Part shown: positions 1-64,000 of the stretch, piece by piece
Numbering within the stretch: the first letter of the stretch is position 1
Layout: every line of letters begins with the position of its first letter
NCBI GenBank assembly: GCA_963727865.1
Contig: CAVSHY010000017.1
Span: forward strand, 109 to 64,108
Length of the DNA stretch: 64,000 bases
Direction: 5' to 3'
From: an uncultured delta proteobacterium
Lineage (GTDB): Bacteria > Desulfobacterota > GWC2-55-46
Made by a program: the position numbers and the translations under genes
The notes under the pieces: generated by a model
Told to the model about the DNA's origin: nothing
The model's database searches: none
What the model saw: the letters and a program-made list of their open reading frames with translations, nothing else

Positions 1-108
1 AAGATCCGTTGTTCATCATGTCGAAAGCGCTTCCATTACGCTTGCTCTTTAAACTTCGCTTTCGAATTCCGGTTTCGCAATAATGATGAGTTGAGGTATG
101 CTGTGCCT

Positions 109-471
109 ATGGCCTCAATCAAAAAACAGCTTTCCTTGCTCGATACACCGCATGAAGGGATTAATACGCCCGAATTCAGCGTCAGCGAACTTTCTTCTCT
201 CGTCAAAAGAGATTGAGGAAACGTTCGGCCTTGTGCGCGTTCGTGGCGAGATTTCGGATTGCAAATTCCATACAAGCGGGCATTTGTACCTGACCCTCAA
301 AGAAGGCAATGCCGTCTTAAGGCCGCCGTTTGCTGGCGTGGACATGTCGGGCGGCTTGGCCTTAAGCCCGCCATCGGCATGGAAGTCGTTTGCACCGGAA
401 GACTGACGACCTATGCAGGTCAATCAAAATACCAACTCGTCGTCGAAGGCATGGCGCTTGCGGGCATCGGC
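109..471 (+). pseudogene. xseA: Exodeoxyribonuclease VII large subunit (XseA) N-terminal fragment, with two frameshifts and a 3' truncation
   Basis: Reading three frames in turn gives MASIKKQLSLLDTPHEGINTPEFSVSELSSLVK / EIEETFGLVRVRGEISDCKFHTSGHLYLTLKEGNAVL / KAAVCWRGHVGRLGLKPAIGMEVVCTGRLTTYAGQSKYQLVVEGMALAGIG. This is a typical XseA OB-fold N-terminus. The frame changes at the A-run 205-208 and near 319-322. Similarity ends at about 471, where composition changes. Confidence 0.6.
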
Positions 472-920
472 CCGGATTTAGGGGCTTGCAGCCAGGATTA
501 CTCAAGTAACTCATTGATTGTTCCAGCAATATACAAAGGCAGCATAACCAACGTAAGCAGGTTAACTAGCCCTGATTTCACCTGCGGACTGCCCTGCAGC
601 GACTTCAACCAAGCTATTAACTCAAGCGTAATCCAGTCAGACCCTCTTAAGGCGATAAGTTATGACCTTCCTTCGGGAAGCTCGCTTAGCGTGCCTGGAA
701 CACAGAGCGTATGCGAAGAATTGGTTGATAACAAGCACTATGTTTTGTGCAAGACTAACTTTTTGCCTTCAAGCTCTGATGTTTTATTCTGCATGCTTGA
801 CACTGAGAGTCTTCCGGTTCATTCAATAGACATGAACACTTACTTGGTTAGAGCAGATGCAGTATACGACTTCCATGACGTGACAACAACAACATTCACT
901 GTGGAGAATTGCAACGCGAT

Positions 921-1109
921 ATGAAAAACACGACACTAGTACTATTGGCTGGACTATTAATATTGGTAGCGGGATGCACCACTGCAAGGACAAGCAGCTC
1001 GACCTCAAATACAACTTCTGTTGAGAACCAGTGCGTAAGCGGGGAAGAGATGTGCGTACTTGGTACTCCCGGATTATTAAGCAAGGATACTGTTTCACAG
1101 CAGCGCTGA
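921..1109 (+). CDS. Small putative lipoprotein (hypothetical)
   Basis: ATG at 921. MKNTTLVLLAGLLILVAGC looks like a signal peptide plus lipobox. The mature part is Ser/Thr-rich. No family recognised. It lies in the composite block at the window start. Confidence 0.3.
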   Translation: MKNTTLVLLAGLLILVAGCTTARTSSSTSNTTSVENQCVSGEEMCVLGTPGLLSKDTVSQQR

Positions 1110-1626
1110 CTCATACTTCAGCGTAATATTACGAAACAACCTTGAAGGACAGGAAGCGAAGAACGTAGTAGTCGAGCTTAAGAACGTGGGACCATTCAAG
1201 ATAGTTGAAAGGCTACGATAAAACCACCGTTGCTGGAGTTTGCTCATTATCCCTCGGATTAAGGCGCCTTACCAGAATAGAACAGTAAGCAATACTCCGA
1301 ACCCGCAGTTCGCAGACGACTTTAACCAGCCATTCTCAGTTTATAAATTAGGAACAATGTACCCTGACGAGGAGACCGAGTTCCTGTGGAGGCTCCGTGC
1401 ACCATCATACCAGGAGATAGCGAACGTGGCATACCCTCACACATTCGGCGGCACAGTAAGCTACGATTACAAGACGGGATTAATACAGACAGTCTACGCG
1501 ATAAGCGAGGATGAATACCAAAAGAGTATTACGCCTGACAGGCGCTGAGCCTACAACTAAGGGAACCATAACCAACAGCGTCGGCGCACTTGATATCGCA
1601 AGTAGCGTTAGCGAACCAGTAAGGCT

Positions 1627-1989
1627 TCAGGGAAACGATGGCGCGGGGGCGGTATTGCTAGCGGCCGCTTCCAGCCCATTGAGGTAGCGCAGCATGTTCG
1701 ACTGCGGGGTGCGCTGGCTGCCGTCGGCGAGCGTGGTGAGCAGGTCGGGCAGGGTCCAGCGGCCAAGCTGGCGCATGAGCCACCAGGCGCGCACGCGCAG
1801 GCCGCGGGCGGTGCGGGTGCGGCGTTCGATGGGGCCGTGGCGCTCGACGGTGCGCCCGCTGGCAAGCCAGTCGCGACCGGCCTCGGTCAGGGCGTATTCG
1901 CCCCGCGACGCGGCGACGATGAGGCCCATCTGGCGCAGCTTGGCCGCGGCGCGCCAGGTGGCGTGCCGGGATAGCTCGGTGGCCTGCGG
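1627..1989 (-). pseudogene. 5'-truncated ORF (winged-helix-like C-terminal portion) inside a very G+C-rich block
   Basis: The minus-frame translation ...ATELSRHATWRAAAKLRQMGLIVAASRGEYALTEAGRDWLASGRTVERHG...LRYLNGLEAAAS reads as a real protein. The opposite frame is Arg-rich nonsense. The G+C-rich sequence (45/60 in a spot-counted line) stops abruptly at about 1989, so the N-terminal part is missing. The N-terminus in the ORF track is read-through into AT-rich host DNA. Confidence 0.4.
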
Positions 1990-2018
1990 TGATAATATGT
2001 TTAACGGGTAGTAAAAAT

Positions 2019-2053
2019 AAAAAAAACCATCCGGCAAAAGCCGATGGCTTTTT
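2019..2053 (-). terminator. Bidirectional rho-independent terminator downstream of the tRNA-Val/tRNA-Asp unit
   Basis: The hairpin CCAT(C)CGGC-AAAA-GCCGATGG (2027-2047) has an A8 run on its left and a T5 run on its right. A U-tract therefore follows the stem on both strands. Confidence 0.5.
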
Positions 2054-2162
2054 CGATGAACGACCCGTTTTTTAGACCGTCCCTTTTTTTTGCAGCTCAA
2101 GATCTTATAGATTTTTTTGTTCTCAGGTTTAAAAATCCATCCTGCGTCCGCTAATCCAATAA

Positions 2163-2239
2163 TGGCGGGGCCGACGGGACTCGAACCCGCGCCCTCTGGC
2201 TTGACAGGCCAGCGTTATAACCGACTTAACTACGGCCCC
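2163..2239 (-). tRNA. tRNA-Asp (anticodon GUC), CCA encoded
   Basis: The reverse complement GGGGCCGTAGTTAAGTCGGTTATAACGCTGGCCTGTCAAGCCAGAGGGCGCGGGTTCGAGTCCCGTCGGCCCCGCCA folds as a cloverleaf. The anticodon loop is CTGTCAA. Confidence 0.95.
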
Positions 2240-2297
2240 TTTATTGAACAATGATACTGAATAATCCAAGCCCCTGAACCCCGCTGTCACATTTAAA

Positions 2298-2373
2298 TGG
2301 TAGGCGGAACAGGGATCGAACCTGTGACCTCAGCCTTGTAAGGGCTGCGCTCTCCCAACTGAGCTATCCGCCC
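2298..2373 (-). tRNA. tRNA-Val (anticodon UAC), CCA encoded
   Basis: The reverse complement GGGCGGATAGCTCAGTTGGGAGAGCGCAGCCCTTACAAGGCTGAGGTCACAGGTTCGATCCCTGTTCCGCCTACCA folds as a cloverleaf. The anticodon loop is CTTACAA. Confidence 0.95.
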
Positions 2374-2414
2374 GCCGGCGTTGATACGGGAAAGACGGCG
2401 CTACGGCGTGAAAA

Positions 2415-2442
2415 GAATCCCCGTCAATTATGACGGGGATTC
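2415..2442 (-). terminator. Rho-independent terminator after lon
   Basis: A perfect 12-bp stem GAATCCCCGTCA/TGACGGGGATTC with a 4-nt loop. On the minus strand it is followed by a T-rich stretch (TTCTTTTCAC). It lies about 140 nt downstream of the lon stop. Confidence 0.6.
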
Positions 2443-2582
2443 AAAATTTTAATCGACTTTCTTTATGCTTGTCAAGCAAATAAAAGCAGCCCCTGACTTC
2501 ACCGCTTGAACAAATCAGCGGGCCAACTCCGCGCAATCACTTTCCCGATGCCAGGGGACTCGCGCTTCTCAACCCCTGGGTC

Positions 2583-5036
2583 TCAATGCCTGACCACGTT
2601 GTCAGCCTGTGCAGGCTCCTGGGGCGCCTGCTCTTTCTCGAAACCGGCCTTGGGTTCTTTGAATATTTCTTCCTTGCTTTTTACATTCAAGGCCTCGACA
2701 AGGACCTTGTCCATATGTTCGACAAGGACCGATTTAACCTTTTTAAGTATCTGAGCGGGTATCTCCTTAAGGTCTTTTTCGTTTTCCTTCGGTATCAGGA
2801 CCGTGAGTATGCCTGCCCTGTGAGCTGCGAGCATCTTCTCCTTAAGCCCCCCTATGGGAAGGACCTTGCCGCGAAGCGTAATCTCCCCTGTCATGGCGAC
2901 ACTCTTGCGCACGGGCACTTTTATGAGAGCGGACGCCAGGGCGGTTGCCATTGTGATGCCGGCTGAAGGTCCGTCCTTGGGTATGGCGCCCTCTGGCACA
3001 TGGATATGTATGTCAAGTTTCTGATAGAAATCTTTTTCAAGCCCGAGCTCAGTCGCTCTGCTCCTTATGTATGTCATCGCCGCCTGGGCCGATTCCTGCA
3101 TTACGTCCCCGAGTTTCCCGGTTATTATAAGCTTACCCTTGCCCGGGACAAGAGCGACCTCTATCGCGAGAAGCTCACCGCCGGCCTCTGTCCAGGCAAG
3201 ACCCGTCGCCACCCCTATCTCGTCAACATCCTCGATCGTGCCGTACCTGTACTGCGGAACCCCCAGATACTTGGAGAGGTTCTTAGCGGTTATCGCGACC
3301 TTCGCGTCCCTGCCTTTCTTAAGAATCTCCTTGGCGACCTTTCTGCAAACGGCAGCGATCTGACGCTCCAGGTTCCTTACCCCGGCTTCCTTGGTATACT
3401 TCCTTATGATAGCCAGTATGGCGTGTTTGCCGAGTTCCATATTGTTCCCGGTAAGCCCGTGCATCTTAAGCTGCTTCGAGAGCAAAAACCTCTCAACAAT
3501 GTGCTGCTTTTCAATCTCGGTATAGCCGGGTATCCTTATGAGCTCCATCCTGTCAAGAAGCGGATAAGGGATCCCCTGAACGGCGTTAGCGGTAGTTATG
3601 AACATTATCTTGGAAAGATCGTAATCGCTGTCCAGATAATGGTCGTTGAAGGCATGATTCTGCTCAGGGTCAAGCACCTCGAGAAGGGCGGATGCCGGAT
3701 CCCCTCTGAAGTCGTGGCTCATCTTATCGACCTCGTCAAGAAGGAATACCGGGTTATTTGACCCGGCCTTTTTAAGGGACTGTATGATCTTGCCGGGCAT
3801 TGAACCTATGTAAGTCCTTCTATGGCCCCGTATCTCGGCTTCGTCTTTTACCCCGCCGAGGGAGAGACGAACGAAGTTTCTGCCGGTCGCCCTCGCGATG
3901 GATTTCGCCAGAGAGGTCTTACCTACCCCGGGAGGGCCCACCAGGCAGAGTATCGGACCCTTCATCTCATCCACGAGCCCCCTCACAGCGAGGTATTCCA
4001 CGATGCGTTCCTTTATGTTCTTGAGCCCGTAGTGGTCCTCTTCGAGGACACGCTCGGCTTCAGTTATGTCTTTCTTCTCATCCGTCAGATGGTCCCAGGG
4101 GAGGCTCACGAGCCAGTCTATGTAGTTTCTTGATACCGTCGCCTCGGCTGACATCGGAGACATCAGACGGAGCTTTTTAATCTCCTGCTTCGCCTTCCGT
4201 GTCGCCTCCTTGGACATCTTCTTGGATTTTAGCTTCTCCTCGAACTCCTGGATCTCGGACTTGAATTCATCCTTCTCCCCGAGTTCCTTCTGGATCGCCT
4301 TCATCTGCTCGCTTAAGTAATACTCTTTCTGGGTCTTCTCCATCTGGCGCTTAACGCGCTGGCGTATCTTCTGCTCGACCTCGAGTATCTCTATCTCGCT
4401 CTCCATCATGCTGTAGAGCCGTTCAAGCCTCTTCGTCGGGCTCGGTATCCCGAGGAGAGCCTGCTTGTCCTCAAGCTTGACGGTAAGGTGGGAGGCGATC
4501 GTATCGGCGAGCCTGCTCGGGTCCTCGATCGAAGAGACGCTCATTATCATCTCGGGAGGGACGCGTTTATTGAATTTAGCGTAAATCTCGAAAGACTTTG
4601 TTACCGATCTTACAAGAGCCTCCGTCTCGACGGTCTCGTCTATTACGTCCTCGACGTCTTCGACGTCTACCATAAAGCATTCGTCTTCAGAGACAAATTC
4701 CTTTATCCGCGCCCTCCGCTTGCCCTCGACGAGGACCTTAACGGTCCCGTCGGGGAGCCTCAAAAGCTGCAGTATCGTCCCTAATGTGCCTACCTCGTAG
4801 ATATCATCGCGCGCCGGCTCTTCCGTCTTGGCCTTTTTCTGGGCGGCAAGGAGGATAGACTTATCATTGGCCATCGCGTGTTCAAGGGCCTTTATAGACT
4901 TCTCCCTGCCCACGAAAAGCGGCACAACCATAAAAGGAAATATTATTATATCTCTTAACGGTATCAGCGGGACTATCTGTTTATTATCCTTCTTCAAATC
5001 TCTTCCTCCCTTATTTCCCTTAAAAAACGATAACAT
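2583..5036 (-). CDS. lon: ATP-dependent Lon protease
   Basis: LON N-domain ([23 protein letters not shown]), Walker [10 protein letters not shown], and a C-terminal protease domain with [11 protein letters not shown]. The start is placed at ATG 5036 (MLSFFKG...) to avoid a 32-nt overlap with clpX. ATG 5093 is the alternative. Confidence 0.95.
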
Positions 5037-5061
5037 GTTTATATCCGTTGGTGTTTTGCCC

Positions 5062-6315
5062 TCAGGCCGTCTCGGCCCTGTTACCGTATACAACGATCAT
5101 CTTGGATTTATCCATAATAACGTCTTCGTTTATTATAACCTCTCTAATGTTGGACTGCGACGGCAATTCATACATCGTCTCGAGCATGACATTCTCGAGT
5201 ATGGCGCGAAGCCCCCTGGCCCCGGCCTTTCTCCTCATGCTCTCCCTCGCGACCGCGCCCAAAGCCCCGTCGGTGAATTTGAGTTTTACGTTCTCGAACT
5301 CAAAGAGCTTCTGGTACTGCTTTATAATGGCGTTCCTTGGCTCAGTAAGTATCTTTACGAGATCGTTTTCGCTCAATTCGTCGAGGACCGCTATTACGGG
5401 AAGCCTTCCCATGAACTCTGGGATAAGCCCGTAACGGAGAAAATCCTGCGGCTCTACTTCGCGCATAAGCTTCGCGAGGTTAAGCTCCACCGACTTTTTA
5501 GTCTCGTCGGTATTAAATCCGACGGTCCTTTTCCCCACCCTCTGTGAGACTATCGTTTCCAGACCGTTAAAGGCGCCTCCGCATATAAAGAGTATATTGG
5601 AGGTGTCTATCTGCAGAAACTCCTGCTGCGGATGCTTGCGCCCGCCTTTCGGGGGCACGTTCGCGACCGTACCTTCTATTATCTTAAGGAGCGCCTGCTG
5701 CACCCCCTCCCCTGAGACGTCCCTCGTTATGGACGGGCTGTCGCTTTTCCTGGAGATCTTGTCTATCTCATCTATATAGACGATGCCCTTCTGACACTTT
5801 TCTATATCATACTCGGCGTTCTGCAGGAGGCTCAGTATGATGTTTTCGACATCCTCGCCGACATAGCCCGCTTCGGTAAGCGTTGTAGCGTCCGCAATGG
5901 TAAACGGAACGTTTAATATCTTCGCAAGGGTCTGCGCGAGGAGAGTCTTGCCGGAACCTGTGGGGCCTACGAGAAGAATATTACTCTTCTGAAGCTCCAC
6001 GTTGCCGAGAGACACCTTGCTCTCGATCCGTTTATAATGGTTGTGAACCGCGACCGAAAGCACCTTTTTAGCGTGGTCCTGCCCGATTACATACTCATCA
6101 AGAATCTTCTTGATTTCCATGGGCTTCGGTATATTATGCTCGCGTTTTTTGAACTCTTCTTTTTCATATTCTTCCGCGATTATATCGTTACAGAGCTCAA
6201 TACACTCGTCACAGATATATACCATCGGTCCGGCTACAAGCTTGCGGACCTCATCCTGTCCCTTGCTGCAGAAAGAACAGGTAAGATAGCTCCCGCCTTT
6301 TTTATTTACTGACAT
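5062..6315 (-). CDS. clpX: ATP-dependent Clp protease ATP-binding subunit ClpX
   Basis: N-terminal zinc ribbon CSFCSKG...ICDECIELC, Walker A GPTGSGKT, and full-length ClpX-like sequence. Sits in the canonical position between clpP and lon. Confidence 0.97.
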
Positions 6316-6386
6316 CTGTTTTCCTCCAAACGATCCTTCGCACTAACCTGTGATAAAAATTTCCTTTACAGCGGAAGTCGAGCTGC

Positions 6387-7001
6387 TTAATCGGTCTTAC
6401 TGTGTTTAATCTGTTCCGTCAAAGGTCTTTTCTCAATTACTCTGTCTATTATACCATATTCCATGGCCTGTTGCCCACTCATAAAAAAGTCCCTTTCCGT
6501 ATCCCTGTGGACTTTCTCAATGGGTTGTCCCGAATGCCTGGAAAGGATTCCGGCCAGTTCTTCCCTTATCCTTAATATCTCCCTGGCTTGAATGTCTATA
6601 TCAGTCGCCTGCCCCTGGGCTCCTCCGAGCGGCTGGTGTATAAGTATCCTTGAATTGGGCAGGGCGAACCTTTTACCAGCGGCTCCCCCCGAAAGAAGCA
6701 GCGCGCCCATGCTCGCGGCCTGGCCTATGCAGATAGTGGACACATCGGGCCTTACGTACTGCATGGTATCGTATATGGCGAGCCCGGCGCTTACAAGCCC
6801 GCCGGGAGAATTTATATAAATGTGTATATCCTTTTCAGGGTCTTCAGACTCAAGGAAGAGCAACTGGGCTATTATCAGGTTTGCCAGGTTGTCGTCAACG
6901 CCGCTTCCGAGAAAAATGATCCTGTCCTTTAAGAGCCGCGAGTATATATCATACGCCCTCTCACCGCGGCCAGTCTGCTCCACTACCATCGGTATCAGCA
7001 T
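6387..7001 (-). CDS. clpP: ATP-dependent Clp protease proteolytic subunit ClpP
   Basis: 204 aa. Contains [19 protein letters not shown] and the catalytic-Ser context [11 protein letters not shown]. Confidence 0.97.
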
Positions 7002-7081
7002 TCCTCTTCCCCCTTTACCTTTATAATATCGCTTAAATGCATTATCGCCTTAAATATTTTTAATTCCTTCCGGGAAGGGGT

Positions 7082-8380
7082 CTACTTAACGATTTTAGCG
7101 GCTTCGATAATGATGTCAAAGACCTTCTCGTGCTTTAAACCGTCTTTTATGACTTCCGTCGCGCCTTCCTGCGTGATTCTATTCATGAGCGATTGGAATG
7201 GAACCTTTCTCGCTTCCGCGAGGTGCTTTATGGCGTCGTCAAACTCTTCCTGCGATATCTCAAGCTTTTCCTTCGCGGCTATTGAATCGAGGACAACATC
7301 TTCTTTAACGTGCCTTATGGCGGCGTTACGGTATTTCGCCTTAAGTTCCTCCGAAGAAAGCCCGCGGTCTTCAGGGGAGATGCTCCCCTGTTTTATGTTT
7401 TCGGCCACCTGGTTTAAGATTATGCCATGGTATCTCGTTACAAGAGCCTCGGGGACCTCAAAGGGATGCTTCTCTATAAGCTTATCGAGGATCGAGTTCT
7501 TGACCCGCTCCTTTTCATTATCCTCTTTGACCTTTTTAAGGTCTTCCCTTAATCTGTTTTTAAGCGCCGCAAGGTTATCGCACTCCAGGTCTTTGGCGAA
7601 CTCGTCGTCGAGCGGGGGGATGACCTTTTCCTTTACCGCTTTAACTTTAAGGGTAAAGACGCCTTCCTTCCCGGCAAGGCTTTGATCGCTGTAGTTCCCC
7701 GGGAAGGTTATTTTGGCCTCCCTCGTTTCGCCTTTGGACACGCCCTTAAGCGCCTCATCGAGCCCCGGCAGAAGCGTCTTATCCCCGATCATAAAAGGAT
7801 AATCATCGACCTTGCTTCCTTTGATAACCTCTCCGTTTATGCTCCCTTCGAGGCCGGCTGTAATAAGGTCGCTTTCTTTCGCCTGACGTTCGACTTCCTT
7901 ATACTCGGCGCGGCTCTCCTGAAGCCTCTTTAAGCCTTCTTCCACATCCTTTTCAGTGACTTCGACGGCTTCCCTCATGAGATCCATCCCCCTGTAGTCG
8001 TCTATTTCCACGTCAGGGGTCACCTCAACGGTCACTGAATAAAAAAACTCATTAGCCTCATCCAGTTTTGTCCTGGTAATATCTATTTGCGGACTTTCAA
8101 CGGGCGCGAGTTTCTTCTCATGGAGCGCGTGGGGATAAGACATCTCGATGAGCTTGGAAGTAACATCCTCCCGGATTTTATCTCCGAACCTGGCCTTGAG
8201 TATGTTGACCGGGACATTCCCTTTCCTGAAACCAGCGACCGCCGCCGTGGACCTGAGAGAACGGTACGCCGAGCTGAACTCTTCTTTTACCGCGTTCACC
8301 GGGACCGTAATATTGAGCTTCTTTTTTACGGGGCTTAAATCCTCCGCTTCTATCCTGATATCGTATTTTGCCTTCTGCAT
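7082..8380 (-). CDS. tig: Trigger factor
   Basis: 432 aa. Ribosome-binding signature GFRKGNVP near the N-terminus and an FKBP-like middle domain. Located upstream of clpP-clpX. Confidence 0.95.
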   Translation of the reverse strand: MQKAKYDIRIEAEDLSPVKKKLNITVPVNAVKEEFSSAYRSLRSTAAVAGFRKGNVPVNILKARFGDKIREDVTSKLIEMSYPHALHEKKLAPVESPQIDITRTKLDEANEFFYSVTVEVTPDVEIDDYRGMDLMREAVEVTEKDVEEGLKRLQESRAEYKEVERQAKESDLITAGLEGSINGEVIKGSKVDDYPFMIGDKTLLPGLDEALKGVSKGETREAKITFPGNYSDQSLAGKEGVFTLKVKAVKEKVIPPLDDEFAKDLECDNLAALKNRLREDLKKVKEDNEKERVKNSILDKLIEKHPFEVPEALVTRYHGIILNQVAENIKQGSISPEDRGLSSEELKAKYRNAAIRHVKEDVVLDSIAAKEKLEISQEEFDDAIKHLAEARKVPFQSLMNRITQEGATEVIKDGLKHEKVFDIIIEAAKIVK

Positions 8381-8424
8381 TTTACCTTTCCTTTATGTTC
8401 ATTTTTAAACAAAACCATCGATAA

Positions 8425-8507
8425 TGGTGCGAGAGGGGGGAATCGAACCCCCATGGTTGCCCACCAGATCCTAAGTCTGGCGCGTCTGCCAGTTCCGCCA
8501 CCCTCGC
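8425..8507 (-). tRNA. tRNA-Leu (anticodon UAG), long variable arm, CCA encoded
   Basis: The reverse complement GCGAGGGTGGCGGAACTGGCAGACGCGCCAGACTTAGGATCTGGTGGGCAACCATGGGGGTTCGATTCCCCCCTCTCGCACCA has anticodon loop CTTAGGA. Confidence 0.93.
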
Positions 8508-8763
8508 AGTAAACGAGTTTTTGAGTCCATTTACTGCATTTGTATGCCCTTAGAGCCCGTCTCCGGCCTTTAAATCCTCAAAATTATTCATGGGTTACGC
8601 CTTGGCAGACCCCGGGCAAAAAACCGCATCTTCATTATTATAAATGATTAATTCCCCCCTTGCAACAAAAAAGGTCTATTCGAATAAGGCGTTGATTTTC
8701 AATATGTTTTAAGCTTTTCCGCTACCCTGAATATGACCGGAATAAGAGCCTTGATATTATAAT

Positions 8764-10953
8764 CTACTTCTTGAGTTTAAACCTTCTTATGCTCTCCATG
8801 AGGTTTTTATTCATTTCGGCCATTTCATCAAATGACCTGTCGGTCTCTTTTGTCTTCTCTATATTTTCCATGGATACCTTCCTCACCGTGTCTATGGCTT
8901 CAAGTACCTTTACGGTATTCCTGCTCTGGTCCCTGACCAGATGCTTGATGTGCGTGATTATCTTATTAAGTTCTTCCATCGTCGCGGTAATATGGTTATT
9001 CGACTCGACCTGCGATCTTGCAGAACCTTTTACCTTATACGCTATCTCCGCCATGCGTTCCGATGCTTTATTGATAAGCTCGCTGCCTCTGGCCTGTTCC
9101 TGCGTGGCGTTTACTATTCTCCGGGTCATCCCGGCGACCTTCTCAATCGCTTCCACAACCATGCGGCTTTGCCGTGCTTGTTCTCCCGCGGCCTTTGCTA
9201 TCTCCAGGACGCTGCCGGTCGATCTCTGGGCGCTGCCGACTATCTTTTTAAGTCCTTCTCCGGATTCTATAGAAAGCCTTGCCCCTTCTTCAGCGTTCCC
9301 AAACCCCTTTTCTATCGACTTGACGGCCCTTTCGCTCTCTATTTCAACCGCCTGGATTATCTCAGAGACCTCCTTTGCCGATGTGGAGGTCCTTTCAGCA
9401 AGGTCCTTCATCTCGTTAGCGACAACAGAGAAGCTCTTGCCGTGTTCGCCGGATTGCGCCGCTATAATGGCGGCGTTAAGGGCCAGGAGGTTTGTCTCCT
9501 CCGCGACATCCTGAATTACATTCAGAATTTTATTTATCTCCTTGATCCTGTCGCACAGGCTATTCATAATAAGGGTTGACTCGCCGGCGGTCTCCTTGAT
9601 CTTCATTATGCCGTCTATTGAGCGCTCCACGGTCTCCATCCCGGCCCTGGCGTCCCTTATAACGCCGTCCGCGAACCTGGCGGCTTCCGCGGCGTTCGTC
9701 TCAACTTCCTTGATCCGCGCGTTTATCTGCGCCATGGATGCAGATACCTGGGTTATTGCGGAAGAAAGGTTTTCAATATTTTCAGAAATCTCCTTTATTG
9801 AGAAAGACATGTCTTTGGTCGATTCCGCCGTCTCGTCCACGCTTGAAAAAAGCGATTCCATGTTGTCCGCGATCTCGTTCACGCTCGCGCCGAGATCAAG
9901 CAGAGAGGAAGAACCGCGCTCAATTAATGATGCGAATATCCCGGTCTCCCGGGATATCTCATCCACGAACGCACCGATTTCCTCCATATTCTCCCTGATG
10001 GAATCCAGTGTCATTCCCTGCTTGTTGGACCCCTCAAGCACGTGCCTGCTCATTTCCAATACCCTGTCAGAGATCTCCCCTTCTCTCTCGGAAGCACGCC
10101 GTATCTCTTCGATAGCACCGTGGAAGTTTCTTACCAGATCATTTATGCGGGCGGCGAGGTCCCCTATCTCATCGTTCGATTCCACGGACACTTCATTTGT
10201 GAGGTCGCCCATGGCAAGATATTTCGTATTGTCAGAGAGGTTCAATATCGGGGTTGTCACGACCCGCCTGATAAAGTAAAGTCCCGCGAGACCCATAAGA
10301 AGCATAACGGCAAACCCGTAGCCGATGGAACGCCAGACCCATGAGACAGCCGCTGCTGTCTCGTCCTGTATGGGCACTACGATCTCAAGGCCCCCGATAA
10401 CATCTCCTATCCTGTAATCCCTCCTGGGGCTGGACGGGTAACTATTATGGCAATCGACGCAGGTCTGCGAGGTGGCTATATCAGGCACCATGTACCTCAG
10501 GGACTCTACTCCGTTATATTTTTCAAAGCTGAAGCGCCTGGTGTCGGCGCCTTTGGAAAACAGTTCGAGGGCCTCCCGCTGAAAAGAATCCTTCGGCGCG
10601 CTGGCCGGGTTGATGGGACTGAGGCTTACGATCCCAATGTGAAAATCGCTTTCACCGCCTAAAGACTGCGCGACCTCTTTTATGAAAGTGGCGGGAAGAG
10701 GGATCGATTTGTCGATATCGTGATATGACCCGCTTACGGTAAGGCCCGCGTCCAATGCCCTTTTGACGACTGTGGCGGTATAGAATTGCCTATCCGCGGT
10801 TATTTCCCTTGAAAGGTAGCTTGCCGTCGTCAAAGCCATCCTTCTGGTCTGCGCGATCCTTTCCCTGTAGATATAAACGCCGTAGATCCCGAAAATGACA
10901 GTCCAGATCAAAACTGCGAATATTAATAACTTGACCCTGATGCTAAACCTCAT
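8764..10953 (-). CDS. Methyl-accepting chemotaxis protein with a periplasmic heme-c (DUF3365/Tll0287-like) sensor domain
   Basis: N-terminal TM helix, then a periplasmic domain ending in CVDCHNSYPSSPRRDYRIGDVIGGLEIVVP (CxxCH plus the DUF3365-type tail). A second TM helix, a HAMP domain and a long helical signalling domain with TNLLALNAAIIAAQSGEHGKSFSVVANEMKDLAE follow. ATG 10953 is preferred over GTG 10962. Confidence 0.85.
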   Translation of the reverse strand: MRFSIRVKLLIFAVLIWTVIFGIYGVYIYRERIAQTRRMALTTASYLSREITADRQFYTATVVKRALDAGLTVSGSYHDIDKSIPLPATFIKEVAQSLGGESDFHIGIVSLSPINPASAPKDSFQREALELFSKGADTRRFSFEKYNGVESLRYMVPDIATSQTCVDCHNSYPSSPRRDYRIGDVIGGLEIVVPIQDETAAAVSWVWRSIGYGFAVMLLMGLAGLYFIRRVVTTPILNLSDNTKYLAMGDLTNEVSVESNDEIGDLAARINDLVRNFHGAIEEIRRASEREGEISDRVLEMSRHVLEGSNKQGMTLDSIRENMEEIGAFVDEISRETGIFASLIERGSSSLLDLGASVNEIADNMESLFSSVDETAESTKDMSFSIKEISENIENLSSAITQVSASMAQINARIKEVETNAAEAARFADGVIRDARAGMETVERSIDGIMKIKETAGESTLIMNSLCDRIKEINKILNVIQDVAEETNLLALNAAIIAAQSGEHGKSFSVVANEMKDLAERTSTSAKEVSEIIQAVEIESERAVKSIEKGFGNAEEGARLSIESGEGLKKIVGSAQRSTGSVLEIAKAAGEQARQSRMVVEAIEKVAGMTRRIVNATQEQARGSELINKASERMAEIAYKVKGSARSQVESNNHITATMEELNKIITHIKHLVRDQSRNTVKVLEAIDTVRKVSMENIEKTKETDRSFDEMAEMNKNLMESIRRFKLKK

Positions 10954-11155
10954 AATCCTCACGTTCCTCTGAAGTTTCAGATAGGGGGCATTTTCAAAAA
11001 AACAACGTAACTACGGCTATTTACCCGATATTATAGTATAAACTGGCTTTTTACAAGATTTTTCTATTAACGGTTTGCGGGAAAAGGAGATCTCTCAGAA
11101 TGGAAAAATACATAAGTATCAAGGAGGATAGTTACCGTAAAAAACTTCATCGTGC

Positions 11156-12697
11156 CTACACAACGCGCTTAGCGGCTTTAAGGTCGCCATGAAACCTAAC
11201 AAGGCTTCTCAGGAACCGGCGCCTCTCTACGGCGGAAAACCATGCCGTTTTTATCCATGTCCTGTCGACAGACTTTTTTAGAACCGGGGGACGTCGACTG
11301 TTGATACGCTCCGTTAGCCATTCATTTCCTCTTCTAAAATGACAATCCCCCGTTACACAGCCGGCGATGAAAACCCCGTCGAAGAGTCCATCCTCGACCG
11401 ACATCGCGATCATCGAAGGTTGAAGCTGACCTATGCACTGAAGCGTCAGTACCCTGGCCCATTCAAACCCCTTAAGGCTTTCCCCGCCGTCCATATAAAC
11501 CCCTTTCGCGCAGGAAAATACTAAAACTTTCGTATCCTGCCCCTCTTCTTTAAGTTCTTCCGAAAGTCTCTTTATCTCGCTTTTTAAATAATCCTCGGTC
11601 ATATCCGGCAGGCTCATGGCCTTATAATCACAGGACCCGGTGCATACGCCGCAGCTCGCGCACCTCTTGGGATTAACCACGGCCTCGAGGTCATACGGCA
11701 TATCGTCAGTCCTCGGCCTCATCCGTATGGCCTCATAAGGGCAATCCTCCATGCAGAGCTCGCACCCCGTGCAATTCCTGTACGTTACAACGGCCGCAGC
11801 CTTGCTCTCTTCGCGCGTAAGCCAGGGCACTATTGCTACTATCATTGTAACCGAAACCACAAAGAGCCATACGGCGCGCGCCGGCATATGCCTTAAGAGC
11901 GGATAGACAAACATGAAAAGCCAGTCAAAGGGCACGGCTGGAGAGAGCTTTTTAAGGTCAGCCGGAGGAGCGCTTACCGCCGGGTGGATTAGCGCGATGA
12001 CGAGAAGCGTTATTACGACCGCGTAAGCCATTACCCGCGGCGGTGTGATTATCGCCTTCGTAATCCTGCTCAAGTGCACCATGAGCAGTATAAAGACGAC
12101 CACTATGGAGAAAAAGTGTATGACGAGTATTATGTAGAAGAACTCATCCGTGATATTTTGAATGCTTGCGAAACTGATACTGAGGGGCATTCCCAAAAAT
12201 GGCACGCTCTCCAGCATCCGCGATGAAAACAGGGCTATAAACTTCGCCCTTTCGTCCCAGACCATCCAGTACCCGAATATGCCGCCTATCCATATTATCC
12301 ACATTAAAATCACGCCCGATACCCACGCGATCCATCTCCAGCGCTTGTACCTGTCGAGCGCGTAGCAGCGAAGCGTATGCATGATGCCCGCGAAGACAAG
12401 ACCCTCGGCTGAGTACCTGTGGAGGCTCCTCATAACCCCGCCCAGATACCACTGATCTGCCGTAAGATGCTTAACAGAGTCGTAGGCGCCCCGCGCCGTA
12501 ATAGTATAGAATATGAAAAGGTATATCCCTGAAATAATGATTATCCAGAGGAAAAATATGCCTATCGCGCCTATATAATAAAAGGGGTTATATTCGGAGG
12601 TTGTCAGGGCGTCTATGGTCTTTTCAACACTGAGCCATAGTTTCTCAATAACGCCCGCGGCTTCGAACTTTCTTACGTTTTCAGTATTTTTTGCCAT
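11156..12697 (-). CDS. Fusion protein: di-heme cytochrome b (6 TM) + 2x[4Fe-4S] ferredoxin + MvhD/FlpD-like domain (copy 1)
   Basis: Cytochrome b His pairs at canonical spacing (SLHRYSAEGLVFAGIMH and VIHFFSIVVVFILLMVH). A PEWY-equivalent loop PFDWLF. Cluster motifs CTGCELCMEDCP and CASCGVCTGSC. The C-terminus LQCIGQLQPSM...DGVFIAGCVTGDCHFRRGNEW resembles MvhD. The start is ATG 12697. Confidence 0.85.
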   Translation of the reverse strand: MAKNTENVRKFEAAGVIEKLWLSVEKTIDALTTSEYNPFYYIGAIGIFFLWIIIISGIYLFIFYTITARGAYDSVKHLTADQWYLGGVMRSLHRYSAEGLVFAGIMHTLRCYALDRYKRWRWIAWVSGVILMWIIWIGGIFGYWMVWDERAKFIALFSSRMLESVPFLGMPLSISFASIQNITDEFFYIILVIHFFSIVVVFILLMVHLSRITKAIITPPRVMAYAVVITLLVIALIHPAVSAPPADLKKLSPAVPFDWLFMFVYPLLRHMPARAVWLFVVSVTMIVAIVPWLTREESKAAAVVTYRNCTGCELCMEDCPYEAIRMRPRTDDMPYDLEAVVNPKRCASCGVCTGSCDYKAMSLPDMTEDYLKSEIKRLSEELKEEGQDTKVLVFSCAKGVYMDGGESLKGFEWARVLTLQCIGQLQPSMIAMSVEDGLFDGVFIAGCVTGDCHFRRGNEWLTERINSRRPPVLKKSVDRTWIKTAWFSAVERRRFLRSLVRFHGDLKAAKRVV

Positions 12698-12877
12698 CAA
12701 GCAGAGGATCCTTTGAAAGGGCGCGGGTATGGTAAATTAACTTCTGCATTATAGATTTTTTTCAGGGTTTTGTTAAGACGGAAATGCCGGCACAAAATCT
12801 CTTTTAACCGCTCTAAAAGTGGTTTTGCGCCGGGGCGGGAATTCCCCCGGAGTACCGGGCGGTCCTTATCAAGGCTT

Positions 12878-13468
12878 TTATTCGAGGACGAGCTTATTGG
12901 TAGCGTTGTCGAACCTCAGGAGTAAAATCTGCCTTGGTTTTATGTCAACGGTTTCTTCTATGGTAAAATCAGGCTTATCTTTAGCGCCGCTGTCATATAA
13001 ACCGGCGGAAATCCTGTGAGTCCCAGGTTTTACAATGAACTCATCATACGCGTAAGAGGCCATATCCCTCTTTATACCCTTCGGTTTATAAGCCCTGTCA
13101 AGCATAATATTGCCATCAACGGAAAGCTCAACGACCACGGGGAACCTTTCACGCGGGCAGCCGGACAACCTTCCCATGTTCATTTTTATGCGTTTTTCCG
13201 TCTTAAGGATTTCGCGGTATCTTTCGCCCTCTTTCTTGATGACATCGGCCTCGTTGCAGTTCGCTATCCTTTTCCCGGTGTGCTGGAAGGCCACTTTTAT
13301 TGACGCCTCGCCGGGAGAATAGAACGAATAGGAAGAATTCGAAAGATAAAATACCGGCAAAGCAAACATAACCAAAAGGACCACTATGACTTTTATGAGG
13401 CTTACCATGTCAAACGGTTTTTCCCCGCCAGCTTCAACCGATTTTTTATTTGTATGAGCATTACCCAT
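12878..13468 (-). CDS. Membrane-anchored hypothetical protein (single N-terminal TM, beta-rich extracytoplasmic domain)
   Basis: 196 aa. TM helix LIKVIVVLLVMFALPVFYL followed by a beta-strand-like pattern. Its ATG lies 2 nt after the stop of the upstream cytochrome b fusion, which suggests translational coupling. No family recognised. Confidence 0.6.
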   Translation of the reverse strand: MGNAHTNKKSVEAGGEKPFDMVSLIKVIVVLLVMFALPVFYLSNSSYSFYSPGEASIKVAFQHTGKRIANCNEADVIKKEGERYREILKTEKRIKMNMGRLSGCPRERFPVVVELSVDGNIMLDRAYKPKGIKRDMASYAYDEFIVKPGTHRISAGLYDSGAKDKPDFTIEETVDIKPRQILLLRFDNATNKLVLE

Positions 13469-13470
13469 GT

Positions 13471-15006
13471 TTAAACGCTCCTTTTGTCATTAAGGTTCTT
13501 ATGGAACTCTCCGAGTTCCTCCAAAAGCGGGCCTTTTTCCACAGCCGACAGCCACGCGGTCTTTATCCTGCTTCTATCTATCGATTTTTTGACTACAGGC
13601 GTACGGTAACCGTTGATGCGTCCCGCGAGCCATTCGTTGCCGCGCCTGAAGCTGCAATCGCCCAACCTGCATCCGGCGATAAAAACCCCGTCGACCCCTT
13701 TTTCAAAAGGTATATCAAGCATCGACGGCTGGAGAGTACCTATGCACTGAAGGGTTATAACCCGCGCCCATTCAAAACCCCTGACCTTGCCGCCAGCGTC
13801 AATTGTATCGTCCGGCCAGGCGCCCATGGCGCACGCGAATACTATTACCTTCTTACCGCGAGATGCCCCCATAAGTTCATCCGAAAGCTTCCCTATCTCA
13901 TTTTTTACCGCTTCTTCAGTCAGATCGGGGAAGTTAAGCGCCCTGTAATCGCACGCCCCCATGCATACGCCGCAGCTCGCGCACCTGCTCGGAATCACGA
14001 CGGCCTCGAGCTCATACGGCATGCCGTCTGTCCTGGGCCTCATCTGAATCGCCCCGTACGGGCAGTCTTCCTTGCAGAGCTCGCAGCCGGTGCAATTCTC
14101 TTTATGCACTTCTATCTCAGGGGTCTTCCTTACGCGGGTCAGCCAGGGGATAATGCTTACCATGAGAACCACGGAAACTATAAAGAGCCACAGTTCACGC
14201 TCAGAGAGGTATCTCAAGAGCGGGAAGACAAACATGTAAAACCAGTCAAAGGGCACGGACTGCGGCAGCACCTTGAGGTCAGCGGGGGCGGCGCTTACGG
14301 CGGGGCGGAGGAACGCCAAAAGGAACAGCACGAAAACGAGCACGTAGGCGACTGCTTTCGGCGGGTTAATTACGGACCTGGCGACCCTGCCCAGATGTAT
14401 CATAACGAGGACCGTGACGACTATTATGGAGACAAAGTGTATGGCAAGGATGAGATAGAATACCTGGTCCGCCAGGTTTTCGATCCTCGCGAAGCTAATG
14501 CTCAAGGGCATCCCGAAAACCGGTATCGATTCGATCATCCGCGATAAAAATATCGCGATAAACTTCGCCCTTTCATCCCACACCAGTACGTAGCCGAAGA
14601 TGCCTCCTATCCATATTATGAGGACCATCATTATCCCGGTTACCCATGAGACCCATCTCGTGTGCTTATACCTGTCGAGCACATAATGGCGCACCCCATG
14701 GGTCAGGGCGGCGATGACCAGACCGCCGGAGGCGTACCTGTGAAGGCTCCTGATGATCCCGCCGAGATACCACTGATGCACGGTAAGGTACTCGACGGAG
14801 TTATACGCCCCTGACGCGCTTATACCGTAGAATACGAAAAGGTAGATGCCGGTAATAAAGATTATCCAGAGGAAAAAGATGCTTACCGCCCCGAGATAAT
14901 AAAAGGGGTTGTATTCGGAAGTCGTCAAAAGGTTTAAAAACTTCTCAATCTTAAGCCAGAGGCCCCAGAGCGGGCCCGGCCTTTTATATGCTCTCGCGCC
15001 TTCCAT
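13471..15006 (-). CDS. Fusion protein: di-heme cytochrome b (6 TM) + 2x[4Fe-4S] ferredoxin + MvhD/FlpD-like domain (copy 2)
   Basis: Paralogue of 11156-12697 with the same architecture: SLHRYASGGLVIAALTH, AIHFVSIIVVTVLVMIH, PFDWFYMF, CTGCELCKEDCP, CASCGVCMGAC, LQCIGTLQPSM...DGVFIAGCRLGDCSFRRGNEW. The start is ATG 15006. Confidence 0.85.
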   Translation of the reverse strand: MEGARAYKRPGPLWGLWLKIEKFLNLLTTSEYNPFYYLGAVSIFFLWIIFITGIYLFVFYGISASGAYNSVEYLTVHQWYLGGIIRSLHRYASGGLVIAALTHGVRHYVLDRYKHTRWVSWVTGIMMVLIIWIGGIFGYVLVWDERAKFIAIFLSRMIESIPVFGMPLSISFARIENLADQVFYLILAIHFVSIIVVTVLVMIHLGRVARSVINPPKAVAYVLVFVLFLLAFLRPAVSAAPADLKVLPQSVPFDWFYMFVFPLLRYLSERELWLFIVSVVLMVSIIPWLTRVRKTPEIEVHKENCTGCELCKEDCPYGAIQMRPRTDGMPYELEAVVIPSRCASCGVCMGACDYRALNFPDLTEEAVKNEIGKLSDELMGASRGKKVIVFACAMGAWPDDTIDAGGKVRGFEWARVITLQCIGTLQPSMLDIPFEKGVDGVFIAGCRLGDCSFRRGNEWLAGRINGYRTPVVKKSIDRSRIKTAWLSAVEKGPLLEELGEFHKNLNDKRSV

Positions 15007-15081
15007 CAACTTTTGTCCTCTTTTTAATTTATTTCTTTAAATCAGGAAACTCCAGGTCTGTCATGCTGCAGGCTCCGATCT

Positions 15082-15912
15082 TCAGGGGCCGCGCCCAAAA
15101 CGCCTTCTCGAAAAATTCAGCATCCTGCGGCCCCATACCGCGATGAATACGGCCCCGATAAAAAGAAACTCCAGGAAGAAACCGACCAGCGTCGGATAAT
15201 CTATAACATTCCTGCCCGTAACGGGATCATACCTGGTACAGAAAAAAGCTATCCTTGTTATCAATGAAGTGGTTCTTGAAGTCTGCGCTTTCCCCGTAAG
15301 GAGTTCTTCTATCCTCAAGCCGATTGAATTTGACTGGGTCCTTACGCCGTATACCTGCTTATAGATAACGCCGTCAGGCCTTATGACCGACGCCATATCT
15401 ATATGGTCAAAACCGCCTGTATCATTCCGTACATGGAAAAAACCGAATTGCCCGGTCAGCTTTTCCATCGTCGCCTCATCGGATGTGGCAAACCTGAAAT
15501 TCCTGAAGTCCGAAGTAAAACGGCGCCCATACTCCTTGAGTTTTTCAGGCTTATCCCTTGCGGGGTCGAAGGCTATGCTTAAGACGTTAAACCTGTCGCC
15601 GAACTTTTGCCGCGCCTCGTTGACAGCCTTTTTAAATTCCGCCGTTATTGTCGGGCAGACATCCTTACAGGTCGTGTATATGAAACTTACCACGAGGGGT
15701 TTACCGGTCTTAAAATATTCGCTCAGCTTAAATCCCGCGCCGTCCTGGTCAATCAGGTTATAATCGTCAAGCCTTGCGCCTTCCGCCCTTGCGGAGTTTT
15801 CAAAGGCTTTCCTCAGCGCCTCGACATCCGCGTCCCGCGCGAAAACGCCTGAAGGCAGCAAAAACATCATTAAAGCCGGCAAAAAATATGCGATCCTGTA
15901 ACACGGGTTCAT
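15082..15912 (-). CDS. SCO1/SenC family copper chaperone (thioredoxin fold), with a signal peptide and a C-terminal TM anchor
   Basis: CxxxC motif in FIYTTCKDVCPTITAEF and a downstream His (GGFDHID). The sequence is SCO1/SenC-like overall. The C-terminal hydrophobic helix is LVGFFLEFLFIGAVFIAVW. Confidence 0.85.
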   Translation of the reverse strand: MNPCYRIAYFLPALMMFLLPSGVFARDADVEALRKAFENSARAEGARLDDYNLIDQDGAGFKLSEYFKTGKPLVVSFIYTTCKDVCPTITAEFKKAVNEARQKFGDRFNVLSIAFDPARDKPEKLKEYGRRFTSDFRNFRFATSDEATMEKLTGQFGFFHVRNDTGGFDHIDMASVIRPDGVIYKQVYGVRTQSNSIGLRIEELLTGKAQTSRTTSLITRIAFFCTRYDPVTGRNVIDYPTLVGFFLEFLFIGAVFIAVWGRRMLNFSRRRFGRGP

Positions 15913-16016
15913 CCTTTACGCACCTCTTGGGGCCCCTAACATTAAAAGCCCCGCCAAGAACACCTTAGTAATTTAATCAGTTATTATTATAGTATCCGCA
16001 ATACCCGATGCGATGT

Positions 16017-16030
16017 ATGATTTTTATCAA
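16017..16030. promoter_or_regulatory. Candidate FNR/CRP-family box (aTGAT-N4-ATCAA) upstream of the SCO1 / cytochrome b fusion operon
   Basis: ATGATTTTTATCAA matches 9 of 10 positions of TTGAT-N4-ATCAA. It lies about 105-118 nt upstream of the SCO1 ATG in an AT-rich 369-nt intergenic region. A larger imperfect palindrome (ATCAATA-N12-TATTGAT) overlaps it. Confidence 0.3.
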
Positions 16031-16161
16031 TAGAAAATATTTTTTATTGATTTTATTAGACCGGCGGGCGGCGTTATTTCCGCGGCGTTACAAAAATTTA
16101 TTTTTAATAATAACTCCTATTCCAAATAATTACAAACCGCCCGCAACCGCCCCCTGTCAAA

Positions 16162-16199
16162 AACAACAGGGCTGCCCTTGAAAGGACAGCCCTGTTGTT
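16162..16199 (-). terminator. Rho-independent terminator after the heme-copper oxidase subunit I gene
   Basis: A 13-bp perfect stem AACAACAGGGCTG/CAGCCCTGTTGTT with a 12-nt loop. On the minus strand it is followed by TTTTTG. Confidence 0.75.
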
Positions 16200-16281
16200 A
16201 AGTATTATCGCTTACCCCGCGGCTTTTATCAGGGCAGGACGCCCGCTATGCGTTTTCAGTATCTGACCCCCGCCCCCCCGC

Positions 16282-17802
16282 TTACCCCTCTATCTTCTTA
16301 CCGAAGAAAATCGTTCCGAAGGCTATCAGTATGAAAAGAAGCCCTCCCACAACAGCTAATATCGCTGCTATGGCGAACGCGCTCAGGAACAGGAACGCGG
16401 TCGGGTCGAAGCTGAAGGGAAACGTCGCGCCTGAGAACGTTACGTCATAATGCCTTCTCGGTATGCCGAAGATACCCGAGCTCATCATGAATATCGACTG
16501 AAGCCCGATGGCTATGCCATAAAGATAGGGCTGGATCTGCGCCAGGCCTTTCCAGATAATCCTTCTCCTGAAGACATAGGGGATGAGGAGATAGGTGAAG
16601 CCCATGAAAGCGACCGTGGTGCCGGCGACGACCGTGCCGTGGAAGTGGCCTGTTATCGCCCAGGTATTATGACGGATGATATTATACTGGAGGGTGCCGA
16701 AGATGACGCCAGTGATACCGCCTATAAAGCCGAAGTTAAAGATCGAGATCACGATCCCGGAGAAAGCCGGATTACCCCACGGGGCCTTTTTAAGCCACTC
16801 GAAAAGCCCTCTCGTGTGGCCCTGCTCCCTGAGAGCGACTTCCATGGACGCGGGTATCGCGAAGGCATGGATCATGCTCGCCAGGACCGCCAGATGCATG
16901 ACGTAGCCGGTGTTCGCTATCTTATGCCAGGTGCCGATGACCGGGTCGACGAGCAGGTGGTGCTCGGAGGCGACGTTAATGAAGAGTATGTATAATATGA
17001 AGGCCGTTCTTGAGAGCTTTTCATTTACCGGCTTGCCGCCAAGAACCAGCGAGGAGGTCATGTACCATACCGCGACCATCGCGCAGACGTTTATCTGCTG
17101 CGAAGCGTGGCCAAGGCCCCAGAATACAAGCCTGTAGGCCGAGGGGTTTATCGACGGAATGTAGTCCAATGACCATAACAATGTCGGCACAAATATCCCG
17201 GCGCCGTGAAGGAGAGTAAAAATCCCTATTATGCTCGCCGCGCCAATGCCAAAGGTCCCGAGGGGAAGCGACCTCTTATACCCCCCCTCTCTCTTGGAGA
17301 GGGTTATGTTTACGAAGAAGAGTATGAATCCTAATAAGGCGCCTACGGCAAAGAGTATGACGCCGACGTAATAAAGAGGATCGGCCCTTAAAGGAACGTA
17401 GGAGGTGAATAAAACGTCTCCCCCTCCCATCAGGACCACGACGTTAATGACCGCCCCGCCTATAAGCATGAGCGCGAAGCCAAGCCACCCCAGACCCGGC
17501 CAGTGAGACCGGGTGCCAAGAAGCGCGGCAGAGGCGAAATGAACGAGCGCGATCTCGAAAAAGATTATCCACGCGAGCAAGGCGTCTATGCCGTGCAGCG
17601 TCAGAAACCTGTAGAAGAAAACAAGCGGAAGCAGATGCACGCTTGGCCACCTTGTCATCGCGACCAAGAAAGCAAAAAGCCCGCCTACCGCCAGGGTCGC
17701 GAAGGCCGCTATCAAGTTCCACTTGATAAGGTTAGCCGTGCCCTTGTCAATCCTGGCCTTAAGGCCGTCAAAGGGACTTTGCCATAGATCCAAGTCTGCC
17801 AT
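16282..17802 (-). CDS. Heme-copper oxidase superfamily subunit I, ba3 (B-family)-like but lacking the cross-linked Tyr (HASQQ); possibly NO-reductase-type
   Basis: 506 aa and about 12 TM helices. By-eye alignment with Thermus ba3 CbaA covers FLTLHG (heme b His), FWGLGHASQQ (ba3 has WWTGHPIVY), SEHHLL (ba3 has GFHHQF) and NTWAITGHFHGTVVAG (ba3 has NTAWVPGHFHLQVASL). Confidence 0.9.
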   Translation of the reverse strand: MADLDLWQSPFDGLKARIDKGTANLIKWNLIAAFATLAVGGLFAFLVAMTRWPSVHLLPLVFFYRFLTLHGIDALLAWIIFFEIALVHFASAALLGTRSHWPGLGWLGFALMLIGGAVINVVVLMGGGDVLFTSYVPLRADPLYYVGVILFAVGALLGFILFFVNITLSKREGGYKRSLPLGTFGIGAASIIGIFTLLHGAGIFVPTLLWSLDYIPSINPSAYRLVFWGLGHASQQINVCAMVAVWYMTSSLVLGGKPVNEKLSRTAFILYILFINVASEHHLLVDPVIGTWHKIANTGYVMHLAVLASMIHAFAIPASMEVALREQGHTRGLFEWLKKAPWGNPAFSGIVISIFNFGFIGGITGVIFGTLQYNIIRHNTWAITGHFHGTVVAGTTVAFMGFTYLLIPYVFRRRIIWKGLAQIQPYLYGIAIGLQSIFMMSSGIFGIPRRHYDVTFSGATFPFSFDPTAFLFLSAFAIAAILAVVGGLLFILIAFGTIFFGKKIEG

Positions 17803-18005
17803 CTTAAAAACCTCCCTTTCTGATTTAAACTATCCGGGATCGTCCCGGTAACCCGCTATTCCAGGCTTGCGCCTTATTATTACTTCAATAAATCCAGGCC
17901 GGCATGATTGTGGACGCGGTTCTGGCGGGCCTGCGCGCTATTAAAACCCTCCCCCTCTCCCTCCACGGCCAATCACAAACCATGATTCCGGCAACGCGGC
18001 TCCGC

Positions 18006-18140
18006 TCAGCGGACGTTCCAGACCTCTACAAGCCATTTCAGGTGCGCGAACCACGCTATCATGAATGTCGCCAGGAATATTAAAGCCAGGACAAATACGC
18101 CGGGGGCTTCCATATGTTCGCCGTGCTTTTCGTCTGACAT
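18006..18140 (-). CDS. Small single-TM subunit (ba3 subunit IIa-like), 44 aa; absent from the ORF track
   Basis: GGAGGCAAAG precedes the ATG. Translation is MSDEKHGEHMEAPGVFVLALIFLATFMIAWFAHLKWLVEVWNVR, with one hydrophobic helix. It lies between the subunit II and subunit I genes, the position occupied by the third small subunit in ba3-type operons. Confidence 0.55.
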   Translation of the reverse strand: MSDEKHGEHMEAPGVFVLALIFLATFMIAWFAHLKWLVEVWNVR

Positions 18141-18170
18141 CTTTGCCTCCTTTTAAATTAACCCTGCCGC

Positions 18171-18698
18171 TTATTCTTTTACGTACAATTTCCCCGCCAT
18201 CGTATGATGGCCGAAGCCGCAGAACTCGTTGCAGATGATATGAAACTCGCCGGAGGTCGTCGGAGTAAGGGTAAGCACGTTGTCATATCCGGGGAAGACC
18301 ATGAAGTTCATATCAATGGGCTGGAGCGAAAAGCCGTGGTTGAGGTCCATGGATGATATATGGAACTTATAGGTCTTACCCTTCTCGAGTTCGAGTATCG
18401 GATACCATTCCCACATCTTGGCCCTCAGGAAAACGGGCTCGTTCGCCGGCGGGTGAACTATCGGCATGCCCTGTTCCTCGCCGACCTTGTATTTCGACAC
18501 CATGTTCTCGGTAAGCTTGTCGTAGTCTTCAGGGGTGATCGTATATGTCTCATTGGGCGGGTTATGCGCGCCGATCACTTTGTATACGGGCATGAAGAAA
18601 AAAGTAAAGAGCGCCCATATAAGCGCCACGGTTACCCACAACCTCTCATCCTTGCTGAGAGGCTTCCACCAGATTCTTTCAGGCTCATGTATTGCCAT
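18171..18698 (-). CDS. Heme-copper oxidase subunit II with a CuA cupredoxin domain (ba3-type)
   Basis: One N-terminal TM helix. CuA ligands are present: DLNHGF ... ICNEFCGFGHHTM (CxExCGxxHxxM). The C-terminus resembles ba3 CbaB (EYRIICNQYCGLGHQNM). ATG 18698 is preceded by AAGGAGGA. Confidence 0.9.
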   Translation of the reverse strand: MAIHEPERIWWKPLSKDERLWVTVALIWALFTFFFMPVYKVIGAHNPPNETYTITPEDYDKLTENMVSKYKVGEEQGMPIVHPPANEPVFLRAKMWEWYPILELEKGKTYKFHISSMDLNHGFSLQPIDMNFMVFPGYDNVLTLTPTTSGEFHIICNEFCGFGHHTMAGKLYVKE

Positions 18699-18711
18699 TC
18701 TCAAATCCTCC

Positions 18712-18879
18712 TTATTGAGCTATATAGAGCGCGGGCGGCGTTAAATAAAATATGTCTATAAGCCCCCATACCGTAAAGATCACGGTCGGTATAATAAGGC
18801 CCAGGACCAACCATAAATACATATTGTCATAAATGGCCTGGTTCCCCGGGTAAGGCCCTTCTTTCCTGTCCGCATGCAT
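18712..18879 (-). CDS. Small membrane protein (55 aa), first gene of the oxidase operon
   Basis: GGGAGGAG lies 6 nt upstream of ATG 18879. Translation is MHADRKEGPYPGNQAIYDNMYLWLVLGLIIPTVIFTVWGLIDIFYLTPPALYIAQ, with one TM helix. It ends 8 nt before the subunit II ORF. Confidence 0.5.
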   Translation of the reverse strand: MHADRKEGPYPGNQAIYDNMYLWLVLGLIIPTVIFTVWGLIDIFYLTPPALYIAQ

Positions 18880-19280
18880 AGGCGCTCCTCCCTTCAGATT
18901 TATTATTACGGTTTTTAAAAATCGTACCAATAGAATATTAACAATAGCGTATACCGTAAATGACTTTTGTCAACCTTTTAAAAATAGACGGTGTTTTTTT
19001 AAAATTAAAAATTAAGCTGAATCGGAGATGTGTTACCCGGATATTTCCCTTTAAATGGCCGGTTAAACCTGCCGGGTTTTTAGCGTCGGGAGACAGCCAA
19101 GGTTCCTTCGATTTAGAACGCAAAGCGGGCGCCGGGCGAATTGGACTTGCGTACACTTTAGTATGAAGGAGAAAAACATGTAAAATCAACCTAATTAGAA
19201 TTTTTTTCAATTTTACATCAACTTTTTAAGGCTGTCAAATCAGGGGGTAGAGATTACGCGATAAAAACAAAAAAAGAACA

Positions 19281-19303
19281 GGCAGGCCCTTTAGCGGCCT
19301 GCC
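19281..19303 (-). terminator. Rho-independent terminator after the porin (pseudo)gene
   Basis: Stem GGCAGGCC/GGCCTGCC with a 7-nt loop. On the minus strand it is followed by a long T-rich run (TGTTCTTTTTTTGTTTTT). Confidence 0.7.
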
Positions 19304-19343
19304 ATGCTAAGTGTTGCGTTCTACATCAGCTTCTAAGTTATCC

Positions 19344-20791
19344 TTAGAAGTTCGCCGTAAGCTGAAGATACGCCCAGTCCTGAGCAGTATTTGACGCGCC
19401 TACGTTGTCCTTTATCCATGTACCGGGGATAAAGTGGCCGTAGCCTACCTCGGCTGTTACCGCGTTATTGTACTTGTAGGTTCCCACGAGGTCAATTTCG
19501 TTCCCGAGGGTCTTGTTTGTGCTGGCGACGGTTCCGGCAGGAGCGATGGCAGTGGCTCGCTCCATTAGCGATACCCGCGCTATTCCATTTTCCGGCCTGG
19601 TACCACGCGTCTTCCTTCTGCGCGAGGTTGAAGTTCCACCACGCGGCATAGAGCCTGACCTTATCCATCGGTTCCGCGCTCACGTTCAGGTTGAAGGCGC
19701 TGATGTTCCTCCACGCTACGAGGTCCATGAGGCCGAGCTTGTCGTGGTTCGTCGGGAAGAGGTTGGAGAAGGTCTTATTATCGACGTGTCGGTGCTGTTT
19801 GTGCCTGTGGCGTAGTCATACTCGACGCCCACGTTGACCTTGTTCGGTATCGGGAGCGTGTAGTTTGCCTTTGCCGCGACGGCGTAAGCGTTTAACTTGT
19901 CGTTCGCGCCTATTGCGGTTGCGTTGGTTGAGGGGTGGTTGCTTCCGGTCTGGAAGGGCACTTCAACGCCGTAATCAAACCCCATGTAAGAGCCCGCGAG
20001 CCTTGCGCCGAAAGTATTAAGTGTTGCGCCCTTTGTAGGCAGAGTCGCGAGGGCGGTAGTGCCGCCAAAAGGATTGGAGGTGCAGAAGCTTGAAGGAGTA
20101 ATAACACCGGCTGTAGTGCAGCCGACGTTTCCGTCCCTGACGAGCAACGCGTAGACATCGAGGGTATTGTTCGGGATCGCCTTTATAGTGGCGTATACGA
20201 CCCCAGAAGTCAACGTCATTGCCTGAAACGGTAGTGGCAGTCGGCGTCGCGCTGGTCGCCATGTTTCTTTCGGTCAGCTTTGACCACCATGCGTCTACAT
20301 TGAACATGTCAGAGGCGTAGACGAACTTCAAGGCGTCGAACGCCCTTCCCTGGTTGGACCAGCCAAACGAGCCCACGAGCCTCTGGTCGCCGTAGACGAG
20401 TTCCTGCCGTCCGGCCTTTAACGCTACCGGCGCGCCGAGGAGGTTATCTATGTTCACGTATGCCTCGTGCACGTCAATAGCATTGGCTGATCGCCGTTGG
20501 TCAGGTGCAGGTCCCGCCAGCCGAAGCGAGCCCTTCCTGGCCCCATGTCCTTGAGTCCTGTAGTGTTATCTTCAGCGTTGTGTCGTCCGTAGCCTTTACG
20601 TTGGCCGTGAGCCTTGTCCTCTCGAGCCAGAAGTCCTGCGCGTCCTTGGTGTTCTTGTTAAAATGAAGGCTGTCCCTCCACTCGGTCCTCAGTCTTTCCT
20701 GTCCGCTGAATGTGACATCCGCCGCGTTTGAGGGTGCTGCCCACGCAACTGCGACAGCCGCCGCAAAAACCGACAATAAAATTCTCTTCAT
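19344..20791 (-). pseudogene. Outer-membrane beta-barrel porin (alginate-export/AlgE-like family) broken by at least five frame changes
   Basis: Four ORF-track fragments in three frames join into one protein. The pieces are the signal peptide MKRILLSVFAAAVAVAWAAPSNA, then HEAYVNIDNLLGAPVALKAGRQELVYGDQRLVGSFGWSNQGRAFDALKF, and the C-terminal barrel signature ...DWAYLQLTANF. Frame changes are near 20515, 20485, 20203 (a C4 run), 19788 and 19560. Confidence 0.7.
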
Positions 20792-21213
20792 CCTTTCTTC
20801 CTCCTTGTATTAGATAGTTAGTGATGCTCTTTTGATTAATGCGCCTCAAAAAACTGAAGCGCTTCCGTCTCATAGTGCGATACTCAGGAGCTACGAGCTG
20901 TTGATCTGCAAATCCATAAAAAATATGCTTTCACGAATTCCGCGGTACTCGTATCACTTCTACTCTACTTCTCTACTTCCGGGGCCTGCTTCTTTACCGC
21001 ACGGAGCTTTACTCCGGCTAAAGACAAAACGGTGCGGCTTTATTGCTGGTCCTTTTTCAGGCGTTTCTGTAAATTGGTATACTTATACACAACCTTGAAA
21101 GGGCTGTCAAGCTTTTTAGTATGTTTCCATAAAAAAAAATTGTGATGATTTTTATACTATCTGTGGCGATTTTTGAGAAAGAAATTTTTTCTCTTCATCC
21201 TAAAGCTTCTTAA

Positions 21214-22190
21214 TTAGATTACCCCGGCTTTTACGAGGTCATGCATGTGCACTACCCCGATGACCGCGCCGTTATCCCCGTCATATACGAATAGCGAAGT
21301 TATGGAGTGCTCCTCCATCATCCTTAAAGCCGCCTCCGCAAGCGACCCTTTCGGGATCAGCTTGGGGCTTCTATTCATAACATCCCTGACTCTTTTATTA
21401 AGGATGTTATCCCCCTCTGAAAGCGCCCTTCTCAGGTCCCCGTCGGTTATGACCCCGGCGAGCTTATGCTTTCCCTTTCCAATGAAGACCCCGGCGACGC
21501 CCAGCCGTTTCGCGGTAATCTCGACTATGACGTCTTTCATCGGCGTATCCGTGGACACCCTCGGAACAGCGTCCCCTGTGTGCATTAGGTCCTCGACCTT
21601 CATGAACCTTCTCCCGATGCTTCCGGCGGGGTGAAGCGCGGCGAAGTCCTCTACCCTGAACCCGCGCCTCTCGAGGAGGGCGATAGCCAGGGCGTCCCCC
21701 ATGGCGAGGCACGCCGTGGTGGATGCGGTGGAGAGAGCCCCAGGGGGCACGCCTCCTCTTTGACCCCGACGTCGAGGGTAACGTCGCTATTTTGCGCGAG
21801 GGTCGAGTCCTTTTTCCCGGTCATCGCTATCATCCTGATGCCAAGCCTCTTTACGACCTGGAGTATCTTTATAAGCTCCGCGGTCTCTCCTGAATTTGAG
21901 ACCGATAGAAGTATGTCGTTTTTCATGACCATCCCGAGGTCCCCGTGCACGCCTTCCGCCGGGTGGAGGAAAAAGGCGGAGGTGCCGGTGGAGGCGAAAG
22001 TGGACGCTATCTTCTGGCAGATTATCCCGCTTTTGCCCATCCCGCTCACGACGACCTTCCCCGTAGTTGAAAAAATCATCTCAACCGCTTTTGAAAAATT
22101 CCCGTCTAACCTGTCAATGAGCGATTTTACCGCCCGGGATTCTATCTCAAGGACCCGCTTCGCGGTAACTATGGCAGTATCTTGCTTCAT
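21214..22190 (-). CDS. kdsD: Arabinose-5-phosphate isomerase KdsD (SIS + 2 CBS), interrupted by one frameshift in this sequence
   Basis: The N-terminal ORF has the SIS domain (GMGKSGIICQKIASTFASTG). The C-terminal ORF continues with STASTTACLAMGDALAIALLERRGF plus tandem CBS domains. The junction is at the G5/C5 run 21743-21747. Adding one base restores ...EEACPxGALSTASTTA. Confidence 0.85.
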
Positions 22191-22311
22191 TTTTCCACTC
22201 AGGTGTATGATTTATGTCACAGTGCCGCGCACGGTTGTTAGCCGACCTTTCCGGCAGGGCGGACTTTGACGCCCCATGCAACGCTAAACAATCAGCCGTG
22301 CGCAGCACTAA

Positions 22312-23133
22312 TCAGATACTTTTATTGATAATCCCGTTGATATCCACAAGCTCCCTCACTATATCCTTTACGTCCTTGAGCCTTATGGAGTTAGGGCCGT
22401 CGCAGAGGGCCTTGTCGGGGTCCGGGTGCACCTCCATGAAAACCCCGTCCACCCCCACGGCCGCGGCGGCCCTTGCCAGATGCCTGGCCATTATTCTGTC
22501 CCCGCCTGAAGAAGTTCCCCTGCCTCCCGGGGACTGGACGCTATGCGTGGCGTCAAAGACAACCGGGAAGCCCATTCCCCTCATCAAAGGGATGGAACGG
22601 AAATCGACCGCGAGGTTATTGTACCCGAAGCTTACGCCCCGCTCGGTTATTATAACCTTCTCGTTCCCCGCGCTTAAAACCTTCTGAACGGACTGTTTGA
22701 TATCCCACGGGGCCATGAACTGCCCCTTCTTTATGTTGACTATGCGTTTGGTCTCAGCCGCTTCTGTTATAAGGTCGGTCTGGCGGCTCAGGTACGCGGG
22801 GATCTGTATTATGTCGGCTACCTCGGAGACCTCTTTTACCTCAAACCTGCAGTGAACGTCGGTCAGTATGGGGACTTTAAAACGTTTTTTTGCCTTATCT
22901 AATATTTTTAGGCCTTTTTTGATCCCCGGCCCCCTGTAAGAATCAACGGAGGTCCTGTTTGCCTTGTCGTAAGAGGACTTGAAGACGAAAGGCACTCCGA
23001 GGGCATCCGTTATCTTTAAAAGTTCTTCGAGGGTCTTAAGGGTGAGTGTTTCGTTCTCAATGACGCACGGCCCCATTATAAAAAAAAGCCCGCCGCCGCC
23101 TATAAAAAAGTCGTTAACCTTTATCTGCCTCAT
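22312..23133 (-). CDS. kdsA: 2-dehydro-3-deoxyphosphooctonate aldolase (KDO-8-phosphate synthase)
   Basis: 273 aa. KdsA-like throughout, including VVFDATHSVQSPGGRGTSSGG. It lies among the other Kdo genes. Confidence 0.93.
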   Translation of the reverse strand: MRQIKVNDFFIGGGGLFFIMGPCVIENETLTLKTLEELLKITDALGVPFVFKSSYDKANRTSVDSYRGPGIKKGLKILDKAKKRFKVPILTDVHCRFEVKEVSEVADIIQIPAYLSRQTDLITEAAETKRIVNIKKGQFMAPWDIKQSVQKVLSAGNEKVIITERGVSFGYNNLAVDFRSIPLMRGMGFPVVFDATHSVQSPGGRGTSSGGDRIMARHLARAAAAVGVDGVFMEVHPDPDKALCDGPNSIRLKDVKDIVRELVDINGIINKSI

Positions 23134-23160
23134 TTTAACCGTGGTTACTTCAGCTATGGT

Positions 23161-24835
<1,675 letters not shown>

Positions 24836-24968
24836 CTAAGAACCGCGTGTTTTTAGCTCTTTGTAAGTCTTTTTATAACTCCCGGCAATCATTAATAAGG
24901 GCAATCCTTAGTTAGAATTGGCCGCTCATATAAATATAACCCGAAACTCTTCGTTTTTAAATGATTTT

Positions 24969-25712
24969 TTAGGTTGTTCCCGCCGCCTTCATCATCAATC
25001 TGACCCTTTCAAGGTCCTCCGGCGTATCGACCGAGACAGGGTTATAGGACGTCTCAACCACTTTAACCCTGAAGCCGTTCTCGATCGCCCGCAGCTGTTC
25101 GAGGTTTTCGGCCTGTTCCAGAGGGGTGGGTTTAAGTCTTGAAAACTTAATAAGGAAATCCTTCCTGAACACATAGAGACCCACATGCTTGTAAGGAAGG
25201 AAGCCGGTATTTTTAAAAAGCAGCTTGCCGTAAGGTATAGGGCTTCTTGAAAAGTAAAGCGCGTATCCGTCCTTATCAGTAACAACCTTCACGGCATTCG
25301 GGTCGCGGTACTCCTCTTCTCCGGTTATCCTTGTTTTAAGCGTGCACAAAAGAAGCTGAGGGTCGTCGAGAAGCGGTTTTATGGCCTCATCTATCATCCG
25401 CGGCTCTATAAGAGGCTCATCCCCCTGGAGATTTACCACTATATCCGCCGTCACTTCACTTACGGCCTCGGCGACCCTGTCGGTTCCCGACCTGTGGTCC
25501 TTCCCTGTCATTACCGCTTTGCCGCCGAAGGATTTAACGGCTTTCATAATCCTTTCGTCATCCGTCGCGACCGTCACTTCGCTTATGAGGCGGGACGCCT
25601 TCGCCCGTTCATAGACCCACTGGACCATCGGCTTTCCGCCGATACTCGCCAGCGGCTTTCCGTTGAGGCGGGTCGAGCCGAACCTGGCGGGGATAAATGC
25701 CACGACGTTCAT
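24969..25712 (-). CDS. kdsB: 3-deoxy-manno-octulosonate cytidylyltransferase (CMP-Kdo synthetase)
   Basis: MNVVAFIPARFGSTRLNGKPL and VNLQGDEPLI motifs. The start is moved to ATG 25712. The 14 upstream codons in the ORF track look like read-through. Confidence 0.92.
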   Translation of the reverse strand: MNVVAFIPARFGSTRLNGKPLASIGGKPMVQWVYERAKASRLISEVTVATDDERIMKAVKSFGGKAVMTGKDHRSGTDRVAEAVSEVTADIVVNLQGDEPLIEPRMIDEAIKPLLDDPQLLLCTLKTRITGEEEYRDPNAVKVVTDKDGYALYFSRSPIPYGKLLFKNTGFLPYKHVGLYVFRKDFLIKFSRLKPTPLEQAENLEQLRAIENGFRVKVVETSYNPVSVDTPEDLERVRLMMKAAGTT

Positions 25713-25841
25713 CCACGTCAATATATCAAATCCAACCTTTATGTCAATAGTCAATAGTTGCGCAAAGGCGCGGGAAAAAGGAAGAGCCGCGGGCTCTTTG
25801 TCATTGACAGGTATGGGAGCCTGTGCTAACTTTTTTTACCG

Positions 25842-25929
25842 GCCGGAGTGGTGAAACTGGTAGACGCGCGGGACTCAAAATCCCGTGGGGTATCCCCCCG
25901 TGCGGGTTCGACTCCCGCCTCCGGCACCA
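25842..25929 (+). tRNA. tRNA-Leu (anticodon CAA), long variable arm, CCA encoded
   Basis: GCCGGAGTGGTGAAACTGGTAGACGCGCGGGACTCAAAATCCCGTGGGGTATCCCCCCGTGCGGGTTCGACTCCCGCCTCCGGCACCA. The anticodon loop is CTCAAAA. Confidence 0.93.
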
Positions 25930-26003
25930 AAAATTTCAATCTTCTTTAATCTAACGGCGTTAATCATCTTTTTCAGTAAACCGGTGTTTTCATATCAGAA
26001 GCC

Positions 26004-27059
26004 ATGCCCCTCAAAAGGATTCTTATAGTAACAAACCTGCGGATAATCCGCTCTCTGCAAAAGGCCTTCAGCAAGTACAATGTCGAGGCATATGATTTTA
26101 ATCCTGACATCAACCACTGGTTCGACCGCTACTTAATACACAACATCAATAAAACAGCCCACAATTTCCGTATCCTGCCAAAAAACAGGGTCTTTTTTAA
26201 TAATCACCCGCTCTCTCATCTGCATTTCAGGAGCCGGATGCTTCTCGGAGAAGTGGAACAGGTTAAACCCGACCTTGTCCTCATAATCAGGGGCATACGG
26301 ATTACAGAGGATATTATGCGGGAAATAAAAAAGAGGGCAGCCCTTTTCGGCTGGTGGGTTGAAGGCGAGGACAGGGTAGAAGAGCCTCTGAAAGAAATCG
26401 GTCTTTTTGACCATTATTTTTTCATCAGTTCATCCTGCGTAGACGAGAGCAGAAAAAGAGGTTTCCACAAAACCAGCCTCCTTCGACATTCCGTGGATCC
26501 CGATATCTTTCACCCCATGGAATGCGCAAAACGGTACGACTGGAGCTTTGTCGGGAACTGGTCTTCGAAGCGGCAGAAGTTCATTGAAAGAGCCCTTGCG
26601 GTTTCAGGCAGCGGCGCCGTTTACGGCCCAAGATGGCTTAAGAAAAATCTTTTTAAGCCATCCGTGCTTAAGACCATAAAAGGCAAATACATAAAAGGCG
26701 ATAAGCTTATAAGGCTTTACAGTGAAACCAGGGTCGTTCTTAACATTTCGCAGTGGAATATGGCCGAAGGAAAAAAACAGACAGGCGAGAACATGAGAAT
26801 TTTAGAGGTTCCGGCCTGTAAGGCCGCGCTCCTTACAGAAGATTCGGAGGCATTGAGTGCGATAGTAACTCCCCAAAAGCATGTAGCCGCGTTTGACGGC
26901 CTTGATGACTTCGAGAGAAAACTCGCTTATTACATCGAACATGAAAATGAGGCGTTAAAGATCGCTAAAGAGGGGTTTAATTACGTAAAATCAAAATATT
27001 CTTACGAGGACGTGGCCAAAACCCTGATCGAACGGTATAACGCACTCGGCCGGGCATAA
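26004..27059 (+). CDS. CgeB-like glycosyltransferase (GT1-type C-terminal domain), paralogue 1
   Basis: 351 aa. DWSFVGNWSSKRQKFIE...YGPRW...VVLNISQ...NMRILEVPACKAALLTEDSE...FDGLDDFERKLAYYIEHENEALKIAKEGF is the pattern of CgeB / Glyco_trans_1_2-type proteins. Confidence 0.65.
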   Translation: MPLKRILIVTNLRIIRSLQKAFSKYNVEAYDFNPDINHWFDRYLIHNINKTAHNFRILPKNRVFFNNHPLSHLHFRSRMLLGEVEQVKPDLVLIIRGIRITEDIMREIKKRAALFGWWVEGEDRVEEPLKEIGLFDHYFFISSSCVDESRKRGFHKTSLLRHSVDPDIFHPMECAKRYDWSFVGNWSSKRQKFIERALAVSGSGAVYGPRWLKKNLFKPSVLKTIKGKYIKGDKLIRLYSETRVVLNISQWNMAEGKKQTGENMRILEVPACKAALLTEDSEALSAIVTPQKHVAAFDGLDDFERKLAYYIEHENEALKIAKEGFNYVKSKYSYEDVAKTLIERYNALGRA

Positions 27060-27474
27060 AATTTTTTCGGAATATTATCGAAATAGAAAAGTAACTTACC
27101 CTTAAATCAGACCGTATCGTATCCCGGGTGTCCTTTCTAATTTGCCATCTGAAAATCGGCGGGTTTTATGTTAAAATCTAAATCTAAAAAACAATTGCCG
27201 GGGGTCACAAAGGTCCCGTGGACGCGCATCGCCGCTTCATCTTGAAGCGCACTATTCACCGCGGAATCAAAATTCTCCGCCATAAATGGCTGAGAATTTT
27301 GATGGTACGGATAATCATTTATATTTGCCAGCCTTGACCCGCCGCCAAAGCGACGGGATTGCGGCTGGCATACCCATTCACTTTTCTTTATATTTATAAT
27401 GAAAGCCCCGGGTTCCAAAAACCTTTAAATCGTCCGTGGCCTGGAATCAGCGTCAGGTCGCCGCTTTTTTAGAT

Positions 27475-28536
27475 ATGTCAAATAATCGGATACTGATCAG
27501 CTATTTTTTTGGCGATGACATGATTCCGCTCGGCGCGTCCTGCGCCAGAGCCCTTCGTGATTTTGGCTATGATGTTTATTGCTTTAACAGCCAGGTCGAA
27601 AGCAGGTTGGAGCGAACGCTCCTCAGGCCGATCATAAGGCCCGTAAACAAACTCAAAGGGGCTCTCGGTTACAAAGGCGCAGATATTGGAAACCGTCTTC
27701 CTGTCTCGCAGATCAATTACAGAAAAAGCATGATAAAAAAGGCCGTATCTGAATTCAAGCCGAAATGGGTCTTTGTGATCCGGTCTCACCAGTTTGTGGA
27801 CGAAGAACTGGTAAGCGATCTGAAACAGAAATACGGCGTCGAGAAGGTAATCGGGTGGTGTGTCGACGGGCCTATGGATTTTCACGGTTTATTGGAAGAC
27901 TCCGCCATTTATGACTATTACTTCTGCACGCATAAATACGGCTACGACCCTCACGCGGATAAAATCCATTACCTGCCCGCCTACGGTATGGACTTTTCCC
28001 TGTATCGCAACTTCTACGTCGAAACACAAAGAAAATATGAACATGAAATAGTGTTCGTCGGAGGTTACAACCCCCGTCGCCAGGAAATCATCAACCGCCT
28101 GCTTCATTTGCCTGTGGAGATTTACGGCAAATGGACAAGAAAAAATCGTTTTAATTTTGCGCTCAGGAGACACATCAGAGCGAAAGGAATATGGGGAGAA
28201 AGGCTGGTCAGTCTTTACAATTCGTCGAAAATTGTGCTTAACATTTCCGGTTGGGACCCTTCGCAGTATTCCGGGCTAAATCTAAGGGTTTTCGATGTGC
28301 CGGCAACGGGGGCCTTTCTGTTAACTGATTATTCACCTGAACTGGCCGAGTACTATAGGATTGGGGAGGAAATTGCCTGTTTCAACAGTGTCGAGGACCT
28401 GACTGATAAACTAATTTACTTTTTGCACGACGAGAGAAAGCGCGAAACGATAGCGCTAAAAGGATATCAAAGGGCGCTGACGCTCCCGACTATCGGCGAC
28501 CGGATGAAATCGCTGATCAACATCGTCACTCATTAG
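27475..28536 (+). CDS. CgeB-like glycosyltransferase, paralogue 2
   Basis: Same pattern: EIVFVGGYNPRRQEIINRL...IYGKW...IVLNISG...NLRVFDVPATGAFLLTDYSPEL...FNSVEDLTDKLIYFLHDERKRETIALKGY. ATG 27475 (MSNNRILISYF) aligns with the MPLKRILIVTN start of paralogue 1. Confidence 0.65.
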   Translation: MSNNRILISYFFGDDMIPLGASCARALRDFGYDVYCFNSQVESRLERTLLRPIIRPVNKLKGALGYKGADIGNRLPVSQINYRKSMIKKAVSEFKPKWVFVIRSHQFVDEELVSDLKQKYGVEKVIGWCVDGPMDFHGLLEDSAIYDYYFCTHKYGYDPHADKIHYLPAYGMDFSLYRNFYVETQRKYEHEIVFVGGYNPRRQEIINRLLHLPVEIYGKWTRKNRFNFALRRHIRAKGIWGERLVSLYNSSKIVLNISGWDPSQYSGLNLRVFDVPATGAFLLTDYSPELAEYYRIGEEIACFNSVEDLTDKLIYFLHDERKRETIALKGYQRALTLPTIGDRMKSLINIVTH

Positions 28537-28608
28537 GGGCGGTCTATCCGCTTCAATTCCAGGCTATCCCGGTATTTAAGCTCAAAGGTCTTTTTGCTTA
28601 AACCGGTG

Positions 28609-28637
28609 TTGACATAATTATTGAAAATGGATAAAGT
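28609..28637 (+). promoter_or_regulatory. Candidate sigma70-type promoter (TTGACA-N17-TAAAGT)
   Basis: A consensus -35 TTGACA at 28609-28614, a 17-nt spacer, and TAAAGT at 28632-28637. This would give a leader of about 310 nt before the GT2 gene. Confidence 0.4.
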
Positions 28638-28952
28638 ATTTTGATTTACAGCGAAATAATACGAAGGGCTTAAGGGTTTTGGCACTCTGAGTTCACGCGG
28701 TTAGTACAGAAGGAGTCCGGGTTATTGACAAAAGCGTTGGAACTTACCACACGCCATTTCATCAAAAGCCGTGTCTATCAAAGAAGAACCCCTGTATAAA
28801 TTTAATTATGGAGGCCCGGAGAAGCGGCATGTCCATATCCGTCGAGTTTCATATCGGCGCGTTACTCAGGGGTTCTTTCTTGAACGCGTAACATGCGGCC
28901 AAAAGTTTTAACTTTTGATATTTATCCCCCGGGACCGTAAAGGAGCTATTGA

Positions 28953-29690
28953 ATGGAAGGCATCACGATTTTCTTCCCTATGTATAACGAGGAGCTGTAC
29001 ATAGGGAGAGCCATTGAGGCGGCCAGAGAAGTCGTGGAACAGATGCTCCATGACGGTGAGATAAAGAATTACGAGATACTGATTATTGACGACGCCTCAA
29101 AAGACTCGACAGGTAAAATCGCCGATGAATTCGCGGCCGTGGACCCGAGGATAAGGGTTATTCACCATCCGGCCAACAGGGGCCTCGGAGGCTCCCTGAG
29201 GACAGGGTTCTCCAACGCGAAAATGGACGCCATACTTTATTCCGACGCCGACCTTCCGTTTGACATGATGGAACTCAGGAAGGCGTACAGGTTTTTACGG
29301 TACTATGAGGCCGATATCGTCTCAGCGTTCAGATTTGACAGGACCGGCGAAGGGCCGCGCAGGCTCATCTATTCATACCTCTACAACGCCATCATCAAGC
29401 TCTTATTCAACCTGAGGATAAAGGACGTAAATTTCTCATTCAAGCTTGTCCGCAGGGAAGTATTCGACCATGTAAGGCTTAACTCCGAAGGTAGCTTCAT
29501 AGATGTTGAGCTCCTGGTTAAGGCGCAGCGATACGGCTTTAAGACCATACAATTCGGGACAGACTATTTTCCCCGGAGCCGTGGTGTCTCAACTCTTTCA
29601 AGCTCAACGGTTATATTCAAAATTCTAAGAGAACTCCTGTCCATGTACAGGGAAATAAAAACCATTCAGCCTGTTGTCAAAAGAAGATGA
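28953..29690 (+). CDS. Family 2 glycosyltransferase, polyprenyl-phosphate sugar synthase type (DPM1/ArnC-like)
   Basis: ITIFFPMYNEE...ILIIDDASKDST...NRGLGGSLRTGF...SDADLPFD are the GT2 DxD/ED motifs of the polyprenol-phosphate glycosyltransferase type. Confidence 0.8.
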   Translation: MEGITIFFPMYNEELYIGRAIEAAREVVEQMLHDGEIKNYEILIIDDASKDSTGKIADEFAAVDPRIRVIHHPANRGLGGSLRTGFSNAKMDAILYSDADLPFDMMELRKAYRFLRYYEADIVSAFRFDRTGEGPRRLIYSYLYNAIIKLLFNLRIKDVNFSFKLVRREVFDHVRLNSEGSFIDVELLVKAQRYGFKTIQFGTDYFPRSRGVSTLSSSTVIFKILRELLSMYREIKTIQPVVKRR

Positions 29691-30484
29691 CGAAACGCCT
29701 TATCGTAAACGCGGACGACTTTGGTCTGTGCAAGGAAATGGCGACAGGCATAATTAAGGCGTACTCGGAAGGTATCGTGAGGTCCACCTCTGTCTCGGTT
29801 AACGGCGGATATTTTAACGAGGGCCTGAAATTATTAAAAGATTCAGGGATTGACGCGGGCATACATCTCACGTTTACCGGCGGAGAAAGGCCAGTTTCGG
29901 GCGGTATAGACGGGCTGGTGGATGAGCGGGGCCTGTTTTTAAAGAGCTACAGGGAAGCGATACCGAGGATCGTCACGGGCAGATTCGACAAAAAAGCGCT
30001 CCGAAGGGAGCTGTTTGAACAGATAAGCATCCTCAAGGACTCGGGCATAAATATAAGCCATGCAGACAGTCACCAGCACCTTCACCTTCTGCCGAATGTG
30101 GCGGATTTAGTAATAGACCTCGCGCGTCAATTTAATATAAAATGGGTAAGAATAACCCGCTCGGGCGGATCCGATATTAAAAGTATCGCCATGAATTTCC
30201 TGGCCGGGTTCTTGAAATCGAAGCTAAAGAGGCATGGCCTTTCTTTTACCGACGGGTTTACGGGTTTTGAATACAGCGGCCGCATGGATGAGCGCGCAAT
30301 CTCTTCGCTATTGAATAATATCCCGGACGGAACGACAGAACTCATGGTGCACCCAGGGTATGACGCGTCTAAAGAGTACGGCTGGGGCTACGCGTGGGAA
30401 GACGAGCTGATGGCGGTCACATCCGAAACGATAAAGGCTTTGATTAAAAAAAATGGCATTGCGCTCACGGATTTCAGGGGATGA
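29687..30484 (+). CDS. YdjC/ChbG-family carbohydrate deacetylase (NaxD/HpnK-like)
   Basis: LIVNADDFGLCKEMATGIIKAYSEGIVRSTSV and HADSHQHLH motifs of the YdjC family. It has a 4-nt overlap with the upstream GT2 gene. Confidence 0.8.
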   Translation: MTKRLIVNADDFGLCKEMATGIIKAYSEGIVRSTSVSVNGGYFNEGLKLLKDSGIDAGIHLTFTGGERPVSGGIDGLVDERGLFLKSYREAIPRIVTGRFDKKALRRELFEQISILKDSGINISHADSHQHLHLLPNVADLVIDLARQFNIKWVRITRSGGSDIKSIAMNFLAGFLKSKLKRHGLSFTDGFTGFEYSGRMDERAISSLLNNIPDGTTELMVHPGYDASKEYGWGYAWEDELMAVTSETIKALIKKNGIALTDFRG

Positions 30485-30485
30485 A

Positions 30486-31991
30486 ATGAAAGATAGGAAA
30501 TACCTGTACTTAACCGCCGTTACGATAGCGGCTTTTCTGGCATTCAGGATTTTCTATATAGCCACGACACATTACAACCTCGCGCCCGATGAGGCCTATT
30601 TCTGGGATTGGTCCAGGCACCCGGCGTTAAGTTATTATGACCAGGGGCCGATGGTGGCATGGATTATAAGATTTTTTACCGGCGTCCTCCCGTTATCCGA
30701 GTTTTCCGTAAGGATGGGCGCGCCTGTCTTCGCCGCGTTGACCACTGTCGTAATCTATATCCTTACGGTTGAGATCACGGGGTACCGCCTCCTCGGATTC
30801 ATGGCCGTGCTTTTATTTCATTTAACGCCTATCTCAACGGCGGGCGGCGTAATAATGACATATTACTCGCCGCAGATGCTTTTCATGTCCCTTACGGCGC
30901 TATTTTTATGGCGGCTTGTAAGGGACGGCAAGGGATGGTGGTGGTACTTAATCGGCTTGAGCCTCGGGCTCGGGTTTTTGTCCCACCACATGTTCATATT
31001 TTTTACCGCGGAGGTCGGACTTTTTATTTTACTATCGGCAAACAACAGGAAATGGCTTATACGCAAAGAGCCTTACCTCGCGCTTTTAATCGAAGCTTCC
31101 GTGGCAAGCCCCGTGCTTATCTGGAACCAGGCGCATAATTTTGTCATGTTCAGGCACGCTACCGGCATGATGACGACATGGGATGAGGTTTTCATTACGT
31201 TTTTAAAATATGTCGGCGGGCTTGCCGGAGTGCAAACACCGTTATTTTTTCTGGCGGTCCTCTACGGCTTGAGCGTAAGCGCTTACCGCGGGATAAAGTT
31301 CAAGGATGATAAGCATCTGATGCTTTTTAGCCTTTCCGCGCCTCTTATCTTCTTTATCGCGCTTTTAAGCCTTGGCGGACGTACGGAGGCGAACTGGCCG
31401 ATATCAGGCTATATTACCGGCACGATCTCAGCGGTATATGTGCTTTATGAAAAATATAAAAACGGCATAGCGAAGCTTCTTATCAACGCCTCTCTCGTAT
31501 TTACGATACTCCTATGCGTAATACTGTCGGCGGCCGCGTATTATCCGTCACTGCTGTATTCCGCCGGCGTCAATCTGCCTCCGCATCAAGACCCGGCAAA
31601 CAGGCTTTACGGGTGGAAAGACCTCGGAGAGGAAGTTTCCGGGACTTGGGGAGCCATGCCGCGGGGAGGTTTCGTCGCGACGAACGAATACGGGATTAAC
31701 GCCGAGCTTGCGTTTTATGTGAAAGGCAACCCTCAGGTTTTTGAGATCCCGGTATCGAGGCGCGCCAGCCAGTATGATTTCTGGAATGACTTCGAGGCAG
31801 TAAAAGGCAAGGATGCCGTATTTGCGGGAGAAAACCCCATGCCAAAAGAGATTGAAGCGTTATTCGAAAGAGTTGAGCCGGCAAGGCATATCGAGATTCA
31901 TGCCGGGCGCAGTAACGGCGTCAGGAGGAACTTCTATATCTATAAATGCTACGGATATAAAGGTACGGCAGGAAAGACTTTCGCGTTCTGA
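30486..31991 (+). CDS. ArnT-like polytopic membrane glycosyltransferase (GT39/GT83 type, PMT_2 fold)
   Basis: About 500 aa with many TM helices. The N-terminal region has NLAPDEAYFWDWSRHPALSYYDQGPMVAW (the DE/YY loop typical of ArnT/PMT enzymes) and a periplasmic C-terminal domain. The start is placed at ATG 30486, 2 nt after the upstream stop. Confidence 0.8.
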   Translation: MKDRKYLYLTAVTIAAFLAFRIFYIATTHYNLAPDEAYFWDWSRHPALSYYDQGPMVAWIIRFFTGVLPLSEFSVRMGAPVFAALTTVVIYILTVEITGYRLLGFMAVLLFHLTPISTAGGVIMTYYSPQMLFMSLTALFLWRLVRDGKGWWWYLIGLSLGLGFLSHHMFIFFTAEVGLFILLSANNRKWLIRKEPYLALLIEASVASPVLIWNQAHNFVMFRHATGMMTTWDEVFITFLKYVGGLAGVQTPLFFLAVLYGLSVSAYRGIKFKDDKHLMLFSLSAPLIFFIALLSLGGRTEANWPISGYITGTISAVYVLYEKYKNGIAKLLINASLVFTILLCVILSAAAYYPSLLYSAGVNLPPHQDPANRLYGWKDLGEEVSGTWGAMPRGGFVATNEYGINAELAFYVKGNPQVFEIPVSRRASQYDFWNDFEAVKGKDAVFAGENPMPKEIEALFERVEPARHIEIHAGRSNGVRRNFYIYKCYGYKGTAGKTFAF

Positions 31992-32186
31992 GACCTGAAT
32001 TTAAATCCGTGGATCCGCTTGCCGGGTTCTTTCATGCCTCAGGCGAAATTAATCCATAGATCCGGACTTTCGCCCTTAACTTGGCGCCCCTTACCTCACC
32101 GGACCCTTCCAAATAAAAACCCGTCACCAAAGGCAAACATACGAATTAATCTATCACATCCGTTTAATAATAGCTAAAAAGAACTG

Positions 32187-32215
32187 TTGACATGCCGGGG
32201 AGAAAATTGTAGATT
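32187..32215 (+). promoter_or_regulatory. Candidate sigma70-type promoter (TTGACA-N17-TAGATT) for the cytochrome-porin gene
   Basis: TTGACA at 32187-32192, a 17-nt spacer, and TAGATT at 32210-32215. This is about 130 nt upstream of the ATG at 32347. Confidence 0.4.
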
Positions 32216-32346
32216 ACAGGCGATCAAAAAAACTTAATCTATTCAGCCCCAAAGTTAAATACTTTCTTGTCCATTACAGGCTGTCGCATGCCTCTTTATG
32301 AAGCCTGTTCTCGCAAGCTCAAAAAAAATGAGGAGGGAAATTCGAG

Positions 32347-33543
32347 ATGGTTTTAGCGGGTAAGGGGACTGTTGAAAAAGTTTTCCGTTTAAGTGTTTTA
32401 TCTTTATCGGGTCTTGGAGTATTATTATTTTTACTTGCAATTTTTCCTGTAAAATCCGGCGCGATGCCCTTTTTCGCGCGGCAGACAGGAAGGGACTGCG
32501 TCTACTGCCATTCTGTTTACCCCAAACTCAATGAGACAGGGCTAAACTTTCGCGCTAACGGCTACCGGATTGAAGGTCAGGAACTTAAAGAAGTGAAGGA
32601 CTGGGCGTCGATCCCGGCGTCCATGGAGATAACGGTCGCCGGTGAATACAGCGACAATAAGGCAAATGGCAATAGCACCACGGTATCGGGGATAAGAATA
32701 GAGGATGTCGAACTTTCGGCTGGCGGCGCCATGAGTAAAACCGGGAGAGTATCCGCGTTGGGCACCATTTCAGTGGAACAGGGTAATGCCAATGATACCA
32801 ACGCTACGATACAGAAAGCCTTTGTACAGGTAAATGACCTTATGGGCCAGGAGGGGAAAGGGCTTCTTAATGTCAGGGCCGGCCAATGGGAAATAGGTTT
32901 GCCTTTCTTGAGCCCTAGAGAAACCGTCCTAAAGAATAAATATATGACCGAAACGGTCCTGAACGCCTTTACCCTGAATCAGAAGGCCGTTGAACTTAAC
33001 GGTTCCATGAATTTCGAAGAGGGCTCGAAACTTACCGCGCAACGTTACTCTTTAGGCATAGCAAGCCAGGATATTAACAGCGCCAATAAGTTAAAAGCCT
33101 TTTACTTGACCTACGCCCTTACCGTCAGCGAGTTCATGAACGTGGGAATCTTATACAGGAACGGAACAGAAAAAAACAGCGACGGGACTATGGATGTCTC
33201 CTTTAATAAATACGGCATAGGGGTAGAGGGTGAAACAGGCCCCTTCATATTGAGCGCCGGGATTTTCAGGTCTGAAAGGAGCGGAGAAAATTCGCAGGAA
33301 GATTTTCTGGCGGAAGCGCTTTACAGGGCGCCGGTTCCGGGCGTAAGCGCCGGAGGGCGGCTTGAAGCCGTTCAACAATCGGGTAAAAAGACCGCGCATG
33401 CGCTTAGTCTATTCGGAAGATATGACATCATCATGAACGTCTTCACACAGCTTGAATATGATTACCTCAGCGATGCAAGCCACCTCTCCGGCCCAAACGA
33501 CAGAGAAAGCAGGGTTAACCTGTTTTTAGCGGCTGCATTCTAA
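32347..33543 (+). CDS. Fused monoheme cytochrome c / outer-membrane beta-barrel protein (Cyc2-like)
   Basis: A signal peptide, then MPFFARQTGRDCVYCHSVYPKLNETGLNFRANGYR with a single CxxCH directly after the cleavage region. About 330 aa of alternating beta-strand pattern follow, ending in ...RVNLFLAAAF (terminal Phe, an OMP signature). GAGGAGGG lies upstream of the ATG. Confidence 0.7.
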   Translation: MVLAGKGTVEKVFRLSVLSLSGLGVLLFLLAIFPVKSGAMPFFARQTGRDCVYCHSVYPKLNETGLNFRANGYRIEGQELKEVKDWASIPASMEITVAGEYSDNKANGNSTTVSGIRIEDVELSAGGAMSKTGRVSALGTISVEQGNANDTNATIQKAFVQVNDLMGQEGKGLLNVRAGQWEIGLPFLSPRETVLKNKYMTETVLNAFTLNQKAVELNGSMNFEEGSKLTAQRYSLGIASQDINSANKLKAFYLTYALTVSEFMNVGILYRNGTEKNSDGTMDVSFNKYGIGVEGETGPFILSAGIFRSERSGENSQEDFLAEALYRAPVPGVSAGGRLEAVQQSGKKTAHALSLFGRYDIIMNVFTQLEYDYLSDASHLSGPNDRESRVNLFLAAAF

Positions 33544-33597
33544 ATTAGGGAGCCTGGCGGATTTATCTCAGGATAAAAAAACAATCTGTCGAACGCA

Positions 33598-33629
33598 AAA
33601 GCCCCGTTGTATTTTTCAAACGGGGCTTT
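33598..33629. terminator. Bidirectional terminator between convergent genes
   Basis: An 11-bp stem AAAGCCCCGTT/AACGGGGCTTT, flanked by A-rich sequence on the left and T-rich sequence on the right. Confidence 0.7.
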
Positions 33630-33662
33630 TAGCATTGGACTTAAAGAACGGCAGGTTTCTGA

Positions 33663-34214
33663 TTACAGCGCCTTCATTATCGCGCTCTTGAGTTCGTCCT
33701 CCGAAATAGCGCCGGTATGGTCGAAGATGAACCGGCCGTCCCTGCCAACCACCAGGGTCTTTGGTATGCCGTAAAGTTTGTATTCCGAAGCTATCTCCCC
33801 GGTCTCATCCATGCCTACGGAGAAGGTCCAGTTAAATTTCTTTACAAATTTTCTGGCGTCCGCGTCGCTGTCCTGTACGGCCACTCCTACGAACTCTACC
33901 CCTCTATCCTTGAACTCGAGGTAGTTTTTCTCAATTGATGAAGCTTCGATTTTACATGGGCCGCACCAGGAGGCCCAAAAGTTTATCACCAGAGGCCTGC
34001 CTTTAATATCTCCCAGGTTCAGCACACTCCCCCTGAATGTTTTTATCTTAAACGGTATTATCGCGTCCCCTTCGCCTGGCGTCACGGAACGGGCGGCACC
34101 TTCTTTATTTTCCTTACCCGAGGGTTTACATCCATTAATACCGACAAAAAATATGGATATTATAATAAAGGCGGCGAGGTTTTCAGGGTAGCAAAAAAAG
34201 TTTCTTATTTTCAT
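33663..34214 (-). CDS. TlpA/ResA-family thiol:disulfide oxidoreductase (lipoprotein)
   Basis: Lipobox-like GINGC, a thioredoxin motif WASWCGPCKIE, and a TlpA-like fold length (183 aa). Confidence 0.85.
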   Translation of the reverse strand: MKIRNFFCYPENLAAFIIISIFFVGINGCKPSGKENKEGAARSVTPGEGDAIIPFKIKTFRGSVLNLGDIKGRPLVINFWASWCGPCKIEASSIEKNYLEFKDRGVEFVGVAVQDSDADARKFVKKFNWTFSVGMDETGEIASEYKLYGIPKTLVVGRDGRFIFDHTGAISEDELKSAIMKAL

Positions 34215-34236
34215 CCTTTTCCATGAATCGTTTTTT

Positions 34237-34893
34237 TTACTCTTCCACCGTTATCATTCCTATCATACTCTGATGGATAAAACAGAGATAGTAATATTCA
34301 CCCGCTTTTTCAAATTTATGTTCCCAGCTCTCCCCCGGATTTACAGTCGGCGAAAATATCCCGCCCATGCCTATAAACGGCATGGAGGCGAATATATGGC
34401 CGTTAACACCATTATTTACCCATCTGACGGTCCCGCCTTTTTTAATGATGATATTGTCGGGTCTGAAGGTATTTTTTTCGGTTTCCGTCGGTTTCGGGGT
34501 TTCAATAATATACACTCCGTTCGCGGCGGCAGGACGGATAGCGGAGGTAAGCTTGGACTCAAAGATTTTTTTCTTGGCGTTCTTCAAAGGCTCAAAATCA
34601 CCGGTTACATCTTTGTAGGTTTTCGCCATGGATTCCGCTATGAAGAGTTTTGAATCCCTTTCTTCCTTTGTCGCCTGAGGTAGAAAAGATTCGTCGATGA
34701 TCGCCTTAATCTCCGCCGGGATTTTATCCTTGTTTTCTTTAACGATTGAACCCATCTTGACGGCGTCGTTCTTTTCAAAAGCCTCTACGAAACTTTTAGT
34801 AATCTCGGACTCGGCTGAAAAACCCGGGCTGCTCAAGGCAAAAAACGAAGAGAAGGTTAAGGCAAAAATAAAACCAGACCTTTTTAAATTCAT
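34237..34893 (-). CDS. Secreted cupredoxin (type-1 blue copper protein, amicyanin/plastocyanin-like C-terminal domain)
   Basis: Signal peptide. The C-terminal domain has the Cu ligands VNGH... and YYYLCFIHQSM (Cys-x2-His-x2-Met spacing, as in amicyanin). The N-terminal ~110 aa are of unknown function. Confidence 0.7.
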   Translation of the reverse strand: MNLKRSGFIFALTFSSFFALSSPGFSAESEITKSFVEAFEKNDAVKMGSIVKENKDKIPAEIKAIIDESFLPQATKEERDSKLFIAESMAKTYKDVTGDFEPLKNAKKKIFESKLTSAIRPAAANGVYIIETPKPTETEKNTFRPDNIIIKKGGTVRWVNNGVNGHIFASMPFIGMGGIFSPTVNPGESWEHKFEKAGEYYYLCFIHQSMIGMITVEE

Positions 34894-35197
34894 CGTTTCT
34901 TTCCTCCTCTTGAGTTAAACTGAAGAACTAAAAGCCATATTTTAACATGCGATATTCCATAAATCCCTATATCTTGAAAACCGTAAAAAACTTGGCGTGT
35001 AAATAAAAAAAGTTCGAAAATATCGTTTAAATGAGGTATCTTTTAATTGTGGCCTTTATTTCAAGCTGATAAAAACCGGCTCCGGTACGGAATAAAACTT
35101 TTATAAAATAATTATATACGAGATCGATCCAAAGTAACAGAGAAAAATAACATGGGCTTTCTGCCCAATTTCCGATCCGATATACCAGGCCAAAAAC

Positions 35198-36055
35198 ATG
35201 CCAGACAAAGAGCTTAAAAAATATCTGGATAGTCTCTACAGGACTTTTGACATCAAGTTTTTATCTTCCGATCCGCTTATGTTTGTCCACAGGTTTAAAG
35301 AGCGTGAGGACCGTGAAATAGTCGGCCTCATCGCCTCAAGCCTCGCTTACGGAAGGGTGGAGGGGATAAAAAAAAGCATCGAGAAGGTGCTCGCCGTAAT
35401 GGGCAAAAGTCCGTATCATTTCACAATGAGGTTCAATCCGGAGAAAGAAGCGGGACGTTTTTCCGGTTTTGTGCACCGCTTCAACCGGGGCGAAGATATA
35501 GCGTGTCTTATTTATTTCGCGAGACAGATGATAGAGGAATGCGGGTCAATAGGACGGTTTTTTATAAAAGATTACTCCGCTGAAGATAGAAATATAAAGA
35601 CAGCGCTGATTTCATTCTCCGAAAGGGCTTTAGGATTGGAGACTCAAGGCATTTATGGCCGCGGGCTCCCGAAAGAAGCGCGTGTAAGGTTTTTTTTCCC
35701 TACGCCAGCCGACGGGAGCCCCTGTAAACGGTTGAACCTCTATCTCCGCTGGATGGTACGCGCGGGTGACAGGCTTGATCTGGGGCTCTGGAAGGAAGTG
35801 GACCCGTCAAGGCTCATTATACCTCTGGATACGCATATCGCGCGCATTTCAAAAAATATAGGCCTTACAAACCGCTCAACCCCGGACTGGAAGATGGCGG
35901 AAGAGATCACGGAGGCGCTCAAAAGGCTTGACCCCGCGGACCCGGTTAAATATGATTTTGCCATTTGCAGGCTTGGCATCCTCGATAAGTGCCCGCGTAC
36001 CGCTGATTCCGGAAAATGTGCGGACTGCCTTATTAAAAAAATCTGTGTTCTTTAA
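35198..36055 (+). CDS. TIGR02757/DUF2400 family protein (HhH-GPD-related, FeS-loop-like C-terminus)
   Basis: The N-terminus ...FLSSDPLMFVHRF..DREIVGLIASSLAYGRVEGI and the C-terminal Cys cluster CRLGILDKCPRTADSGKCADCLIKKIC match my recollection of this uncharacterised family. Confidence 0.6.
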   Translation: MPDKELKKYLDSLYRTFDIKFLSSDPLMFVHRFKEREDREIVGLIASSLAYGRVEGIKKSIEKVLAVMGKSPYHFTMRFNPEKEAGRFSGFVHRFNRGEDIACLIYFARQMIEECGSIGRFFIKDYSAEDRNIKTALISFSERALGLETQGIYGRGLPKEARVRFFFPTPADGSPCKRLNLYLRWMVRAGDRLDLGLWKEVDPSRLIIPLDTHIARISKNIGLTNRSTPDWKMAEEITEALKRLDPADPVKYDFAICRLGILDKCPRTADSGKCADCLIKKICVL

Positions 36056-36285
36056 GTGAAATTTTAAATTTGACTCTCCATATTTAAACGAAAATGTCTT
36101 TGACAGAACATCTTAGATGGGATAACATCTATGCCGTAATCAGGCTATATCCTTTGCCAATTCTACAAATTATACCGACGGCGTCTGTTTAACCCATTAA
36201 AAAAATAACCGGTTTTTTCCAAGTTTTTTAAAGTACACCTGTCTTAAAAGGCATTTCCTATAAAATTTTAAAGAGCGGAGTTGAC

Positions 36286-37260
36286 ATGCACATTCAGCAG
36301 GTGTTTGACCTTATAAAAGACGACATAAAGAAGGTGGAAGAGGGTTTTAAGAAAAATCTCAATTCCGATGTCTATCTGATAAGTAAGGTCGGCGAGTACA
36401 TATTAAATAGCGGCGGAAAAAGATTCAGGCCCATGATCATGCTTTTGTGCTCCAGGCTCTGTAACTACAGGGACGATAAGCATATCCCGCTCGCCGGCGT
36501 CATCGAGTTTATACATACGGCGACCCTTCTCCATGACGACGTCGTGGATAACGCTAATTTAAGAAGGGGCAACGCTTCCGCCAATACCGTATGGGGTGAC
36601 GGGGCGAGCATCCTTGTCGGGGATTACCTCCTTTCTAAGGCGTTCTCTCTCGCCGTACTGAACGGGGACATGAGGATATTAAGCGTGCTTTCTCAAACCA
36701 CCACGCGCATGGCCGAGGGGGAGGTTCTGCAGCTCTTGAAGCACAGCGACGCCGATACCACCGAGAAAGAATACCTTGACGTGGTAACCAATAAGACCGC
36801 TGTTTTAATCTCCGCGGCCTCCCGGATAGCCGGCATACTCGGGGAGGTCTCGCTGGAAAAAGAAGTCGCGCTTGCCAATTATGGAATGGGCCTCGGTATA
36901 GCCTATCAGCTTATGGACGACTGTCTTGACTATATCTCGACCGATGAGGACCTTGGGAAATCCATTGGTAATGACCTGAGGGAAGGCAAGGTGACCATGC
37001 CCCTTATTCAGGCCTCGCGAAAATCCACCGAGGCCGAAAGAAAGCTCATAAAACACGCGGTTGAATCCGACGAGTTGGAGGATCCCACGCTCAAGGAAAT
37101 AATAGGCATCATAAATAAATATAACGGAATAGAATATACCATTAATAGAGCCAGGACTTATGTCGAGGAGTCAAAGAAAAATCTCGAGATCTTCGAGCCC
37201 AATATTGAACGGGCGGCTCTCATGGCTGTGGGGGATTTTGTGATTGACAGGACCTATTAG
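36286..37260 (+). CDS. ispB: Long-chain polyprenyl diphosphate synthase (octaprenyl/heptaprenyl type)
   Basis: First and second Asp-rich motifs LLHDDVVDNANLRRG and QLMDDCLD. 324 aa. Confidence 0.88.
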   Translation: MHIQQVFDLIKDDIKKVEEGFKKNLNSDVYLISKVGEYILNSGGKRFRPMIMLLCSRLCNYRDDKHIPLAGVIEFIHTATLLHDDVVDNANLRRGNASANTVWGDGASILVGDYLLSKAFSLAVLNGDMRILSVLSQTTTRMAEGEVLQLLKHSDADTTEKEYLDVVTNKTAVLISAASRIAGILGEVSLEKEVALANYGMGLGIAYQLMDDCLDYISTDEDLGKSIGNDLREGKVTMPLIQASRKSTEAERKLIKHAVESDELEDPTLKEIIGIINKYNGIEYTINRARTYVEESKKNLEIFEPNIERAALMAVGDFVIDRTY

Positions 37261-37330
37261 CCAACAGATGATTTCTGTGCGATAATGGAGGTAAAGGGAT
37301 AAATAATCAGAAAAAAAATTAGACAGGATT

Positions 37331-37981
37331 ATGGACAAGAAAGAAAAAGCGAAAAAGGTCCTCGATATCCTTGAAAAGGAATTCCCCGACGCGAGGTCCG
37401 CTCTCGTATTCTCCAACCCTCTTGAACTCCTCATCGCCACAATCCTCTCCGCTCAGACAACGGATAAACAGGTAAACAAGGTAACTGAAAACCTTTTCGG
37501 GAAATACAGGACTGCCGGAGACTATAATAGCGCCAGTCTTGAAGAAATCGAAAAGTCCATAAGTTCCGTAAACTTCTTCAGGAATAAGGCCAAAAACATA
37601 AAGGGATGCTGCAGGAAGATCGTTGAAGAATTCGGGGGGAAGGTCCCCCGGACGGTCGGGGAACTCACCTCTTTAGCCGGGGTCGGCAGAAAAACAGCTA
37701 ACATAGTCCTGGGGAATGCCTTCGGCAAGAACGCCCTGGCCGTGGACACTCACGTAAAAAGGGTCTCTCAAAGGCTCGGGCTTACCGATTCCGATGATCC
37801 CGACGAGATCGAAAAAGATCTATGCGGGGTCATACCCGAGAAGAGATGGACCATGACGACCCACCTTTTTATCCTCCATGGGCGAAAAACCTGCAAGGCA
37901 AAAAATCCTCTTTGTGAGGTCTGCCCTGTCCAGGACTACTGCGTATATTACAGGACCGTCTACCGGGGGCGGAAGAAATAA
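37331..37981 (+). CDS. nth: Endonuclease III
   Basis: HhH-GPD motif LTSLAGVGRKTANIVL...D and the C-terminal 4Fe-4S loop CKAKNPLCEVCPVQDYC. Confidence 0.93.
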   Translation: MDKKEKAKKVLDILEKEFPDARSALVFSNPLELLIATILSAQTTDKQVNKVTENLFGKYRTAGDYNSASLEEIEKSISSVNFFRNKAKNIKGCCRKIVEEFGGKVPRTVGELTSLAGVGRKTANIVLGNAFGKNALAVDTHVKRVSQRLGLTDSDDPDEIEKDLCGVIPEKRWTMTTHLFILHGRKTCKAKNPLCEVCPVQDYCVYYRTVYRGRKK

Positions 37982-38017
37982 CCCTCCGAGGTTTTTTCGA
38001 CCGGGGGAATTTCTAAA

Positions 38018-38980
38018 ATGCAGAAGATGCGAGCGATAGTCTTTAACGGTAAACCTGGATACCGCGGCAACCAACCGCTGCCCGGACGCTCAAAGGACGA
38101 AGCCCTTGTCAGGGTCCTCTACGCTGGCATCTGTAGAACAGACCTTGAGATAATCAAGGGCTATATGGGTTTCAAGGGTATTTTAGGGCATGAGTTTTCC
38201 GGCGTAATAGAAGAGTGCGATGATAAAAAGCTCATCGGTAAAAGGGTCACGGGAGAGATAAACCTTTCCTGCGGACGCTGCGGCTACTGTAAAAGAAAAT
38301 TAAAGAACCATTGTCCCGATAGAAGCGTCCTCGGCATTTTTAAAAAAGACGGCGCCTTCGCGGATTTTCTGACACTGCCGGTTAAAAACCTCCATATACT
38401 GCCCGATGCAATCACGGACATCGAGGCGGTCTTTATAGAGCCGCTCGCCGCAGCCTTTGAGATTTTTGAACAGGTCAGGGTCGGCAGGAATGAAAAAGTA
38501 TGCGTCCTTGGGGACGGAAGGCTCGGGATACTCGCGTCCCAGGCGCTCTTCCTGACCGGATGCGCCCTCATTACCGTCGGCAGGCACAGGGAGAAATTGT
38601 CGATACTCGAGAATCTGGGGATAGAAACCGCCCTCGGCGCGGCCCATTTTCCCAGGGATTTTGATTTCGTAATTGACTGCACCGGGTCGGGCGATGGCCT
38701 GGAGACCGCCCTAAAGCTGGTAAGGCCCAGGGGGACGATAGTATTAAAGACAACCGTAAAAGAGAGCGGCAAAGCTGACATGAATAGAATTGTCATAGAT
38801 GAGATTACGGTCATAGGGTCGAGGTGCGGCCCATTTAAGCCGGCGATAAGGGCCATGAAAGAAGGCACGGTAACAGTAATACCGCTTATATCAAAGATAT
38901 TTTCCATTGAGGACGGGCTAAAGGCTTTGGAGTACGCGGCCAAAGAAAAGGCGCTCAAGGTTATCTTAAAGGTCGGCTGA
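38018..38980 (+). CDS. Zinc-dependent medium-chain dehydrogenase/reductase (alcohol/threonine dehydrogenase-like)
   Basis: GHEFSGVIEE catalytic-zinc motif, structural-zinc loop CGRCGYCKRKLKNHC, and Rossmann motif VLGDGRLG. Confidence 0.8.
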   Translation: MQKMRAIVFNGKPGYRGNQPLPGRSKDEALVRVLYAGICRTDLEIIKGYMGFKGILGHEFSGVIEECDDKKLIGKRVTGEINLSCGRCGYCKRKLKNHCPDRSVLGIFKKDGAFADFLTLPVKNLHILPDAITDIEAVFIEPLAAAFEIFEQVRVGRNEKVCVLGDGRLGILASQALFLTGCALITVGRHREKLSILENLGIETALGAAHFPRDFDFVIDCTGSGDGLETALKLVRPRGTIVLKTTVKESGKADMNRIVIDEITVIGSRCGPFKPAIRAMKEGTVTVIPLISKIFSIEDGLKALEYAAKEKALKVILKVG

Positions 38981-39268
38981 CTGCGTTACGAGAACCTTTT
39001 TGTAAATCCCTGCAAAAACTTTTGAAGCTCCCCGCGGCAAGCCGCGCTTAATCTTCCAACTGTAAGTTTTTTCAGAGTTCTTTATGGAGAACCTGAAAAT
39101 AAGCGGCGTTTCGCGAAGGACGTTAAAAATATCCTTCATGGGGCGCCTGACAAGGAGAGACGTCTCGCGCAGGACTTTAAAAGTTCTATTCCCCTTACCG
39201 CTGAGCTTTTCATCGGGCGGGGTGAACGCTATGCATTTTCAATTCTTTCCAAGACCCCCCGATAACAC

Positions 39269-39540
39269 TTAATCCTTTTTTCTGTAAAGCCACAGGAAAT
39301 ACAGGCTTATGATTATAATTACCAGGAGCGGCAGGGCTATGACGTGCACCTTTAGCAGTTCGACCCATGTCGCGTAAAAGGCCTCCTCAACGGTAAAACG
39401 CGCGGGATAAAAGGATTTGAGATAATGTATCTCTTGAAGGGAGTGCCATGATACGGCAAAGATTACAATCAGGCTTATAATGATAGCTGATATCAGCAGG
39501 ATCTTAACGCTCTTCAGGTGAAGACACCTTTCACGGCCAT
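39269..39540 (-). pseudogene. Possible small two-TM membrane protein lacking an in-frame start (frameshift after ATG 39540?)
   Basis: The minus frame reads ...LKSVKILLISAIIISLIVIFAVSWHSLQEIHYLKSFYPARFTVEEAFYATWVELLKVHVIALPLLVIIIISLYFLWLYRKKD*. The only upstream ATG (MAVKGVFT*) is in another frame. The span is 272 nt, which is not a multiple of 3. Confidence 0.3.
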
Positions 39541-39657
39541 ATTTATAATTTCAGAGAGTATACTACAATTTTAAAAAATTTGCGGCTGATTTAGTCCAGA
39601 GAAAAAACTCTGGGGGAAAAACCGTGAGGTAAAATCAGGATGGGCCAACAGACAAAA

Positions 39658-39684
39658 ATAAATATGCCTGACAGGCATATTTAT
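39658..39684 (-). terminator. Possible terminator hairpin downstream of the endonuclease Q gene
   Basis: An 11-bp AT-rich stem ATAAATATGCC/GGCATATTTAT with a 5-nt loop. On the minus strand it is followed by TTTTGT. Confidence 0.4.
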
Positions 39685-39852
39685 AAGAAAAGAAATCCTC
39701 TTAGATCAAAAATTCTTGTAAAAGGCCCTCTGAGAATGAACCTTTCTTTATTTTTCTTTCTTGTAATGGTGCTTCCGGAATTTTCGTATTCCGTTAATCA
39801 GCATCCGCGTGGTATTTCTCCTTCAGTACAGTATCGGCAGTATTCCTTTTTA

Positions 39853-41112
39853 TTAAAAAAGCCCTAACTGCGCCGGGCCTCGCGGGATAACCTCTTCTGC
39901 GTCGCCGAAGATATTTATCTTTCCAAATACACCGTCGAACCCGGGGGTGATGTTAACATCCTCATTTCGGACTTTTATTATCGCTGAGGCGACCCTGGGG
40001 CCCGCTATTTTAAGAAGGTCTTTCTCGTCCATATCGAGTAGAATTTTAAATTCTCCGCCTGAGTCTCCCACGAGCCTTTTATATTCCTTCTTTACCTTGA
40101 CGGTATTTACTCCGGAATCAAGCACCTCGGATAATATCTCCTCAAGGGGGATAAGGTGCCTTGCGGGTATGGCGCCAGCGGGGACGTACCCCTCTGGCCT
40201 ATCGGCAAGCTCTATCACTCTGCTCATCACTCCGACGGTTACTTCTTTACCGCAGACGGTGCACTTCTTGCCGGACCGGACCGTCTCCTCGGGAGAAAAT
40301 GAAACCCCGCAGTCCCTGTGCCCGTCATAGTGGTATTTCCCCTCTTCCGGGAAAAATTCCACCGTAAAAAGGAATTTTTCATTATCCTTTTCCCTGATTA
40401 TCCTCGTTATCTCATAATAATCCATGGCGCAGTCGAAGACATTGGCTTCCCTTCCGAGCTTTGAAGGGGAGTGCGCGTCGGAGTTTGAAATGAGCGTAAT
40501 ATTATCAAGGGAAGAAACTCTCCAGTTCATCCGCGGGTCTGAGGATAAACCGGTTTCTATGGCGTAAATATGCTTCGAGAGATCGCCGAAGCACTCTTCG
40601 ATGGAGTCAAAACCCGATTTGCTCCCGAATATTGAAAACCATGGGGTCCAGGCGTGCGCCGGTATGAGCATCGAATCGGGAGACGCGTCTAAAACAATTT
40701 TCAAGAGGTCCTGTGAAGAAAAACCAAAGATGGGCCTTCCGTCGGAATTGATGTTTCCCAGCCTCGCGAAGGCTGAGTTCATCTTGCGTGCGGCCCCGAA
40801 AGAAGGCGCGAAGATAAGGTTATGGATTTTACGGGTTTTACCCCCCTGGGTATAGATGTTGCTGACCTCGGCGGTCAGCATGAAGTGGAGAGGGTTTTCG
40901 GCGTCTTTTCCCTTTAATACGAATAGCCCGTTGCCGGCGGGTTCGAGCTTCTCTTCGATAGAGGCAAAATGAAGAGGGTGAGTAAAATCCCCTGTACCAA
41001 GGAGATTTATCCCCTTCAACTTTCCCCAGTGCGAAAGCACCTCAAGGCTCAAATCCTTGCTTGTCGCTCTTGAGTAACGGCTGTGGATGTGGAGGTCAGC
41101 TATTATCCGCAT
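39853..41112 (-). CDS. Endonuclease Q (PHP-domain, TIGR00375 family)
   Basis: Motifs collinear with archaeal EndoQ: ADLHIHSRYSRATS, LLGTGDFTHP, IPAHAWTPWFS, ETGLSSD, SNSDAHSPSKLGREAN, GKYHYDGH, and the zinc finger CTVCGKEVTVGV. Confidence 0.85.
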   Translation of the reverse strand: MRIIADLHIHSRYSRATSKDLSLEVLSHWGKLKGINLLGTGDFTHPLHFASIEEKLEPAGNGLFVLKGKDAENPLHFMLTAEVSNIYTQGGKTRKIHNLIFAPSFGAARKMNSAFARLGNINSDGRPIFGFSSQDLLKIVLDASPDSMLIPAHAWTPWFSIFGSKSGFDSIEECFGDLSKHIYAIETGLSSDPRMNWRVSSLDNITLISNSDAHSPSKLGREANVFDCAMDYYEITRIIREKDNEKFLFTVEFFPEEGKYHYDGHRDCGVSFSPEETVRSGKKCTVCGKEVTVGVMSRVIELADRPEGYVPAGAIPARHLIPLEEILSEVLDSGVNTVKVKKEYKRLVGDSGGEFKILLDMDEKDLLKIAGPRVASAIIKVRNEDVNITPGFDGVFGKINIFGDAEEVIPRGPAQLGLF

Positions 41113-41391
41113 ATTTTCGCCGAAAGTTTAGAATTTAACCCAAGTTACCATATACCTCTATGTAAGCCTTTTAAAAGGCCGGTTATGAAAACTCATTTCT
41201 GCGCCCATTTGCCTTTTTATTAAAAAAAGAGGTAAATAAAGCGCTTACGCCCACAAGGGCCCCGCATTCAAAACGCTTTACACCGCTTTTTTAAGAGGCT
41301 CTACCGCATTTGAAGCTATGAGTTTAACAAACTAAAGACGCATTTTGGGGAATCGAGGGTAAGTGTATCTCAGAATTCTTTATTTGTAAAA

Positions 41392-42162
41392 CTAAAAACC
41401 GATAACATTGTAACCCGCGTCCACGTAAATAATCCCCCCGGTAACCCCGCTCGACAGGTCGCTCAGGAGATAAAGCGCTGTTTTCGCCACATCATCCTGG
41501 TTAATATTGCGCCTGAGCGGGGCTTTTGCCTCTACGGAATCGAGTATAGATTTGAAACCCGATATACCCATGGCGGCTAAAGTCTTTACCGGCCCGGCGG
41601 AGATCGTATTGACCCTTATATTTTTTGGGCCGAGGTCGGCCGCGAGATACCTCACGCTCGCTTCAAGAGCGGCTTTAGCCACCCCCATGACATTGTAATT
41701 CCGTATGACTTTCTCGCTCCCGTAATAACTCAGCGTAATAATGCTCCCGCCCCGGCCCTCCATCAGCGCCTGCGCCCTTTTAGCTAACGCGACAAGGGAA
41801 TAGGCGCTTACGTCGAGGGCTACCCTGAAACCATCTCTCGATGTATCTACAAATTCCCCTTTAAGCTCTTCCTTTTTCGCGAAGGCAAGCGAATGAACAA
41901 GGGCGTCTATGCCGCCCCATTCTTTCTTAAGGGTATCAAAGACCGAATCTATCTGGGCGTCGTCGGTTACGTCGCAGGGAAGTATCAACTTTGAGCCGAG
42001 CGATTCCGCGAGAGGCCTCACCCTGGACTCAAGCGCCGCGCCGGCGTACGAAAAGGCAAGGTCCATCCCTTCCTTATTAAGAGCCTGCGCTATCGCCCAG
42101 GCTATGCTCCTTTCGTTCGCAACCCCGAAAATTACGCCTTTTTTCCCCTCAAGCAGTCCCAT
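41392..42162 (-). CDS. fabI: Enoyl-[acyl-carrier-protein] reductase (NADH) FabI
   Basis: [13 protein letters not shown] and [23 protein letters not shown] (Tyr/Lys catalytic pair). 256 aa. Confidence 0.93.
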
Positions 42163-42333
42163 GGCCTAAAACCTCCTCTTTAAAAGATGACAGAAAGTAT
42201 TTTTATGGATTTTCAGAGAGACCTTTTTTCTACCATTATTCAATGAATGATTCAACAGTTACTTTGCCGTCCAAGAAACGCTTAAGGACGGCGGAACTAT
42301 TGATTTTCATGAATTTTATGATACTATCCTCCT

Positions 42334-43329
42334 ATGCCTGAGTTGAGATTAAACCTTCTTACGAGGGAATGGGTTATTATAGCTGCCGAAAGGGCAAAGC
42401 GTCCGACAGACTACAAAAACTCTTTTATGAGGCCGGCGCTTCCGGAATATCTCAATACCTGCCCCTTTTGCGTGGGTAACGAACACAAGACCCCTGAAGA
42501 ATTCTTCAGGCTTACCGATGACGGCGGATGGAAGATAAGGGTCGTGTCAAACAAATACCCCGCCCTTTCGAATAAAGGGGAGAGGAAATGGACGTCCGAC
42601 GGATACAGGCGGTCTGTCTCGGGCGTAGGCATACACGAATTAATAATAGAAAATCCCCTGCATAACATGAACATAGCCCTGATGAATGATAAGCATGTTG
42701 AAAATATAATCGGCATATACAAAAAAAGGTTCATAGAAGCCCACAAAGACCCCAGGGTGGAACATGTAATAATCTTCAAGAATCACGGGGAAGTGGCCGG
42801 CACCACCATCGGGCACCCTCACGCGCAGCTTATCGGGACCCCGGTAGTGCCAATACAGTTCCGCGACAGGGTCCAGGCATCGATGCATTTCTTCGATGAT
42901 ACCGGCAAGTGCCTCGTCTGCTCCCTCAGGGACAGGGAGAAAGAAGAAGGTAAGCGCGTTATAATCGACACGGACCACTTCCTTACCTTCGTCCCCTATG
43001 CCGCCTTGTCTCCGTTCCATACGTGGATATTCCCGAAACGGCATTCGGCGTCGTTTTCCGATATCAGCGACGACGAGATCAAAGACCTATCGACGCATCT
43101 AAAAACCCTGCTCTCAAAGTTCTACTTCGGCCTCGATAACCCGGACTATAACTATGTCATAAGGTCGAGCAGGCCCGAGGACTCGAAGAACGAGTACTGC
43201 CACTGGTATCTGTCGGTCGTGCCGAGGATCACGAAAACCGCGGGTTTTGAACTCGGGAGCGGCATGTTCATAAATACAAGCCTCCCGGAGGAAAGCGCGG
43301 ACTTTTTAAAAAATGCAAGGATCGAATAG
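42334..43329 (+). CDS. galT: Galactose-1-phosphate uridylyltransferase family (HIT superfamily) nucleotidyltransferase
   Basis: Zinc knuckle CPFCVGNEHKTPEE and active site GHPHAQL (HxHxQ). 331 aa. The exact substrate is not inferable. Confidence 0.75.
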   Translation: MPELRLNLLTREWVIIAAERAKRPTDYKNSFMRPALPEYLNTCPFCVGNEHKTPEEFFRLTDDGGWKIRVVSNKYPALSNKGERKWTSDGYRRSVSGVGIHELIIENPLHNMNIALMNDKHVENIIGIYKKRFIEAHKDPRVEHVIIFKNHGEVAGTTIGHPHAQLIGTPVVPIQFRDRVQASMHFFDDTGKCLVCSLRDREKEEGKRVIIDTDHFLTFVPYAALSPFHTWIFPKRHSASFSDISDDEIKDLSTHLKTLLSKFYFGLDNPDYNYVIRSSRPEDSKNEYCHWYLSVVPRITKTAGFELGSGMFINTSLPEESADFLKNARIE

Positions 43330-43335
43330 CCGGGC

Positions 43336-43767
43336 ATGAAAAATGGGGGAGATTATAAAAATCCGCTTCCGACGGTAGATATTATAATAGAGATCGGCGA
43401 CGGCATTATCCTTATCGAAAGGAAAAACCCGCCTTATGGATGGGCTATCCCCGGCGGGTTCGTTGACCGGGGCGAAAGCCTTGAGAACGCCGCGGTAAGA
43501 GAAGCCCTTGAAGAAACGTCGCTTGATGTCAGTCTAAAGACTCAGCTCCACGCCTACTCCGACCCCGGTCGAGACCCAAGATTCCATACGATCTCGGTCG
43601 TATTCGTCGCTGTTGCAAAAGGCACGCCGGCCGCCAGGGATGACGCAAGGGGGATCGGGGTTTTTACCGAAAAGAACCTTCCCGGCCCTCTCGCGTTCGA
43701 CCACGCCATGATACTTAAGGATTATTTCAGATGGAAGAAGGAAGGTTTTAAGGTCTTCGAGCCGTGA
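43336..43767 (+). CDS. Nudix hydrolase
   Basis: Nudix box [24 protein letters not shown]. Confidence 0.85.
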
Positions 43768-43819
43768 CGGCGCTTGAAGAGATGGCGTTCTTTCAGGCCT
43801 TATGCCCATAAAGAGGAAA

Positions 43820-44870
43820 ATGTTCAAGTCAGGACGGAAGATAAAACTGACGGATTGGGCGAGCTGCGCGGGTTGAGCCGCTAAAATGGGCCCCGACGCC
43901 CTGATGCAGGTTCTGCATCAGCTCCCTCACGTTAAGGACAAAGATCTGCTTGTAGGCATTGAAACCGCCGACGACGCGGGGGTCTATCGAATCTCGGACG
44001 AACTAGCGATAATTTCAACCCTCGATTTTTTTCCTCCCCTTGTCGATGACCCAAATACCTTCGGGGCTATCGCGGCGGCGAATTCATTAAGCGACGTATA
44101 CGCCATGGGCGGGGTCCCAAGGCTTGCCATGAATATCGTATGCTTCCCAAAAGAGCTGAGCCTCGATATCCTGAATGAGATAATACGGGGGAGCATGGAT
44201 AAGCTCAAGGAGGCGGAGACACTCCTTGTGGGGGGCCATTCGATAGAGGATACGGAGATAAAGTACGGCCTTTCAGTAACAGGTTTTATAAATCCAAGGG
44301 ATATTAAAACGAATGGAGGCGCGAAACCGGGCGATCTTTTGGTCCTTACGAAACCGATCGGCACGGGGGTAATAGCGAGCGCGTTAAAAGCCGGAAGGAT
44401 CAGTCTCCCGGACGCCATTGAGGCGGTTACCGGGATGACGACCCTGAACAGAAAGGCTTCCGCCGTAATGGTGGAGGCGGGGGCGAACGCATGCACCGAC
44501 ATAACAGGGTTCGGGCTCCTCGGACACGCCATGGAGATGGCGAAAGGGTCCGATGTAAATCTCGCTATCAGAGCGTCTGATGTAAAGACCTATCCTTTTG
44601 CCAGCGAACTCATTAAAAAGAAGGCCAACAGACCGAGGACGCTCTTATCAAACAGGGATTTTTTAATGAAGGATATAGACGCAGGAACCAAGGATCATGA
44701 CCTGGAACTCCTCTTATTCGACCCGCAGACTTCAGGCGGGCTCCTGATTTCGATCCCTGAGGAGAAATTCAGGCGGCCTGATTGAAAAACTCTTCGATCA
44801 GGGCGTAGACGGCTTTATCATAGGAAGGGTCGTTCAAAAGGAAGATGGCTGGAGGATAAGAGTAGAGTAA
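43820..44870 (+). CDS. selD: Selenide, water dikinase SelD, a selenoprotein (in-frame UGA at 43874-43876); C-terminal frameshift near 44771-44779 in this sequence
   Basis: AAGAGGAAA precedes ATG 43820. Translation is MFKSGRKIKLTDWASCAG-U-AAKMGPDALMQVL. This aligns with E. coli [25 protein letters not shown], so the UGA sits at the catalytic Cys17 position. The rest is SelD-like. The last ~30 aa (LIEKLFDQGVDGFIIGRVVQKEDGWRIRVE*) are in the +1 frame. Confidence 0.85.
43901..43921 (+). other. Candidate bacterial SECIS hairpin for the selD UGA
   Basis: A perfect 9-bp stem CTGATGCAG/CTGCATCAG with apical loop GTT. It starts 24 nt after the UGA. Confidence 0.6.
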
Positions 44871-44910
44871 TATATAATTTTGACTTTAACTTTATATTAA
44901 AGGAGGATGT

Positions 44911-45432
44911 ATGGGAATCAACAACGTTAACGTGGATAAGCTAAAGACGGTCGTCAAGGAACTCGAGAAGGACCTGAACAAGGCAAAAAAAGTCACTAAG
45001 ATAGAAGGAGACTGGAACGTGGGGACGGGGAGCCAGTTCTCGGCCACTGTCCAGTTCGAGGGCGGCAAGGTCACTCTTGAGGCCGACCAGCCGACCTTCC
45101 TCGGAGGAGGCGGCACCCAGCCCGGCCCCATGGCATACTGCCTTTTCGGCTCAGCCTCGTGCTATGCCGCCACGTTCGCCACATTCGCGGCGATGGCGGG
45201 GATAAAATTAAAGAAACTCAAGATAGTAGCCGAGAGCGGCATCGACTTTTCAAAGGTCTTCGGACTTTCCAATAACCCCATAACAGAGAAGGTAAAGTTC
45301 ACTCTTTTTGTGGAAAGCGACGCGCCCGCGAGTAAAATCAGGGAGATTGAAGAACTCGCAAAGGAAAGATGCCCTGCGGTATATTGCCTTACGAACCCCA
45401 TACCCCTCGAGACTGAAATAAAGATAGGCTAA
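44911..45432 (+). CDS. OsmC/Ohr family protein
   Basis: 173 aa. OsmC-like pattern with the conserved Cys pair (CLFGSASC ... KERCPAV). AAAGGAGG lies upstream. Confidence 0.75.
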   Translation: MGINNVNVDKLKTVVKELEKDLNKAKKVTKIEGDWNVGTGSQFSATVQFEGGKVTLEADQPTFLGGGGTQPGPMAYCLFGSASCYAATFATFAAMAGIKLKKLKIVAESGIDFSKVFGLSNNPITEKVKFTLFVESDAPASKIREIEELAKERCPAVYCLTNPIPLETEIKIG

Positions 45433-45438
45433 ATAAAG

Positions 45439-45481
45439 AAGAGGAGATTGCCCTCAATGGCCGTCTCCTCTTTATTTTTTT
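45439..45481 (+). terminator. Rho-independent terminator after the OsmC-family gene
   Basis: Stem AAGAGGAGA/TCTCCTCTT followed by a T-run (TTTATTTTTTTT). Confidence 0.75.
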
Positions 45482-45539
45482 TACATCTTTTTAATCCCCG
45501 TACGGGTTTTCAACCGAATATTCATTCGCAGGTTATGAA

Positions 45540-46556
45540 ATGAAAACTAAAGTATATATTTTAGGTGCTGGAGCTTCGAAACCAGCTGGTTGTCCCCTGA
45601 TAAAAGATTTCATTGGTGAAGGTTTTTTTCATTTAATAAATAATTCTGCCTTTCCTGACAATTTAAGTAATTACATAGAATTTTGTAAATATTTAAAAGA
45701 AAAATATAAGTTTGATTTTTGTAATTCTGGTCGTTCAGATCTCTTAGCATTTTTGTGTTATCAGAAAATAGACATAGAAACAATAATATCGGAACTTGAT
45801 AAAGAAATTCGTCAAGGCAAGAAAGATTTGATAGAAGCAAGACGGCAGGCTGTAAGATTTGTTTATGCCACTTTAGAGAATGCAGCCAGGGATGGTTCTA
45901 ACGAAGACTGTTATCCAGATTTCGTAAAAAACAAAATCGTAAACTTAGATGATGAACATGTGATAATTACTTTTAACTATGAAACTTGCTTAGAAAAGGC
46001 TATCCAAGATAAATTTCGTTATTATTTTTCATATTTATTAGATGTGGATAAAGATAAAATTATACATTTTCATAGTTATCAAAAAAAATATACTAATAAT
46101 CTGAAAATACTGAAATTGCATGGTTCATTAAATTGGGCTATATGCTCCGGCTGTAATAAGATACATTTATTTTGGTCACATAAATATGATGATATTTTTA
46201 AAGAAAAATGCAAAAACTGCGATCACAGTCTAGACTCGATCTTAATTGCCCCAACAAAATATAAAGAGCTTGATAAAAATTTAGAGAAGCTCTGGGACAT
46301 CGCAAGGGAGAAAATTATAGCAGCAGACGAAATTGTTATTATCGGATATGCTTTTAATGAATATGACAAAGAAGCTTTCAAGTTGTTTGGAGAGTCCATA
46401 AAATGTAATAAAAAGTCTCCTATGCTTTTTATTGCAGACCCTAATGCATGTGATATATACAAAAAGATTACTTCTAACTTCTCGGTGAAGGATGAAAATT
46501 TTTCTAATAGAGTTTTTTCCCAAGGGTTTAGAGAATACATCAACATATGCCTTTAA
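45540..46556 (+). CDS. Stand-alone SIR2_2-type (sirtuin-like NAD-utilising) protein with a zinc ribbon
   Basis: 338 aa. N-terminal YILGAGASKPAGCPL, IITFNYETCLE (catalytic Asn context), LKLHGSLNW (catalytic His), CSGCNK...CKNCDH zinc ribbon, and VIIGYAFNEYD. The gene is strongly AT-rich: 7/60 and 19/60 G+C in two spot-counted lines, against 27/60 in the adjacent OsmC-family gene. Confidence 0.7.
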   Translation: MKTKVYILGAGASKPAGCPLIKDFIGEGFFHLINNSAFPDNLSNYIEFCKYLKEKYKFDFCNSGRSDLLAFLCYQKIDIETIISELDKEIRQGKKDLIEARRQAVRFVYATLENAARDGSNEDCYPDFVKNKIVNLDDEHVIITFNYETCLEKAIQDKFRYYFSYLLDVDKDKIIHFHSYQKKYTNNLKILKLHGSLNWAICSGCNKIHLFWSHKYDDIFKEKCKNCDHSLDSILIAPTKYKELDKNLEKLWDIAREKIIAADEIVIIGYAFNEYDKEAFKLFGESIKCNKKSPMLFIADPNACDIYKKITSNFSVKDENFSNRVFSQGFREYINICL

Positions 46557-46694
46557 TACAATTTAATATTGAGTAAACGTTATTTAAAAGAGAGGTTAAG
46601 TCTTTGACTAGTAATGAGCAATTCATACTGTTTTCTCTCTGGCCTTTGTCTTTCTCTTTATCCTCTGCCCTTAATCACCCTTCAGACCGCCCGT

Positions 46695-47120
46695 TTATTC
46701 CGCCAGGTAGTGCCCAATCAAATCAAGCCATTCTTCGAAAGAAGCGCATTTTCCAATTTCCCATCCTTTGCAAATCCTCGCTTCCGGTTCATCAGAAACT
46801 TTCATAAACGCTGCGTAAGTGGAGTTATCGCCTAAGTCGACGATATAGTGTTCCTCAACAATCTTATTTAAATACAAGGGAGTAAACTTTGATATCAGGA
46901 TAAAACACTTATCCATCTTTACGTTATAGTGGTTCCGAAAATCCCACTGCGGCGAAACATCTTTATCGGTATTGGCGGCACTGTAAACTTGAAAGTACTC
47001 TCTTGCGTTTTCCCCACACTCCTTCCGCAATTTAGAGATGTCCTTTGCATAGCTTGAATTTGCATAGGCTATGAAAGAAAAGAGCAAAATTGACAATATC
47101 AACATAAACCGTTTTTTCAT
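46695..47120 (-). CDS. Secreted hypothetical protein (4 Cys)
   Basis: GGAGGTG precedes ATG 47120. The signal peptide is MKKRFMLILSILLFSFIAYANSSYA. No family recognised. G+C is below the window average. Confidence 0.55.
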   Translation of the reverse strand: MKKRFMLILSILLFSFIAYANSSYAKDISKLRKECGENAREYFQVYSAANTDKDVSPQWDFRNHYNVKMDKCFILISKFTPLYLNKIVEEHYIVDLGDNSTYAAFMKVSDEPEARICKGWEIGKCASFEEWLDLIGHYLAE

Positions 47121-47150
47121 AAGCACCTCCGTAAAGTGAATCTCCGCGCG

Positions 47151-47160
47151 CCCCCCCCCC
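47151..47160. repeat. C10 (G10 on the minus strand) homopolymer tract about 30 nt upstream of the 47120 start codon
   Basis: Directly visible as cgcgcg-cccccccccc-tgctcg. Confidence 0.9.
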
Positions 47161-47198
47161 TGCTCGACTTTTAACATCTCTCTAAAACTTTTACTTTA

Positions 47199-48173
47199 TT
47201 ATTTCTCATCGGTAAACGCCTCGGTAATAGGCAGCGCCTTAAGGCTTCCATTCTTGAAATCGCCCCACTTAGCCTTATAAAAAGCTATCAGGTCCTTTAT
47301 ACCCTGAGGTTCGTTGCCGTTCCCGTGAACAAGGATTATGCTGCCGTTATGAGGGGCCTCGCCCTTCGCGAGCCACGCGTTGGCTCCTATGGGTATAAGC
47401 GTAAGGGCCTTTAGCCTCGACATCAGCCCCTTGTCGGAGACGAGGCCCGGAAAACGGAAAAAGGGCGACGGGGTTATACCGTTTTCAAGCATGACGACTT
47501 CATTATCAAGGACTTCTTTTTCAAAATCAACCCCAGGGGCAAGAAGAAAATTTTTCTCTATAGGCTTTTCTTTATCGTACGGATGGGAATAAGTATGGTT
47601 TATCCAGGTGATGTTGAGTTTGCCTGATTTCTCAAGGTCCCTGATCCAGTTAAACTCCTCCCTGTGCCTTTCTATCCACAGCCCGCTTACGGCTAACGCG
47701 ATATTCGCGGGCTCCTTGAGACCCGGTAAATCCATCGTGGATGTAAAGAGGTCTTTATCAAAAGGTCTTCTCGAAGGGCACATGTCAGCGGTCAGGAAAA
47801 CGCCTTTATAAGAACCCTCCCCTTCCCTTATGCCCTCGTTCTGAAGCCCTCCTCCGGCCGTATACCTCGTGATGGCCTTTATGAAAGGGGTCTTCTCCCA
47901 TGCCTTCTTCGGGGCTTTTTTTGCCGTATCAACGAGCCCGTTAACTACGCGGGTCTTAAACGTATAGGGGTCGACGACAAGGGATTGGGGCTTAGAGCCG
48001 CGGTAAAACTCCCGTACCGCTATCTCGATCCTCCCGCCTTCGCCGTAAAAAGGCCTGAAGACGATCTTATAATTTAAGATTTTTTCCGACGCGAGGAGAC
48101 GGGGACTGAAAATAAACACGGATAATATGATTACGGAGAATATTATCCGTGTTTTAAAATTGAAAGAGTTCAT
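47199..48173 (-). CDS. Secreted polysaccharide-deacetylase-like protein
   Basis: Signal peptide. Contains VFLTADMCPS and NITWINHTYSHP, reminiscent of NodB-type/divergent polysaccharide deacetylases. The assignment is tentative. Confidence 0.5.
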   Translation of the reverse strand: MNSFNFKTRIIFSVIILSVFIFSPRLLASEKILNYKIVFRPFYGEGGRIEIAVREFYRGSKPQSLVVDPYTFKTRVVNGLVDTAKKAPKKAWEKTPFIKAITRYTAGGGLQNEGIREGEGSYKGVFLTADMCPSRRPFDKDLFTSTMDLPGLKEPANIALAVSGLWIERHREEFNWIRDLEKSGKLNITWINHTYSHPYDKEKPIEKNFLLAPGVDFEKEVLDNEVVMLENGITPSPFFRFPGLVSDKGLMSRLKALTLIPIGANAWLAKGEAPHNGSIILVHGNGNEPQGIKDLIAFYKAKWGDFKNGSLKALPITEAFTDEK

Positions 48174-48277
48174 CTTCTTAAAGCCTGTGTAAACCGCCGC
48201 TTAAAATTCGCGGGGAGCAGCCTATTTAAAAAGGGGTCTATTCCTGTCAAGACCCTTTACGAAAAAGGCCCCTTAAG

Positions 48278-50167
48278 CTACTGTTCCTTTTCGATCTCTA
48301 TGAGGGTCTCGTCAGGGTTTACTGGATCGCCGATCCTGACGAGTATCTTTTTTACAACGCCGCTTATGGGCGTGTGCACCTCGTTTTCCATCTTCATGGC
48401 CTCGACCGTAAGGACCGTGTCGCCTTCCGAGACCCTGTCCCCCGCCGACACCTTGATGGAGGTAACCTTCCCGGGGATAGGCGTTGTCACGTCTCCTTCC
48501 TTTTTTGCCTTGGGCCTCACGGACTGAGTAATGGAAGGCCTTTCTATCTCGCCGGCGGTTGAGGGGATGACCTCCGTAAGGGATTCTATCATGACCTCTT
48601 CAAGGCGGTTATCGACCGTTATGAAGAACGGCCTCTTGCCCTCCACCTTATGTCCAACACCCGCCACCTTTACCCTGTAAGATTCCCCGTGCACGGTTAC
48701 GATGAACTCGCTCGGCGCGAGGTGCGGCACCACTGGCGCGGCCTTTGACTCCGCGTCTTTCACCTCTTCCAGGGGCTCCGGTTCGAGTTTCCCGGCCTCC
48801 CTCTGCTCAAAGAATTCCAGCGCCACCACGGGGAAAAGCGCGTATGTAAGGATATCTTCTATAGTCTTTGCCTTGCCGTCCGTCTCCCTCATTAATCTGT
48901 CGAGTTCGGGTTCAAGCAGATCCGCCGGGCGGCAGGTTATGGGTTTTTCATCGCCTATCGCCTTTTTCCTCGCCTCCTCGTCGACCTCGCCGGGGGGCCT
49001 GCCGTAAAGCCCTTTAAAGTAGTTCCGCGTCTCGCTTGTTATGACCTTGTACCTCTCGCCCATAAGGACATTCAAGGTGGCCTGCGTGCCTACGACCTGG
49101 CTTGTGGGGGTAACAAGCGGAGGGTATCCCATGTCTTTCCTTACCCTCGGGATCTCCTCGAAGACGTCGTTCATCTTGTCGATGGCGTTCTGCTCCTTTA
49201 ACTGGTGGGCGAGGTTGGAGATCATGCCCCCGGGTATCTGGACTACTAAAGTCTTCGTGTTTATCGCCGTGTATTCGCTTTCAAACCTCTTGTATTTCTT
49301 CCTTATCTCCCTGAAGTAATCGGCTATGTCGGAAAGAAGAGCGAGGTCGAGCCCCGTGTCATACGGCGTTCCGCGGAGCGCCGCCACGATGCTTTCCGTA
49401 GGGGGCTGCGAGGTGCCAGAGGCGAAGCTCGATATGGCCGTATCGACGATATCCGCTCCCGCCTCTATCGCCTTAAGATAGCTCATCGACGCAAGCCCGG
49501 ATGAGTCGTGCGAGTGGATATGTATCGGAAGCGACAGCTTCTCCCTGAGTTTTGAGACAAGGTCGAAGGCCGCCCACGGCGTAAGAAGACCCGCCATGTC
49601 CTTCACGCATATGGTATCGGCTCCCATCTCCGCGAGCCTGAGGGCCGTTTCAACAAAGCCCTCGTTCGTGTGAACGGGACTTGTGGTATAGCATATGGCG
49701 GCCTCTACAATCGCCTTCGCCTCTTTCGCCGCTTTTATAGCGACCTCAAGGTTTCTGATGTCATTGAGGGCGTCGAAAATTCTAAATATATCTATCCCGT
49801 TTTTGGCCGCCCTCTCGACGAATTTTCTTACGACGTCATCGGAGTAGTGCCTGTAGCCTACGAGGTTTTGCCCCCGCAGCAGCATCTGAAGCCTGGTATT
49901 CGGAAGGGCCTTTCTGAGGAGCCTCAACCTCTCCCACGGGTCTTCCTTGAGGAACCTCAGGCAGGCGTCGAATGTGGCGCCCCCCCAGACCTCAAGGCTC
50001 CAGTAACCGACCTTGTCGAGAAGGGGGGTTATCTCCATCATGTCGCCGGTCCTCATACGGGTGGCAAGCAGTGACTGGTGCGAATCCCTGAGGATGGTAT
50101 CCATTATCCGGGTCTTATGGTCTTTTCTGACGTTCGTCCTGGGTTTAGCCTTATTTTTATTGGGCAT
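48278..50167 (-). CDS. Biotin-dependent carboxylase, carboxyltransferase (5S) + biotinyl carrier subunit (pyruvate carboxylase subunit B / oxaloacetate decarboxylase alpha / 2-oxoglutarate carboxylase type)
   Basis: N-terminal HMGL-like TIM barrel (ILRDSHQSLLATRMR, HIHSHDSSG) and a C-terminal biotinyl domain with EAMKMENE. Confidence 0.88.
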   Translation of the reverse strand: MPNKNKAKPRTNVRKDHKTRIMDTILRDSHQSLLATRMRTGDMMEITPLLDKVGYWSLEVWGGATFDACLRFLKEDPWERLRLLRKALPNTRLQMLLRGQNLVGYRHYSDDVVRKFVERAAKNGIDIFRIFDALNDIRNLEVAIKAAKEAKAIVEAAICYTTSPVHTNEGFVETALRLAEMGADTICVKDMAGLLTPWAAFDLVSKLREKLSLPIHIHSHDSSGLASMSYLKAIEAGADIVDTAISSFASGTSQPPTESIVAALRGTPYDTGLDLALLSDIADYFREIRKKYKRFESEYTAINTKTLVVQIPGGMISNLAHQLKEQNAIDKMNDVFEEIPRVRKDMGYPPLVTPTSQVVGTQATLNVLMGERYKVITSETRNYFKGLYGRPPGEVDEEARKKAIGDEKPITCRPADLLEPELDRLMRETDGKAKTIEDILTYALFPVVALEFFEQREAGKLEPEPLEEVKDAESKAAPVVPHLAPSEFIVTVHGESYRVKVAGVGHKVEGKRPFFITVDNRLEEVMIESLTEVIPSTAGEIERPSITQSVRPKAKKEGDVTTPIPGKVTSIKVSAGDRVSEGDTVLTVEAMKMENEVHTPISGVVKKILVRIGDPVNPDETLIEIEKEQ

Positions 50168-50212
50168 TATTTAAATGGTCTCCCTAAAATATGGATTCTT
50201 GCCGAATTCAAA

Positions 50213-51631
50213 TCACAGGCCATGGTGCGCCGCTATGGCCGCCGAGATCGCCGCCACGAGATCCGTAGGCTCCGCGTACTCATGATAATTCATAAGTTCG
50301 GGTTTTCTGTCGATATAGCCGGTATCGAAGTTGCCCTTCTTGAAATCCGGGTCTTTCATTATGTTTTTAAGGAAGGGTATGGTTGTCTTTACCCCCCTTA
50401 CGACGAACTCATCAAGGCACCTGTGCATCCTGCTTACGGTCTCCTCCCAGGTTGAACCCTTTACGATGAGTTTTACCACAAGGGAATCGTAATAACTCGG
50501 TATTATGAAATCCTTGTATATCGCGCCGTCTATCCTGACCCCTATGCCGCCCGGCGAGTAATAGGCCGTAACCCTTCCGAAACTCGGGGAAAAGTTATTC
50601 TTGGGGTCCTCGGCGCAGATCCGGCATTCCATGGCATAGCCGTTTATCCTCACGTCTTCCTGCCTGAAGCCGAGGGGTTTGCCCGCGGCTATCTCGATCT
50701 GCTTTTTTACGAGGTCTATGCCCGTAGCCTCTTCGGTTACGGGGTGTTCGACCTGTATCCTGGTATTCATCTCGATGAAGTGGAAGTTTTTATTTTCATC
50801 GACAAGGAACTCAACGGTGCCGGCGTTGGTGTAGTCCGCCGCGCGAGCGGCTTTTATAGCCGTCTCCCCCATCCTCCTTCTTAAATCCTCGTCGAGTATC
50901 AGGGAGGGGGTTATTTCAATAAGCTTCTGATGCCTGCGCTGTATCGAGCAATCCCTTTCGCCCAGATGTACCATGTTGCCGAACTTATCGGCCAGTATCT
51001 GGAACTCGATATGGTGGGGTCTTTCAAGGTATTTTTCCAGAAATACCTCGGAGAGCCCGAAGGCCGCCTGAGATTCTTTTTTAGCCGTAGTCAGCGAATT
51101 TACAAGTTCGTTACGGTCCCTGGCGACCCTTAAACCTCTTCCGCCGCCTCCGCCCGAGGCCTTTATCATAACGGGGTAGCCTATCTCTTCAGCGGACTTT
51201 ATCGCCTCGTCGACGTCTTTTACCGAGTTTTCGGTGCCGGGGAGTATCGGCACCCCCGCGGCCTTCATCATGCGCCTGGCCATGACCTTATCCCCCATCT
51301 CGGAGATCGTCTTACTCGTGGGCCCTATGAAGGTTATGCCTTTTTTCTCGCAGAGAAGCGGAAACCTCGGGTTTTCAGACAAAAACCCGTAGCCCGGATG
51401 TATGGCATCAACCCCTATTTTCATGGCGAGGTCCACTATACGATGGATGTTCAAATACCCCTGTATAGGCCCCGGCCCTACCATATATGACTCATCGGCC
51501 TTCTTCACGTAGAGAGAAGTCGCGTCCACTTCCGAATATATCGCCGCGGTCGGGATGTCTAACTCCTTACAGGCCCTGATTATCCTCGTCGCTATCTCGC
51601 CCCTGTTTGCTATAAGTACTTTTTTAAACAT
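50213..51631 (-). CDS. Biotin carboxylase subunit (pyruvate carboxylase subunit A / AccC type)
   Basis: MFKKVLIANRGEIATRIIRACKE, an ATP-grasp domain (MIKASGGGGGRGLRV), and NTRIQVEHPVTE. Confidence 0.92.
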   Translation of the reverse strand: MFKKVLIANRGEIATRIIRACKELDIPTAAIYSEVDATSLYVKKADESYMVGPGPIQGYLNIHRIVDLAMKIGVDAIHPGYGFLSENPRFPLLCEKKGITFIGPTSKTISEMGDKVMARRMMKAAGVPILPGTENSVKDVDEAIKSAEEIGYPVMIKASGGGGGRGLRVARDRNELVNSLTTAKKESQAAFGLSEVFLEKYLERPHHIEFQILADKFGNMVHLGERDCSIQRRHQKLIEITPSLILDEDLRRRMGETAIKAARAADYTNAGTVEFLVDENKNFHFIEMNTRIQVEHPVTEEATGIDLVKKQIEIAAGKPLGFRQEDVRINGYAMECRICAEDPKNNFSPSFGRVTAYYSPGGIGVRIDGAIYKDFIIPSYYDSLVVKLIVKGSTWEETVSRMHRCLDEFVVRGVKTTIPFLKNIMKDPDFKKGNFDTGYIDRKPELMNYHEYAEPTDLVAAISAAIAAHHGL

Positions 51632-51851
51632 GGCCTCTTAATATAAATAAAGTTTTTATGAAGCTAAAAAGAAATTATCGCCGCAAGCCTGATAGGCTCC
51701 CCAGCCCCCTCCGCCCCCTTCATTTTCTTATGGCAAACAATTATTTAGCCAATAATGATGAAATATGTCAAGGAAATAAGAGAACAAAACTTTCAGGAAA
51801 ACTTAAGGAATGGCGCAAAACGCCCCTTTTACCCTTCCCCCGCCCGGCCCC

Positions 51852-53255
51852 CTAACCGACCGCCGCCCCTTTCATGTAGAGAAGAGCGGCTTTAAGCCTC
51901 GCTATGGTCATGCTCTTACCCATAGCTTGTATCATCTCAAATATGCCCGGGCTTACGGTCCCGCCGGTAAGAGCCACCCTTACGGGCTGGGCGAGTTTCC
52001 CGAGCTTCAGCCCTTTCTCATCGAGTATCGAATTAAACACCCTTTCAACGCCGGCCTCGGTAAAATCGTCAATAGCGGCAAGCCTTTCGACAAGGAGGCT
52101 GAAGAGTTCCTCATTGGAAGAGGTAAGGAACTTCTCCGCGGCCTTGGGGTCATAATCTATCTTTTCCTTAAAATAAAATAAAGATCCCTCGGCCATCTCC
52201 TTAAGCGTTTTTGCCCTCTCTTTAAGCGTAGTTATGATCACGGGGAGCCGTTCGTCCCCTTCCACTTTTACTCCAAGCTCCTCTAAAAAGGGGATAAGAA
52301 GCCTGCCCAGCCCGGCAGGGTCCGATCCGCTTATATAATTCTGGTTCAGCCACAGGAGTTTTTCCGGGTTAAAAACACCGGAGGATTTTCCGACGCTTTC
52401 CAGGGTGAATTTTTCAATCAATTCGTCGAGCGAGAATATTTCCTGATCCCCGTGCGACCAGCCGAGACGAGCCAGGTAATTAACGAGCGCGTGCGGTAGT
52501 ATCCCCATCTCCTTATACGCCATTACCGAGGTCGCCCCGTGACGCTTGCTGAGCCTTGTCTTATCGGCCCCGAGGATCATCGGGAGGTGGGCGAATATTG
52601 GCAGCTCATACCCGAGAGCCTTATAGATAAGTATCTGCTTCGGGGTATTATTTATATGGTCATCCCCTCTGATAACGTGCGTTATCCCCATTGTGGCGTC
52701 ATCCACAACGACACAGAAGTTGTACGTTGGCGTTCCGTCGCTTCTAAGAAGAACCAGATCCTCTATGGCGGAGTTGTCAAAGCTTATAGCGCCCTTTATG
52801 ACATCTTTAACCACGGTTACCCCCGGCCCCACCTTAAACCTCAGGGCAGAGGGGAGGTCAGGGGAATCGGTCCTTGTCCTGCACCTTCCGTCATATTTAG
52901 GCGGCCTGCCCTCTTTAAGAGCGGCCTCCCGCCTCGCCTCAAGCTCTGCGGGCGTACAGTAACACCGGTAAGCGAACCCCTCTTTAAGCAGCTTATGCGC
53001 GTAGCTCCTGTAAGTATCGAACATCTGGCTCTGGAAGAACGGGCCTTCGTCCCAGTTAAGCCCGAGCCAGGTCATGCCGTCAATTATCGCCTGAATCGAT
53101 TCCTTTGTAGACCTCGCCACATCGGTATCCTCAATCCGCAGAATAAATTTGCCTTTATTGTGTCTGGCAAAAAGCCAGTTAAAGAGCGCGGTCCTTGCCC
53201 CTCCTATGTGAAGATAACCCGTTGGACTCGGCGCGAAACGTGTGCGGGCTGTCAA
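51852..53255 (-). CDS. gltX: Glutamate--tRNA ligase
   Basis: HIGH motif ([14 protein letters not shown]) and KMSKS-type motif (RLSKRHG). 467 aa. Confidence 0.95.
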
Positions 53256-53320
53256 ATCTGAAGCCCTCCTTTTTTTATTTTCCTGATCTGTGTTATCCGG
53301 TTATGCCGCGGTTTGAGGCG

Positions 53321-54145
53321 TCATTTAATGAGTACCCCGGCGTACCCTACGACCTGATCATAATCTCCGCTCACTTCCCCGGATGTGGCGTATTTGACGA
53401 GCCGGGCTTCCTTTGCCCCTAAGATCCTGGCGGCTATTATCGAAATAGCCGCCGGTATTACGCCGCACATGGTTATGTCCTTTGAGGACGTTACCTCGAG
53501 AAGCCCCCTGGCGTCGAGAGATAGTGCCCTGTCTATCGCCAGCCTGTCTTTTCCCCTGGTAACGCTCTCTGATTCGTAATGGTTCATGTCAGAGCTTGCG
53601 ACGATCATGACGTCTTTACCGTAATCGGATATCGCCTTCGCCATCCCTGCGCCCATCTCGGCGCATTCCTTAAAATTCGCGTGCATAACGGTTATCGGAA
53701 CGATGGAAGAGTTTTTATTACGGCAATAGATAAAGGGAAGCTGAACTTCAAGGGAATGCTCCATAAGGTGCGCCGCTGAATCGTCCGAAAAAAGCCGGCT
53801 TGATTTAAGCACCGATTCCGCGAGCTCACTGTTTATGGTAAAATTCCCGAGCGGGATCTTCCATTGGCCCGCGGTCATTATCGAGGCTTTTTTGCCGAGG
53901 CCCGTATGATTCGGGCCTATCAGTATAACGGTATCCGGTATTATTACAGAGGAATAAACAGAGCCCGCGACCTCCCCTGAATAGATGTACCCGGCATGGG
54001 GAGCTATTATAGCGGACGCTTTTTCCTCTATACCCCCGCCCCCCCGCCCCCCCCCGGCCAAAAATTTTCTTACGGTCCTTGTAAGAACCGCCGGGTCAGC
54101 GGGATAGAATTGGCCCGCGACGCTCGCTTTCCTGATCATTTCCAT
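53321..54145 (-). CDS. amrB: AmmeMemoRadiSam system protein B (Memo-like)
   Basis: ASVAGQFYPADP and IIAPHAGYIYSG motifs. The start is ATG 54145 or 54139. It contains a Gly-rich insertion, LAGGGRGGGGIE. Confidence 0.8.
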   Translation of the reverse strand: MEMIRKASVAGQFYPADPAVLTRTVRKFLAGGGRGGGGIEEKASAIIAPHAGYIYSGEVAGSVYSSVIIPDTVILIGPNHTGLGKKASIMTAGQWKIPLGNFTINSELAESVLKSSRLFSDDSAAHLMEHSLEVQLPFIYCRNKNSSIVPITVMHANFKECAEMGAGMAKAISDYGKDVMIVASSDMNHYESESVTRGKDRLAIDRALSLDARGLLEVTSSKDITMCGVIPAAISIIAARILGAKEARLVKYATSGEVSGDYDQVVGYAGVLIK

Positions 54146-54322
54146 AAACCTTTCAGAGAAAAGGGTTAAGCGGCGAATAAAAATAATCCTATTAAAGGAT
54201 ATTATCAAACGGTGATTATTTTGTAAAGGTCGCGGGAAGTACGCCGATTCTCAAAAAAACATAGATAAATCAAAACCCCGCTGAATTATCAATCAGGGGT
54301 TTTGATTTATCTATACAGGCCG

Positions 54323-54886
54323 CTATGACCACGCCGAAGCCTTCTTTGTCCAAACGTTATCCGGATAACGTTTGGACATCGCTTCCCATGTCCTCGCGAG
54401 ATGGACGGGATCCCCTGTTTCCTTATAGAACGTAACCCCCATGAAGTACCGCGCCTCGGGAGCGACCTCAGCTTCAGGATGGCAGTCTATAATCCATTCA
54501 AAGGCGTTCTCCGCGTCTTTAAACCTTTGCTGGTGAAGTTCCGCGAGCCCTTCTGACAGATGTATCTGGGATAAGAACTCCTCAGGCGGCAGATACCCTA
54601 CCCAGCGCTCAAGCTCAACCCCGTTCCTGTCGGCGATTATAAAAGTGGGCGTCCATTCCACATTAAAGCGCGCCGTCATATCCTGCGCCTCGGTGACGAC
54701 AAAATTAAGCGGGGCAAAATCCCTGCTCAAGAGCTCGATTACGTCAGTATCTTTAAAAGTTATATTCAGAGTTTTCCTGCAGCCGCCGCATTCATGAGCA
54801 TGAAAGAACATGAAAAGGAGCTTATTTGTCCCTTCTATCTCTTTTTTCGCTGCATCAATGCTTTCACTCCATTTGATATCTGACAT
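54323..54886 (-). CDS. Thioredoxin-fold protein with a helical (TPR-like) C-terminal half
   Basis: The N-terminal half is thioredoxin-like with CGGC (FHAHECGGCRK). The C-terminal ~70 aa are helical repeat-like. Confidence 0.6.
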   Translation of the reverse strand: MSDIKWSESIDAAKKEIEGTNKLLFMFFHAHECGGCRKTLNITFKDTDVIELLSRDFAPLNFVVTEAQDMTARFNVEWTPTFIIADRNGVELERWVGYLPPEEFLSQIHLSEGLAELHQQRFKDAENAFEWIIDCHPEAEVAPEARYFMGVTFYKETGDPVHLARTWEAMSKRYPDNVWTKKASAWS

Positions 54887-54902
54887 TTATATACACCTCT
54901 CC

Positions 54903-54922
54903 AGATAATGGAGTCATTATCT
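54903..54922. promoter_or_regulatory. Fur/PerR-box-like palindrome in the leader of the thioredoxin-fold gene
   Basis: AGATAATG-gagt-CATTATCT is a perfect 8-bp inverted repeat. Its arms GATAAT/ATTATC are those of the Fur-family box. It lies 17-36 nt upstream of the ATG at 54886, next to the GGAGAGG RBS. Confidence 0.35.
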
Positions 54923-55105
54923 ATTTAAAGTATGCCATTTTCTGATTGTATGTCAATAAGTTACGCCTTTGAATAACCACTTGTTTTTGCTAAGATTTTT
55001 TGTTTTAAACTAATACATTAAGTATGTTATATTAAATTAGGTCTTATTACTTAAAAAAGCGAAAAGATTCTATTACTTTTTAAACTCCCTTCAGGTGACT
55101 AAAAG

Positions 55106-55771
55106 GTGAAAACTGTCAAAAAAATAGAGGCTGACCTTATCATATTTGACCTCGATGGCACATTAATAGATTCGAGCGAGGATATCGCATGGTCGGCAAA
55201 CATGACCCTTAAGGCCTTCGGATATAAAGAACTTCAGATTGAAGAGATTAAAGGGAGCGTAGGCTGGGGGGTGAAAGCCCTCCTTGAAAAACTTATGCCC
55301 GGTGAACCGCCCGAAAGGATCATGGAAGCAAGGGATAAATTTCTTGATTTCTACGGCGCTCACCTCGTGGTGAAGACATACGTTTATCCAGGAGTCGAGG
55401 AGACCTTGAGGCACTTTAAGGGGATGAAGAAAAAGATGGCGGTTGTAACCAATAAACCCGCGGGGCTTGCCGGGATGATTTTAAAAGACCTTGGTCTGGG
55501 AGGCTTTTTCATCTCTGTCATCGGCGGAGATTCGCTTTTAAACAGAAAACCTCACCCCGAACCGATAGAGAACGTCCTCGGTTTCTCCGGTGTAGCGCCC
55601 GAAAAAGCCGTACTCGTAGGAGACAGCCCCATAGACTGCGAGACAGGGAAAGGGGCCCGTATAGGCACTATCGGGGTTACGTACGGGTTTAGAAGCCGGC
55701 AGGAGCTTGAAGACGCCGGCTGCGATATGTTAATAAATAACTTCTCTGAACTTAAAAATATTCTTGGATAG
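55106..55771 (+). CDS. HAD-IA family hydrolase (phosphoglycolate phosphatase-like)
   Basis: DxD motif IIFDLDGTLIDS, VVTNK, and GDSPIDCETG. GTG start. Confidence 0.75.
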   Translation: MKTVKKIEADLIIFDLDGTLIDSSEDIAWSANMTLKAFGYKELQIEEIKGSVGWGVKALLEKLMPGEPPERIMEARDKFLDFYGAHLVVKTYVYPGVEETLRHFKGMKKKMAVVTNKPAGLAGMILKDLGLGGFFISVIGGDSLLNRKPHPEPIENVLGFSGVAPEKAVLVGDSPIDCETGKGARIGTIGVTYGFRSRQELEDAGCDMLINNFSELKNILG

Positions 55772-55979
55772 TTGTCCGCTGAGCCAATAGAACGCAATTA
55801 AAAATTGCTACCGGACCCATTTCAAAGACTTTTACCTCCCCTAAAGATTCCCTCATCGAAAAGACTGCTATAATTGAGCTGCAGGAGTTGATCCGCGTTT
55901 TAACTTAAAAAAATGACTTCACGCCGTTCAATAATCAAAAATCATAGGAATATGTTTAGTTTTTCTTTTCTCGGGGAAC

Positions 55980-56966
55980 ATGACTGCTCTGGCTCAATTC
56001 TTATTCAGGACAAAGAGGAAATCCCGGCCGGTCCTACGCGAGAATGTTTTTGTAAAGGACGGGTTTTCTCTCGTTGGGGTCGCCGGATCCACGGGGCCAA
56101 AGACGGATATCAAAGCGATGATTAAAGAGGCTGTGGATCTCATAGGAGGCCTTGGTAAGCTCAATATCAGGGGTAAAAAAATACTCGTAAAGCCGAACGT
56201 CGTATCCGGCGAGCCGAATCCGGCGACGACCAACCCGGAGGTCGTCGCGGCGACGGTGAGGCTCCTTTATGAAGAGGGCGCGGAAAAGGTCTATGTCGGC
56301 GATATGTCCGCCTTCGCGACCCTTTCCACAATAAGAAATATGAGGCATAACGGCATAAAAAAAGCCGCGGAAGAGAACGGAGCCGAGGTAATAGTGTTTG
56401 AGGATTACGGGTGGATGGAAGTTGATCTCCCTGAGAACGCCTATGTAAAAAAGGCCTATGTCACGGAATGGCTCTATAACGTGGACCTCATCGTGAACCT
56501 CCCCGTAATAAAGACCCACAGGTCCTCCGCCTACTCGATAACCCTGAAGAACTTTATCGGATGCACCCACCTTAGACAGAGGCCTTATATCATAGACCCG
56601 AAACACTGGGAAGAGGTCGTGGCGGAGTTTAACTCCGCCTATTCGCCGGACATCAATATAGTCGATGGAACCGTATCCATGATATCTGGAGGCCCCTGGG
56701 AGGGAACGCCGGCTGAAACAAACCTTATCATAGCTAGCGCGGACCGTGTCGCGGCCGATGCCGTAGGGCTGGGGATAATAAAGTCATTCGGGCAATGGCA
56801 AATGGTCACCGGAAAGGACGTCTGGGAGCAAAGACAGGTAAAGACCGCCATAGAACGTGGGATCGGCAGAAATAAGGATGGGATAAGGCTCGTCGAAGGC
56901 GATGGGGACGCAAGGTTCAAAGAGCTCATGAAGAATGTCCGTAAAATTACCGGCTTGGAGGCCTGA
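55980..56966 (+). CDS. DUF362 domain-containing protein
   Basis: GKKILVKPNVVSGEPNPATTNPEVVAATVRLLYEEGAEKVYVGD is the typical DUF362 core. The start is uncertain. Confidence 0.65.
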   Translation: MTALAQFLFRTKRKSRPVLRENVFVKDGFSLVGVAGSTGPKTDIKAMIKEAVDLIGGLGKLNIRGKKILVKPNVVSGEPNPATTNPEVVAATVRLLYEEGAEKVYVGDMSAFATLSTIRNMRHNGIKKAAEENGAEVIVFEDYGWMEVDLPENAYVKKAYVTEWLYNVDLIVNLPVIKTHRSSAYSITLKNFIGCTHLRQRPYIIDPKHWEEVVAEFNSAYSPDINIVDGTVSMISGGPWEGTPAETNLIIASADRVAADAVGLGIIKSFGQWQMVTGKDVWEQRQVKTAIERGIGRNKDGIRLVEGDGDARFKELMKNVRKITGLEA

Positions 56967-56971
56967 AGGGC

Positions 56972-57000
56972 TTGACAAAAAAAGATTTACGGAAGATAAT
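56972..57000 (+). promoter_or_regulatory. Near-consensus sigma70 promoter (TTGACA-N17-GATAAT)
   Basis: TTGACA at 56972-56977, a 17-nt spacer, and GATAAT at 56995-57000. AAGGAGAGG and the TTG start at 57036 follow. Confidence 0.5.
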
Positions 57001-57035
57001 GTTTCGCGTTTGGATCCTTCTGTAAGGAGAGGCGC

Positions 57036-57218
57036 TTGGTCGACAAACGATCGTACGAAAGATACCTTGAATGTCCTATGTGTGAAGTGGAAGTGCCCTT
57101 GTCCGGGTACGAAACCGTAGGCGAGCAGGTCTTCTGTCCATACTGCCAGAGCCCGCTTATGCTCAGAAGCAGAAAGAACAAAGAAAAGGAAGAGCTGTAT
57201 CTTGAGGAGGATTTTTAA
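57036..57218 (+). CDS. Small zinc-ribbon protein with an acidic C-terminal tail
   Basis: 60 aa. CPMC...CPYC ribbon and the tail KEKEELYLEEDF. It has its own promoter-like and RBS-like signals. Confidence 0.55.
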   Translation: MVDKRSYERYLECPMCEVEVPLSGYETVGEQVFCPYCQSPLMLRSRKNKEKEELYLEEDF

Positions 57219-57332
57219 TCCCCGCCCATTAGCCATCGATCCTTGACCGGCTTTTTCCAGGATGATACGTTAAATGGTTTCTTGAAAGAGAAAAAAGAGT
57301 CGTGACGACTTAAATAAAGGGTTGGAACCGTA

Positions 57333-58361
57333 ATGAAGAAGACCTATATAAAAGATATAAAAGAAAGAGACCAGATATCGGATCTCTTTCTTGTGAGCAG
57401 GAAAGAGACAGGGATCAGCAAATCCGGGAAACCGTACCTTAATTTGAAGCTGATGGACTCAACCGGAGAGCTTGAAGCCAGGGTCTGGGAAGACGCCGAG
57501 GCATTGGGCAATAACTTCCAGAAAAACGACGTAGTATCCATCAAGGGGTTTGCCGTCGCCTACCAGGGAGGAGTTCAGGTCAATGTCACCGCGATAAAAG
57601 CTATCCATGAAAACGAATACTCCATAAGAGACTTCCTGCCGTCGTCGCAAAAAGACCCAAAGGAGTTGATGGATGAGCTTACCAGGGTTATATCAGGCAT
57701 AAAAGACAAATACCTCAAGGGGCTTTTAACCGCTATATTCAAAGACCCGGACGTAAGGGAACGCTTCAGCCTCGCACCCGCGGCAAAGAGCATGCACCAC
57801 CCGTATCTCGGGGGGCTTCTTGAGCATGTAATTTCGATCTGCGGACTCGTTGAGAAGGTGACTGACCACTATAAAAAAGGCGTAAACAAAGACCTTCTGC
57901 TTACGGGCGCGATCCTTCACGACATCGGTAAAATCTATGAACTTTCTTATAAAAGGTCTTTTGATTACACGGACGAAGGCAGGCTCCTCGGCCATATAAC
58001 CATCGGCGTTGAGCTTGTTGACAGGAAAATCCGTGAGGTGGAGGGTTTCCCTCAAAAGCTTGAGGTGCTCCTTAAACATATGCTCCTGAGCCACCACGGG
58101 CACCTGGAGTTCGGCTCGCCCAAGAGGCCCAAGACAATGGAGGCGATTATTCTTTATTATCTTGACGACCTTGACGCGAAGGTCGCCGCGGTACAGTCTC
58201 TTACCGAAAATGACAGGGAGAAAGATTCGAGCTGGACCTCTTACCAGAAAATTTTTGAGAGATATATATACAAGGGCGGGGTACAATCGGAGAATAAAAC
58301 CGGGGATAAAGAAGAAAACGAAAAAGATGACGCCGGCCCGCTCAGCCTTTTCCGATCTTAA
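57333..58361 (+). CDS. yhaM: OB-fold + HD-domain 3'-5' exoribonuclease (YhaM-like)
   Basis: N-terminal OB fold (SKSGKPYLNLKLMDSTGELEARVWE) and an HD domain (ILHDIGK, LLSHHGHLEFGSPKRPKTMEA, YYLDDLDAK), collinear with B. subtilis YhaM. Confidence 0.8.
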   Translation: MKKTYIKDIKERDQISDLFLVSRKETGISKSGKPYLNLKLMDSTGELEARVWEDAEALGNNFQKNDVVSIKGFAVAYQGGVQVNVTAIKAIHENEYSIRDFLPSSQKDPKELMDELTRVISGIKDKYLKGLLTAIFKDPDVRERFSLAPAAKSMHHPYLGGLLEHVISICGLVEKVTDHYKKGVNKDLLLTGAILHDIGKIYELSYKRSFDYTDEGRLLGHITIGVELVDRKIREVEGFPQKLEVLLKHMLLSHHGHLEFGSPKRPKTMEAIILYYLDDLDAKVAAVQSLTENDREKDSSWTSYQKIFERYIYKGGVQSENKTGDKEENEKDDAGPLSLFRS

Positions 58362-58375
58362 GTCCGAATAATACC

Positions 58376-58978
58376 GTGCCATCAATCAAGAAAAACCTGA
58401 AAAAAGTCGCACTTAAGAGGCTCTTCAACTCTTTGAGGTCAGCTTCAGCGAAGGCCGCGAGTTTTAAGCACGCGACCCTGGTTCTCGGAGACGGGCCCGT
58501 CCCCTGCGGAGTTATGGTAGTCGGCGAAGCGCCCGGAAGGGACGAGACCAGACTCGGAAAACCCTTTGTGGGAAGGGCGGGAAAGTTTTTAATTTCCGTC
58601 TTAAAGGATGTCTTTAAAGCGGGGCGCGAGGATTTTTACATAACAAACGTTGTAAAGGTCTGGCCGACGGTCGAGACACTCAGGCTTAAGACCAGAAAGC
58701 CGTCGAGGGAAGAGGAGGAGTTTTTCCTGCCATATCTTGAAAAAGAGATACAGATAGTGGAACCGAGGGTTATCCTGGCCGTTGGTAAGACCAGTTTCTC
58801 AAACCTCGCGCCCGATAAGGTTTTTACCCCGGGGGTATGGGTTAAGGCTAAAGGGTTTCTTATTATGCCGGTATATCATCCGGCGTATATCCTGAGAAAA
58901 CAGAAAAACTTGAAAGAGAATACCGGAGAGTTAAAGGCCGCGTTAAGGAAGGTCAGAAGGGTTCTCAAAACGAAATGA
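58376..58978 (+). CDS. Uracil-DNA glycosylase superfamily protein (family 4/5-like)
   Basis: GEAPGRDETRLGKPFVGRAGKFL and the C-terminal HPAYILR motif. The N-terminal Cys pair of classical family 4 enzymes is not obvious. Confidence 0.75.
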   Translation: MPSIKKNLKKVALKRLFNSLRSASAKAASFKHATLVLGDGPVPCGVMVVGEAPGRDETRLGKPFVGRAGKFLISVLKDVFKAGREDFYITNVVKVWPTVETLRLKTRKPSREEEEFFLPYLEKEIQIVEPRVILAVGKTSFSNLAPDKVFTPGVWVKAKGFLIMPVYHPAYILRKQKNLKENTGELKAALRKVRRVLKTK

Positions 58979-58994
58979 ATCAGGGATCATATCT

Positions 58995-59177
58995 TCAAGC
59001 CTCCCCCTCACCCCCTGCCCGGGCTCTGGTTTGGCCGGGCCGCAGACCGGGCAATAAAGTTCTCCCCTGGTCACGGGCGCAAACGTGGCCGCATTCCGGA
59101 CAGCATACGCAGTCTGTGATGCGGTTTTTGCAAACAGGACAGATCTCTTCTTTTATCTCCTTATTTTTATCAGCCAT
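58995..59177 (-). CDS. Small Cys-rich (zinc-finger-like) hypothetical protein
   Basis: GAGGA lies 5 nt upstream of the ATG. Translation is MADKNKEIKEEICPVCKNRITDCVCCPECGHVC..., with a low-complexity tail. Confidence 0.35.
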   Translation of the reverse strand: MADKNKEIKEEICPVCKNRITDCVCCPECGHVCARDQGRTLLPGLRPGQTRARAGGEGEA

Positions 59178-59345
59178 AAATCCTCAGAATTATTATATCA
59201 AGGTTCATTTTTTTGTAAATGGGACAACTCTGCCCTTGACTTGGCATTGACATGTATAAACCTATGCTGGTTTATGATAAAATAATTCTGACGTCAGGCC
59301 TGTGAAAAATCAGCTAAACAAAACACTGAGAAAACGGAGGTTAGG

Positions 59346-59678
59346 ATGGAAACTTACTACAATCCCAATGACCTTGCCAAGTTCCCTTCCATAGGCGAAG
59401 GGGCGCCGGATCTATGGAAGAAATTCAACGAATGGTACGGCGCCGTATTCAGGGAAGGCGCGCTCACGGAAAGGGAGAAGGCTTTGATCGCGCTCGCCGT
59501 CGCCCATGCGGTGCAATGTCCTTACTGCATAGACGCCTACACGCAATCATGCCTTGAAAAAGGATCGAATAAAGAACAGATGACAGAAGCGATCCATGTA
59601 GCCTCGGCCATAAGGGGCGGGGCCTCGCTTGTTCACGGGGTGCAGATGAAAAACGCCGCTGAAAAAATAGGGATGTGA
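59346..59678 (+). CDS. AhpD/carboxymuconolactone-decarboxylase-fold protein (arsenosugar-biosynthesis-associated peroxidase-like)
   Basis: 110 aa. CxxC in AVQCPYCIDAY. It overlaps (TGATG) the downstream radical SAM gene, the usual pairing for this family. Confidence 0.75.
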   Translation: METYYNPNDLAKFPSIGEGAPDLWKKFNEWYGAVFREGALTEREKALIALAVAHAVQCPYCIDAYTQSCLEKGSNKEQMTEAIHVASAIRGGASLVHGVQMKNAAEKIGM

Positions 59679-60679
59679 TGGAGAAGATTGTTATGGGGCC
59701 GAATTCAAATACCCCCCTGAAGTTAAAGCCCTTCGATGAGTCGCTTAAACGCGCGAATCTATACCCCCTCACCTCGTCAGGGATAACGCTATTTCAGGTA
59801 AACATGGGCAGGCTCTGCAACCAGGCATGCCGCCACTGCCACGTGGACGCCGGCCCCAAAAGGACCGAAGTCATGTCAGGCGCTGTCATGAGCCTCATCC
59901 TCGACATTCTAAAAAAGGAAAGACACCCGGTAGTTGATATAACGGGCGGGGCCCCTGAGATGAACCCCGGGTTCATGAGCTTCGTTGAAAGCTGCGTTGA
60001 TATCGGGTGCCGCGTAAAGACCCGTACAAACCTCACCATCCTCAACGAAGACGGGTATGAGGATCTGCCGGAATTCTTCGCTGAAAATAAGGCGGAGGTC
60101 ATAGCCTCACTGCCCTATTTTCTCCCCGATTCCGCCGATAGGATGCGCGGGAGCGGCGTCTTCGACTCCTCGATCAAGGCTCTTTTAAAATTGAACTCCC
60201 TTGGTTACGGCATGGAAGGCACGGGGCTAATACTCAATATCGTATATAACCCGTGCGGGGCCTTTTTGCCACCGGCTCAAAAAGCCGTTGAGATGGACTT
60301 TCGAAGGGAACTGAAAAAACGCCACAATATAAGCTTCACTAACCTTTTTACGATAACAAACATGCCGGTAGGAAGGTTTTTAAAATTTTTGAAGGATTCA
60401 GGCAACCTTGAACGCTACATGGAAAGACTCTACAAAGCGTACAATTCTACGGCGGCGGCCAACGTGATGTGCAGAAATACTCTTTCAATAGGATGGGACG
60501 GTGTCCTTTATGACTGCGACTTTAACCAGATGCTCGGGCTTAAATGCGATCATGGGGCGCCTGATCATCTTAAGGATTTTGATAATAAAAGGCTCGCGGC
60601 AAGGCATATTGTTACAGGCCCTCATTGCTATGGATGTACCGCTGGCGGAGGGTCGAGCTGCTCAGGGGCTACGGCGTAA
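59678..60679 (+). CDS. arsS: Radical SAM / Cys-rich C-terminus protein ArsS (arsenosugar biosynthesis type)
   Basis: The radical SAM motif sits in VNMGRLCNQACRHCHVDAGPKRTEVM. The C-terminal Cys-rich tail is GPHCYGCTAGGGSSCSGA (a Cys form; some homologues carry Sec here). Confidence 0.8.
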   Translation: MEKIVMGPNSNTPLKLKPFDESLKRANLYPLTSSGITLFQVNMGRLCNQACRHCHVDAGPKRTEVMSGAVMSLILDILKKERHPVVDITGGAPEMNPGFMSFVESCVDIGCRVKTRTNLTILNEDGYEDLPEFFAENKAEVIASLPYFLPDSADRMRGSGVFDSSIKALLKLNSLGYGMEGTGLILNIVYNPCGAFLPPAQKAVEMDFRRELKKRHNISFTNLFTITNMPVGRFLKFLKDSGNLERYMERLYKAYNSTAAANVMCRNTLSIGWDGVLYDCDFNQMLGLKCDHGAPDHLKDFDNKRLAARHIVTGPHCYGCTAGGGSSCSGATA

Positions 60680-60707
60680 ACAATCCGGAAAGAATCTTCG
60701 CTAAGAT

Positions 60708-60737
60708 AAAAGGCTTACTCTCCAAAGTAAGCCTTTT
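60708..60737 (+). terminator. Rho-independent terminator after arsS
   Basis: An 11-bp stem AAAAGGCTTAC/GTAAGCCTTTT with an 8-nt loop, ending in a T-run. Confidence 0.7.
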
Positions 60738-60910
60738 AAAAACCATTTACTTCCATGGGTTTAGCGGCGGAAGTAAAAGAAATTTGATTAAAGACATATG
60801 TCCGGCCTCCTTTTATCCCTGGCCGGGTTAACCCACGGAGGGTTTTTAATATAAAATTCTGTTGTCAAAAAAAATTAAAAAATAATTCTGTCTGCAAAAA
60901 AGGCGTCTCT

Positions 60911-61336
60911 TTGAAAGCTATTACCATATCAATCGTATTCTTTTTGGCCTTATCCGGGCTTTATCAGGTGCCGGCCGCATATTGCTTTCAAAACACGGCA
61001 AAGTCGGATTTTTGCCCCGTTTCGGAACATAAAAACTGTCATCATAAATCATGCCGCCTTGATATGGGCGGGATGAACCGCCGCGGCGCGGCACACAACC
61101 ATTCGGTCCGTCATAAAAGCGGCAACAGCTCTCATTGCGAGACGCGTATAGAATGTTCCCACCCGGATGGGAGCCATCTCTACCCGGCTCACGGTTTTGA
61201 GATTTATTTACCGGCAAAAGTGGAATTATCGGCGTATTACCAGACCTTTTCAAAGAACTCCGAAAAGAAAATAACTTACGATAAAATAATATCTTTCCCC
61301 TTCGAAAGGCCTCCCGCGCTAACAGGTAATCTCTGA
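60911..61336 (+). CDS. Secreted Cys/His-rich hypothetical protein (putative periplasmic metal binder)
   Basis: TTG start and a signal peptide. The mature part is CFQNTAKSDFCPVSEHKNCHHKSCRLDMGG...AAHNHSVRHKSGNSSHCETRIECSHPDGSH. No family recognised. Confidence 0.5.
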   Translation: MKAITISIVFFLALSGLYQVPAAYCFQNTAKSDFCPVSEHKNCHHKSCRLDMGGMNRRGAAHNHSVRHKSGNSSHCETRIECSHPDGSHLYPAHGFEIYLPAKVELSAYYQTFSKNSEKKITYDKIISFPFERPPALTGNL

Positions 61337-61458
61337 TATCAGAGATTCGTTCGCAAGGCGTTCAGGCAGCCATTGTCTTACAATGATATCTAATGGCGCC
61401 GATTCGGTTTTGCGTCACCTTTAGCGCCCGCAACTAAAAAGATTACGGAGGCTCTTTT

Positions 61459-62424
61459 ATGAAGAAGCTTTTCTCGTTCTTATTTCTCGCTGTATTTCTA
61501 ATGTTGCGCGGTCCGGGTTTTGCCATTGCATGCGACTTCTGTCTTTTATCGCAGGGCATTTCACCCCTTCAAACATTAACCGGGGCCGGGCTGCGGATAA
61601 ACGGCCGGTATACTTTTAACGACGTGATATATCGCGGGACAGAGAAGCTCTCGAACCCCGGCGATAAGGAAAAATTCTTTACAACGGAATTTACAGGCTT
61701 CCACGGCGTAACCGAGGACCTGATGCTTCTTACGGTAGTCCCCGTAAAAGAGACGAGTCAGACCGGTGAACTTGATCGTGATACGATGACATTGGACACC
61801 AGCAAGAAAGGAGAGCAAAAAGGGTTGGGTGATGTGGCGGTAATGGGGCGTTATTCTTTCTACAGGAGACATACCCTCGACAGCACCACGGACGTGGCCG
61901 GGGTTTTAGGGATAAAATTCCCCACCGGCAAGACCGACGGAAGGACGGAAGATGGCACGGATTTCCTCGATTCCCATCTACAGCTCGGGACAGGCTCCTA
62001 CGACTACCTCGTGGGCTTATCTTTGAGCCACTCCGTCCAAAGGTTTTCCATTTCCGCCAACCTCCTCGGCACATTTACCTCAAATGGGCGGGATGGCAAC
62101 ATGAGACATCAGTTCGGAAATACGCTTAACTATGACGTCAACGCGAAGTACAGGGTCTACCCGGCGGATCTCGGGCAAACGGGCCCGCAATTCTTCCTCG
62201 CGCTTGGCCTGAATGGTGAGGTTACGGGAAGGGAAAAAAACGATGGTGTTACCGACCCAAATTCGGGCGGCGATACGACTTACATATCCCCCGGGGTTCA
62301 GGTCGTATTCGCGCCTCACTGGATAGCGGAACTTTCCTATCAGCAGGCGATATACCACAACCTTTACGGGACTCAACTTGGGACAGACTACAGGGCAACG
62401 GGCGGAGTAACATATCTGTTCTAA
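61459..62424 (+). CDS. Outer-membrane beta-barrel channel (MetA/phenol-degradation-like transporter family)
   Basis: Signal peptide, CDFC near the N-terminus, a GLGDVAVMGRYSF motif, alternating strand pattern, and a C-terminal ...GGVTYLF. Confidence 0.7.
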   Translation: MKKLFSFLFLAVFLMLRGPGFAIACDFCLLSQGISPLQTLTGAGLRINGRYTFNDVIYRGTEKLSNPGDKEKFFTTEFTGFHGVTEDLMLLTVVPVKETSQTGELDRDTMTLDTSKKGEQKGLGDVAVMGRYSFYRRHTLDSTTDVAGVLGIKFPTGKTDGRTEDGTDFLDSHLQLGTGSYDYLVGLSLSHSVQRFSISANLLGTFTSNGRDGNMRHQFGNTLNYDVNAKYRVYPADLGQTGPQFFLALGLNGEVTGREKNDGVTDPNSGGDTTYISPGVQVVFAPHWIAELSYQQAIYHNLYGTQLGTDYRATGGVTYLF

Positions 62425-62500
62425 AATTTAATTTAAGTTATTTTTGAAGTTCATGGAGCGCGCCCGGGAGGAACCTGTCCCGGGCGCGATAGGGAAGATT

Positions 62501-63034
62501 ATGAAGCATATATTTATTTTAACGGTCATGGCGTTCTGTGCGCTCTTATCAGGGAATGTTTACGGGATCGATAAAAAACTGCTCGACGCCGCGGGCATCA
62601 TGGAGATTGCCGAAGACGCACCCGACTTTACGGTGGTAAGCCAGCCCGGCCCCGCGATAAGCCTCAAAGGACTCAGAGGCAAAGTGGTAATTCTCCACAT
62701 GTGGGCCACCTGGTGCAAACCCTGCGAAAAAGAATTTCCGCTCTTTGAGAAGCTTTACGAGAATATGAAAGGCCGTGCGGTAGTGTTCCTGCCAGTCTCC
62801 ATAGACCTCAGGGCGACCCAGGAAGATATAAACGGGTTTGCGAAAGAGCACAGGGCGAGTTTCCCGGTCTATCTCGCCAGAAATGGAAATATAACAGATA
62901 GGTACTGGACCTGGGGCGTGCCTGTAACTTACTTCATCGATAAAAAAGGACGGATAATCGGAAGGGCCCTCGGCCAGAGGCGATGGTCGTCAGAGAACGT
63001 ATATTCGCTTATAAACGCCCTTGAGAAAGAATAA
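62501..63034 (+). CDS. TlpA-like periplasmic thioredoxin
   Basis: WATWCKPCEKEFP motif and a signal/anchor sequence MKHIFILTVMAFCALL. ATG 62501 is preceded by GGGAAG. Confidence 0.85.
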   Translation: MKHIFILTVMAFCALLSGNVYGIDKKLLDAAGIMEIAEDAPDFTVVSQPGPAISLKGLRGKVVILHMWATWCKPCEKEFPLFEKLYENMKGRAVVFLPVSIDLRATQEDINGFAKEHRASFPVYLARNGNITDRYWTWGVPVTYFIDKKGRIIGRALGQRRWSSENVYSLINALEKE

Positions 63035-63062
63035 GGTTTTGCGGTCTGCTTTAATTAAAAAC

Positions 63063-63107
<45 letters not shown>

Positions 63108-63273
63108 AGCTAAAAGACTAAAAACTATAACCTCTTGATTTATGGCTCGGTTTCCCGTTTTGCCTTAATTTTCAAGAGGTTAAAAGACCTTGTAATGAAA
63201 TTGCCCTTTTTGCTATTTCTTGTCCTTTTGGAAACATTTTAGCACAAAATTAGCACATACTTTTAAAATAAAC

Positions 63274-63693
63274 CTATCGTTTTTTTCTATTATCTATATA
63301 TCTGTCAATTCTGTCGTTTATATGTTGAATCTGATTTTTGAAATCTGCTTCTACCTTAGAAAAATCTTGTTTTAAGGACTCAACATCTTTAGTCAATGTT
63401 GTAAATTCACGAACTAAACCTCCGATAAATACTACGATTGCAATTGCCGTTACAATATAAATATGTATTTTAGAGATCTTAAATTCTTTTTTCTTCTCTT
63501 CCAACGGCTCTTTCGGTGTCGGATATTCTTTAAAGTGTGCTTTGTAATTTGTACTTCCTGTAAATACTTGTTCTTTATTTTCTACCGTACTGTTTGCCTC
63601 TCTTAGAGGCAAACTTCTTCTATAATCTTCTCTCTGTAGCTGCTCTGTAGATTTTGTACTATGATAAAAGTTTCTTTTTGATTTTTTAGCCAT
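63274..63693 (-). CDS. Hypothetical membrane protein with a coiled-coil C-terminus (island-encoded)
   Basis: 139 aa. Basic N-terminus, TM helix IYIVTAIAIVVFIGGLV, and a heptad-like C-terminus. AT-rich codon usage. Confidence 0.5.
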   Translation of the reverse strand: MAKKSKRNFYHSTKSTEQLQREDYRRSLPLREANSTVENKEQVFTGSTNYKAHFKEYPTPKEPLEEKKKEFKISKIHIYIVTAIAIVVFIGGLVREFTTLTKDVESLKQDFSKVEADFKNQIQHINDRIDRYIDNRKKR

Positions 63694-63717
63694 TTTTCTA
63701 TCTATCTATATTAAAAA

Positions 63718-64000
63718 TTATAACATTTTTTTAATATAAGAATCTGCTGCGGACATATGTTCGTCTATTTTAATATCATTTAATTTCCTTAACGGTTCAA
63801 AATACATTTGGTAATCAATAGACATTTTTATCATATTTTGGGGGCTATCAGATTCACTGTCTTCCTTCTTATTTGAATTTATTTCAATAATTAAATTCTT
63901 ATAATCTGATTTTTTGGAAAGCACTGCAAGAGCTTCAAAGGATGGGTTTTTTAGTGCAAATCTTATAGCAATATTATCTGGAGTCCCTCCCAAATCAAAC
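63718..64000 (-). CDS. Hypothetical protein, 5'-partial (frame open to the window end)
   Basis: The frame is open from 63718 to the last base of the window. AT-rich. No family recognised. Confidence 0.4.
   Translation of the reverse strand, partial: FDLGGTPDNIAIRFALKNPSFEALAVLSKKSDYKNLIIEINSNKKEDSESDSPQNMIKMSIDYQMYFEPLRKLNDIKIDEHMSAADSYIKKML

Follow-up and report, generated by a model that had tools for sequence, protein, structure and literature searches.

An operon carrying two cytochrome b fusion genes

The window, a stretch of 64,000 nucleotides from a member of the Desulfobacterota, carries on its reverse strand two tandem genes, copy 2 (13471..15009, 512 aa) and copy 1 (11156..12700, 514 aa), each fusing a cytochrome b to a two-cluster ferredoxin module and an MvhD-like domain. 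They bracket p196 (12878..13468), which codes for a 196-aa protein with a predicted N-terminal transmembrane (TM) anchor and periplasmic beta-sandwich. Directly upstream and on the same strand lie the genes for a SCO1/SenC copper chaperone recognized by Pfam (15082..15912), a heme-copper subunit I (HCO-I, 16282..17802) and a subunit II (18171..18704) composed of a TM anchor and a cupredoxin domain with the CuA motif CNEFCGFGHHTM. Two small ORFs on the same strand accompany them: a hydrophobic 72-aa ORF upstream of subunit II (18712..18930), which had no Pfam match and whose position is taken by a 52-aa ORF in the syntenic locus L003, and, lying between subunits II and I, a 44-aa ORF with one TM segment (18006..18140), matched by a 44-aa ORF in the equivalent position of L003 and L087.

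The best sigma-70-like promoter match (TTGACA-17-TAAAAT, 11/12; 19210..19238, reverse strand) likely marks the start of the operon, and a terminator-like hairpin lies just upstream of it (19281-19303). A further promoter-like site (TTAACA-17-TATAAT, 11/12; 12748..12776, reverse strand) falls in the 177-bp gap upstream of copy 1, and a terminator-like hairpin overlaps the end of copy 1 (11148..11165, reverse strand); all of these elements are consensus matches only. The p196 gene starts 2 nt past the copy 2 stop, with AAAGGAG within the end of copy 2, and is translationally coupled to it, in line with the preliminary description. Since both fusion ORFs begin with TTG-ATG and a protein 99% identical to copy 2 (P0001) is 511 aa long, the ATG is probably the true start, which would shorten copies 1 and 2 slightly, to 513 and 511 aa.

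Domain architecture and conserved ligands

Each polypeptide matched Cytochrome_B (PF00033, 60-64 bits), Fer4 dicluster families and FlpD (PF02662, 55-66 bits against a gathering score of 22.3), and the two copies are 59% identical over a full-length alignment, bearing out the tandem paralogy and domain order first proposed from the letters of the DNA. Copy 1 has all three modules and the full ligand set, with cytochrome b at ~11801-12628, Fer4 at ~11591-11803 and FlpD at ~11177-11515; in copy 2, cytochrome b helices A-F occupy ~14125-14952, the 2x[4Fe-4S] module ~13915-14121 and the MvhD/FlpD domain ~13489-13848. The four heme-ligand His, placed on helices B and D with the i/i+14 spacing already described, are invariant in 18 family members and kept in 142-143/143 of a larger set, while the eight ferredoxin Cys are kept in at least 141 of the 143. 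The likeness of the C-terminal domain to MvhD also held, its four Cys aligning with those of the solved MvhD 5odc_D (match E = 5.5e-14).

The membrane part superposes on bc1 cytochrome b through helices A-F (~290-320 aligned columns). AF2 modelling of a long form that occurs naturally (pLDDT 88, pTM 0.87) places six TM helices before a cytoplasmic FeS/MvhD part, the side of the membrane to which the FeS domains had been assigned from general topology. The ef loop, a degenerate equivalent of PEWY as had been noted, reads PFDW[FL], with FDWF/FDWL in the window copies; 141/143 family members retain the Asp at PEWY position 2, 143/143 the cd-loop Asp and only 67/143 the Trp of the motif. As this Qo-type scaffold is kept, the proposed link to quinone is plausible, and a Qo-type pocket appears to be retained on the periplasmic side of the fusion proteins. 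On the opposite side, the cytoplasmic tail, comprising 2x[4Fe-4S] and an MvhD-type [2Fe-2S] site, would stand in place of the Qi side.

We found no Rieske protein, neither as a CxHxGC...CxxH motif in any window ORF nor by Pfam of the neighbours, and no Rieske subunit in the related loci inspected. Likewise, neither an HdrB CCG motif nor a c1/f-like gene occurs in the window, CxxCH (c-type heme) is absent from the proteins of the operon, and genes for Mvh hydrogenase or HdrABC partners were found neither in the window nor in the inspected loci, so that the stated lack of Rieske, cytochrome c1/f and Hdr subunits stands for this stretch.

A widespread cytochrome b family and its periplasmic partner

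By motif and domain content, the two copies belong to the 'PDWF-FeS' cytochrome b family, within which they are paralogues specific to their lineage. The architecture had been thought possibly undescribed; a clade with exactly these fused domains was named by Kao & Hunte 2014 (PMC4122944), and a 2026 bioRxiv preprint flags an orthologue in the eNOR operon of Ferrigenium (10.64898/2026.01.22.701106). Nor is the family rare: our genome scan returned 593 confirmed stretches with a member, and 398 clusters (50% identity) match at E<=1e-30. More than 300 full-length homologues have the identical fusion architecture, and therefore the fusion is not an artefact of separate genes joined by an indel. 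The family is thus common and already described, and it has no demonstrated function; of the earlier proviso that it might prove a common family with an established function, only the first half applies. Lithoautotrophs of Fe, S and nitrite are well represented among its taxa in the genome scan, and Gallionellaceae encode a sister cytochrome b that has a Fer2-FAD-NAD (FNR-type) tail instead of FeS/MvhD. Paralogue pairs have arisen independently in several lineages. New here are these independent pairs, the near-invariant Qo-type Asp, the fusion of p196, the eNOR-type identity of the neighbouring oxidase and the order of the operon across phyla.

Long-form fusions carry a C-terminal extension to which the p196 protein is homologous (39% identity to residues 532-693 of P0078, E = 1e-46). 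In 85/141 family representatives (60%) the cytochrome b protein ends in such a fused p196 domain, a relationship that the preliminary description missed, and p196 is present, separate or fused, in 75 of 77 loci. The frequency of the fusion points to p196 as a physical partner of the cytochrome b protein, with a predicted exposure to the periplasm. Foldseek revealed no recognizable cofactor fold in p196 (best match E = 0.007) and no Sco-, PCuAC- or thioredoxin-like fold; two Cys and two His are 84-89% conserved.

Conserved linkage to an eNOR-type heme-copper enzyme

The neighbouring enzyme, previously called an atypical oxidase, has the B-family T. thermophilus ba3 as its closest solved relative (128 bits for HCO-I). 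Its active site reads GHASQQ where ba3 has GHPIVY, placing Gln at the position of ba3 Y237, and Gln at this active-site Tyr position has been stated to be diagnostic for eNOR (PMC8756737). Subunit II matches the CoxB and NosZ C-terminal models. We therefore assign the enzyme to the eNOR type from the replacement of the active-site Tyr by Gln together with the CuA subunit II. HCO-I also aligns at 502 bits with a Ferrigenium homologue that two papers, one of them a preprint, call eNOR (10.64898/2026.01.22.701106), and NO-reductase activity has been demonstrated for the eNOR of R. marinus (PMC11214002).

Among the 80 loci most similar to the query, 49 were informative, having at least 4.5 kb of upstream sequence; 47 of these 49 carry a same-strand SCO1 upstream of the fusion, and HCO-I matched strongly in 46. 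Across phyla, 46-47/49 keep the gene order subunit II, subunit I, SCO1, fusion, p196. All 55 linked HCO-I sequences read GH[SPA]SQQINV, with Tyr replaced by Gln, and in loci picked by HCO-I similarity alone the fusion was present in 4/4. The adjacency of SCO1 and oxidase reported for the window is thus conserved, and these genes are more than mere neighbours, the fusion being a near-constant member of an eNOR operon. Genes for nirS/nirJ are adjacent in three loci (L005, L088, L089), and no nir genes occur near the Desulfobacterota loci, the window among them. The Ferrigenium preprint considers cytochrome b genes unusual for eNOR operons and a peculiarity of that genus, reports all four proteins in the proteome and suggests that a supercomplex couples the reduction of NO to that of NAD+ (10.64898/2026.01.22.701106).

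A candidate redox module of eNOR

The fusion is very probably a dedicated redox partner of eNOR. As it almost always lies within the eNOR operon, it probably wires the enzyme to the quinone pool and the cytoplasm, and in the two fusions and p196 the operon would encode accessory subunits for an NO reductase of the eNOR type. They may form a supercomplex with eNOR that probably contains a cytochrome b dimer, and recurrent duplication suggests a heterodimer. In the mechanism we propose, the Qo-like pocket would oxidize quinol, the high-potential electron would pass to CuA of eNOR and on to NO, and the second would cross the membrane via heme bL, heme bH and the FeS/MvhD chain to a low-potential cytoplasmic acceptor. 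This acceptor would be ferredoxin-like for the fusions of the window, and the FNR-tailed sisters in Gallionellaceae would use NAD(P)+. We hold this bifurcating direction, in which quinol electrons split between eNOR and the cytoplasmic FeS chain, tentatively and at somewhat less than an even chance. Several features count against it: the Qo-like site has neither a Rieske protein nor another obvious mobile carrier to accept one electron, p196 lacks a recognizable cofactor fold and its two Cys and two His are conserved at only 84-89%, and the motif Trp is variable. FNR-type modules fused to membrane hemes usually send electrons outwards, which also counts against it. Heterotrophic denitrifiers, moreover, also carry members of the family (Magnetospirillum, and in the case of the FNR form Alicycliphilus; PMC4122944), and such organisms need no reverse electron flow.

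The same operon and fusion evidence also applies to electrons moving the other way, from a cytoplasmic reductant through FeS/MvhD, heme bH and heme bL to CuA of eNOR, possibly relayed at the periplasmic face by a bound quinone. For the fusion, reduced ferredoxin or a partner that docks to MvhD would act as donor; for the FNR-tailed sister it would be NAD(P)H. This sister resembles NOX/FRE-type flavocytochromes and flavohaemoglobin, themselves supplied by NAD(P)H. Such a cytoplasm-fuelled NO reductase would be useful for detoxification, and the nir-less Desulfobacterota loci fit that role in anaerobes rich in low-potential reductant. However, a plain wire needs no helices E-F, cd loop or near-invariant Qo Asp, outward flow would dissipate membrane potential, and the inspected clusters hold no conserved gene for a cytoplasmic donor; we regard this supply route as possible but rather unlikely.

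A module that exchanges no electrons directly with eNOR, and is co-regulated with it only because both serve denitrification, would also fit the Qo-type pocket that is kept and the FeS/MvhD tail in the cytoplasm. In this NarI- or Hdr/Qmo-like redox loop, which is how the preliminary description read the proteins, quinol or quinone on the periplasmic side would exchange electrons with a cytoplasmic FeS partner, and MvhD does normally dock to HdrA-type partners encoded elsewhere. We consider this improbable: within the operon, SCO1 and p196 flank the gene across phyla, the periplasmic p196 is joined to the cytochrome b protein in most of the family, and no inspected locus links an Hdr or hydrogenase gene. 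The position directly after SCO1, the two conserved periplasmic Cys and two His of p196 and the metalloreductase-like look of the FNR-tailed sister could instead point to maturation: by analogy with FRE-type cupric reductases, a transmembrane reductase might feed assembly of the periplasmic CuA or another metal site by reducing Cu(II) or thiols of Sco1 or p196. Yet a chaperone would not call for as many as five redox centres together with a retained quinone pocket, paralogue pairs are repeatedly retained, the protein is found in the Ferrigenium proteome together with eNOR, and p196 does not have the fold of a Sco, PCuAC or thioredoxin protein, which makes maturation improbable as well.

Comparison with known systems

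The PDWF-FeS clade shares with the fusion a single polypeptide of cytochrome b, including the Qo-motif region, 4Fe-4S and MvhD (delta subunit), as well as a cluster without a Rieske protein and a sister with ferredoxin and flavin oxidoreductase (PMC4122944). The likeness is one of motif and domain content, the window motif being FDWF/FDWL rather than PDWF. Kao & Hunte 2014 list only three examples (M. magneticum AMB-1, Turneriella parva and Alicycliphilus denitrificans BC) and give no function, eNOR link or p196 (PMC4122944). Genes 2878407323 and 2878407319 of Ferrigenium straubiae likewise cluster with eNOR II, eNOR I and sco1, and their proteins are expressed (10.64898/2026.01.22.701106); P0109, a 38% identity match, is encoded by the operon's 'cytochrome b + [Fe-S]' gene. 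Ferrigenium has one MvhD-type and one FNR-type copy, whereas the window has two MvhD-type copies, and its additional heme o synthase and divergent COX1-like genes are absent from the window.

With bc1/b6f cytochrome b the fusion shares the fold of helices A-F, four His at the 14-residue spacing of bc1, a cd region resembling that of b6 ('GY..WD') and an acidic second position in the PEWY motif. It differs in lacking Rieske, c1/f and helices G-H, with only six TM helices before the FeS tail in the AF2 model of the long form, in the tail that replaces the Qi side, and in a Tyr in place of the b6 Cys that binds heme cn (FYYLGA vs FYCLGG). Membership of a Rieske/cytochrome b complex was rejected on the lack of Rieske, c-type heme and a Qi side with cn Cys and helices G-H. 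The order of Fer4 then MvhD matches the C-terminus of HdrA2 (model positions 569-777); unlike MvhD/HdrA2, the module is anchored here to a membrane cytochrome and has no linked hydrogenase or HdrBC. The HdrA2 model itself (NF040770) scored 108-119 bits against a cut-off of 1100, the HdrA flavoprotein core being absent, and the ExtP b-type cytochrome (NF040969) 86-101 bits against 290, in agreement with the earlier view that no characterized enzyme matches.

In the Sulfolobus SoxABCD quinol oxidase, a heme-copper oxidase complex, SoxC is a cytochrome b homologue that has no Rieske partner, and here too a cytochrome b homologue is co-encoded with HCO subunits I and II and without Rieske. SoxC has no FeS tail and its oxidase reduces O2; the NCBIfam SoxC model matched weakly (30-35 bits, far below the cut-off of 740), and a complex of fusion and eNOR is, in contrast to SoxABCD, putative. 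In anammox bacteria, Rieske/cytochrome b complexes have been proposed to produce NAD(P)H (PMC12954380). They keep the Rieske protein and use separate subunits, and offer a functional analogy only, sharing with our proposal the idea that electrons from quinol diverge in a cytochrome b complex, some to a high-potential acceptor and some to NAD(P)+ or a carrier of low potential.

Conserved architecture of the two fusion proteins

Pfam placed a Cytochrome_B domain, a Fer4 dicluster module and an FlpD domain on each of the two fusion ORFs, copy 1 (11156-12700 (-), 514 aa) and copy 2 (13471-15009 (-), 512 aa), as the preliminary description had read them. The copies are 59% identical end to end, and both begin TTG-ATG, which makes the ATG the probable start. 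Family alignments revealed that the four heme-ligand His, with the 14-residue (i/i+14) spacing already pointed out in that description, and the eight ferredoxin Cys are essentially invariant, as are three to four MvhD Cys, which align with those of the solved MvhD 5odc_D. NCBIfam returned only partial model matches, all far under the cut-offs: the HdrA2 C-terminus against the Fer4+FlpD half (108-119 bits, cut-off 1100) and ExtP against the cytochrome b half (86-101 bits, cut-off 290), which rules out membership in either family.

The alignment also revealed an Asp at position 2 of the PEWY motif in 141 of 143 family members and a cd-loop Asp in all members (143/143), with the Qo motif Trp in only 67/143. 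It overturned an apparent rarity of the 'DW' motif (57/141 by a crude regex), the Asp being near-invariant and the Trp alone variable. Judged by these alignments, the periplasmic-side scaffold of the Qo site is kept in the fusion. An AF2 model of one long form, in which the fusion carries the domain of p196 (the 196-aa ORF between the copies) at its C-terminus, was of good confidence (pLDDT 88.4, pTM 0.87) and comprised six TM helices followed by a cytoplasmic alpha/beta FeS-MvhD region, then a seventh TM helix and finally a beta-sandwich, in agreement with the cytoplasmic placement of the FeS domains proposed earlier.

A widespread, known but uncharacterised family

This architecture is common to more than 300 full-length database proteins; that rules out a missed stop codon and refutes the possibility, raised earlier, that an indel had joined separate genes. 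Their source names are only 'cytochrome b N-terminal domain-containing protein' or 'hydrogenase iron-sulfur subunit', the latter a misleading annotation, as is 'cbb3-type oxidase subunit I' for the linked eNOR. An exhaustive search at E<=1e-30 yielded 398 clusters (50% identity), and a scan of species-representative genomes found at least 593 confirmed stretches, in taxa including Desulfobacterota MAGs, Nitrospinota, Nitrospirota, Zetaproteobacteria, Gallionella, Thioalkalivibrio denitrificans, Beggiatoaceae and Woeseiaceae. A split form occurs in one contig only (L089:9612-11285, contig coverage 7x), with a cytochrome b part of 278 aa and a Fer4+FlpD part of 200 aa called as two genes 235 bp apart; either the split is genuine or an indel error produced it.

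The kind of protein is known, though uncharacterised, and the window holds a duplicated member. Kao & Hunte 2014 (PMC4122944) had already defined a 'PDWF-FeS' cytochrome b clade whose genes lie without a Rieske protein nearby, and reported that a protein of Alicycliphilus denitrificans BC bears ferredoxin and flavin reductase. A 2026 Ferrigenium straubiae preprint (10.64898/2026.01.22.701106) describes an orthologue (P0109) and its FNR-tailed sister, a Gallionellaceae cytochrome b with a Fer2-FAD-NAD tail in place of FeS/MvhD, as 'rather unusual' eNOR-operon genes, detects the operon proteins in the proteome, and speculates on a supercomplex coupling NO reduction to NAD+ reduction. These two works contradict the suggestion that the module might be undescribed; of the alternative also raised then, a common family with an established function, the first half is borne out and the second is not. 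Literature on Nitrospinota and on MvhD fusions held nothing relevant to the fusion. In the Chloroflexi ORF RME88945.1 (PMC8756737, Table A3) a class-I cytochrome c domain is reported to be added to cytochrome b6, FeS and FlpD, which would make it a family variant with a built-in periplasmic heme; one CxxCH is present in 11/141 near-full-length family representatives.

Operon linkage to an eNOR-type oxidase

The upstream oxidase subunit I aligned best with T. thermophilus ba3, and it reads GHASQQ where ba3 reads GHPIVY; therefore, the cross-linked Tyr is replaced by Gln, the stated eNOR signature (PMC8756737). Subunit II bears a full CuA motif. A recurring gene order, subunit II, subunit I, SCO1, fusion, p196, was seen across 82 related loci, the neighbourhood counts being based on the 80 most similar to the query and on gene calls from our own ORFs and phmmer matches. 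The 49 with enough upstream sequence hold the oxidase in 46 cases and SCO1 in 47, the outcome of the neighbourhood-conservation check suggested earlier, and GH[SPA]SQQINV is present in 55/55 linked oxidases. Conversely, loci picked from oxidase homologues alone contained the fusion in 4/4 cases, two of them adjoined by nirS/nirJ. The Ferrigenium oxidase, called eNOR in two papers (including 10.64898/2026.01.22.701106), matched the window oxidase at 502 bits. Among complete genomes the closest, L003, keeps synteny with the window but carries a single fusion copy. Within one large eNOR clade, the family is an almost constant operon partner. Consensus matches alone mark a promoter-like site at the operon start (19210-19238 (-)), a second before copy 1, and a terminator-like site at the operon end (11148-11165 (-)). 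An sNOR or the AOB 'norSY-senC-orf1' cluster, though similar in order, was rejected: the active-site residue here is Gln (eNOR), not Asn. A search with the FNR-tailed sister, aimed at AOB 'orf1', gave only Gallionellaceae relatives (>=76% identity) among the 120 matches listed.

Several further genes accompany this operon. Small hydrophobic ORFs of 72 aa (18712-18930 (-)) and 44 aa (18006-18140 (-)) flank eNOR subunit II and have counterparts of like size at the same positions in L003 and L087. Like ba3 subunit IIa, they may be small subunits of the oxidase. A divergent COX1-like gene (about 460-490 aa, Pfam COX1 32-76 bits), absent from the window, lies by p196/fusion in about 30/82 loci (e.g., L001:8144-9559, L031:12299-13762, L069:12130-13521). 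Its product retains the helix-II His, the first CuB His (GGGH) and the helix-X HYH, has [IL]Y in place of the CuB 'HH' pair in 30/30, resembles a two-heme HCO-like protein that lacks a normal CuB site, and may be the preprint's 'eNOR scaffold protein'. Hemerythrin-domain genes lie in or beside the cluster in three loci of different lineages (L086:8719-9192, L087:5371-6066, L088:11728-12123), in L088 together with a Crp/Fnr-type regulator and nirS/nirJ.

p196 as a partner of the fusion

p196 (12878-13468 (-), 196 aa) starts 2 nt past the copy 2 stop, with AAAGGAG inside copy 2 ahead of its start, consistent with the translational coupling proposed before. The C-terminal extension of long forms matched it at 39% identity (E = 1e-46); the domain is fused in 85/141 diverse representatives, and it is fused or encoded by the next gene in 75/77 loci. 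On this gene-fusion evidence, p196 is a physical partner of the fusion. The beta-sandwich follows the seventh TM helix in the long-form model and is therefore placed in the periplasm. Two Cys (89% each) and two His (84-87%) are conserved, and an Arg and a Gly are invariant. Modeled alone, p196 gave a good structure (pLDDT 83.9) for which Foldseek against PDB found no significant relative; cupredoxin, Rieske, Sco and PCuAC-like assignments were rejected, with no Pfam/NCBIfam match and no significant Foldseek hit.

Recurrent duplication

A neighbour-joining tree built on the cytochrome b region joins each window copy to its counterpart in the nearest MAG (L006), and the two pairs are sisters within a single-copy Desulfobacterota clade; thus, the duplication is lineage-specific and not recent. 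Duplication also took place independently in Nitrospirota/Nitrospinota, Zetaproteobacteria and Thioalkalivibrio, and in Gallionellaceae Fer2-FAD-NAD was swapped in as the tail of one duplicate. The bc1 and b6f complexes contain cytochrome b as a dimer, and the recurrent pairs suggest heterodimers.

Other features of the window

Candidate periplasmic electron carriers for CuA are a plastocyanin/azurin-family copper protein (34237-34893 (-), 218 aa), about 16 kb off the operon, and a nearby 398-aa ORF (32347-33543 (+)) without a Pfam match and with one CxxCH. Directly downstream of the operon, and at the same place in L003, lies a methyl-accepting chemotaxis protein (8764-10962 (-)) whose Tll0287-like sensor domain has a CVDCH heme-c motif, and which is a possible sensor for redox, NO or O2 taxis connected with the operon. 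Three genes look disrupted: a porin (19344-20791 (-), Alginate_exp in L003) in four ORFs of different frames, KpsF (SIS+CBS; 21214-22190 (-)) in two overlapping ORFs, and CTP synthase (23573-24826 (-)), 417 aa versus 576 aa in L003, reflecting several frameshifts/pseudogenes or assembly indels. A SIR2_2-domain protein (45540-46556, region 45540-48173) adjoins a low-GC stretch (46001-48000, 0.41 versus about 0.50 for the window) and may mark an acquired or defence island; a second low-GC stretch is at the window end (62001-64000).

Proposed mechanism and relation to known cytochromes b

To our knowledge, the route of electrons into eNOR-type NO reductases has not been established; the characterised R. 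marinus eNOR was assayed with the artificial donor TMPD/ascorbate. Our data establish which redox centres the fusion contains, its topology, its place in the operon and the joining of p196 to it in long forms. On the mechanism, we favour a Rieske-less module, docked to eNOR and oxidising quinol, in which one quinol electron would pass via CuA to NO and the other through the b hemes and the FeS chain to a cytoplasmic acceptor. A possible though rather doubtful elaboration is that eNOR, fusion(s) and p196 form a Rieske-less 'bc-type' supercomplex bifurcating quinol electrons to NO via CuA and uphill to cytoplasmic FeS, its product being reduced ferredoxin, or NAD(P)H in the FNR-tailed version. 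By our own estimate from standard potentials, NO/N2O can pay thermodynamically for bifurcation; no high-potential acceptor is evident at the Qo-like pocket.

Coupling NO reduction to the quinone pool and cytoplasmic low-potential carriers would change the assumed energy balance of denitrification, the interpretation of N2O production by lithoautotrophs, and the assumption that Qo-type chemistry requires a Rieske protein. Bifurcation, if true, would demonstrate such chemistry without one, and would mean reverse electron transport driven by NO respiration, a direct low-potential reductant route for Fe(II), sulfur and nitrite lithoautotrophs. Family carriers include Fe(II) oxidisers, sulfur oxidisers, Nitrospirota, Nitrospinota and groundwater Desulfobacterota; with M. 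magneticum AMB-1, Thioalkalivibrio denitrificans ALJD and F. straubiae KS in culture, the question is directly testable. The systematic eNOR link, the p196 Rosetta-stone fusion and the near-invariant Qo Asp are new here and provide a testable hypothesis.

The same genes could be read otherwise. Electrons might flow outward, from the cytoplasm to eNOR; the fusion might run a quinone/FeS loop that shares co-regulation with eNOR and nothing more; or it might serve in metal-site maturation. The membrane part of the fusion superposes on cytochrome b of bc1 over about 290-320 aligned columns. What makes us favour the Rieske-less quinol-oxidising module is that the Qo scaffold is kept, the FeS tail comes after helix F, and the fusion has a Tyr at the position where b6 carries its heme cn-binding Cys.

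Follow-up and report, generated by a model that had tools for sequence, protein, structure and literature searches.

Organisation of the oxidase-like operon

The oxidase genes of the window (the whole 64-kb stretch of DNA that was analysed) all lie on the minus strand, as do the other genes for which coordinates are given here, and at the coordinates reported in a first-pass annotation. Upstream of the operon, a consensus scan predicted a promoter-like site (TTGACA-17-TAAAAT, 11 of 12 matches; 19210..19238, minus strand), with the terminator-like hairpin of the preceding gene (19281-19303) directly ahead of it. The leading ORF (18712..18879), equipped with a GGGAGGAG ribosome-binding site, encodes a 55-aa one-helix membrane protein and stands directly 5′ of the gene for subunit II (18171..18698; Pfam COX2, NCBIfam CoxB), which combines one N-terminal membrane helix with a cupredoxin domain carrying a complete CuA site. 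The start of subunit II was set at the ATG behind an AGGAGG site (18698), where the ORF tool instead gives a TTG at 18704. A second small ORF, for a 44-aa one-helix protein (18006..18140), is followed by the gene for the catalytic subunit I, a 506-aa haem-copper oxidoreductase (16282..17802; Pfam COX1, E=7e-54) that is assigned below to the eNOR type. Both small ORFs fall within the range covered by the first-pass annotation and are absent from it.

Further downstream lie a SCO1/SenC copper chaperone with a CxxxC motif (CKDVC; 15082..15912; Pfam SCO1-SenC, E=2.5e-20), whose role is probably CuA site assembly, a cytochrome b / 2x[4Fe-4S] / FlpD fusion (copy 1; 13471..15009; Pfam Cytochrome_B, Fer4, FlpD) and a 196-aa protein (12878..13468) composed of an N-terminal membrane anchor and a domain of ~150 aa. 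A diverged paralogue of the fusion, also recognised by Pfam (copy 2; 11156..12700), comes next, with a promoter-like site (12748-12776) and a terminator-like hairpin (11148-11165) that were again predicted by consensus scan. The gene immediately downstream encodes a methyl-accepting chemotaxis protein with a Tll0287-like periplasmic sensor domain (8764..10962; Pfam Tll0287-like, HAMP, MCPsignal); it occupies this position in the closest relatives only (L001-L003, L005, L006), and its tie to the oxidase operon is uncertain.

For comparison, 86 genomic loci were examined, and the 63 related loci with sufficient flanking sequence were used for partner counts. The window operon has no haem o synthase gene, which is present in 42 of these 63 loci, and neither CtaA nor CtaB was found within the window. 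No nir, nor or nos gene occurs in the annotated parts of the window, housekeeping genes flank the operon, and an Rfam scan of the window returned four tRNAs only, none of them within the operon.

Subunit II and the small one-helix proteins

Subunit II aligns with CbaB of the Thermus ba3 oxidase (E=2e-13), with the CuA ligands (H...CxEFCGFGHxxM) intact and with Glu18 at the position of ba3 Glu15(II), the K-channel entrance. In 85 relatives, conservation of the CuA ligands and of Glu18 is 93% or higher, which upholds the earlier description of the CuA site as intact. Like the ba3 operon, the window operon has a small one-helix gene 5′ of subunit II, at the place taken in Thermus by the subunit IIa gene (cbaD). 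Relatives of the 55-aa protein were detected by tblastn at the same position in 63 of the 86 loci, and small ORFs are annotated there in Thermus, Thermomicrobium and Defluviimonas.

The 44-aa protein is homologous to an extra C-terminal helix of long subunit I forms (555-582 aa), whose extension reads ...PGTxxLVxxFxxxFxxYYFxNWKxLxxVWxxR in the alignment. With tblastn, the 44-aa ORF matched the 3′ end of subunit I, or the sequence just beyond it, in 45 loci. By this homology the 44-aa protein is a detached piece of subunit I, and the window enzyme differs from the described eNORs in its short subunit I (506 aa), the last helix being split off as a gene upstream of it.

Active site of subunit I

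Thermus thermophilus ba3 (PDB 1EHK, 1XME) is the closest solved structure both by sequence (E~1e-35, at an identity of only ~25-30%) and by fold, a model of subunit I (pLDDT 80) matching ba3 best (TM 0.86), the A-family next and cbb3 lower. Residues were paired with those of ba3 by a HMMER alignment and a 57-sequence alignment. All six metal-ligand histidines pair with a ba3 ligand: His70 and His388 (ba3 H72 and H386) with those of the low-spin haem, His386 (H384) with that of the high-spin haem, and His232, His281 and His282 (H233, H282 and H283) with those of the non-haem metal.

Gln236, four positions after His232, falls on ba3 Tyr237, the cross-linked tyrosine (motif GHASQQ against GHPxVY), and with this replacement of the His-Tyr cofactor motif a plain ba3-type O2 reductase was rejected. 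The adjacent ba3 Val236 is likewise Gln, Trp239 is Asn, and in helix II an invariant Glu (Glu83) stands where ba3 has Ile. Glu280, directly ahead of the His pair (SEHH), falls on ba3 Phe281, and the tyrosine position of cbb3, six residues before the HH pair, is Ile275. Each of these readings (the six histidines, the Gln, the Ile at the C-type position, the Glu before the pair and the kinship of both subunits with Thermus ba3) had been made in the first-pass annotation and is confirmed by the alignments.

Of the K-channel residues of ba3, Ser309, Tyr248 (Tyr247 in the window protein) and Glu15(II) (subunit II Glu18) are kept, Ser309 being invariant in the clade described below. Other positions are changed, namely Thr312 to an invariant His, Thr315 to Ala, Tyr244 to Val and Ser261 to Asn. 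The channel residues assigned to subunit I are Ser309, Tyr247 and His312.

Conservation of the glutamine and the glutamate

The GHxxQQ motif was found in 120 of the 120 closest homologues, in all 240 further homologues (360 database homologues in all) and in 86/86 genomic loci, and it is kept down to 42% identity among the homologues examined. The glutamate of SEHH is present in 105 of the 120 closest homologues, yet among the 86 loci only ~20 have it; ASAHH is the reading of most eNOR-type sequences, and Thermomicrobium reads GAMHH. Judged from these sequences, the glutamate is subclade-specific and not family-wide. Of the two residues whose conservation the first-pass annotation proposed to check, the Gln is thus kept throughout and the Glu mostly among close homologues; the added carboxylate that it took, together with loss of the tyrosine, as a mark of NO reductases does not set this family apart from O2 reductases, as most eNOR-type enzymes have Ala at this position. 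Within the Glu280-bearing subclade, the non-haem metal could be held in a cNOR-like four-ligand site.

Placement within the eNOR family

The eNOR family was proposed in 2008 (Hemp & Gennis 2008). A Gln at the site of the cross-linked tyrosine is its published diagnostic (PMC8756737, Table A4), the corresponding residue being Asn in sNOR, Glu in cNOR and qNOR, and Tyr in O2 reductases (PMC8756737, Table A4 and section 2.7.1). The enzyme of Rhodothermus marinus (Rmar_0161) was shown in 2024 to reduce NO and not O2 (Murali et al. 2024, PMC11214002). The family is defined by NO reductase without O2 reductase activity and by haem As in both haem sites, with biochemistry from the R. marinus enzyme only, and a His/Lys-ligated low-spin haem is a peculiarity of some members (PMC11214002). 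Measured turnover in R. marinus is slow, at 0.68 NO per second (PMC11214002), so that some doubt attaches, even for the family, to NO reduction being the chief physiological role. eNORs have previously been reported in Deltaproteobacteria, and others in the literature include the 'cytochrome a1-like' protein of Magnetospirillum and the enzymes of Ferrigenium straubiae and Ca. Accumulibacter.

In a neighbour-joining tree (43 sequences, 493 columns, 200 bootstraps; R. marinus Rmar_0161 not among them), all Gln-bearing sequences grouped in a single clade, recovered in 192/200 bootstraps, and the window protein lay within it. The tyrosine is kept in the sequences closest to this clade (GH[ST][LA]QY); the two groups were joined in 200/200 bootstraps, with the classical B-family outside. 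This sister group (representatives P0125, P0126, P0128, P0134; 36-42% identical) shares Glu83, Gln235, Asn238, Tyr271 and His312 with the Gln clade but has Tyr at position 236, so that its members are presumably still O2 reductases and the Gln clade differs from them essentially by the change of the active-site Tyr to Gln.

The Gln clade contains sequences from the haloarchaeon Natrarchaeobius (43% identity), Thermus megaplasmids (44-45%), Thermomicrobium, Anaerolineales and Chloroflexi, and also spans Alpha-, Beta- and Gammaproteobacteria and 'Deltaproteobacteria'. This taxonomic spread is that reported for eNOR, which we count as support for the assignment; PMC11214002 lists eNOR in 547 GTDB genomes, and a relative was present here in no fewer than 598 species genomes. 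As in the eNORs with a His/Lys low-spin haem, some clade-mates read GHFK for GHFH (L060, L078 and the Thermus protein), as do 107 of 120 homologues from a set centred on Bacteroidota and Aquificota. Profile searches started from proteobacterial and Bacteroidota members returned no literature-named eNOR among the relatives, and the accession cited in PMC8756737 is not among the members of the Thermus protein's cluster. An exact look-up gave no record of the window protein among public assemblies.

Several other families were set aside. Both sNOR and bNOR have Asn in place of Gln236, and sNOR is without the Ser309 that is invariant here. In gNOR, a metal-ligand His is replaced by Asp and the CuA ligands are missing, whereas the window enzyme has three His and a full CuA site. 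nNOR has Glu as fourth ligand and a His/Met low-spin haem, against Gln and His/His here. The cNOR and qNOR enzymes (e.g. Pseudomonas aeruginosa NorBC) resemble the window enzyme in having three His and no Tyr cofactor, and in the 2 NO to N2O reaction proposed for a haem/non-haem metal site, but their kinship lies with the C-family, whose cbb3 fold matches rank below those of the B- and A-families. They also carry Glu at the site as a fourth metal ligand, use a cytochrome c subunit or quinol instead of CuA, and have no conserved cytoplasmic proton channel.

Taken together, features described for eNOR recur in the window enzyme: B-family kinship of subunit I (ba3 is best by PDB sequence and by fold, and the tree adjoins the B-type), a CuA-binding cupredoxin subunit with conserved ligands, Gln for the cross-linked Tyr, and K-channel-like residues including Ser309, Tyr247 and subunit II Glu18. 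We therefore consider it probable (roughly 80%) that the cluster encodes an eNOR-family nitric oxide reductase, the family being a branch of the B-type (ba3-like) haem-copper oxidases. Also in favour are the GHFK clade-mates, the taxonomic spread and, as set out below, the operon layout and the denitrification genes around related loci; against it count the lack of nir, nor and nos genes in the annotated parts of the window, the missing haem o synthase, CtaA and CtaB, the changed K-channel residues and the low turnover in R. marinus. The earlier suggestion of an NO-reductase-type enzyme from the eNOR/sNOR/gNOR group is supported by the diagnostic Gln and by nesting in the Gln clade. The novelty that this suggestion implied was set too high, as eNOR has already been described, biochemically validated (PMC11214002) and reported in Deltaproteobacteria.

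Conserved gene context

SCO1 is found downstream of subunit I in 59 of the 63 related loci. The eNOR operon of Ferrigenium straubiae comprises eNOR II, eNOR I, haem o synthase, sco1, a scaffold protein and cytochrome b/Fe-S genes (Ferrigenium preprint), a layout that matches the window operon with its SCO1, its 196-aa protein without assigned function and its cytochrome b/Fe-S genes, and that occurs in 59-61 of the 63 loci. Apart from the missing haem o synthase, the window operon is set apart by its two fusion copies and by the lack of denitrification genes nearby. Genes connected with NO and denitrification lie beside related loci, encoding NirS (16 loci), Crp/Fnr regulators (12), NirJ-like radical SAM proteins (10), NosR-like proteins (8), NnrS (6), Rrf2 (6) and hemerythrin (23); in Thermus, Rrf2 and ScdA_N genes are adjacent.

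Copy 1 of the fusion joins a b6-like dihaem cytochrome b to a pair of [4Fe-4S] motifs of the form CxxCxxCxxxCP and to a domain resembling MvhD/FlpD. Read by eye, the sequence of the cytochrome b has six membrane helices and, in PFDWF, a PEWY-like motif. All three domains are present in 54/54 fusion homologues, which keep the four haem histidines and the twelve cluster cysteines without exception, and the two copies in the window are 59% identical over 511 aa. The fusion accompanies eNOR in 61 of the 63 loci. Directly after it, the 196-aa protein is encoded in 59 of the 63, with two conserved cysteines (Cys71 and Cys104) evident from the alignment. This protein gave no Pfam, NCBIfam or PDB sequence match and only chance-level hits in a PDB profile search, and its single-sequence structure model was of low confidence (pLDDT 55). 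The Ferrigenium preprint names an 'eNOR scaffold protein of unknown function', to which the 196-aa protein may correspond.

Only two of the well-flanked loci, those of Thermus and Thermomicrobium, do not have the fusion, the latter carrying a CtaA-CtaB fusion, and a CtaA gene is rare overall (3/63 related loci). The idea that the cytochrome b fusion replaces CtaA was rejected as an explanation because two loci have both, so that the pattern is not complementary, and it is retained as speculation at most.

Proposed mechanism and alternative readings

Our analysis covers sequence anatomy, family placement, conservation and gene context; by analogy with the R. marinus enzyme and the literature, we infer NO as the substrate as well as the identity of the non-haem metal, the haem type and proton uptake. 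Electrons from a periplasmic donor would enter at the CuA centre of subunit II, its copper probably having been loaded by SCO1, and would pass to the low-spin haem (His70/His388) and on to the binuclear site, in which the high-spin haem (His386) is paired with the non-haem metal (His232, His281, His282) and where 2 NO would be converted to N2O and water. Since Gln236 replaces the redox-active His-Tyr cofactor, this site would be unable to supply the fourth electron for O2 reduction. Protons would probably be drawn from the cytoplasm along a K-channel-like path, from subunit II Glu18 over Tyr247 and His312 to Ser309, and the step would then be electrogenic.

The enzyme nevertheless has the fold, the CuA subunit and the six histidines of ba3, SCO1 and small subunits are usual oxidase accessories, and Tyr271 on helix VII is invariant in the Gln clade, so that a working B-family O2 reductase in which a residue such as Tyr271 replaces the cross-linked tyrosine might be envisaged. 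Such an enzyme is very unlikely, as Tyr271 stands ten residues ahead of His281, against six in cbb3, where the window protein has an Ile (position 275). Moreover, Tyr271 is equally invariant in the sister group that keeps Tyr at 236, which makes it an unlikely substitute cofactor, and Murali et al. found no migrated tyrosine in these families and no O2 reduction by the R. marinus eNOR (PMC11214002). The sNOR-type enzyme suggested by the gene order of subunit II, subunit I and SenC is less probable still. This order is as given in the first-pass annotation for norSY-senC of ammonia oxidisers, and sNOR, too, derives from the B-family, possesses a CuA subunit, has a SenC/SCO gene beside it and lacks the active-site tyrosine; the order is, however, also standard for eNOR, and Gln occurs in the window protein and in every relative examined where sNOR has Asn (PMC8756737, Table A4), so that the analogy pointed to the wrong family. 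Least credible of all is an assembly artefact or a decaying pseudogene, whether confined to the HASQQ codons or affecting the whole gene. Three neighbouring genes no more than 6 kb from the operon (pyrG, kdsD and one for a porin) carry frameshifts when compared with a syntenic relative, which indicates that the assembly does contain indels, but the ORFs of the oxidase operon are all intact, full length and in frame. The assembly error considered in the first-pass annotation is also at odds with the universality of the motif among homologues and loci, and with a 90%-identical copy in an independent MAG (L004).

A different question is whether an enzyme of the eNOR clade has a job other than respiratory NO reduction here, either in NO detoxification only or as the terminal module of a larger complex with the fusion, using another electron route or acceptor. 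In favour of this are the near-universal fusion and 196-aa partners, the absence of denitrification genes from the annotated parts of the window, the low turnover in R. marinus, and the proposal in the Ferrigenium preprint of a supercomplex coupling NO reduction to NAD+ reduction. However, many related loci lie among nirS, nirJ, nosR and nnrS genes, Ferrigenium and Accumulibacter both express eNOR under denitrifying conditions, and our analysis indicated no other substrate. On balance, we regard such another job as improbable, if less so than the preceding alternatives, and retain the eNOR-family nitric oxide reductase as the preferred reading.

Implications

The window enzyme joins an already described family, eNOR, whose members are routinely mislabelled as cytochrome oxidases in databases. 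Such an oxidase label would wrongly turn this uncultured lineage into an oxygen respirer and hide a source of N2O. The identification as eNOR corrects it, and extends the family by a branch that has the short form and Glu280.

The locus census further marks the cytochrome b fusion and the 196-aa protein as core eNOR companions. The Ferrigenium preprint, the only paper we found to mention such companion genes, calls them unusual; here, almost all genomes examined, from ten or more phyla, have both partners beside eNOR, and the window holds the fusion twice. Instead of working as a free-standing two-subunit enzyme, eNOR might thus form the terminal end of a conserved module of four to six proteins, although we consider this less likely than not. 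It is conceivable that the partners connect NO reduction with either the quinone pool or low-potential carriers of the cytoplasm, which, if true, would constitute a new electron route into, or mode of energy coupling of, a haem-copper enzyme. Also conceivable is an oxygen-independent maturation system for the a-type haem of eNOR, which would address the question, raised in the Ferrigenium preprint, of how eNOR is made under anoxia. If the companions are indeed electron-transfer or maturation partners, they would change the energetic view of NO reduction by the widespread eNOR family.

Organisation of the eNOR-type gene cluster

The haem-copper enzyme of the window is encoded in a single gene cluster on the minus strand, running from about 19.2 kb to 11.1 kb, in which domains were assigned with Pfam and NCBIfam. 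Behind a promoter-like site (19210–19238), the cluster comprises a 55-aa one-helix ORF (18712–18879), subunit II (18171–18698), a 44-aa one-helix ORF (18006–18140), subunit I (16282–17802; Pfam COX1, E=7e-54), SCO1/SenC (15082–15912), a cytochrome b/2x[4Fe-4S]/FlpD fusion protein (copy 1, 13471–15009), a 196-aa protein (12878–13468) and a second copy of the fusion (11156–12700). The flanks, with tig-clpP-clpX-lon on one side and porin, kdsD, kdsA and pyrG on the other, are the same in the closest relatives. Directly downstream, in a position likewise kept in these relatives, lies a minus-strand gene (8764–10962) for a methyl-accepting chemotaxis protein whose sensor domain is Tll0287-like, a chemoreceptor that might let the cell follow a gas or redox gradient. 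Elsewhere in the window, an ORF combining SIR2_2 and AbiH-like domains (45540–46556) is possibly an anti-phage defence gene, a radical SAM protein carries a DUF3641 domain (59675–60679), and four tRNA genes (2166–2239, 2301–2373, 8428–8507 and 25842–25926) were the only Rfam matches.

Both small ORFs have counterparts in related loci. The ORF of 55 aa that precedes subunit II was conserved in 63 loci and sits where the operon of Thermus thermophilus ba3, a B-family O2 reductase, has its subunit IIa gene. The 44-aa ORF is homologous to an additional helix at the C-terminal end of subunit I in forms of 555–582 aa, where the two are fused, whereas in slightly more distant short forms its homologue follows subunit I as a gene of its own. 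This gene has moved to a place in front of subunit I in the window and the relatives closest to it.

Active site of subunit I

Subunit I matched only B-type oxidases among solved structures, with Thermus ba3 at about 1e-35. Residue-by-residue alignment paired the six metal ligands of ba3 with His70, His232, His281, His282, His386 and His388, the cross-linked Tyr237 of ba3 with Gln236, and ba3 Phe281 with Glu280, while alignment of subunit II with ba3 CbaB revealed all CuA ligands. Ile275 lies six residues before the His pair, at the position of the tyrosine of cbb3 oxidases. All active-site features described in the first-pass annotation (the six histidines, the CuA site, the Gln, Glu and Ile positions and the alignment with ba3) were thus recovered at the coordinates given there. 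An AlphaFold2 model of subunit I, built from 20 homologues (mean pLDDT 80, pTM 0.86), likewise had ba3 as its best fold match (TM 0.86, rmsd about 2.8 Å), followed by the Aquifex B-type oxidase, A-type oxidases and, lower at 0.68–0.74, cbb3. Neither sequence nor fold search found an eNOR structure in the PDB set searched.

The glutamine motif is neither an error nor rare. GHxxQQ was present in all 120 closest database homologues (55–89% identical), in another 240 homologues from searches seeded with proteobacterial and Bacteroidota members, and in 86/86 genomic loci fetched; a scan with one genome per species placed a relative in at least 598 species. Cultured carriers include Hydrogenobacter thermophilus, Noviherbaspirillum sp. 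ST 5-3 and Defluviimonas sp. The oxidase cluster genes are all intact. Indels are present in the window assembly: relative to a syntenic MAG (L001, GCA_003499885.1), in which each of these is a single intact gene, pyrG (23161–24826) is split by one frameshift, kdsD (21214–22190) has one frameshift and the Alginate_exp-type porin (19344–20791) has at least four. Because pyrG and kdsD are normally essential, assembly indel errors are a more likely cause of these breaks than pseudogene formation.

The glutamate of the SEHH motif (Glu280), which the first-pass annotation had counted among the features separating the enzyme from oxidases, is real and occurs in 105 of the 120 closest homologues. However, among the 86 loci it was found in only about 20, for the most part short forms of ~505 aa from Deltaproteobacteria-labelled MAGs, Nitrospinota and Nitrospirota, and most family members have ASAHH. 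Being limited to a subclade, SEHH does not set the family apart from oxidases.

Probable assignment to the eNOR family

The use of glutamine as a diagnostic of eNOR reportedly goes back to Hemp & Gennis (2008), the source followed in a later paper. That paper states explicitly that eNOR is recognised by a Gln conserved at the tyrosine site, with Tyr in O2 reductases, Asn in sNOR and Glu in cNOR/qNOR (PMC8756737, section 2.7.1 and Table A4). The eNOR enzymes are described as derived from the B family, with a CuA subunit, a retained K-channel-like residue set that includes Ser309 and, in some members, a His/Lys-ligated low-spin haem; the R. marinus eNOR reduces NO but not O2 (PMC11214002).

A neighbour-joining tree was computed from 43 sequences over 493 columns, with 200 bootstraps. 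All Gln-bearing sequences formed one clade (192/200 bootstraps) within which the window protein was nested, together with proteins from the haloarchaeal Natrarchaeobius, Thermus megaplasmids, Thermomicrobium, Anaerolineales and many proteobacteria. The sister of this clade was a Tyr-retaining group with GH[ST][LA]QY (200/200 bootstraps for the pair), which appears to be the O2-reducing stock that gave rise to eNOR; classical B-type sequences with GHPxVY fell outside the pair. Within the sister group, the B-like oxidases P0125, P0126, P0128 and P0134 retain Tyr and have Glu83, Asn238, Tyr271 and His312 in common with the Gln clade.

Ser309 and Tyr247 (ba3 Tyr248) were conserved, as was subunit II Glu18, which probably pairs with ba3 Glu15. 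An invariant His replaces ba3 Thr312, and three more ba3 channel residues differ. The variant GHFK, with Lys in place of the low-spin haem His, was carried by the Thermus protein, by two genomic loci and by 107/120 homologues from a Bacteroidota/Aquificota-centred set, and every carrier had QQ. A 2026 preprint on Ferrigenium straubiae assigns the enzyme of that organism, IMG 2878407316, to eNOR on the basis of Murali et al. (2024). The operon that it describes runs eNOR II, eNOR I, haem o synthase, sco1, an uncharacterised scaffold protein and a pair of cytochrome b/Fe-S genes; this is the layout of the window and its relatives.

Two other readings of the active site were weighed. A compensating tyrosine could have been provided by Tyr271, which is invariant in the Gln clade along with Glu83, Gln235, Asn238 and His312. 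However, these residues are equally invariant in the sister group that keeps Tyr236, and Tyr271 is therefore more likely a lineage feature than a migrated cofactor. The likeness to sNOR drawn in the first-pass annotation from gene order breaks down at the defining residue, which is Asn in sNOR and Gln236 here, and an sNOR identity was rejected. Its broader reading as an NO reductase is supported and can be narrowed to eNOR: the glutamine, the tree, the haem variant, the channel residues and the operon layout support the cluster as a further member of this already known and biochemically validated family.

Proposed function and companion genes

By homology, electrons would enter at CuA and pass via the low-spin haem to the site formed by the high-spin haem and a non-haem metal, where two NO would be converted to N2O; without the His-Tyr cofactor, O2 reduction could presumably not be completed. 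The conserved channel residues suggest proton uptake from the cytoplasmic side, in line with what has been proposed for the eNOR family. Gene context in relatives supports an NO-related role. Within about 7–9 kb of subunit I, related loci recurrently carried hemerythrin (23 loci), cytochrome cd1 nitrite reductase (NirS; 16), Crp/Fnr regulators (12), NirJ-like radical SAM proteins (10), NosR-like proteins (8), NnrS (6) and Rrf2 regulators (6). In the window, no gene of this kind lies near the cluster. On Thermus megaplasmids, eNOR-type genes adjoin Rrf2, an ScdA_N-domain protein, cytochrome P460 and a multicopper oxidase that includes a cupredoxin domain (locus L084, Thermus thermophilus plasmid pTthSNM6-6b, 6179–16190); this locus lacks both the cytochrome b fusion and SCO1.

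Among 63 related loci whose sequence continues for at least 5.5 kb past subunit I, the cytochrome b/Fe-S/FlpD fusion was present in 61, across many phyla, the 196-aa protein, which follows it, in 59, SCO1 in 59, haem o synthase (CtaB) in 42 and CtaA in 3. The three Pfam domains of the fusion (dihaem cytochrome b, 2x[4Fe-4S], MvhD(FlpD)-like) were found in all 54 aligned proteins, in which the four histidines that ligate haem and the twelve cysteines of the clusters are invariant. Read by eye, its cytochrome b portion shows six helices together with a PEWY-like motif, an arrangement that would place the Fe-S domains on the cytoplasmic side. Because the two copies in the window are 59% identical, their duplication is an old one. 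At some loci the fusion is longer, about 700 aa, and has an additional domain. The 196-aa protein is membrane-anchored with two conserved cysteines, and yielded no match in Pfam, NCBIfam or PDB.

In the literature covered, the Ferrigenium preprint was the only account found of fusion-type genes beside eNOR, and it regards them as unusual and Ferrigenium-specific. The fusion and the 196-aa protein could form an electron route to or from eNOR, or a maturation system. The cluster is thus probably an eNOR member with some branch-specific variations, and its association with these accessory genes is a lead that deserves follow-up.

Follow-up and report, generated by a model that had tools for sequence, protein, structure and literature searches.

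Two questions are raised by a 398-aa open reading frame in the 64-kb stretch of DNA analysed here (the window), annotated until now as a 'hypothetical protein': whether its product belongs to the Cyc2 family of fused cytochrome-porins, and whether it acts in a single electron-uptake module with the TlpA-like and copper-protein genes that lie next to it, as was proposed in an initial annotation. No genetic marker of microbial Fe(II) oxidation is in wider use than Cyc2, and how well it predicts this activity outside Cluster 1 is disputed; a clade drawn from groundwater and sediment 'Deltaproteobacteria' MAGs would, if well characterised, help to decide the role of Cyc2 proteins that fall outside that cluster. 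The features that we discuss are listed in Table 1.

Table 1. Features of the window discussed in the text, with their positions and the basis of each assignment.
Feature	Position	Strand	Basis
MCP, 732 aa, Tll0287-like sensor with CXXCH (C168)	8764..10962	-	Pfam; at end of oxidase gene cluster
Haem-copper oxidase subunit I, B family (ba3-like)	16282..17802	-	PF00115, 7e-54
Haem-copper oxidase subunit II, 177 aa, full CuA motif (H...CNEFCGFGHHTM), no fused cytochrome c	18171..18704	-	Sequence
Candidate sigma-70-like promoter, TTGACA-17-TAGATT, in the 355-nt intergenic region 5' of cyc2	32187..32215	+	10/12 positions match
Ribosome-binding site GAGGAGG, 10 nt 5' of the cyc2 ATG	32330..32336	+	Read directly from sequence
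cyc2-like gene, fused monohaem cytochrome c and outer-membrane porin, 398 aa	32347..33543	+	ORF, motif, homologues, AF2 model, Foldseek
Signal peptide, residues 1-39, predicted cleavage after SGA	32347..32463	+	Read from sequence; AF2 helix 7-31
Cytochrome domain, residues 40-90, MPFFARQTGRD-CVYCH-SVY-PKL	32464..32616	+	Motif match, Cyc2PV-1 similarity
Haem-binding CVYCH	32497-32511	+	Within cytochrome domain
16-strand beta-barrel, residues 91-398, C-terminal Phe beta-signal	32617..33540	+	AF2 model, Foldseek
Bidirectional intrinsic terminator hairpin between cyc2 and the TlpA-like gene	33595..33630	.	Folding compared with shuffles
Thioredoxin-fold periplasmic lipoprotein (TlpA/ResA/DsbE-like), 183 aa, WCGPC, second gene of cupredoxin operon	33663..34214	-	Pfam, NCBIfam
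Secreted two-domain protein, 218 aa, C-terminal type-1 copper domain, first gene of operon	34237..34893	-	PF00127, PDB matches, ligands

The 398-aa protein has the sequence characteristics of the Cyc2 family

[quoted passage not shown] Reading of the ORF confirmed the probable signal peptide, lone haem motif and terminal Phe on which the initial annotation had relied. We assessed family membership by the criteria of Keffer et al. (2021, PMC8406198), which are the motif AXPXFAR[Q/K][T/Y]-x3-CXXCH-x3-PXL, a minimum of 365 aa and fusion to a 16-strand porin. The signature is matched exactly (A-M-P-F-F-A-R-Q-T, GRD, CVYCH, SVY, PKL): FAR lies five residues upstream of CXXCH, PXL begins at the fourth residue past it, and the predicted signal cleavage falls directly after the A of AXPXFAR (position -1). 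At 398 aa the protein exceeds the minimum length. Among window ORFs of 100 aa or more, CXXCH occurs in only two others, those encoding the MCP and a radical-SAM protein.

An AF2 model of the protein (pLDDT 82.8, pTM 0.77) has 16 strand elements, as expected for Cyc2, with a barrel pLDDT mostly of 85-96 and a low pLDDT for the N-terminal cytochrome domain, which is expected when haem is absent from the model. The predicted barrel was thus borne out, although it is about 308 residues long rather than approximately 330, a trivial difference. Comparison with the biochemically tested Cyc2 of Mariprofundus ferrooxydans PV-1 (Cyc2PV-1) by BLASTP gave an E-value of 2e-12 with 37% identity over 104 aa (cytochrome domain, residues 34-133), and hhalign returned a probability of 98.3% (E = 1.3e-14). 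There was no match to the protein in Pfam or NCBIfam, neither of which contains a Cyc2 model.

Conservation among homologues is concentrated in the same region. Across 25 homologues, P41, F43, R45, C51, C54, H55, P59, L61 and N62 each show conservation of 90% or more, L61 of PKL being invariant, so that the haem motif passes the conservation check that had been suggested for it. The pattern P.F[AGS]R.{5}C..CH.{3}P.L was present in 242 of the 280 family members that were fetched, and a clade profile search retrieved approximately 4,470 representative protein clusters, nearly all of them with the motif. The conserved motif indicates that the Cyc2-type feature is not a chance match, and it argues for strong selection on haem binding. 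We conclude that, judged on its sequence and modelled fold, the product of 32347-33543 is a true Cyc2-family protein, an improvement in annotation that is ordinary in itself.

A rival reading would be that the protein is an ordinary diffusion porin with a retained haem-binding N-terminus and no physiological electron transfer. The barrel does resemble general and anion-selective porins, the best Foldseek matches in the PDB being Omp32, PorB, OmpF, OprP and OprO (E-values 4e-14 to 1e-9, target-normalised TM-scores 0.48-0.71), and a few homologues match the Pfam families Porin_4 and Porin_O_P. However, across thousands of clusters no part of the protein is better conserved than the cytochrome motif, and we regard this reading as highly improbable.

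Position among Cyc2 clusters

Cluster 1, to which Cyc2 of Zetaproteobacteria, Gallionellaceae and Chlorobi belongs, has the best evidence for neutrophilic iron oxidation. The window clade grouped with the Cluster 1 references, all of them Zetaproteobacterial sequences, in just 2 of 100 neighbour-joining bootstraps; identity was approximately 20% to PV-1 and averaged approximately 19% to the 16 Zetaproteobacterial sequences, where a Cluster 1 member would be expected to reach roughly 25% or more. For Cluster 2, the type of Acidithiobacillus, Thiomonas and Burkholderiales, Caballeronia and Methylocystis homologues (18-20% identity) served as putative representatives, and grouping with them was seen in 0 of 100. 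A split with 86 of 100 bootstraps set Zetaproteobacterial Cluster 1 plus the Burkholderiales type apart from the window clade and all other groups retrieved with its profile. The placement among Clusters 1-3 that had been called for gave a position outside Zetaproteobacterial Cluster 1 and outside the Burkholderiales type, and Cluster 3 is reached by elimination only, in a tree of Zetaproteobacterial, Burkholderiales-type and profile-retrieved sequences.

Cluster 3, which includes Leptospirillum Cyt572 and the Cyc2 of 'Ca. Mariimomonas ferrooxydans', is heterogeneous and long-branched, with members from Nitrospirota, 'Deltaproteobacteria' and others, and its homologues are those with the most uncertain function of the Cyc2 clusters (Keffer et al., 2021, PMC8406198). 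Expressed in E. coli, the 'Ca. Mariimomonas ferrooxydans' protein oxidised Fe(II), and its nearest reported relative is a 'Deltaproteobacteria' MAG protein (PMC13647500). Iron-oxidising activity of the window protein is plausible. Cyc2 homologues also occur in organisms that are not known as iron oxidisers, on Ralstonia, Caballeronia and Methylocystis replicons.

cyc2 and the cupredoxin operon are separate transcription units

As had been noted previously, the TlpA-like and cupredoxin genes lie downstream of cyc2 in convergent orientation. The hairpin that separates them from cyc2 has a folding energy of -26 kcal/mol (z = -5.5; none of 200 shuffles folded equally well), and because it is preceded by an A-run and followed by a U-run it can terminate transcription on both strands. 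An intergenic region, ribosome-binding site and strong terminator of its own make cyc2 a separate transcription unit, and the cupredoxin gene is in an operon with the TlpA-like gene; the convergent orientation and the hairpin set the two units apart. Promoter-type sites in the region upstream of cyc2 were not more numerous than in shuffled sequence, and the promoter in Table 1 is therefore only a candidate. This upstream region yielded neither a Fur box nor any other iron-responsive element.

The gene order cyc2, TlpA-like, cupredoxin was seen only in four loci of the closest subclade (L039-L042; at least three related contigs), where TlpA-like orthologues 66-68% identical to the window protein adjoin cyc2. 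Six further downstream genes, among them those for DUF2400, a polyprenyl synthase and EndoIII, are also syntenic in these loci at 74-89% identity. On these comparisons, conservation of the adjacency is indistinguishable from the general synteny of close genomes. The cupredoxin neighbour, the conservation of which had been proposed as a check, is thus kept in the closest relatives, and cyc2 does not adjoin the cupredoxin homologues in L045 and L050, nor is the pairing present in approximately 20 loci of the wider clade.

These results bear directly on the integrated module, in which Cyc2 would pass electrons to the cupredoxin, as an analogue of rusticyanin, and on to CuA of a ba3-like oxidase, with the TlpA-like protein maturing the haem and copper centres. 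The module draws support from the adjacency of the three genes in the window and in L039, L040 and L041/L042, but this adjacency cannot be separated from general synteny, a strong terminator lies between the two convergent units, and the cupredoxin is found elsewhere without cyc2 just as cyc2 is found without the cupredoxin. The Cyc2-like and copper proteins of the proposed module are real; the terminator, the convergent operons and the lineage-specific adjacency weigh against a shared unit. The link of cyc2 to the neighbouring copper-protein and thioredoxin-like genes is weak. We consider it probable that a true Cyc2-family protein is transcribed separately here and that the cupredoxin/TlpA-like pair is an independent operon, a neighbour specific to this lineage.

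The copper protein and the thioredoxin-fold lipoprotein

The 218-aa protein matched PF00127 with 31.3 bits (cut-off 21.2; 2.8e-7), and its copper ligands H166, C204, H207 and M210, with C-x2-H-x2-M spacing, are invariant in four homologues. A secreted type-1 copper protein was therefore correctly recognised, and it is the spacing alone that is amicyanin-like, since scores fell below the NCBIfam equivalog cut-offs for amicyanin (TIGR02657, 23.6 against 110.2), rusticyanin (TIGR03095, 12.3 against 146.7) and plastocyanin. Its best PDB match was 5FC9 ('Blue (Type 1) copper domain protein', 1.9e-8), followed by plastocyanins and amicyanins. The N-terminal domain of approximately 120 aa had no family match. 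Secretion of the cupredoxin and its intact set of type-1 ligands are in keeping with the integrated module, and the protein is a possible periplasmic acceptor.

WCGPC, found in the 183-aa protein, is the active site of classical thioredoxin. This protein, which has a lipobox-like INGC, matched Pfam AhpC-TSA (1e-23) and Redoxin (1e-20); in NCBIfam the best match was ResA at 1.3e-29, with 103 bits against a cut-off of 170, and the scores for TlpA (NF047696, 40.5 bits against 230) and DsbE (65 against 123) were likewise below cut-off. The description 'TlpA-type' is thus sound at the level of the Redoxin/AhpC-TSA superfamily and not at that of TlpA, ResA or DsbE. Since the 64 kb contain three thioredoxin-fold genes and a second outer-membrane barrel is paired with one of these, such a neighbour is not distinctive, which weighs further against the integrated module.

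The oxidase of the window and a possible electron route

The CuA-containing oxidase that had been reported at 16-19 kb is real in both its CuA subunit and its haem-copper subunit I. The best PDB matches of subunit I were Thermus ba3 structures (1EHK and 1XME, approximately 1e-35), and a 44-aa single-helix ORF resembling subunit IIa lies between the two subunit genes. With a subunit I closest to ba3 and a short CuA subunit II that has no cytochrome c, the enzyme is, as read from its sequence, a ba3-like oxidase of the B family. No soluble c-type cytochrome is encoded within the 64 kb. An oxidase with CuA and no cytochrome c domain, in a window without soluble cytochrome c, fits the integrated module, and the rus operon of A. 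ferrooxidans, which couples Cyc2, rusticyanin and an oxidase, offers a precedent; however, the oxidase genes lie 14 kb from cyc2 on the opposite strand. Taking all of these points together, we judge the integrated module to be unlikely.

For the separately transcribed Cyc2-family protein, we envisage attachment of a single haem c to C51/C54, H55 serving as its axial ligand, in a domain of approximately 50 residues that follows a Sec signal peptide and is fused to the 16-strand outer-membrane porin. Cyc2PV-1 and A. ferrooxidans Cyc2 suggest, by analogy, that the haem would lie at the periplasmic mouth of the barrel or inside it, in a domain for which model confidence is low. A small soluble reductant, most likely Fe2+, would enter the pore and reduce the haem, and the electron would pass, again by analogy, first to a carrier in the periplasm and ultimately to an oxidase in the inner membrane. 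Transfer from Cyc2 to the cupredoxin and on to CuA is a possible route, suggested by proximity alone, because the cupredoxin is the only nearby secreted redox protein and the ba3-like CuA enzyme is the only oxidase in the fragment. The TlpA-like thiol reductase would keep the copper-ligand cysteine of the blue-copper protein reduced; haem c apoprotein, CuA and Sco are further candidate substrates. Other carriers, such as c4-type cytochromes or a homologue of the EB_dh/haem-c protein F2 described below, may be encoded outside the 64-kb window.

Linkage of cyc2 to a haem-c chemoreceptor in related genomes

In approximately 20 loci of the wider clade, cyc2 is the last gene of a tight cluster in which a haem-c MCP (Tll0287-like, with CXXCH) is followed by F2, with gaps of 9-30 nt in many of these loci. 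The linkage looks ancestral in the clade, as the window subclade is nested among cyc2 genes that are linked to F2. The ancestral partners would then have been the haem-c chemoreceptor and the EB_dh/haem-c protein, both links being missing from the window, and the cupredoxin/TlpA-like pair would have joined cyc2 by a rearrangement specific to this lineage. The window MCP has the same architecture as the chemoreceptor encoded directly 5' of cyc2 in related genomes, and is 26-31% identical over approximately 600 aa to these cyc2-adjacent MCPs (730-759 aa; best match per locus), in which CXXCH is conserved at around residue 175 (about 175-204 in longer copies). No homologue of F2 or F3 was found within the 64-kb window.

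The conserved linkage to a chemoreceptor in related genomes may indicate a role in sensing and not in respiration. The protein would on this reading be chiefly a porin that senses or signals redox state or iron, or that conducts electrons outwards, and not an energy-conserving iron oxidase; together with the haem-c chemoreceptor and the EB_dh/haem-c protein, it would guide the movement of cells in Fe(II)/O2 or redox gradients, the genes having become separated in the window lineage. The tight clusters, the apparently ancestral linkage and the retention in the window of a 732-aa MCP with CXXCH at residue 168 are all consistent with this. However, chemoreceptor linkage is also compatible with respiration, which energy taxis commonly accompanies, the window MCP is only approximately 30% identical to the cyc2-linked MCPs and may be a paralogue, F2 and F3 homologues are missing from the window, and we found no precedent in the literature. 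We therefore think a sensing role rather improbable.

The clade thus offers one conserved context, with the haem-c chemoreceptor and EB_dh haem protein, and one derived context, with the cupredoxin and TlpA-like protein, as testable partners for periplasmic electron hand-off. More speculatively, and we would give it only a slim chance, the lineage, which carries the label 'Deltaproteobacteria'/Thermodesulfobacteriota, may have a system of redox taxis and electron uptake that has not been described before, built on an ancestral haem-c (Tll0287-like) MCP, a secreted EB_dh/haem-c protein and Cyc2, the periplasmic leg of which was redirected in the window subclade to a blue-copper protein of two domains that feeds a cytochrome-c-free ba3-type oxidase. 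If this were true, the redirected leg would be a counterpart, at neutral pH, of the rusticyanin route.

Comparison with known systems

Acidithiobacillus resembles the window in having an outer-membrane monohaem cytochrome-porin, and a cupredoxin and CuA haem-copper oxidase in the same genome region. There, cyc2-cyc1-cup-coxBACD-rus is a single operon that couples Cyc2, rusticyanin and the oxidase. In the window, by contrast, cyc2 is monocistronic with its own terminator and is not co-transcribed with a carrier and oxidase as in a rus-type operon, no cyc1-like cytochrome gene follows it, the cupredoxin operon is convergent, and the distant oxidase is of the B family; the Acidithiobacillus-style coupling that had been suggested is thus not seen here.

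The 218-aa protein shares with amicyanin, plastocyanin and 5FC9 a type-1 copper domain with the ligand set H...C-x2-H-x2-M, and differs from them in its extra N-terminal domain of approximately 120 residues. The 183-aa protein is like TlpA (Bradyrhizobium), ResA (Bacillus) and CcmG/DsbE in being a membrane-tethered thioredoxin fold with an active-site CXXC, although all of the equivalog and subfamily cut-offs for these proteins were missed. Omp32, PorB, OmpF, OprP and OprO have the same barrel fold and strand number as the Cyc2-like protein but are without an N-terminal haem c domain, and are 10-16% identical to it in sequence.

Among characterised proteins, a close parallel is Cyc2PV-1 of Cluster 1 (PMC8406198). 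Overall identity is low, the barrel is not alignable by BLAST, and PV-1 is a proven Fe(II) oxidiser whereas the window lineage is uncultured. Nevertheless, the likeness is significant across the cytochrome domain and first strand, and both proteins combine a signal peptide, a single CXXCH, a length of approximately 400-440 aa, a 16-strand porin and a C-terminal aromatic residue with the same signature, IPAFARQTGAACLSCH...FPAL in Cyc2PV-1 and MPFFARQTGRDCVYCH...YPKL in the window protein.

Identification of the 398-aa protein as a Cyc2

The three ORFs described in the initial annotation at 32-35 kb were all found as stated (see the table), and the proposal made there that the first of them encodes the fused cytochrome-porin Cyc2 is borne out. 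Cyc2 proteins have been defined as at least 365 aa long, with a signal peptide, one CXXCH and a 16-strand porin resembling OprO/OprP, along with two motifs: AXPXFAR[Q/K][T/Y], which is unique to the family and has FAR five residues before CXXCH, and PXL, which begins at the fourth residue after CXXCH (Keffer et al., 2021; PMC8406198). The N-terminus of the window protein reads as a typical Sec signal, with a basic n-region, the hydrophobic core LSVLSLSGLGVLLFLLAIF and PVKSGA followed by M, and the protein ends in ...LFLAAAF. Its sequence A-M-P-F-F-A-R-Q-T-GRD-CVYCH-SVY-PKL matches both motifs exactly, and across 25 aligned homologues P41, F43, R45, P59, L61 and N62, along with C51, C54 and H55 of the haem site, are at least 90% conserved, so that the CXXCH is kept in homologues. 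The ORF is intact and full-length relative to homologues, and is preceded by the ribosome-binding site GAGGAGG 10 nt 5' of the ATG, within a 355-nt intergenic region. No Fur box was found 5' of cyc2, the best candidate site having 9/19 mismatches.

An AlphaFold2 model built with the alignment of 25 homologues as input (mean pLDDT 82.8, pTM 0.77) places sixteen strand elements within residues 91-397, with low confidence for the N-terminal domain, which was modelled without haem. A Foldseek search of the PDB with this model returned 16-strand porins, namely Omp32 (4e-14), PorB, OmpF, OprP (2.6e-10) and OprO (1.3e-9), and a sequence search found no Cyc2 structure in the PDB. The predicted architecture of signal peptide, single CXXCH and barrel therefore passes every test run (motif, length and 16-strand model). 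Pfam and NCBIfam assigned the protein to no family, the sole match being OMP_b-brl (E = 0.065), because neither library contains a Cyc2 model.

For comparison with a tested iron oxidase, the sequence of Cyc2PV-1 from Mariprofundus ferrooxydans PV-1 was recovered through a pseudo-query assembled from the MS/MS peptides in Table S1 of Keffer et al.; exact copies of seven of the ten peptides occur in the protein retrieved, P0293. BLASTP aligned the window protein with it at 2e-12 (37% identity over residues 34-133), and hhalign of the clade profile against it gave a probability of 98.3% (E = 1.3e-14). The similarity is limited to the cytochrome domain and the first strand, which agrees with the description of the family, in which the cytochrome domain is conserved and the porin only poorly so (PMC8406198). 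An exhaustive profile search returned 4,470 clusters (50% identity) at E ≤1e-3 and 2,065 at ≤1e-10; the strict motif is present in 242 of 280 fetched family proteins, and almost all of the listed members that lack it retain a single N-terminal CXXCH, the exceptions being mostly fragments. We conclude from the motif match, conservation, barrel model, similarity to Cyc2PV-1 and family profile that membership of the Cyc2 family is well supported.

A tblastn search of plasmids returned homologues only from Ralstonia, Caballeronia, Methylocystis, Paraburkholderia and Ideonella, with the cytochrome domain alone aligned. The Caballeronia homologue (pSBC1_3, 4001-5281) is flanked by HiPIP and c-type cytochrome genes, and its annotated 'cytochrome C' CDS begins 3' of its own CXXCH. 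Since a signal peptide and LPAFARQTGLACVACH sit in frame upstream of the annotated start, the start codon given in RefSeq is probably incorrect.

Features in and around the cyc2 locus, with window coordinates
Feature	Position	Strand	Description
cyc2	32347-33543	+	ORF, 398-aa product
CVYCH haem c site	residues 51-55 of the 398-aa protein		sole CXXCH
TlpA-like gene	33663-34214	-	183-aa product
Cupredoxin gene	34237-34893	-	218-aa product
CuA subunit II to chemoreceptor	8764-18704	-	one long co-directional block
Chemoreceptor	8764-10962	-	732 aa, CXXCH at residue 168
IIa-like ORF	18006-18140	-	44 aa, between CuA subunit II and subunit I
Alginate-export/AlgE-like outer-membrane barrel gene	19344-20791	-	at least 5 overlapping ORFs in different frames
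pyrG (CTP synthase)	23161-24826	-	split into 417-aa and 131-aa ORFs, 16 nt apart
First gene of the 60911-63034 cluster		+	secreted 141-aa His/Cys-rich protein
321-aa barrel-like protein	61459-62424	+	signal peptide, mature N-terminus CDFC, C-terminal ...TYLF, no family match
Redoxin/TlpA-like paralogue	62444-63034	+	19 nt 3' of the barrel gene

Placement among the Cyc2 clusters

Over its whole length the window protein is ~20% identical to the PV-1 protein and on average ~19% identical to 16 Zetaproteobacterial relatives, values at the level seen between clusters, compared with ~25-53% within Cluster 1 (Fig. S7 of Keffer et al.; PMC8406198). It is 18-20% identical to the Caballeronia and Methylocystis homologues from PLSDB replicons, which we took as Burkholderiales/Hyphomicrobiales type, a type that clusters with the Cyc2 of Acidithiobacillus (PMC10654088). 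A neighbour-joining tree of 84 sequences (100 bootstraps; distance-based, with very divergent sequences) separated Zetaproteobacterial Cluster 1 plus the Burkholderiales type from the window clade plus all other profile-retrieved groups in 86% of replicates, and the window clade grouped with the Zetaproteobacteria in 2 of 100 replicates and with the Burkholderiales type in none. On the basis of these identity levels and bootstraps, both Cluster 1 and the proteobacterial Cluster-2-like type were rejected for the window protein. Its placement in Cluster 3 is by exclusion only, because the references in the tree included no Leptospirillum or other labelled Cluster 3 sequences. They also included no A. 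ferrooxidans sequence, and Zetaproteobacteria alone stood for Cluster 1. Cluster 3 is the group whose function Keffer et al. rated most uncertain (PMC8406198). Fe(II) oxidation was reported in 2026 for a Thermodesulfovibrionia MAG protein of the Cluster 3 type of Cyc2, the nearest relative of which was a 'Deltaproteobacteria' MAG protein (PMC13647500).

The cupredoxin and TlpA-like genes are neighbours of cyc2 in a separate operon

The secreted type-1 copper protein proposed to lie convergently downstream of cyc2 was confirmed: the 218-aa product has a C-terminal type-1 copper domain above the Pfam threshold, and four homologues all share its copper ligands H166, C204, H207 and M210 (C-x2-H-x2-M). 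Residues 1-~120 (34237-34600, minus strand) form a domain without a family match that is conserved in ten metagenomic homologues. The assignment of the second neighbour as a TlpA-type reductase held in part, in that the 183-aa protein has a Redoxin/AhpC-TSA thioredoxin fold, WCGPC and a lipobox-like INGC, but falls below the TlpA, ResA and DsbE cut-offs. This neighbour is also not distinctive, because the window has three thioredoxin-fold genes, one of which (62444-63034) shares an operon with an outer-membrane barrel unrelated to Cyc2.

That second pairing of a barrel with a TlpA-like protein lies at 60911-63034 (plus strand), in what may be a cluster for metal handling, perhaps of copper. 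Its barrel was considered as a Cyc2 homologue and rejected (hhalign probability 0.14%).

The cupredoxin and TlpA-like genes, with 22 nt between them, form an operon convergent to cyc2. A hairpin 3' of cyc2 (-26 kcal/mol, z = -5.5, with 0/200 shuffles folding as well) has an A-run on one side and a U-run on the other, and we therefore regard it as a bidirectional terminator common to cyc2 and the convergent operon. The orientation and shared terminator thus make these genes neighbours in separate transcription units.

Conservation of the cupredoxin neighbour was seen only in the closest relatives. The order cyc2, TlpA-like gene, cupredoxin recurs in L039, L040 and L041/L042 (Cyc2 54-61% identical), and in L040 the order is kept further downstream at 74-89% identity through DUF2400, polyprenyl synthase, EndoIII, a 419-aa protein and a PF13561 enoyl-ACP reductase-like dehydrogenase. 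The upstream side of cyc2 is different in each of these contigs. Because the downstream genes are kept in order and the upstream side differs everywhere, the adjacency has the look of general synteny between related genomes, in which cyc2 lies at a breakpoint. A small mobile-element-like block (DUF3987, DnaG-type zinc-ribbon primase, HTH_17) at 492-4304 of L039, the contig of the closest relative, ~2 kb 5' of cyc2, fits with such a breakpoint.

When surveyed from the cupredoxin side, a metagenome scan gave ten loci with 43-78% whole-protein identity, of which one had the cupredoxin followed by a TlpA-like gene and one had a DUF2400 neighbour. In one long contig (L045) neither cyc2 nor a TlpA-like gene lies within 8 kb of the cupredoxin. 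In GWB2_55_19 (L017/L050) the cupredoxin is 7.7 kb from cyc2, past the ATP synthase operon; a 198-aa ORF nearer to cyc2 was considered as the cupredoxin and rejected in favour of this genuine homologue. The neighbourhood evidence (convergent units, a terminator, adjacency only in the closest relatives and a cupredoxin elsewhere without cyc2) therefore argues against a dedicated three-gene module, and a Cyc2-TlpA-cupredoxin module is still hypothetical.

A chemoreceptor-EB_dh-cyc2 cluster in related genomes

At ~20 loci from MAGs labelled 'Deltaproteobacteria' or Thermodesulfobacteriota (Cyc2 33-51% identical), cyc2 lies in a conserved, tightly spaced cluster, with intergenic gaps of 9-30 nt in many loci. 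The first gene encodes a ~730-aa chemoreceptor that combines a Tll0287-like sensor with HAMP and has its conserved CXXCH around residue 175 (~175-204 in longer copies), and the second a secreted ~335-aa protein with one CXXCH and an EB_dh (PF09459) haem-binding domain; cyc2 is third, followed by the gene for a ~195-aa cytoplasmic protein with an MXAN_5187 C-terminal domain. Examples are L003 4493-9862 and L017 4576-9653, and the cluster usually adjoins the F1 ATP synthase operon. A literature search found no description of a linkage between Cyc2 and a chemoreceptor, nor anything specific about the named MAGs.

Homologues of the EB_dh/haem-c and 195-aa proteins were not found in the window (best tblastn E ~0.02-1), and a lead at 59675-60679 proved to be a radical-SAM/DUF3641 protein. 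The window does encode a chemoreceptor of the same architecture, which is 26-31% identical to the cyc2-linked ones over ~600 aa and is the best match in each locus. By neighbour-joining the window subclade is monophyletic (100/100) and nested among the EB_dh-linked cyc2 genes, being separated from them in only 5/100 replicates. Given this nesting, the chemoreceptor/EB_dh linkage is probably the ancestral state, and adjacency to the cupredoxin a derived one.

The oxidase block

The CuA-containing oxidase proposed as terminal acceptor is present at 16-19 kb, where the genes encode subunit I of a haem-copper oxidase and a subunit II of 177 aa that has the complete CuA motif CNEFCGFGHHTM. It is a ba3-like, B-family oxidase, 14 kb from cyc2 on the opposite strand. 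The block runs from CuA subunit II through the IIa-like ORF, the ba3-like subunit I, SCO1 and two fusion proteins to the chemoreceptor at its end. The fusions are paralogues of 512-514 aa that join a cytochrome b (ExtP/b6-like), 2x[4Fe-4S] and FlpD/MvhD (HdrA2 C-terminus-like), with a 196-aa protein without an assigned family between them. To our knowledge such fusions beside an oxidase are unusual, and they could connect a low-potential carrier in the cytoplasm with the quinone pool.

The broken AlgE-like gene, immediately upstream of the oxidase cluster, encodes a signal peptide at the 5' end and terminates in ...LTANF; it is either a pseudogene or a run of indel errors. Together with the frameshift in pyrG, an essential gene, this multiply broken porin gene makes sequencing indels in the contig likely.

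A possible role for the window Cyc2

The window gene has the architecture of Cyc2, is transcribed independently and is homologous to a tested iron oxidase. It adds a member to a known family, and finds of this sort are routinely reported by FeGenie-type MAG screens; we consider the conserved cluster that joins a haem-c chemoreceptor and an EB_dh protein to Cyc2 in its relatives the most interesting by-product of the analysis. That chemoreceptor link raises the alternative that the role of Cyc2 is in sensing or energy taxis. By analogy with the tested protein, we hypothesise that the window Cyc2 may oxidise Fe(II). The model that Keffer et al. put forward for Cyc2 would place the haem on the pore's periplasmic side; the reductant would likely be dissolved Fe2+ rather than a solid, because there is a single haem in a narrow 16-strand barrel, and the electron would pass to a periplasmic carrier. 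No secreted redox protein other than the cupredoxin is encoded near cyc2, the CuA subunit of the oxidase is without a cytochrome c domain and there are no soluble c-type cytochrome genes in the 64-kb window; for these reasons a route from Cyc2 through the cupredoxin to the ba3-like oxidase is possible, as judged from proximity in a genome fragment. In canonical proteobacterial loci c-type cytochromes or a HiPIP lie beside cyc2, and in the sister clade the EB_dh/haem-c protein takes that place.
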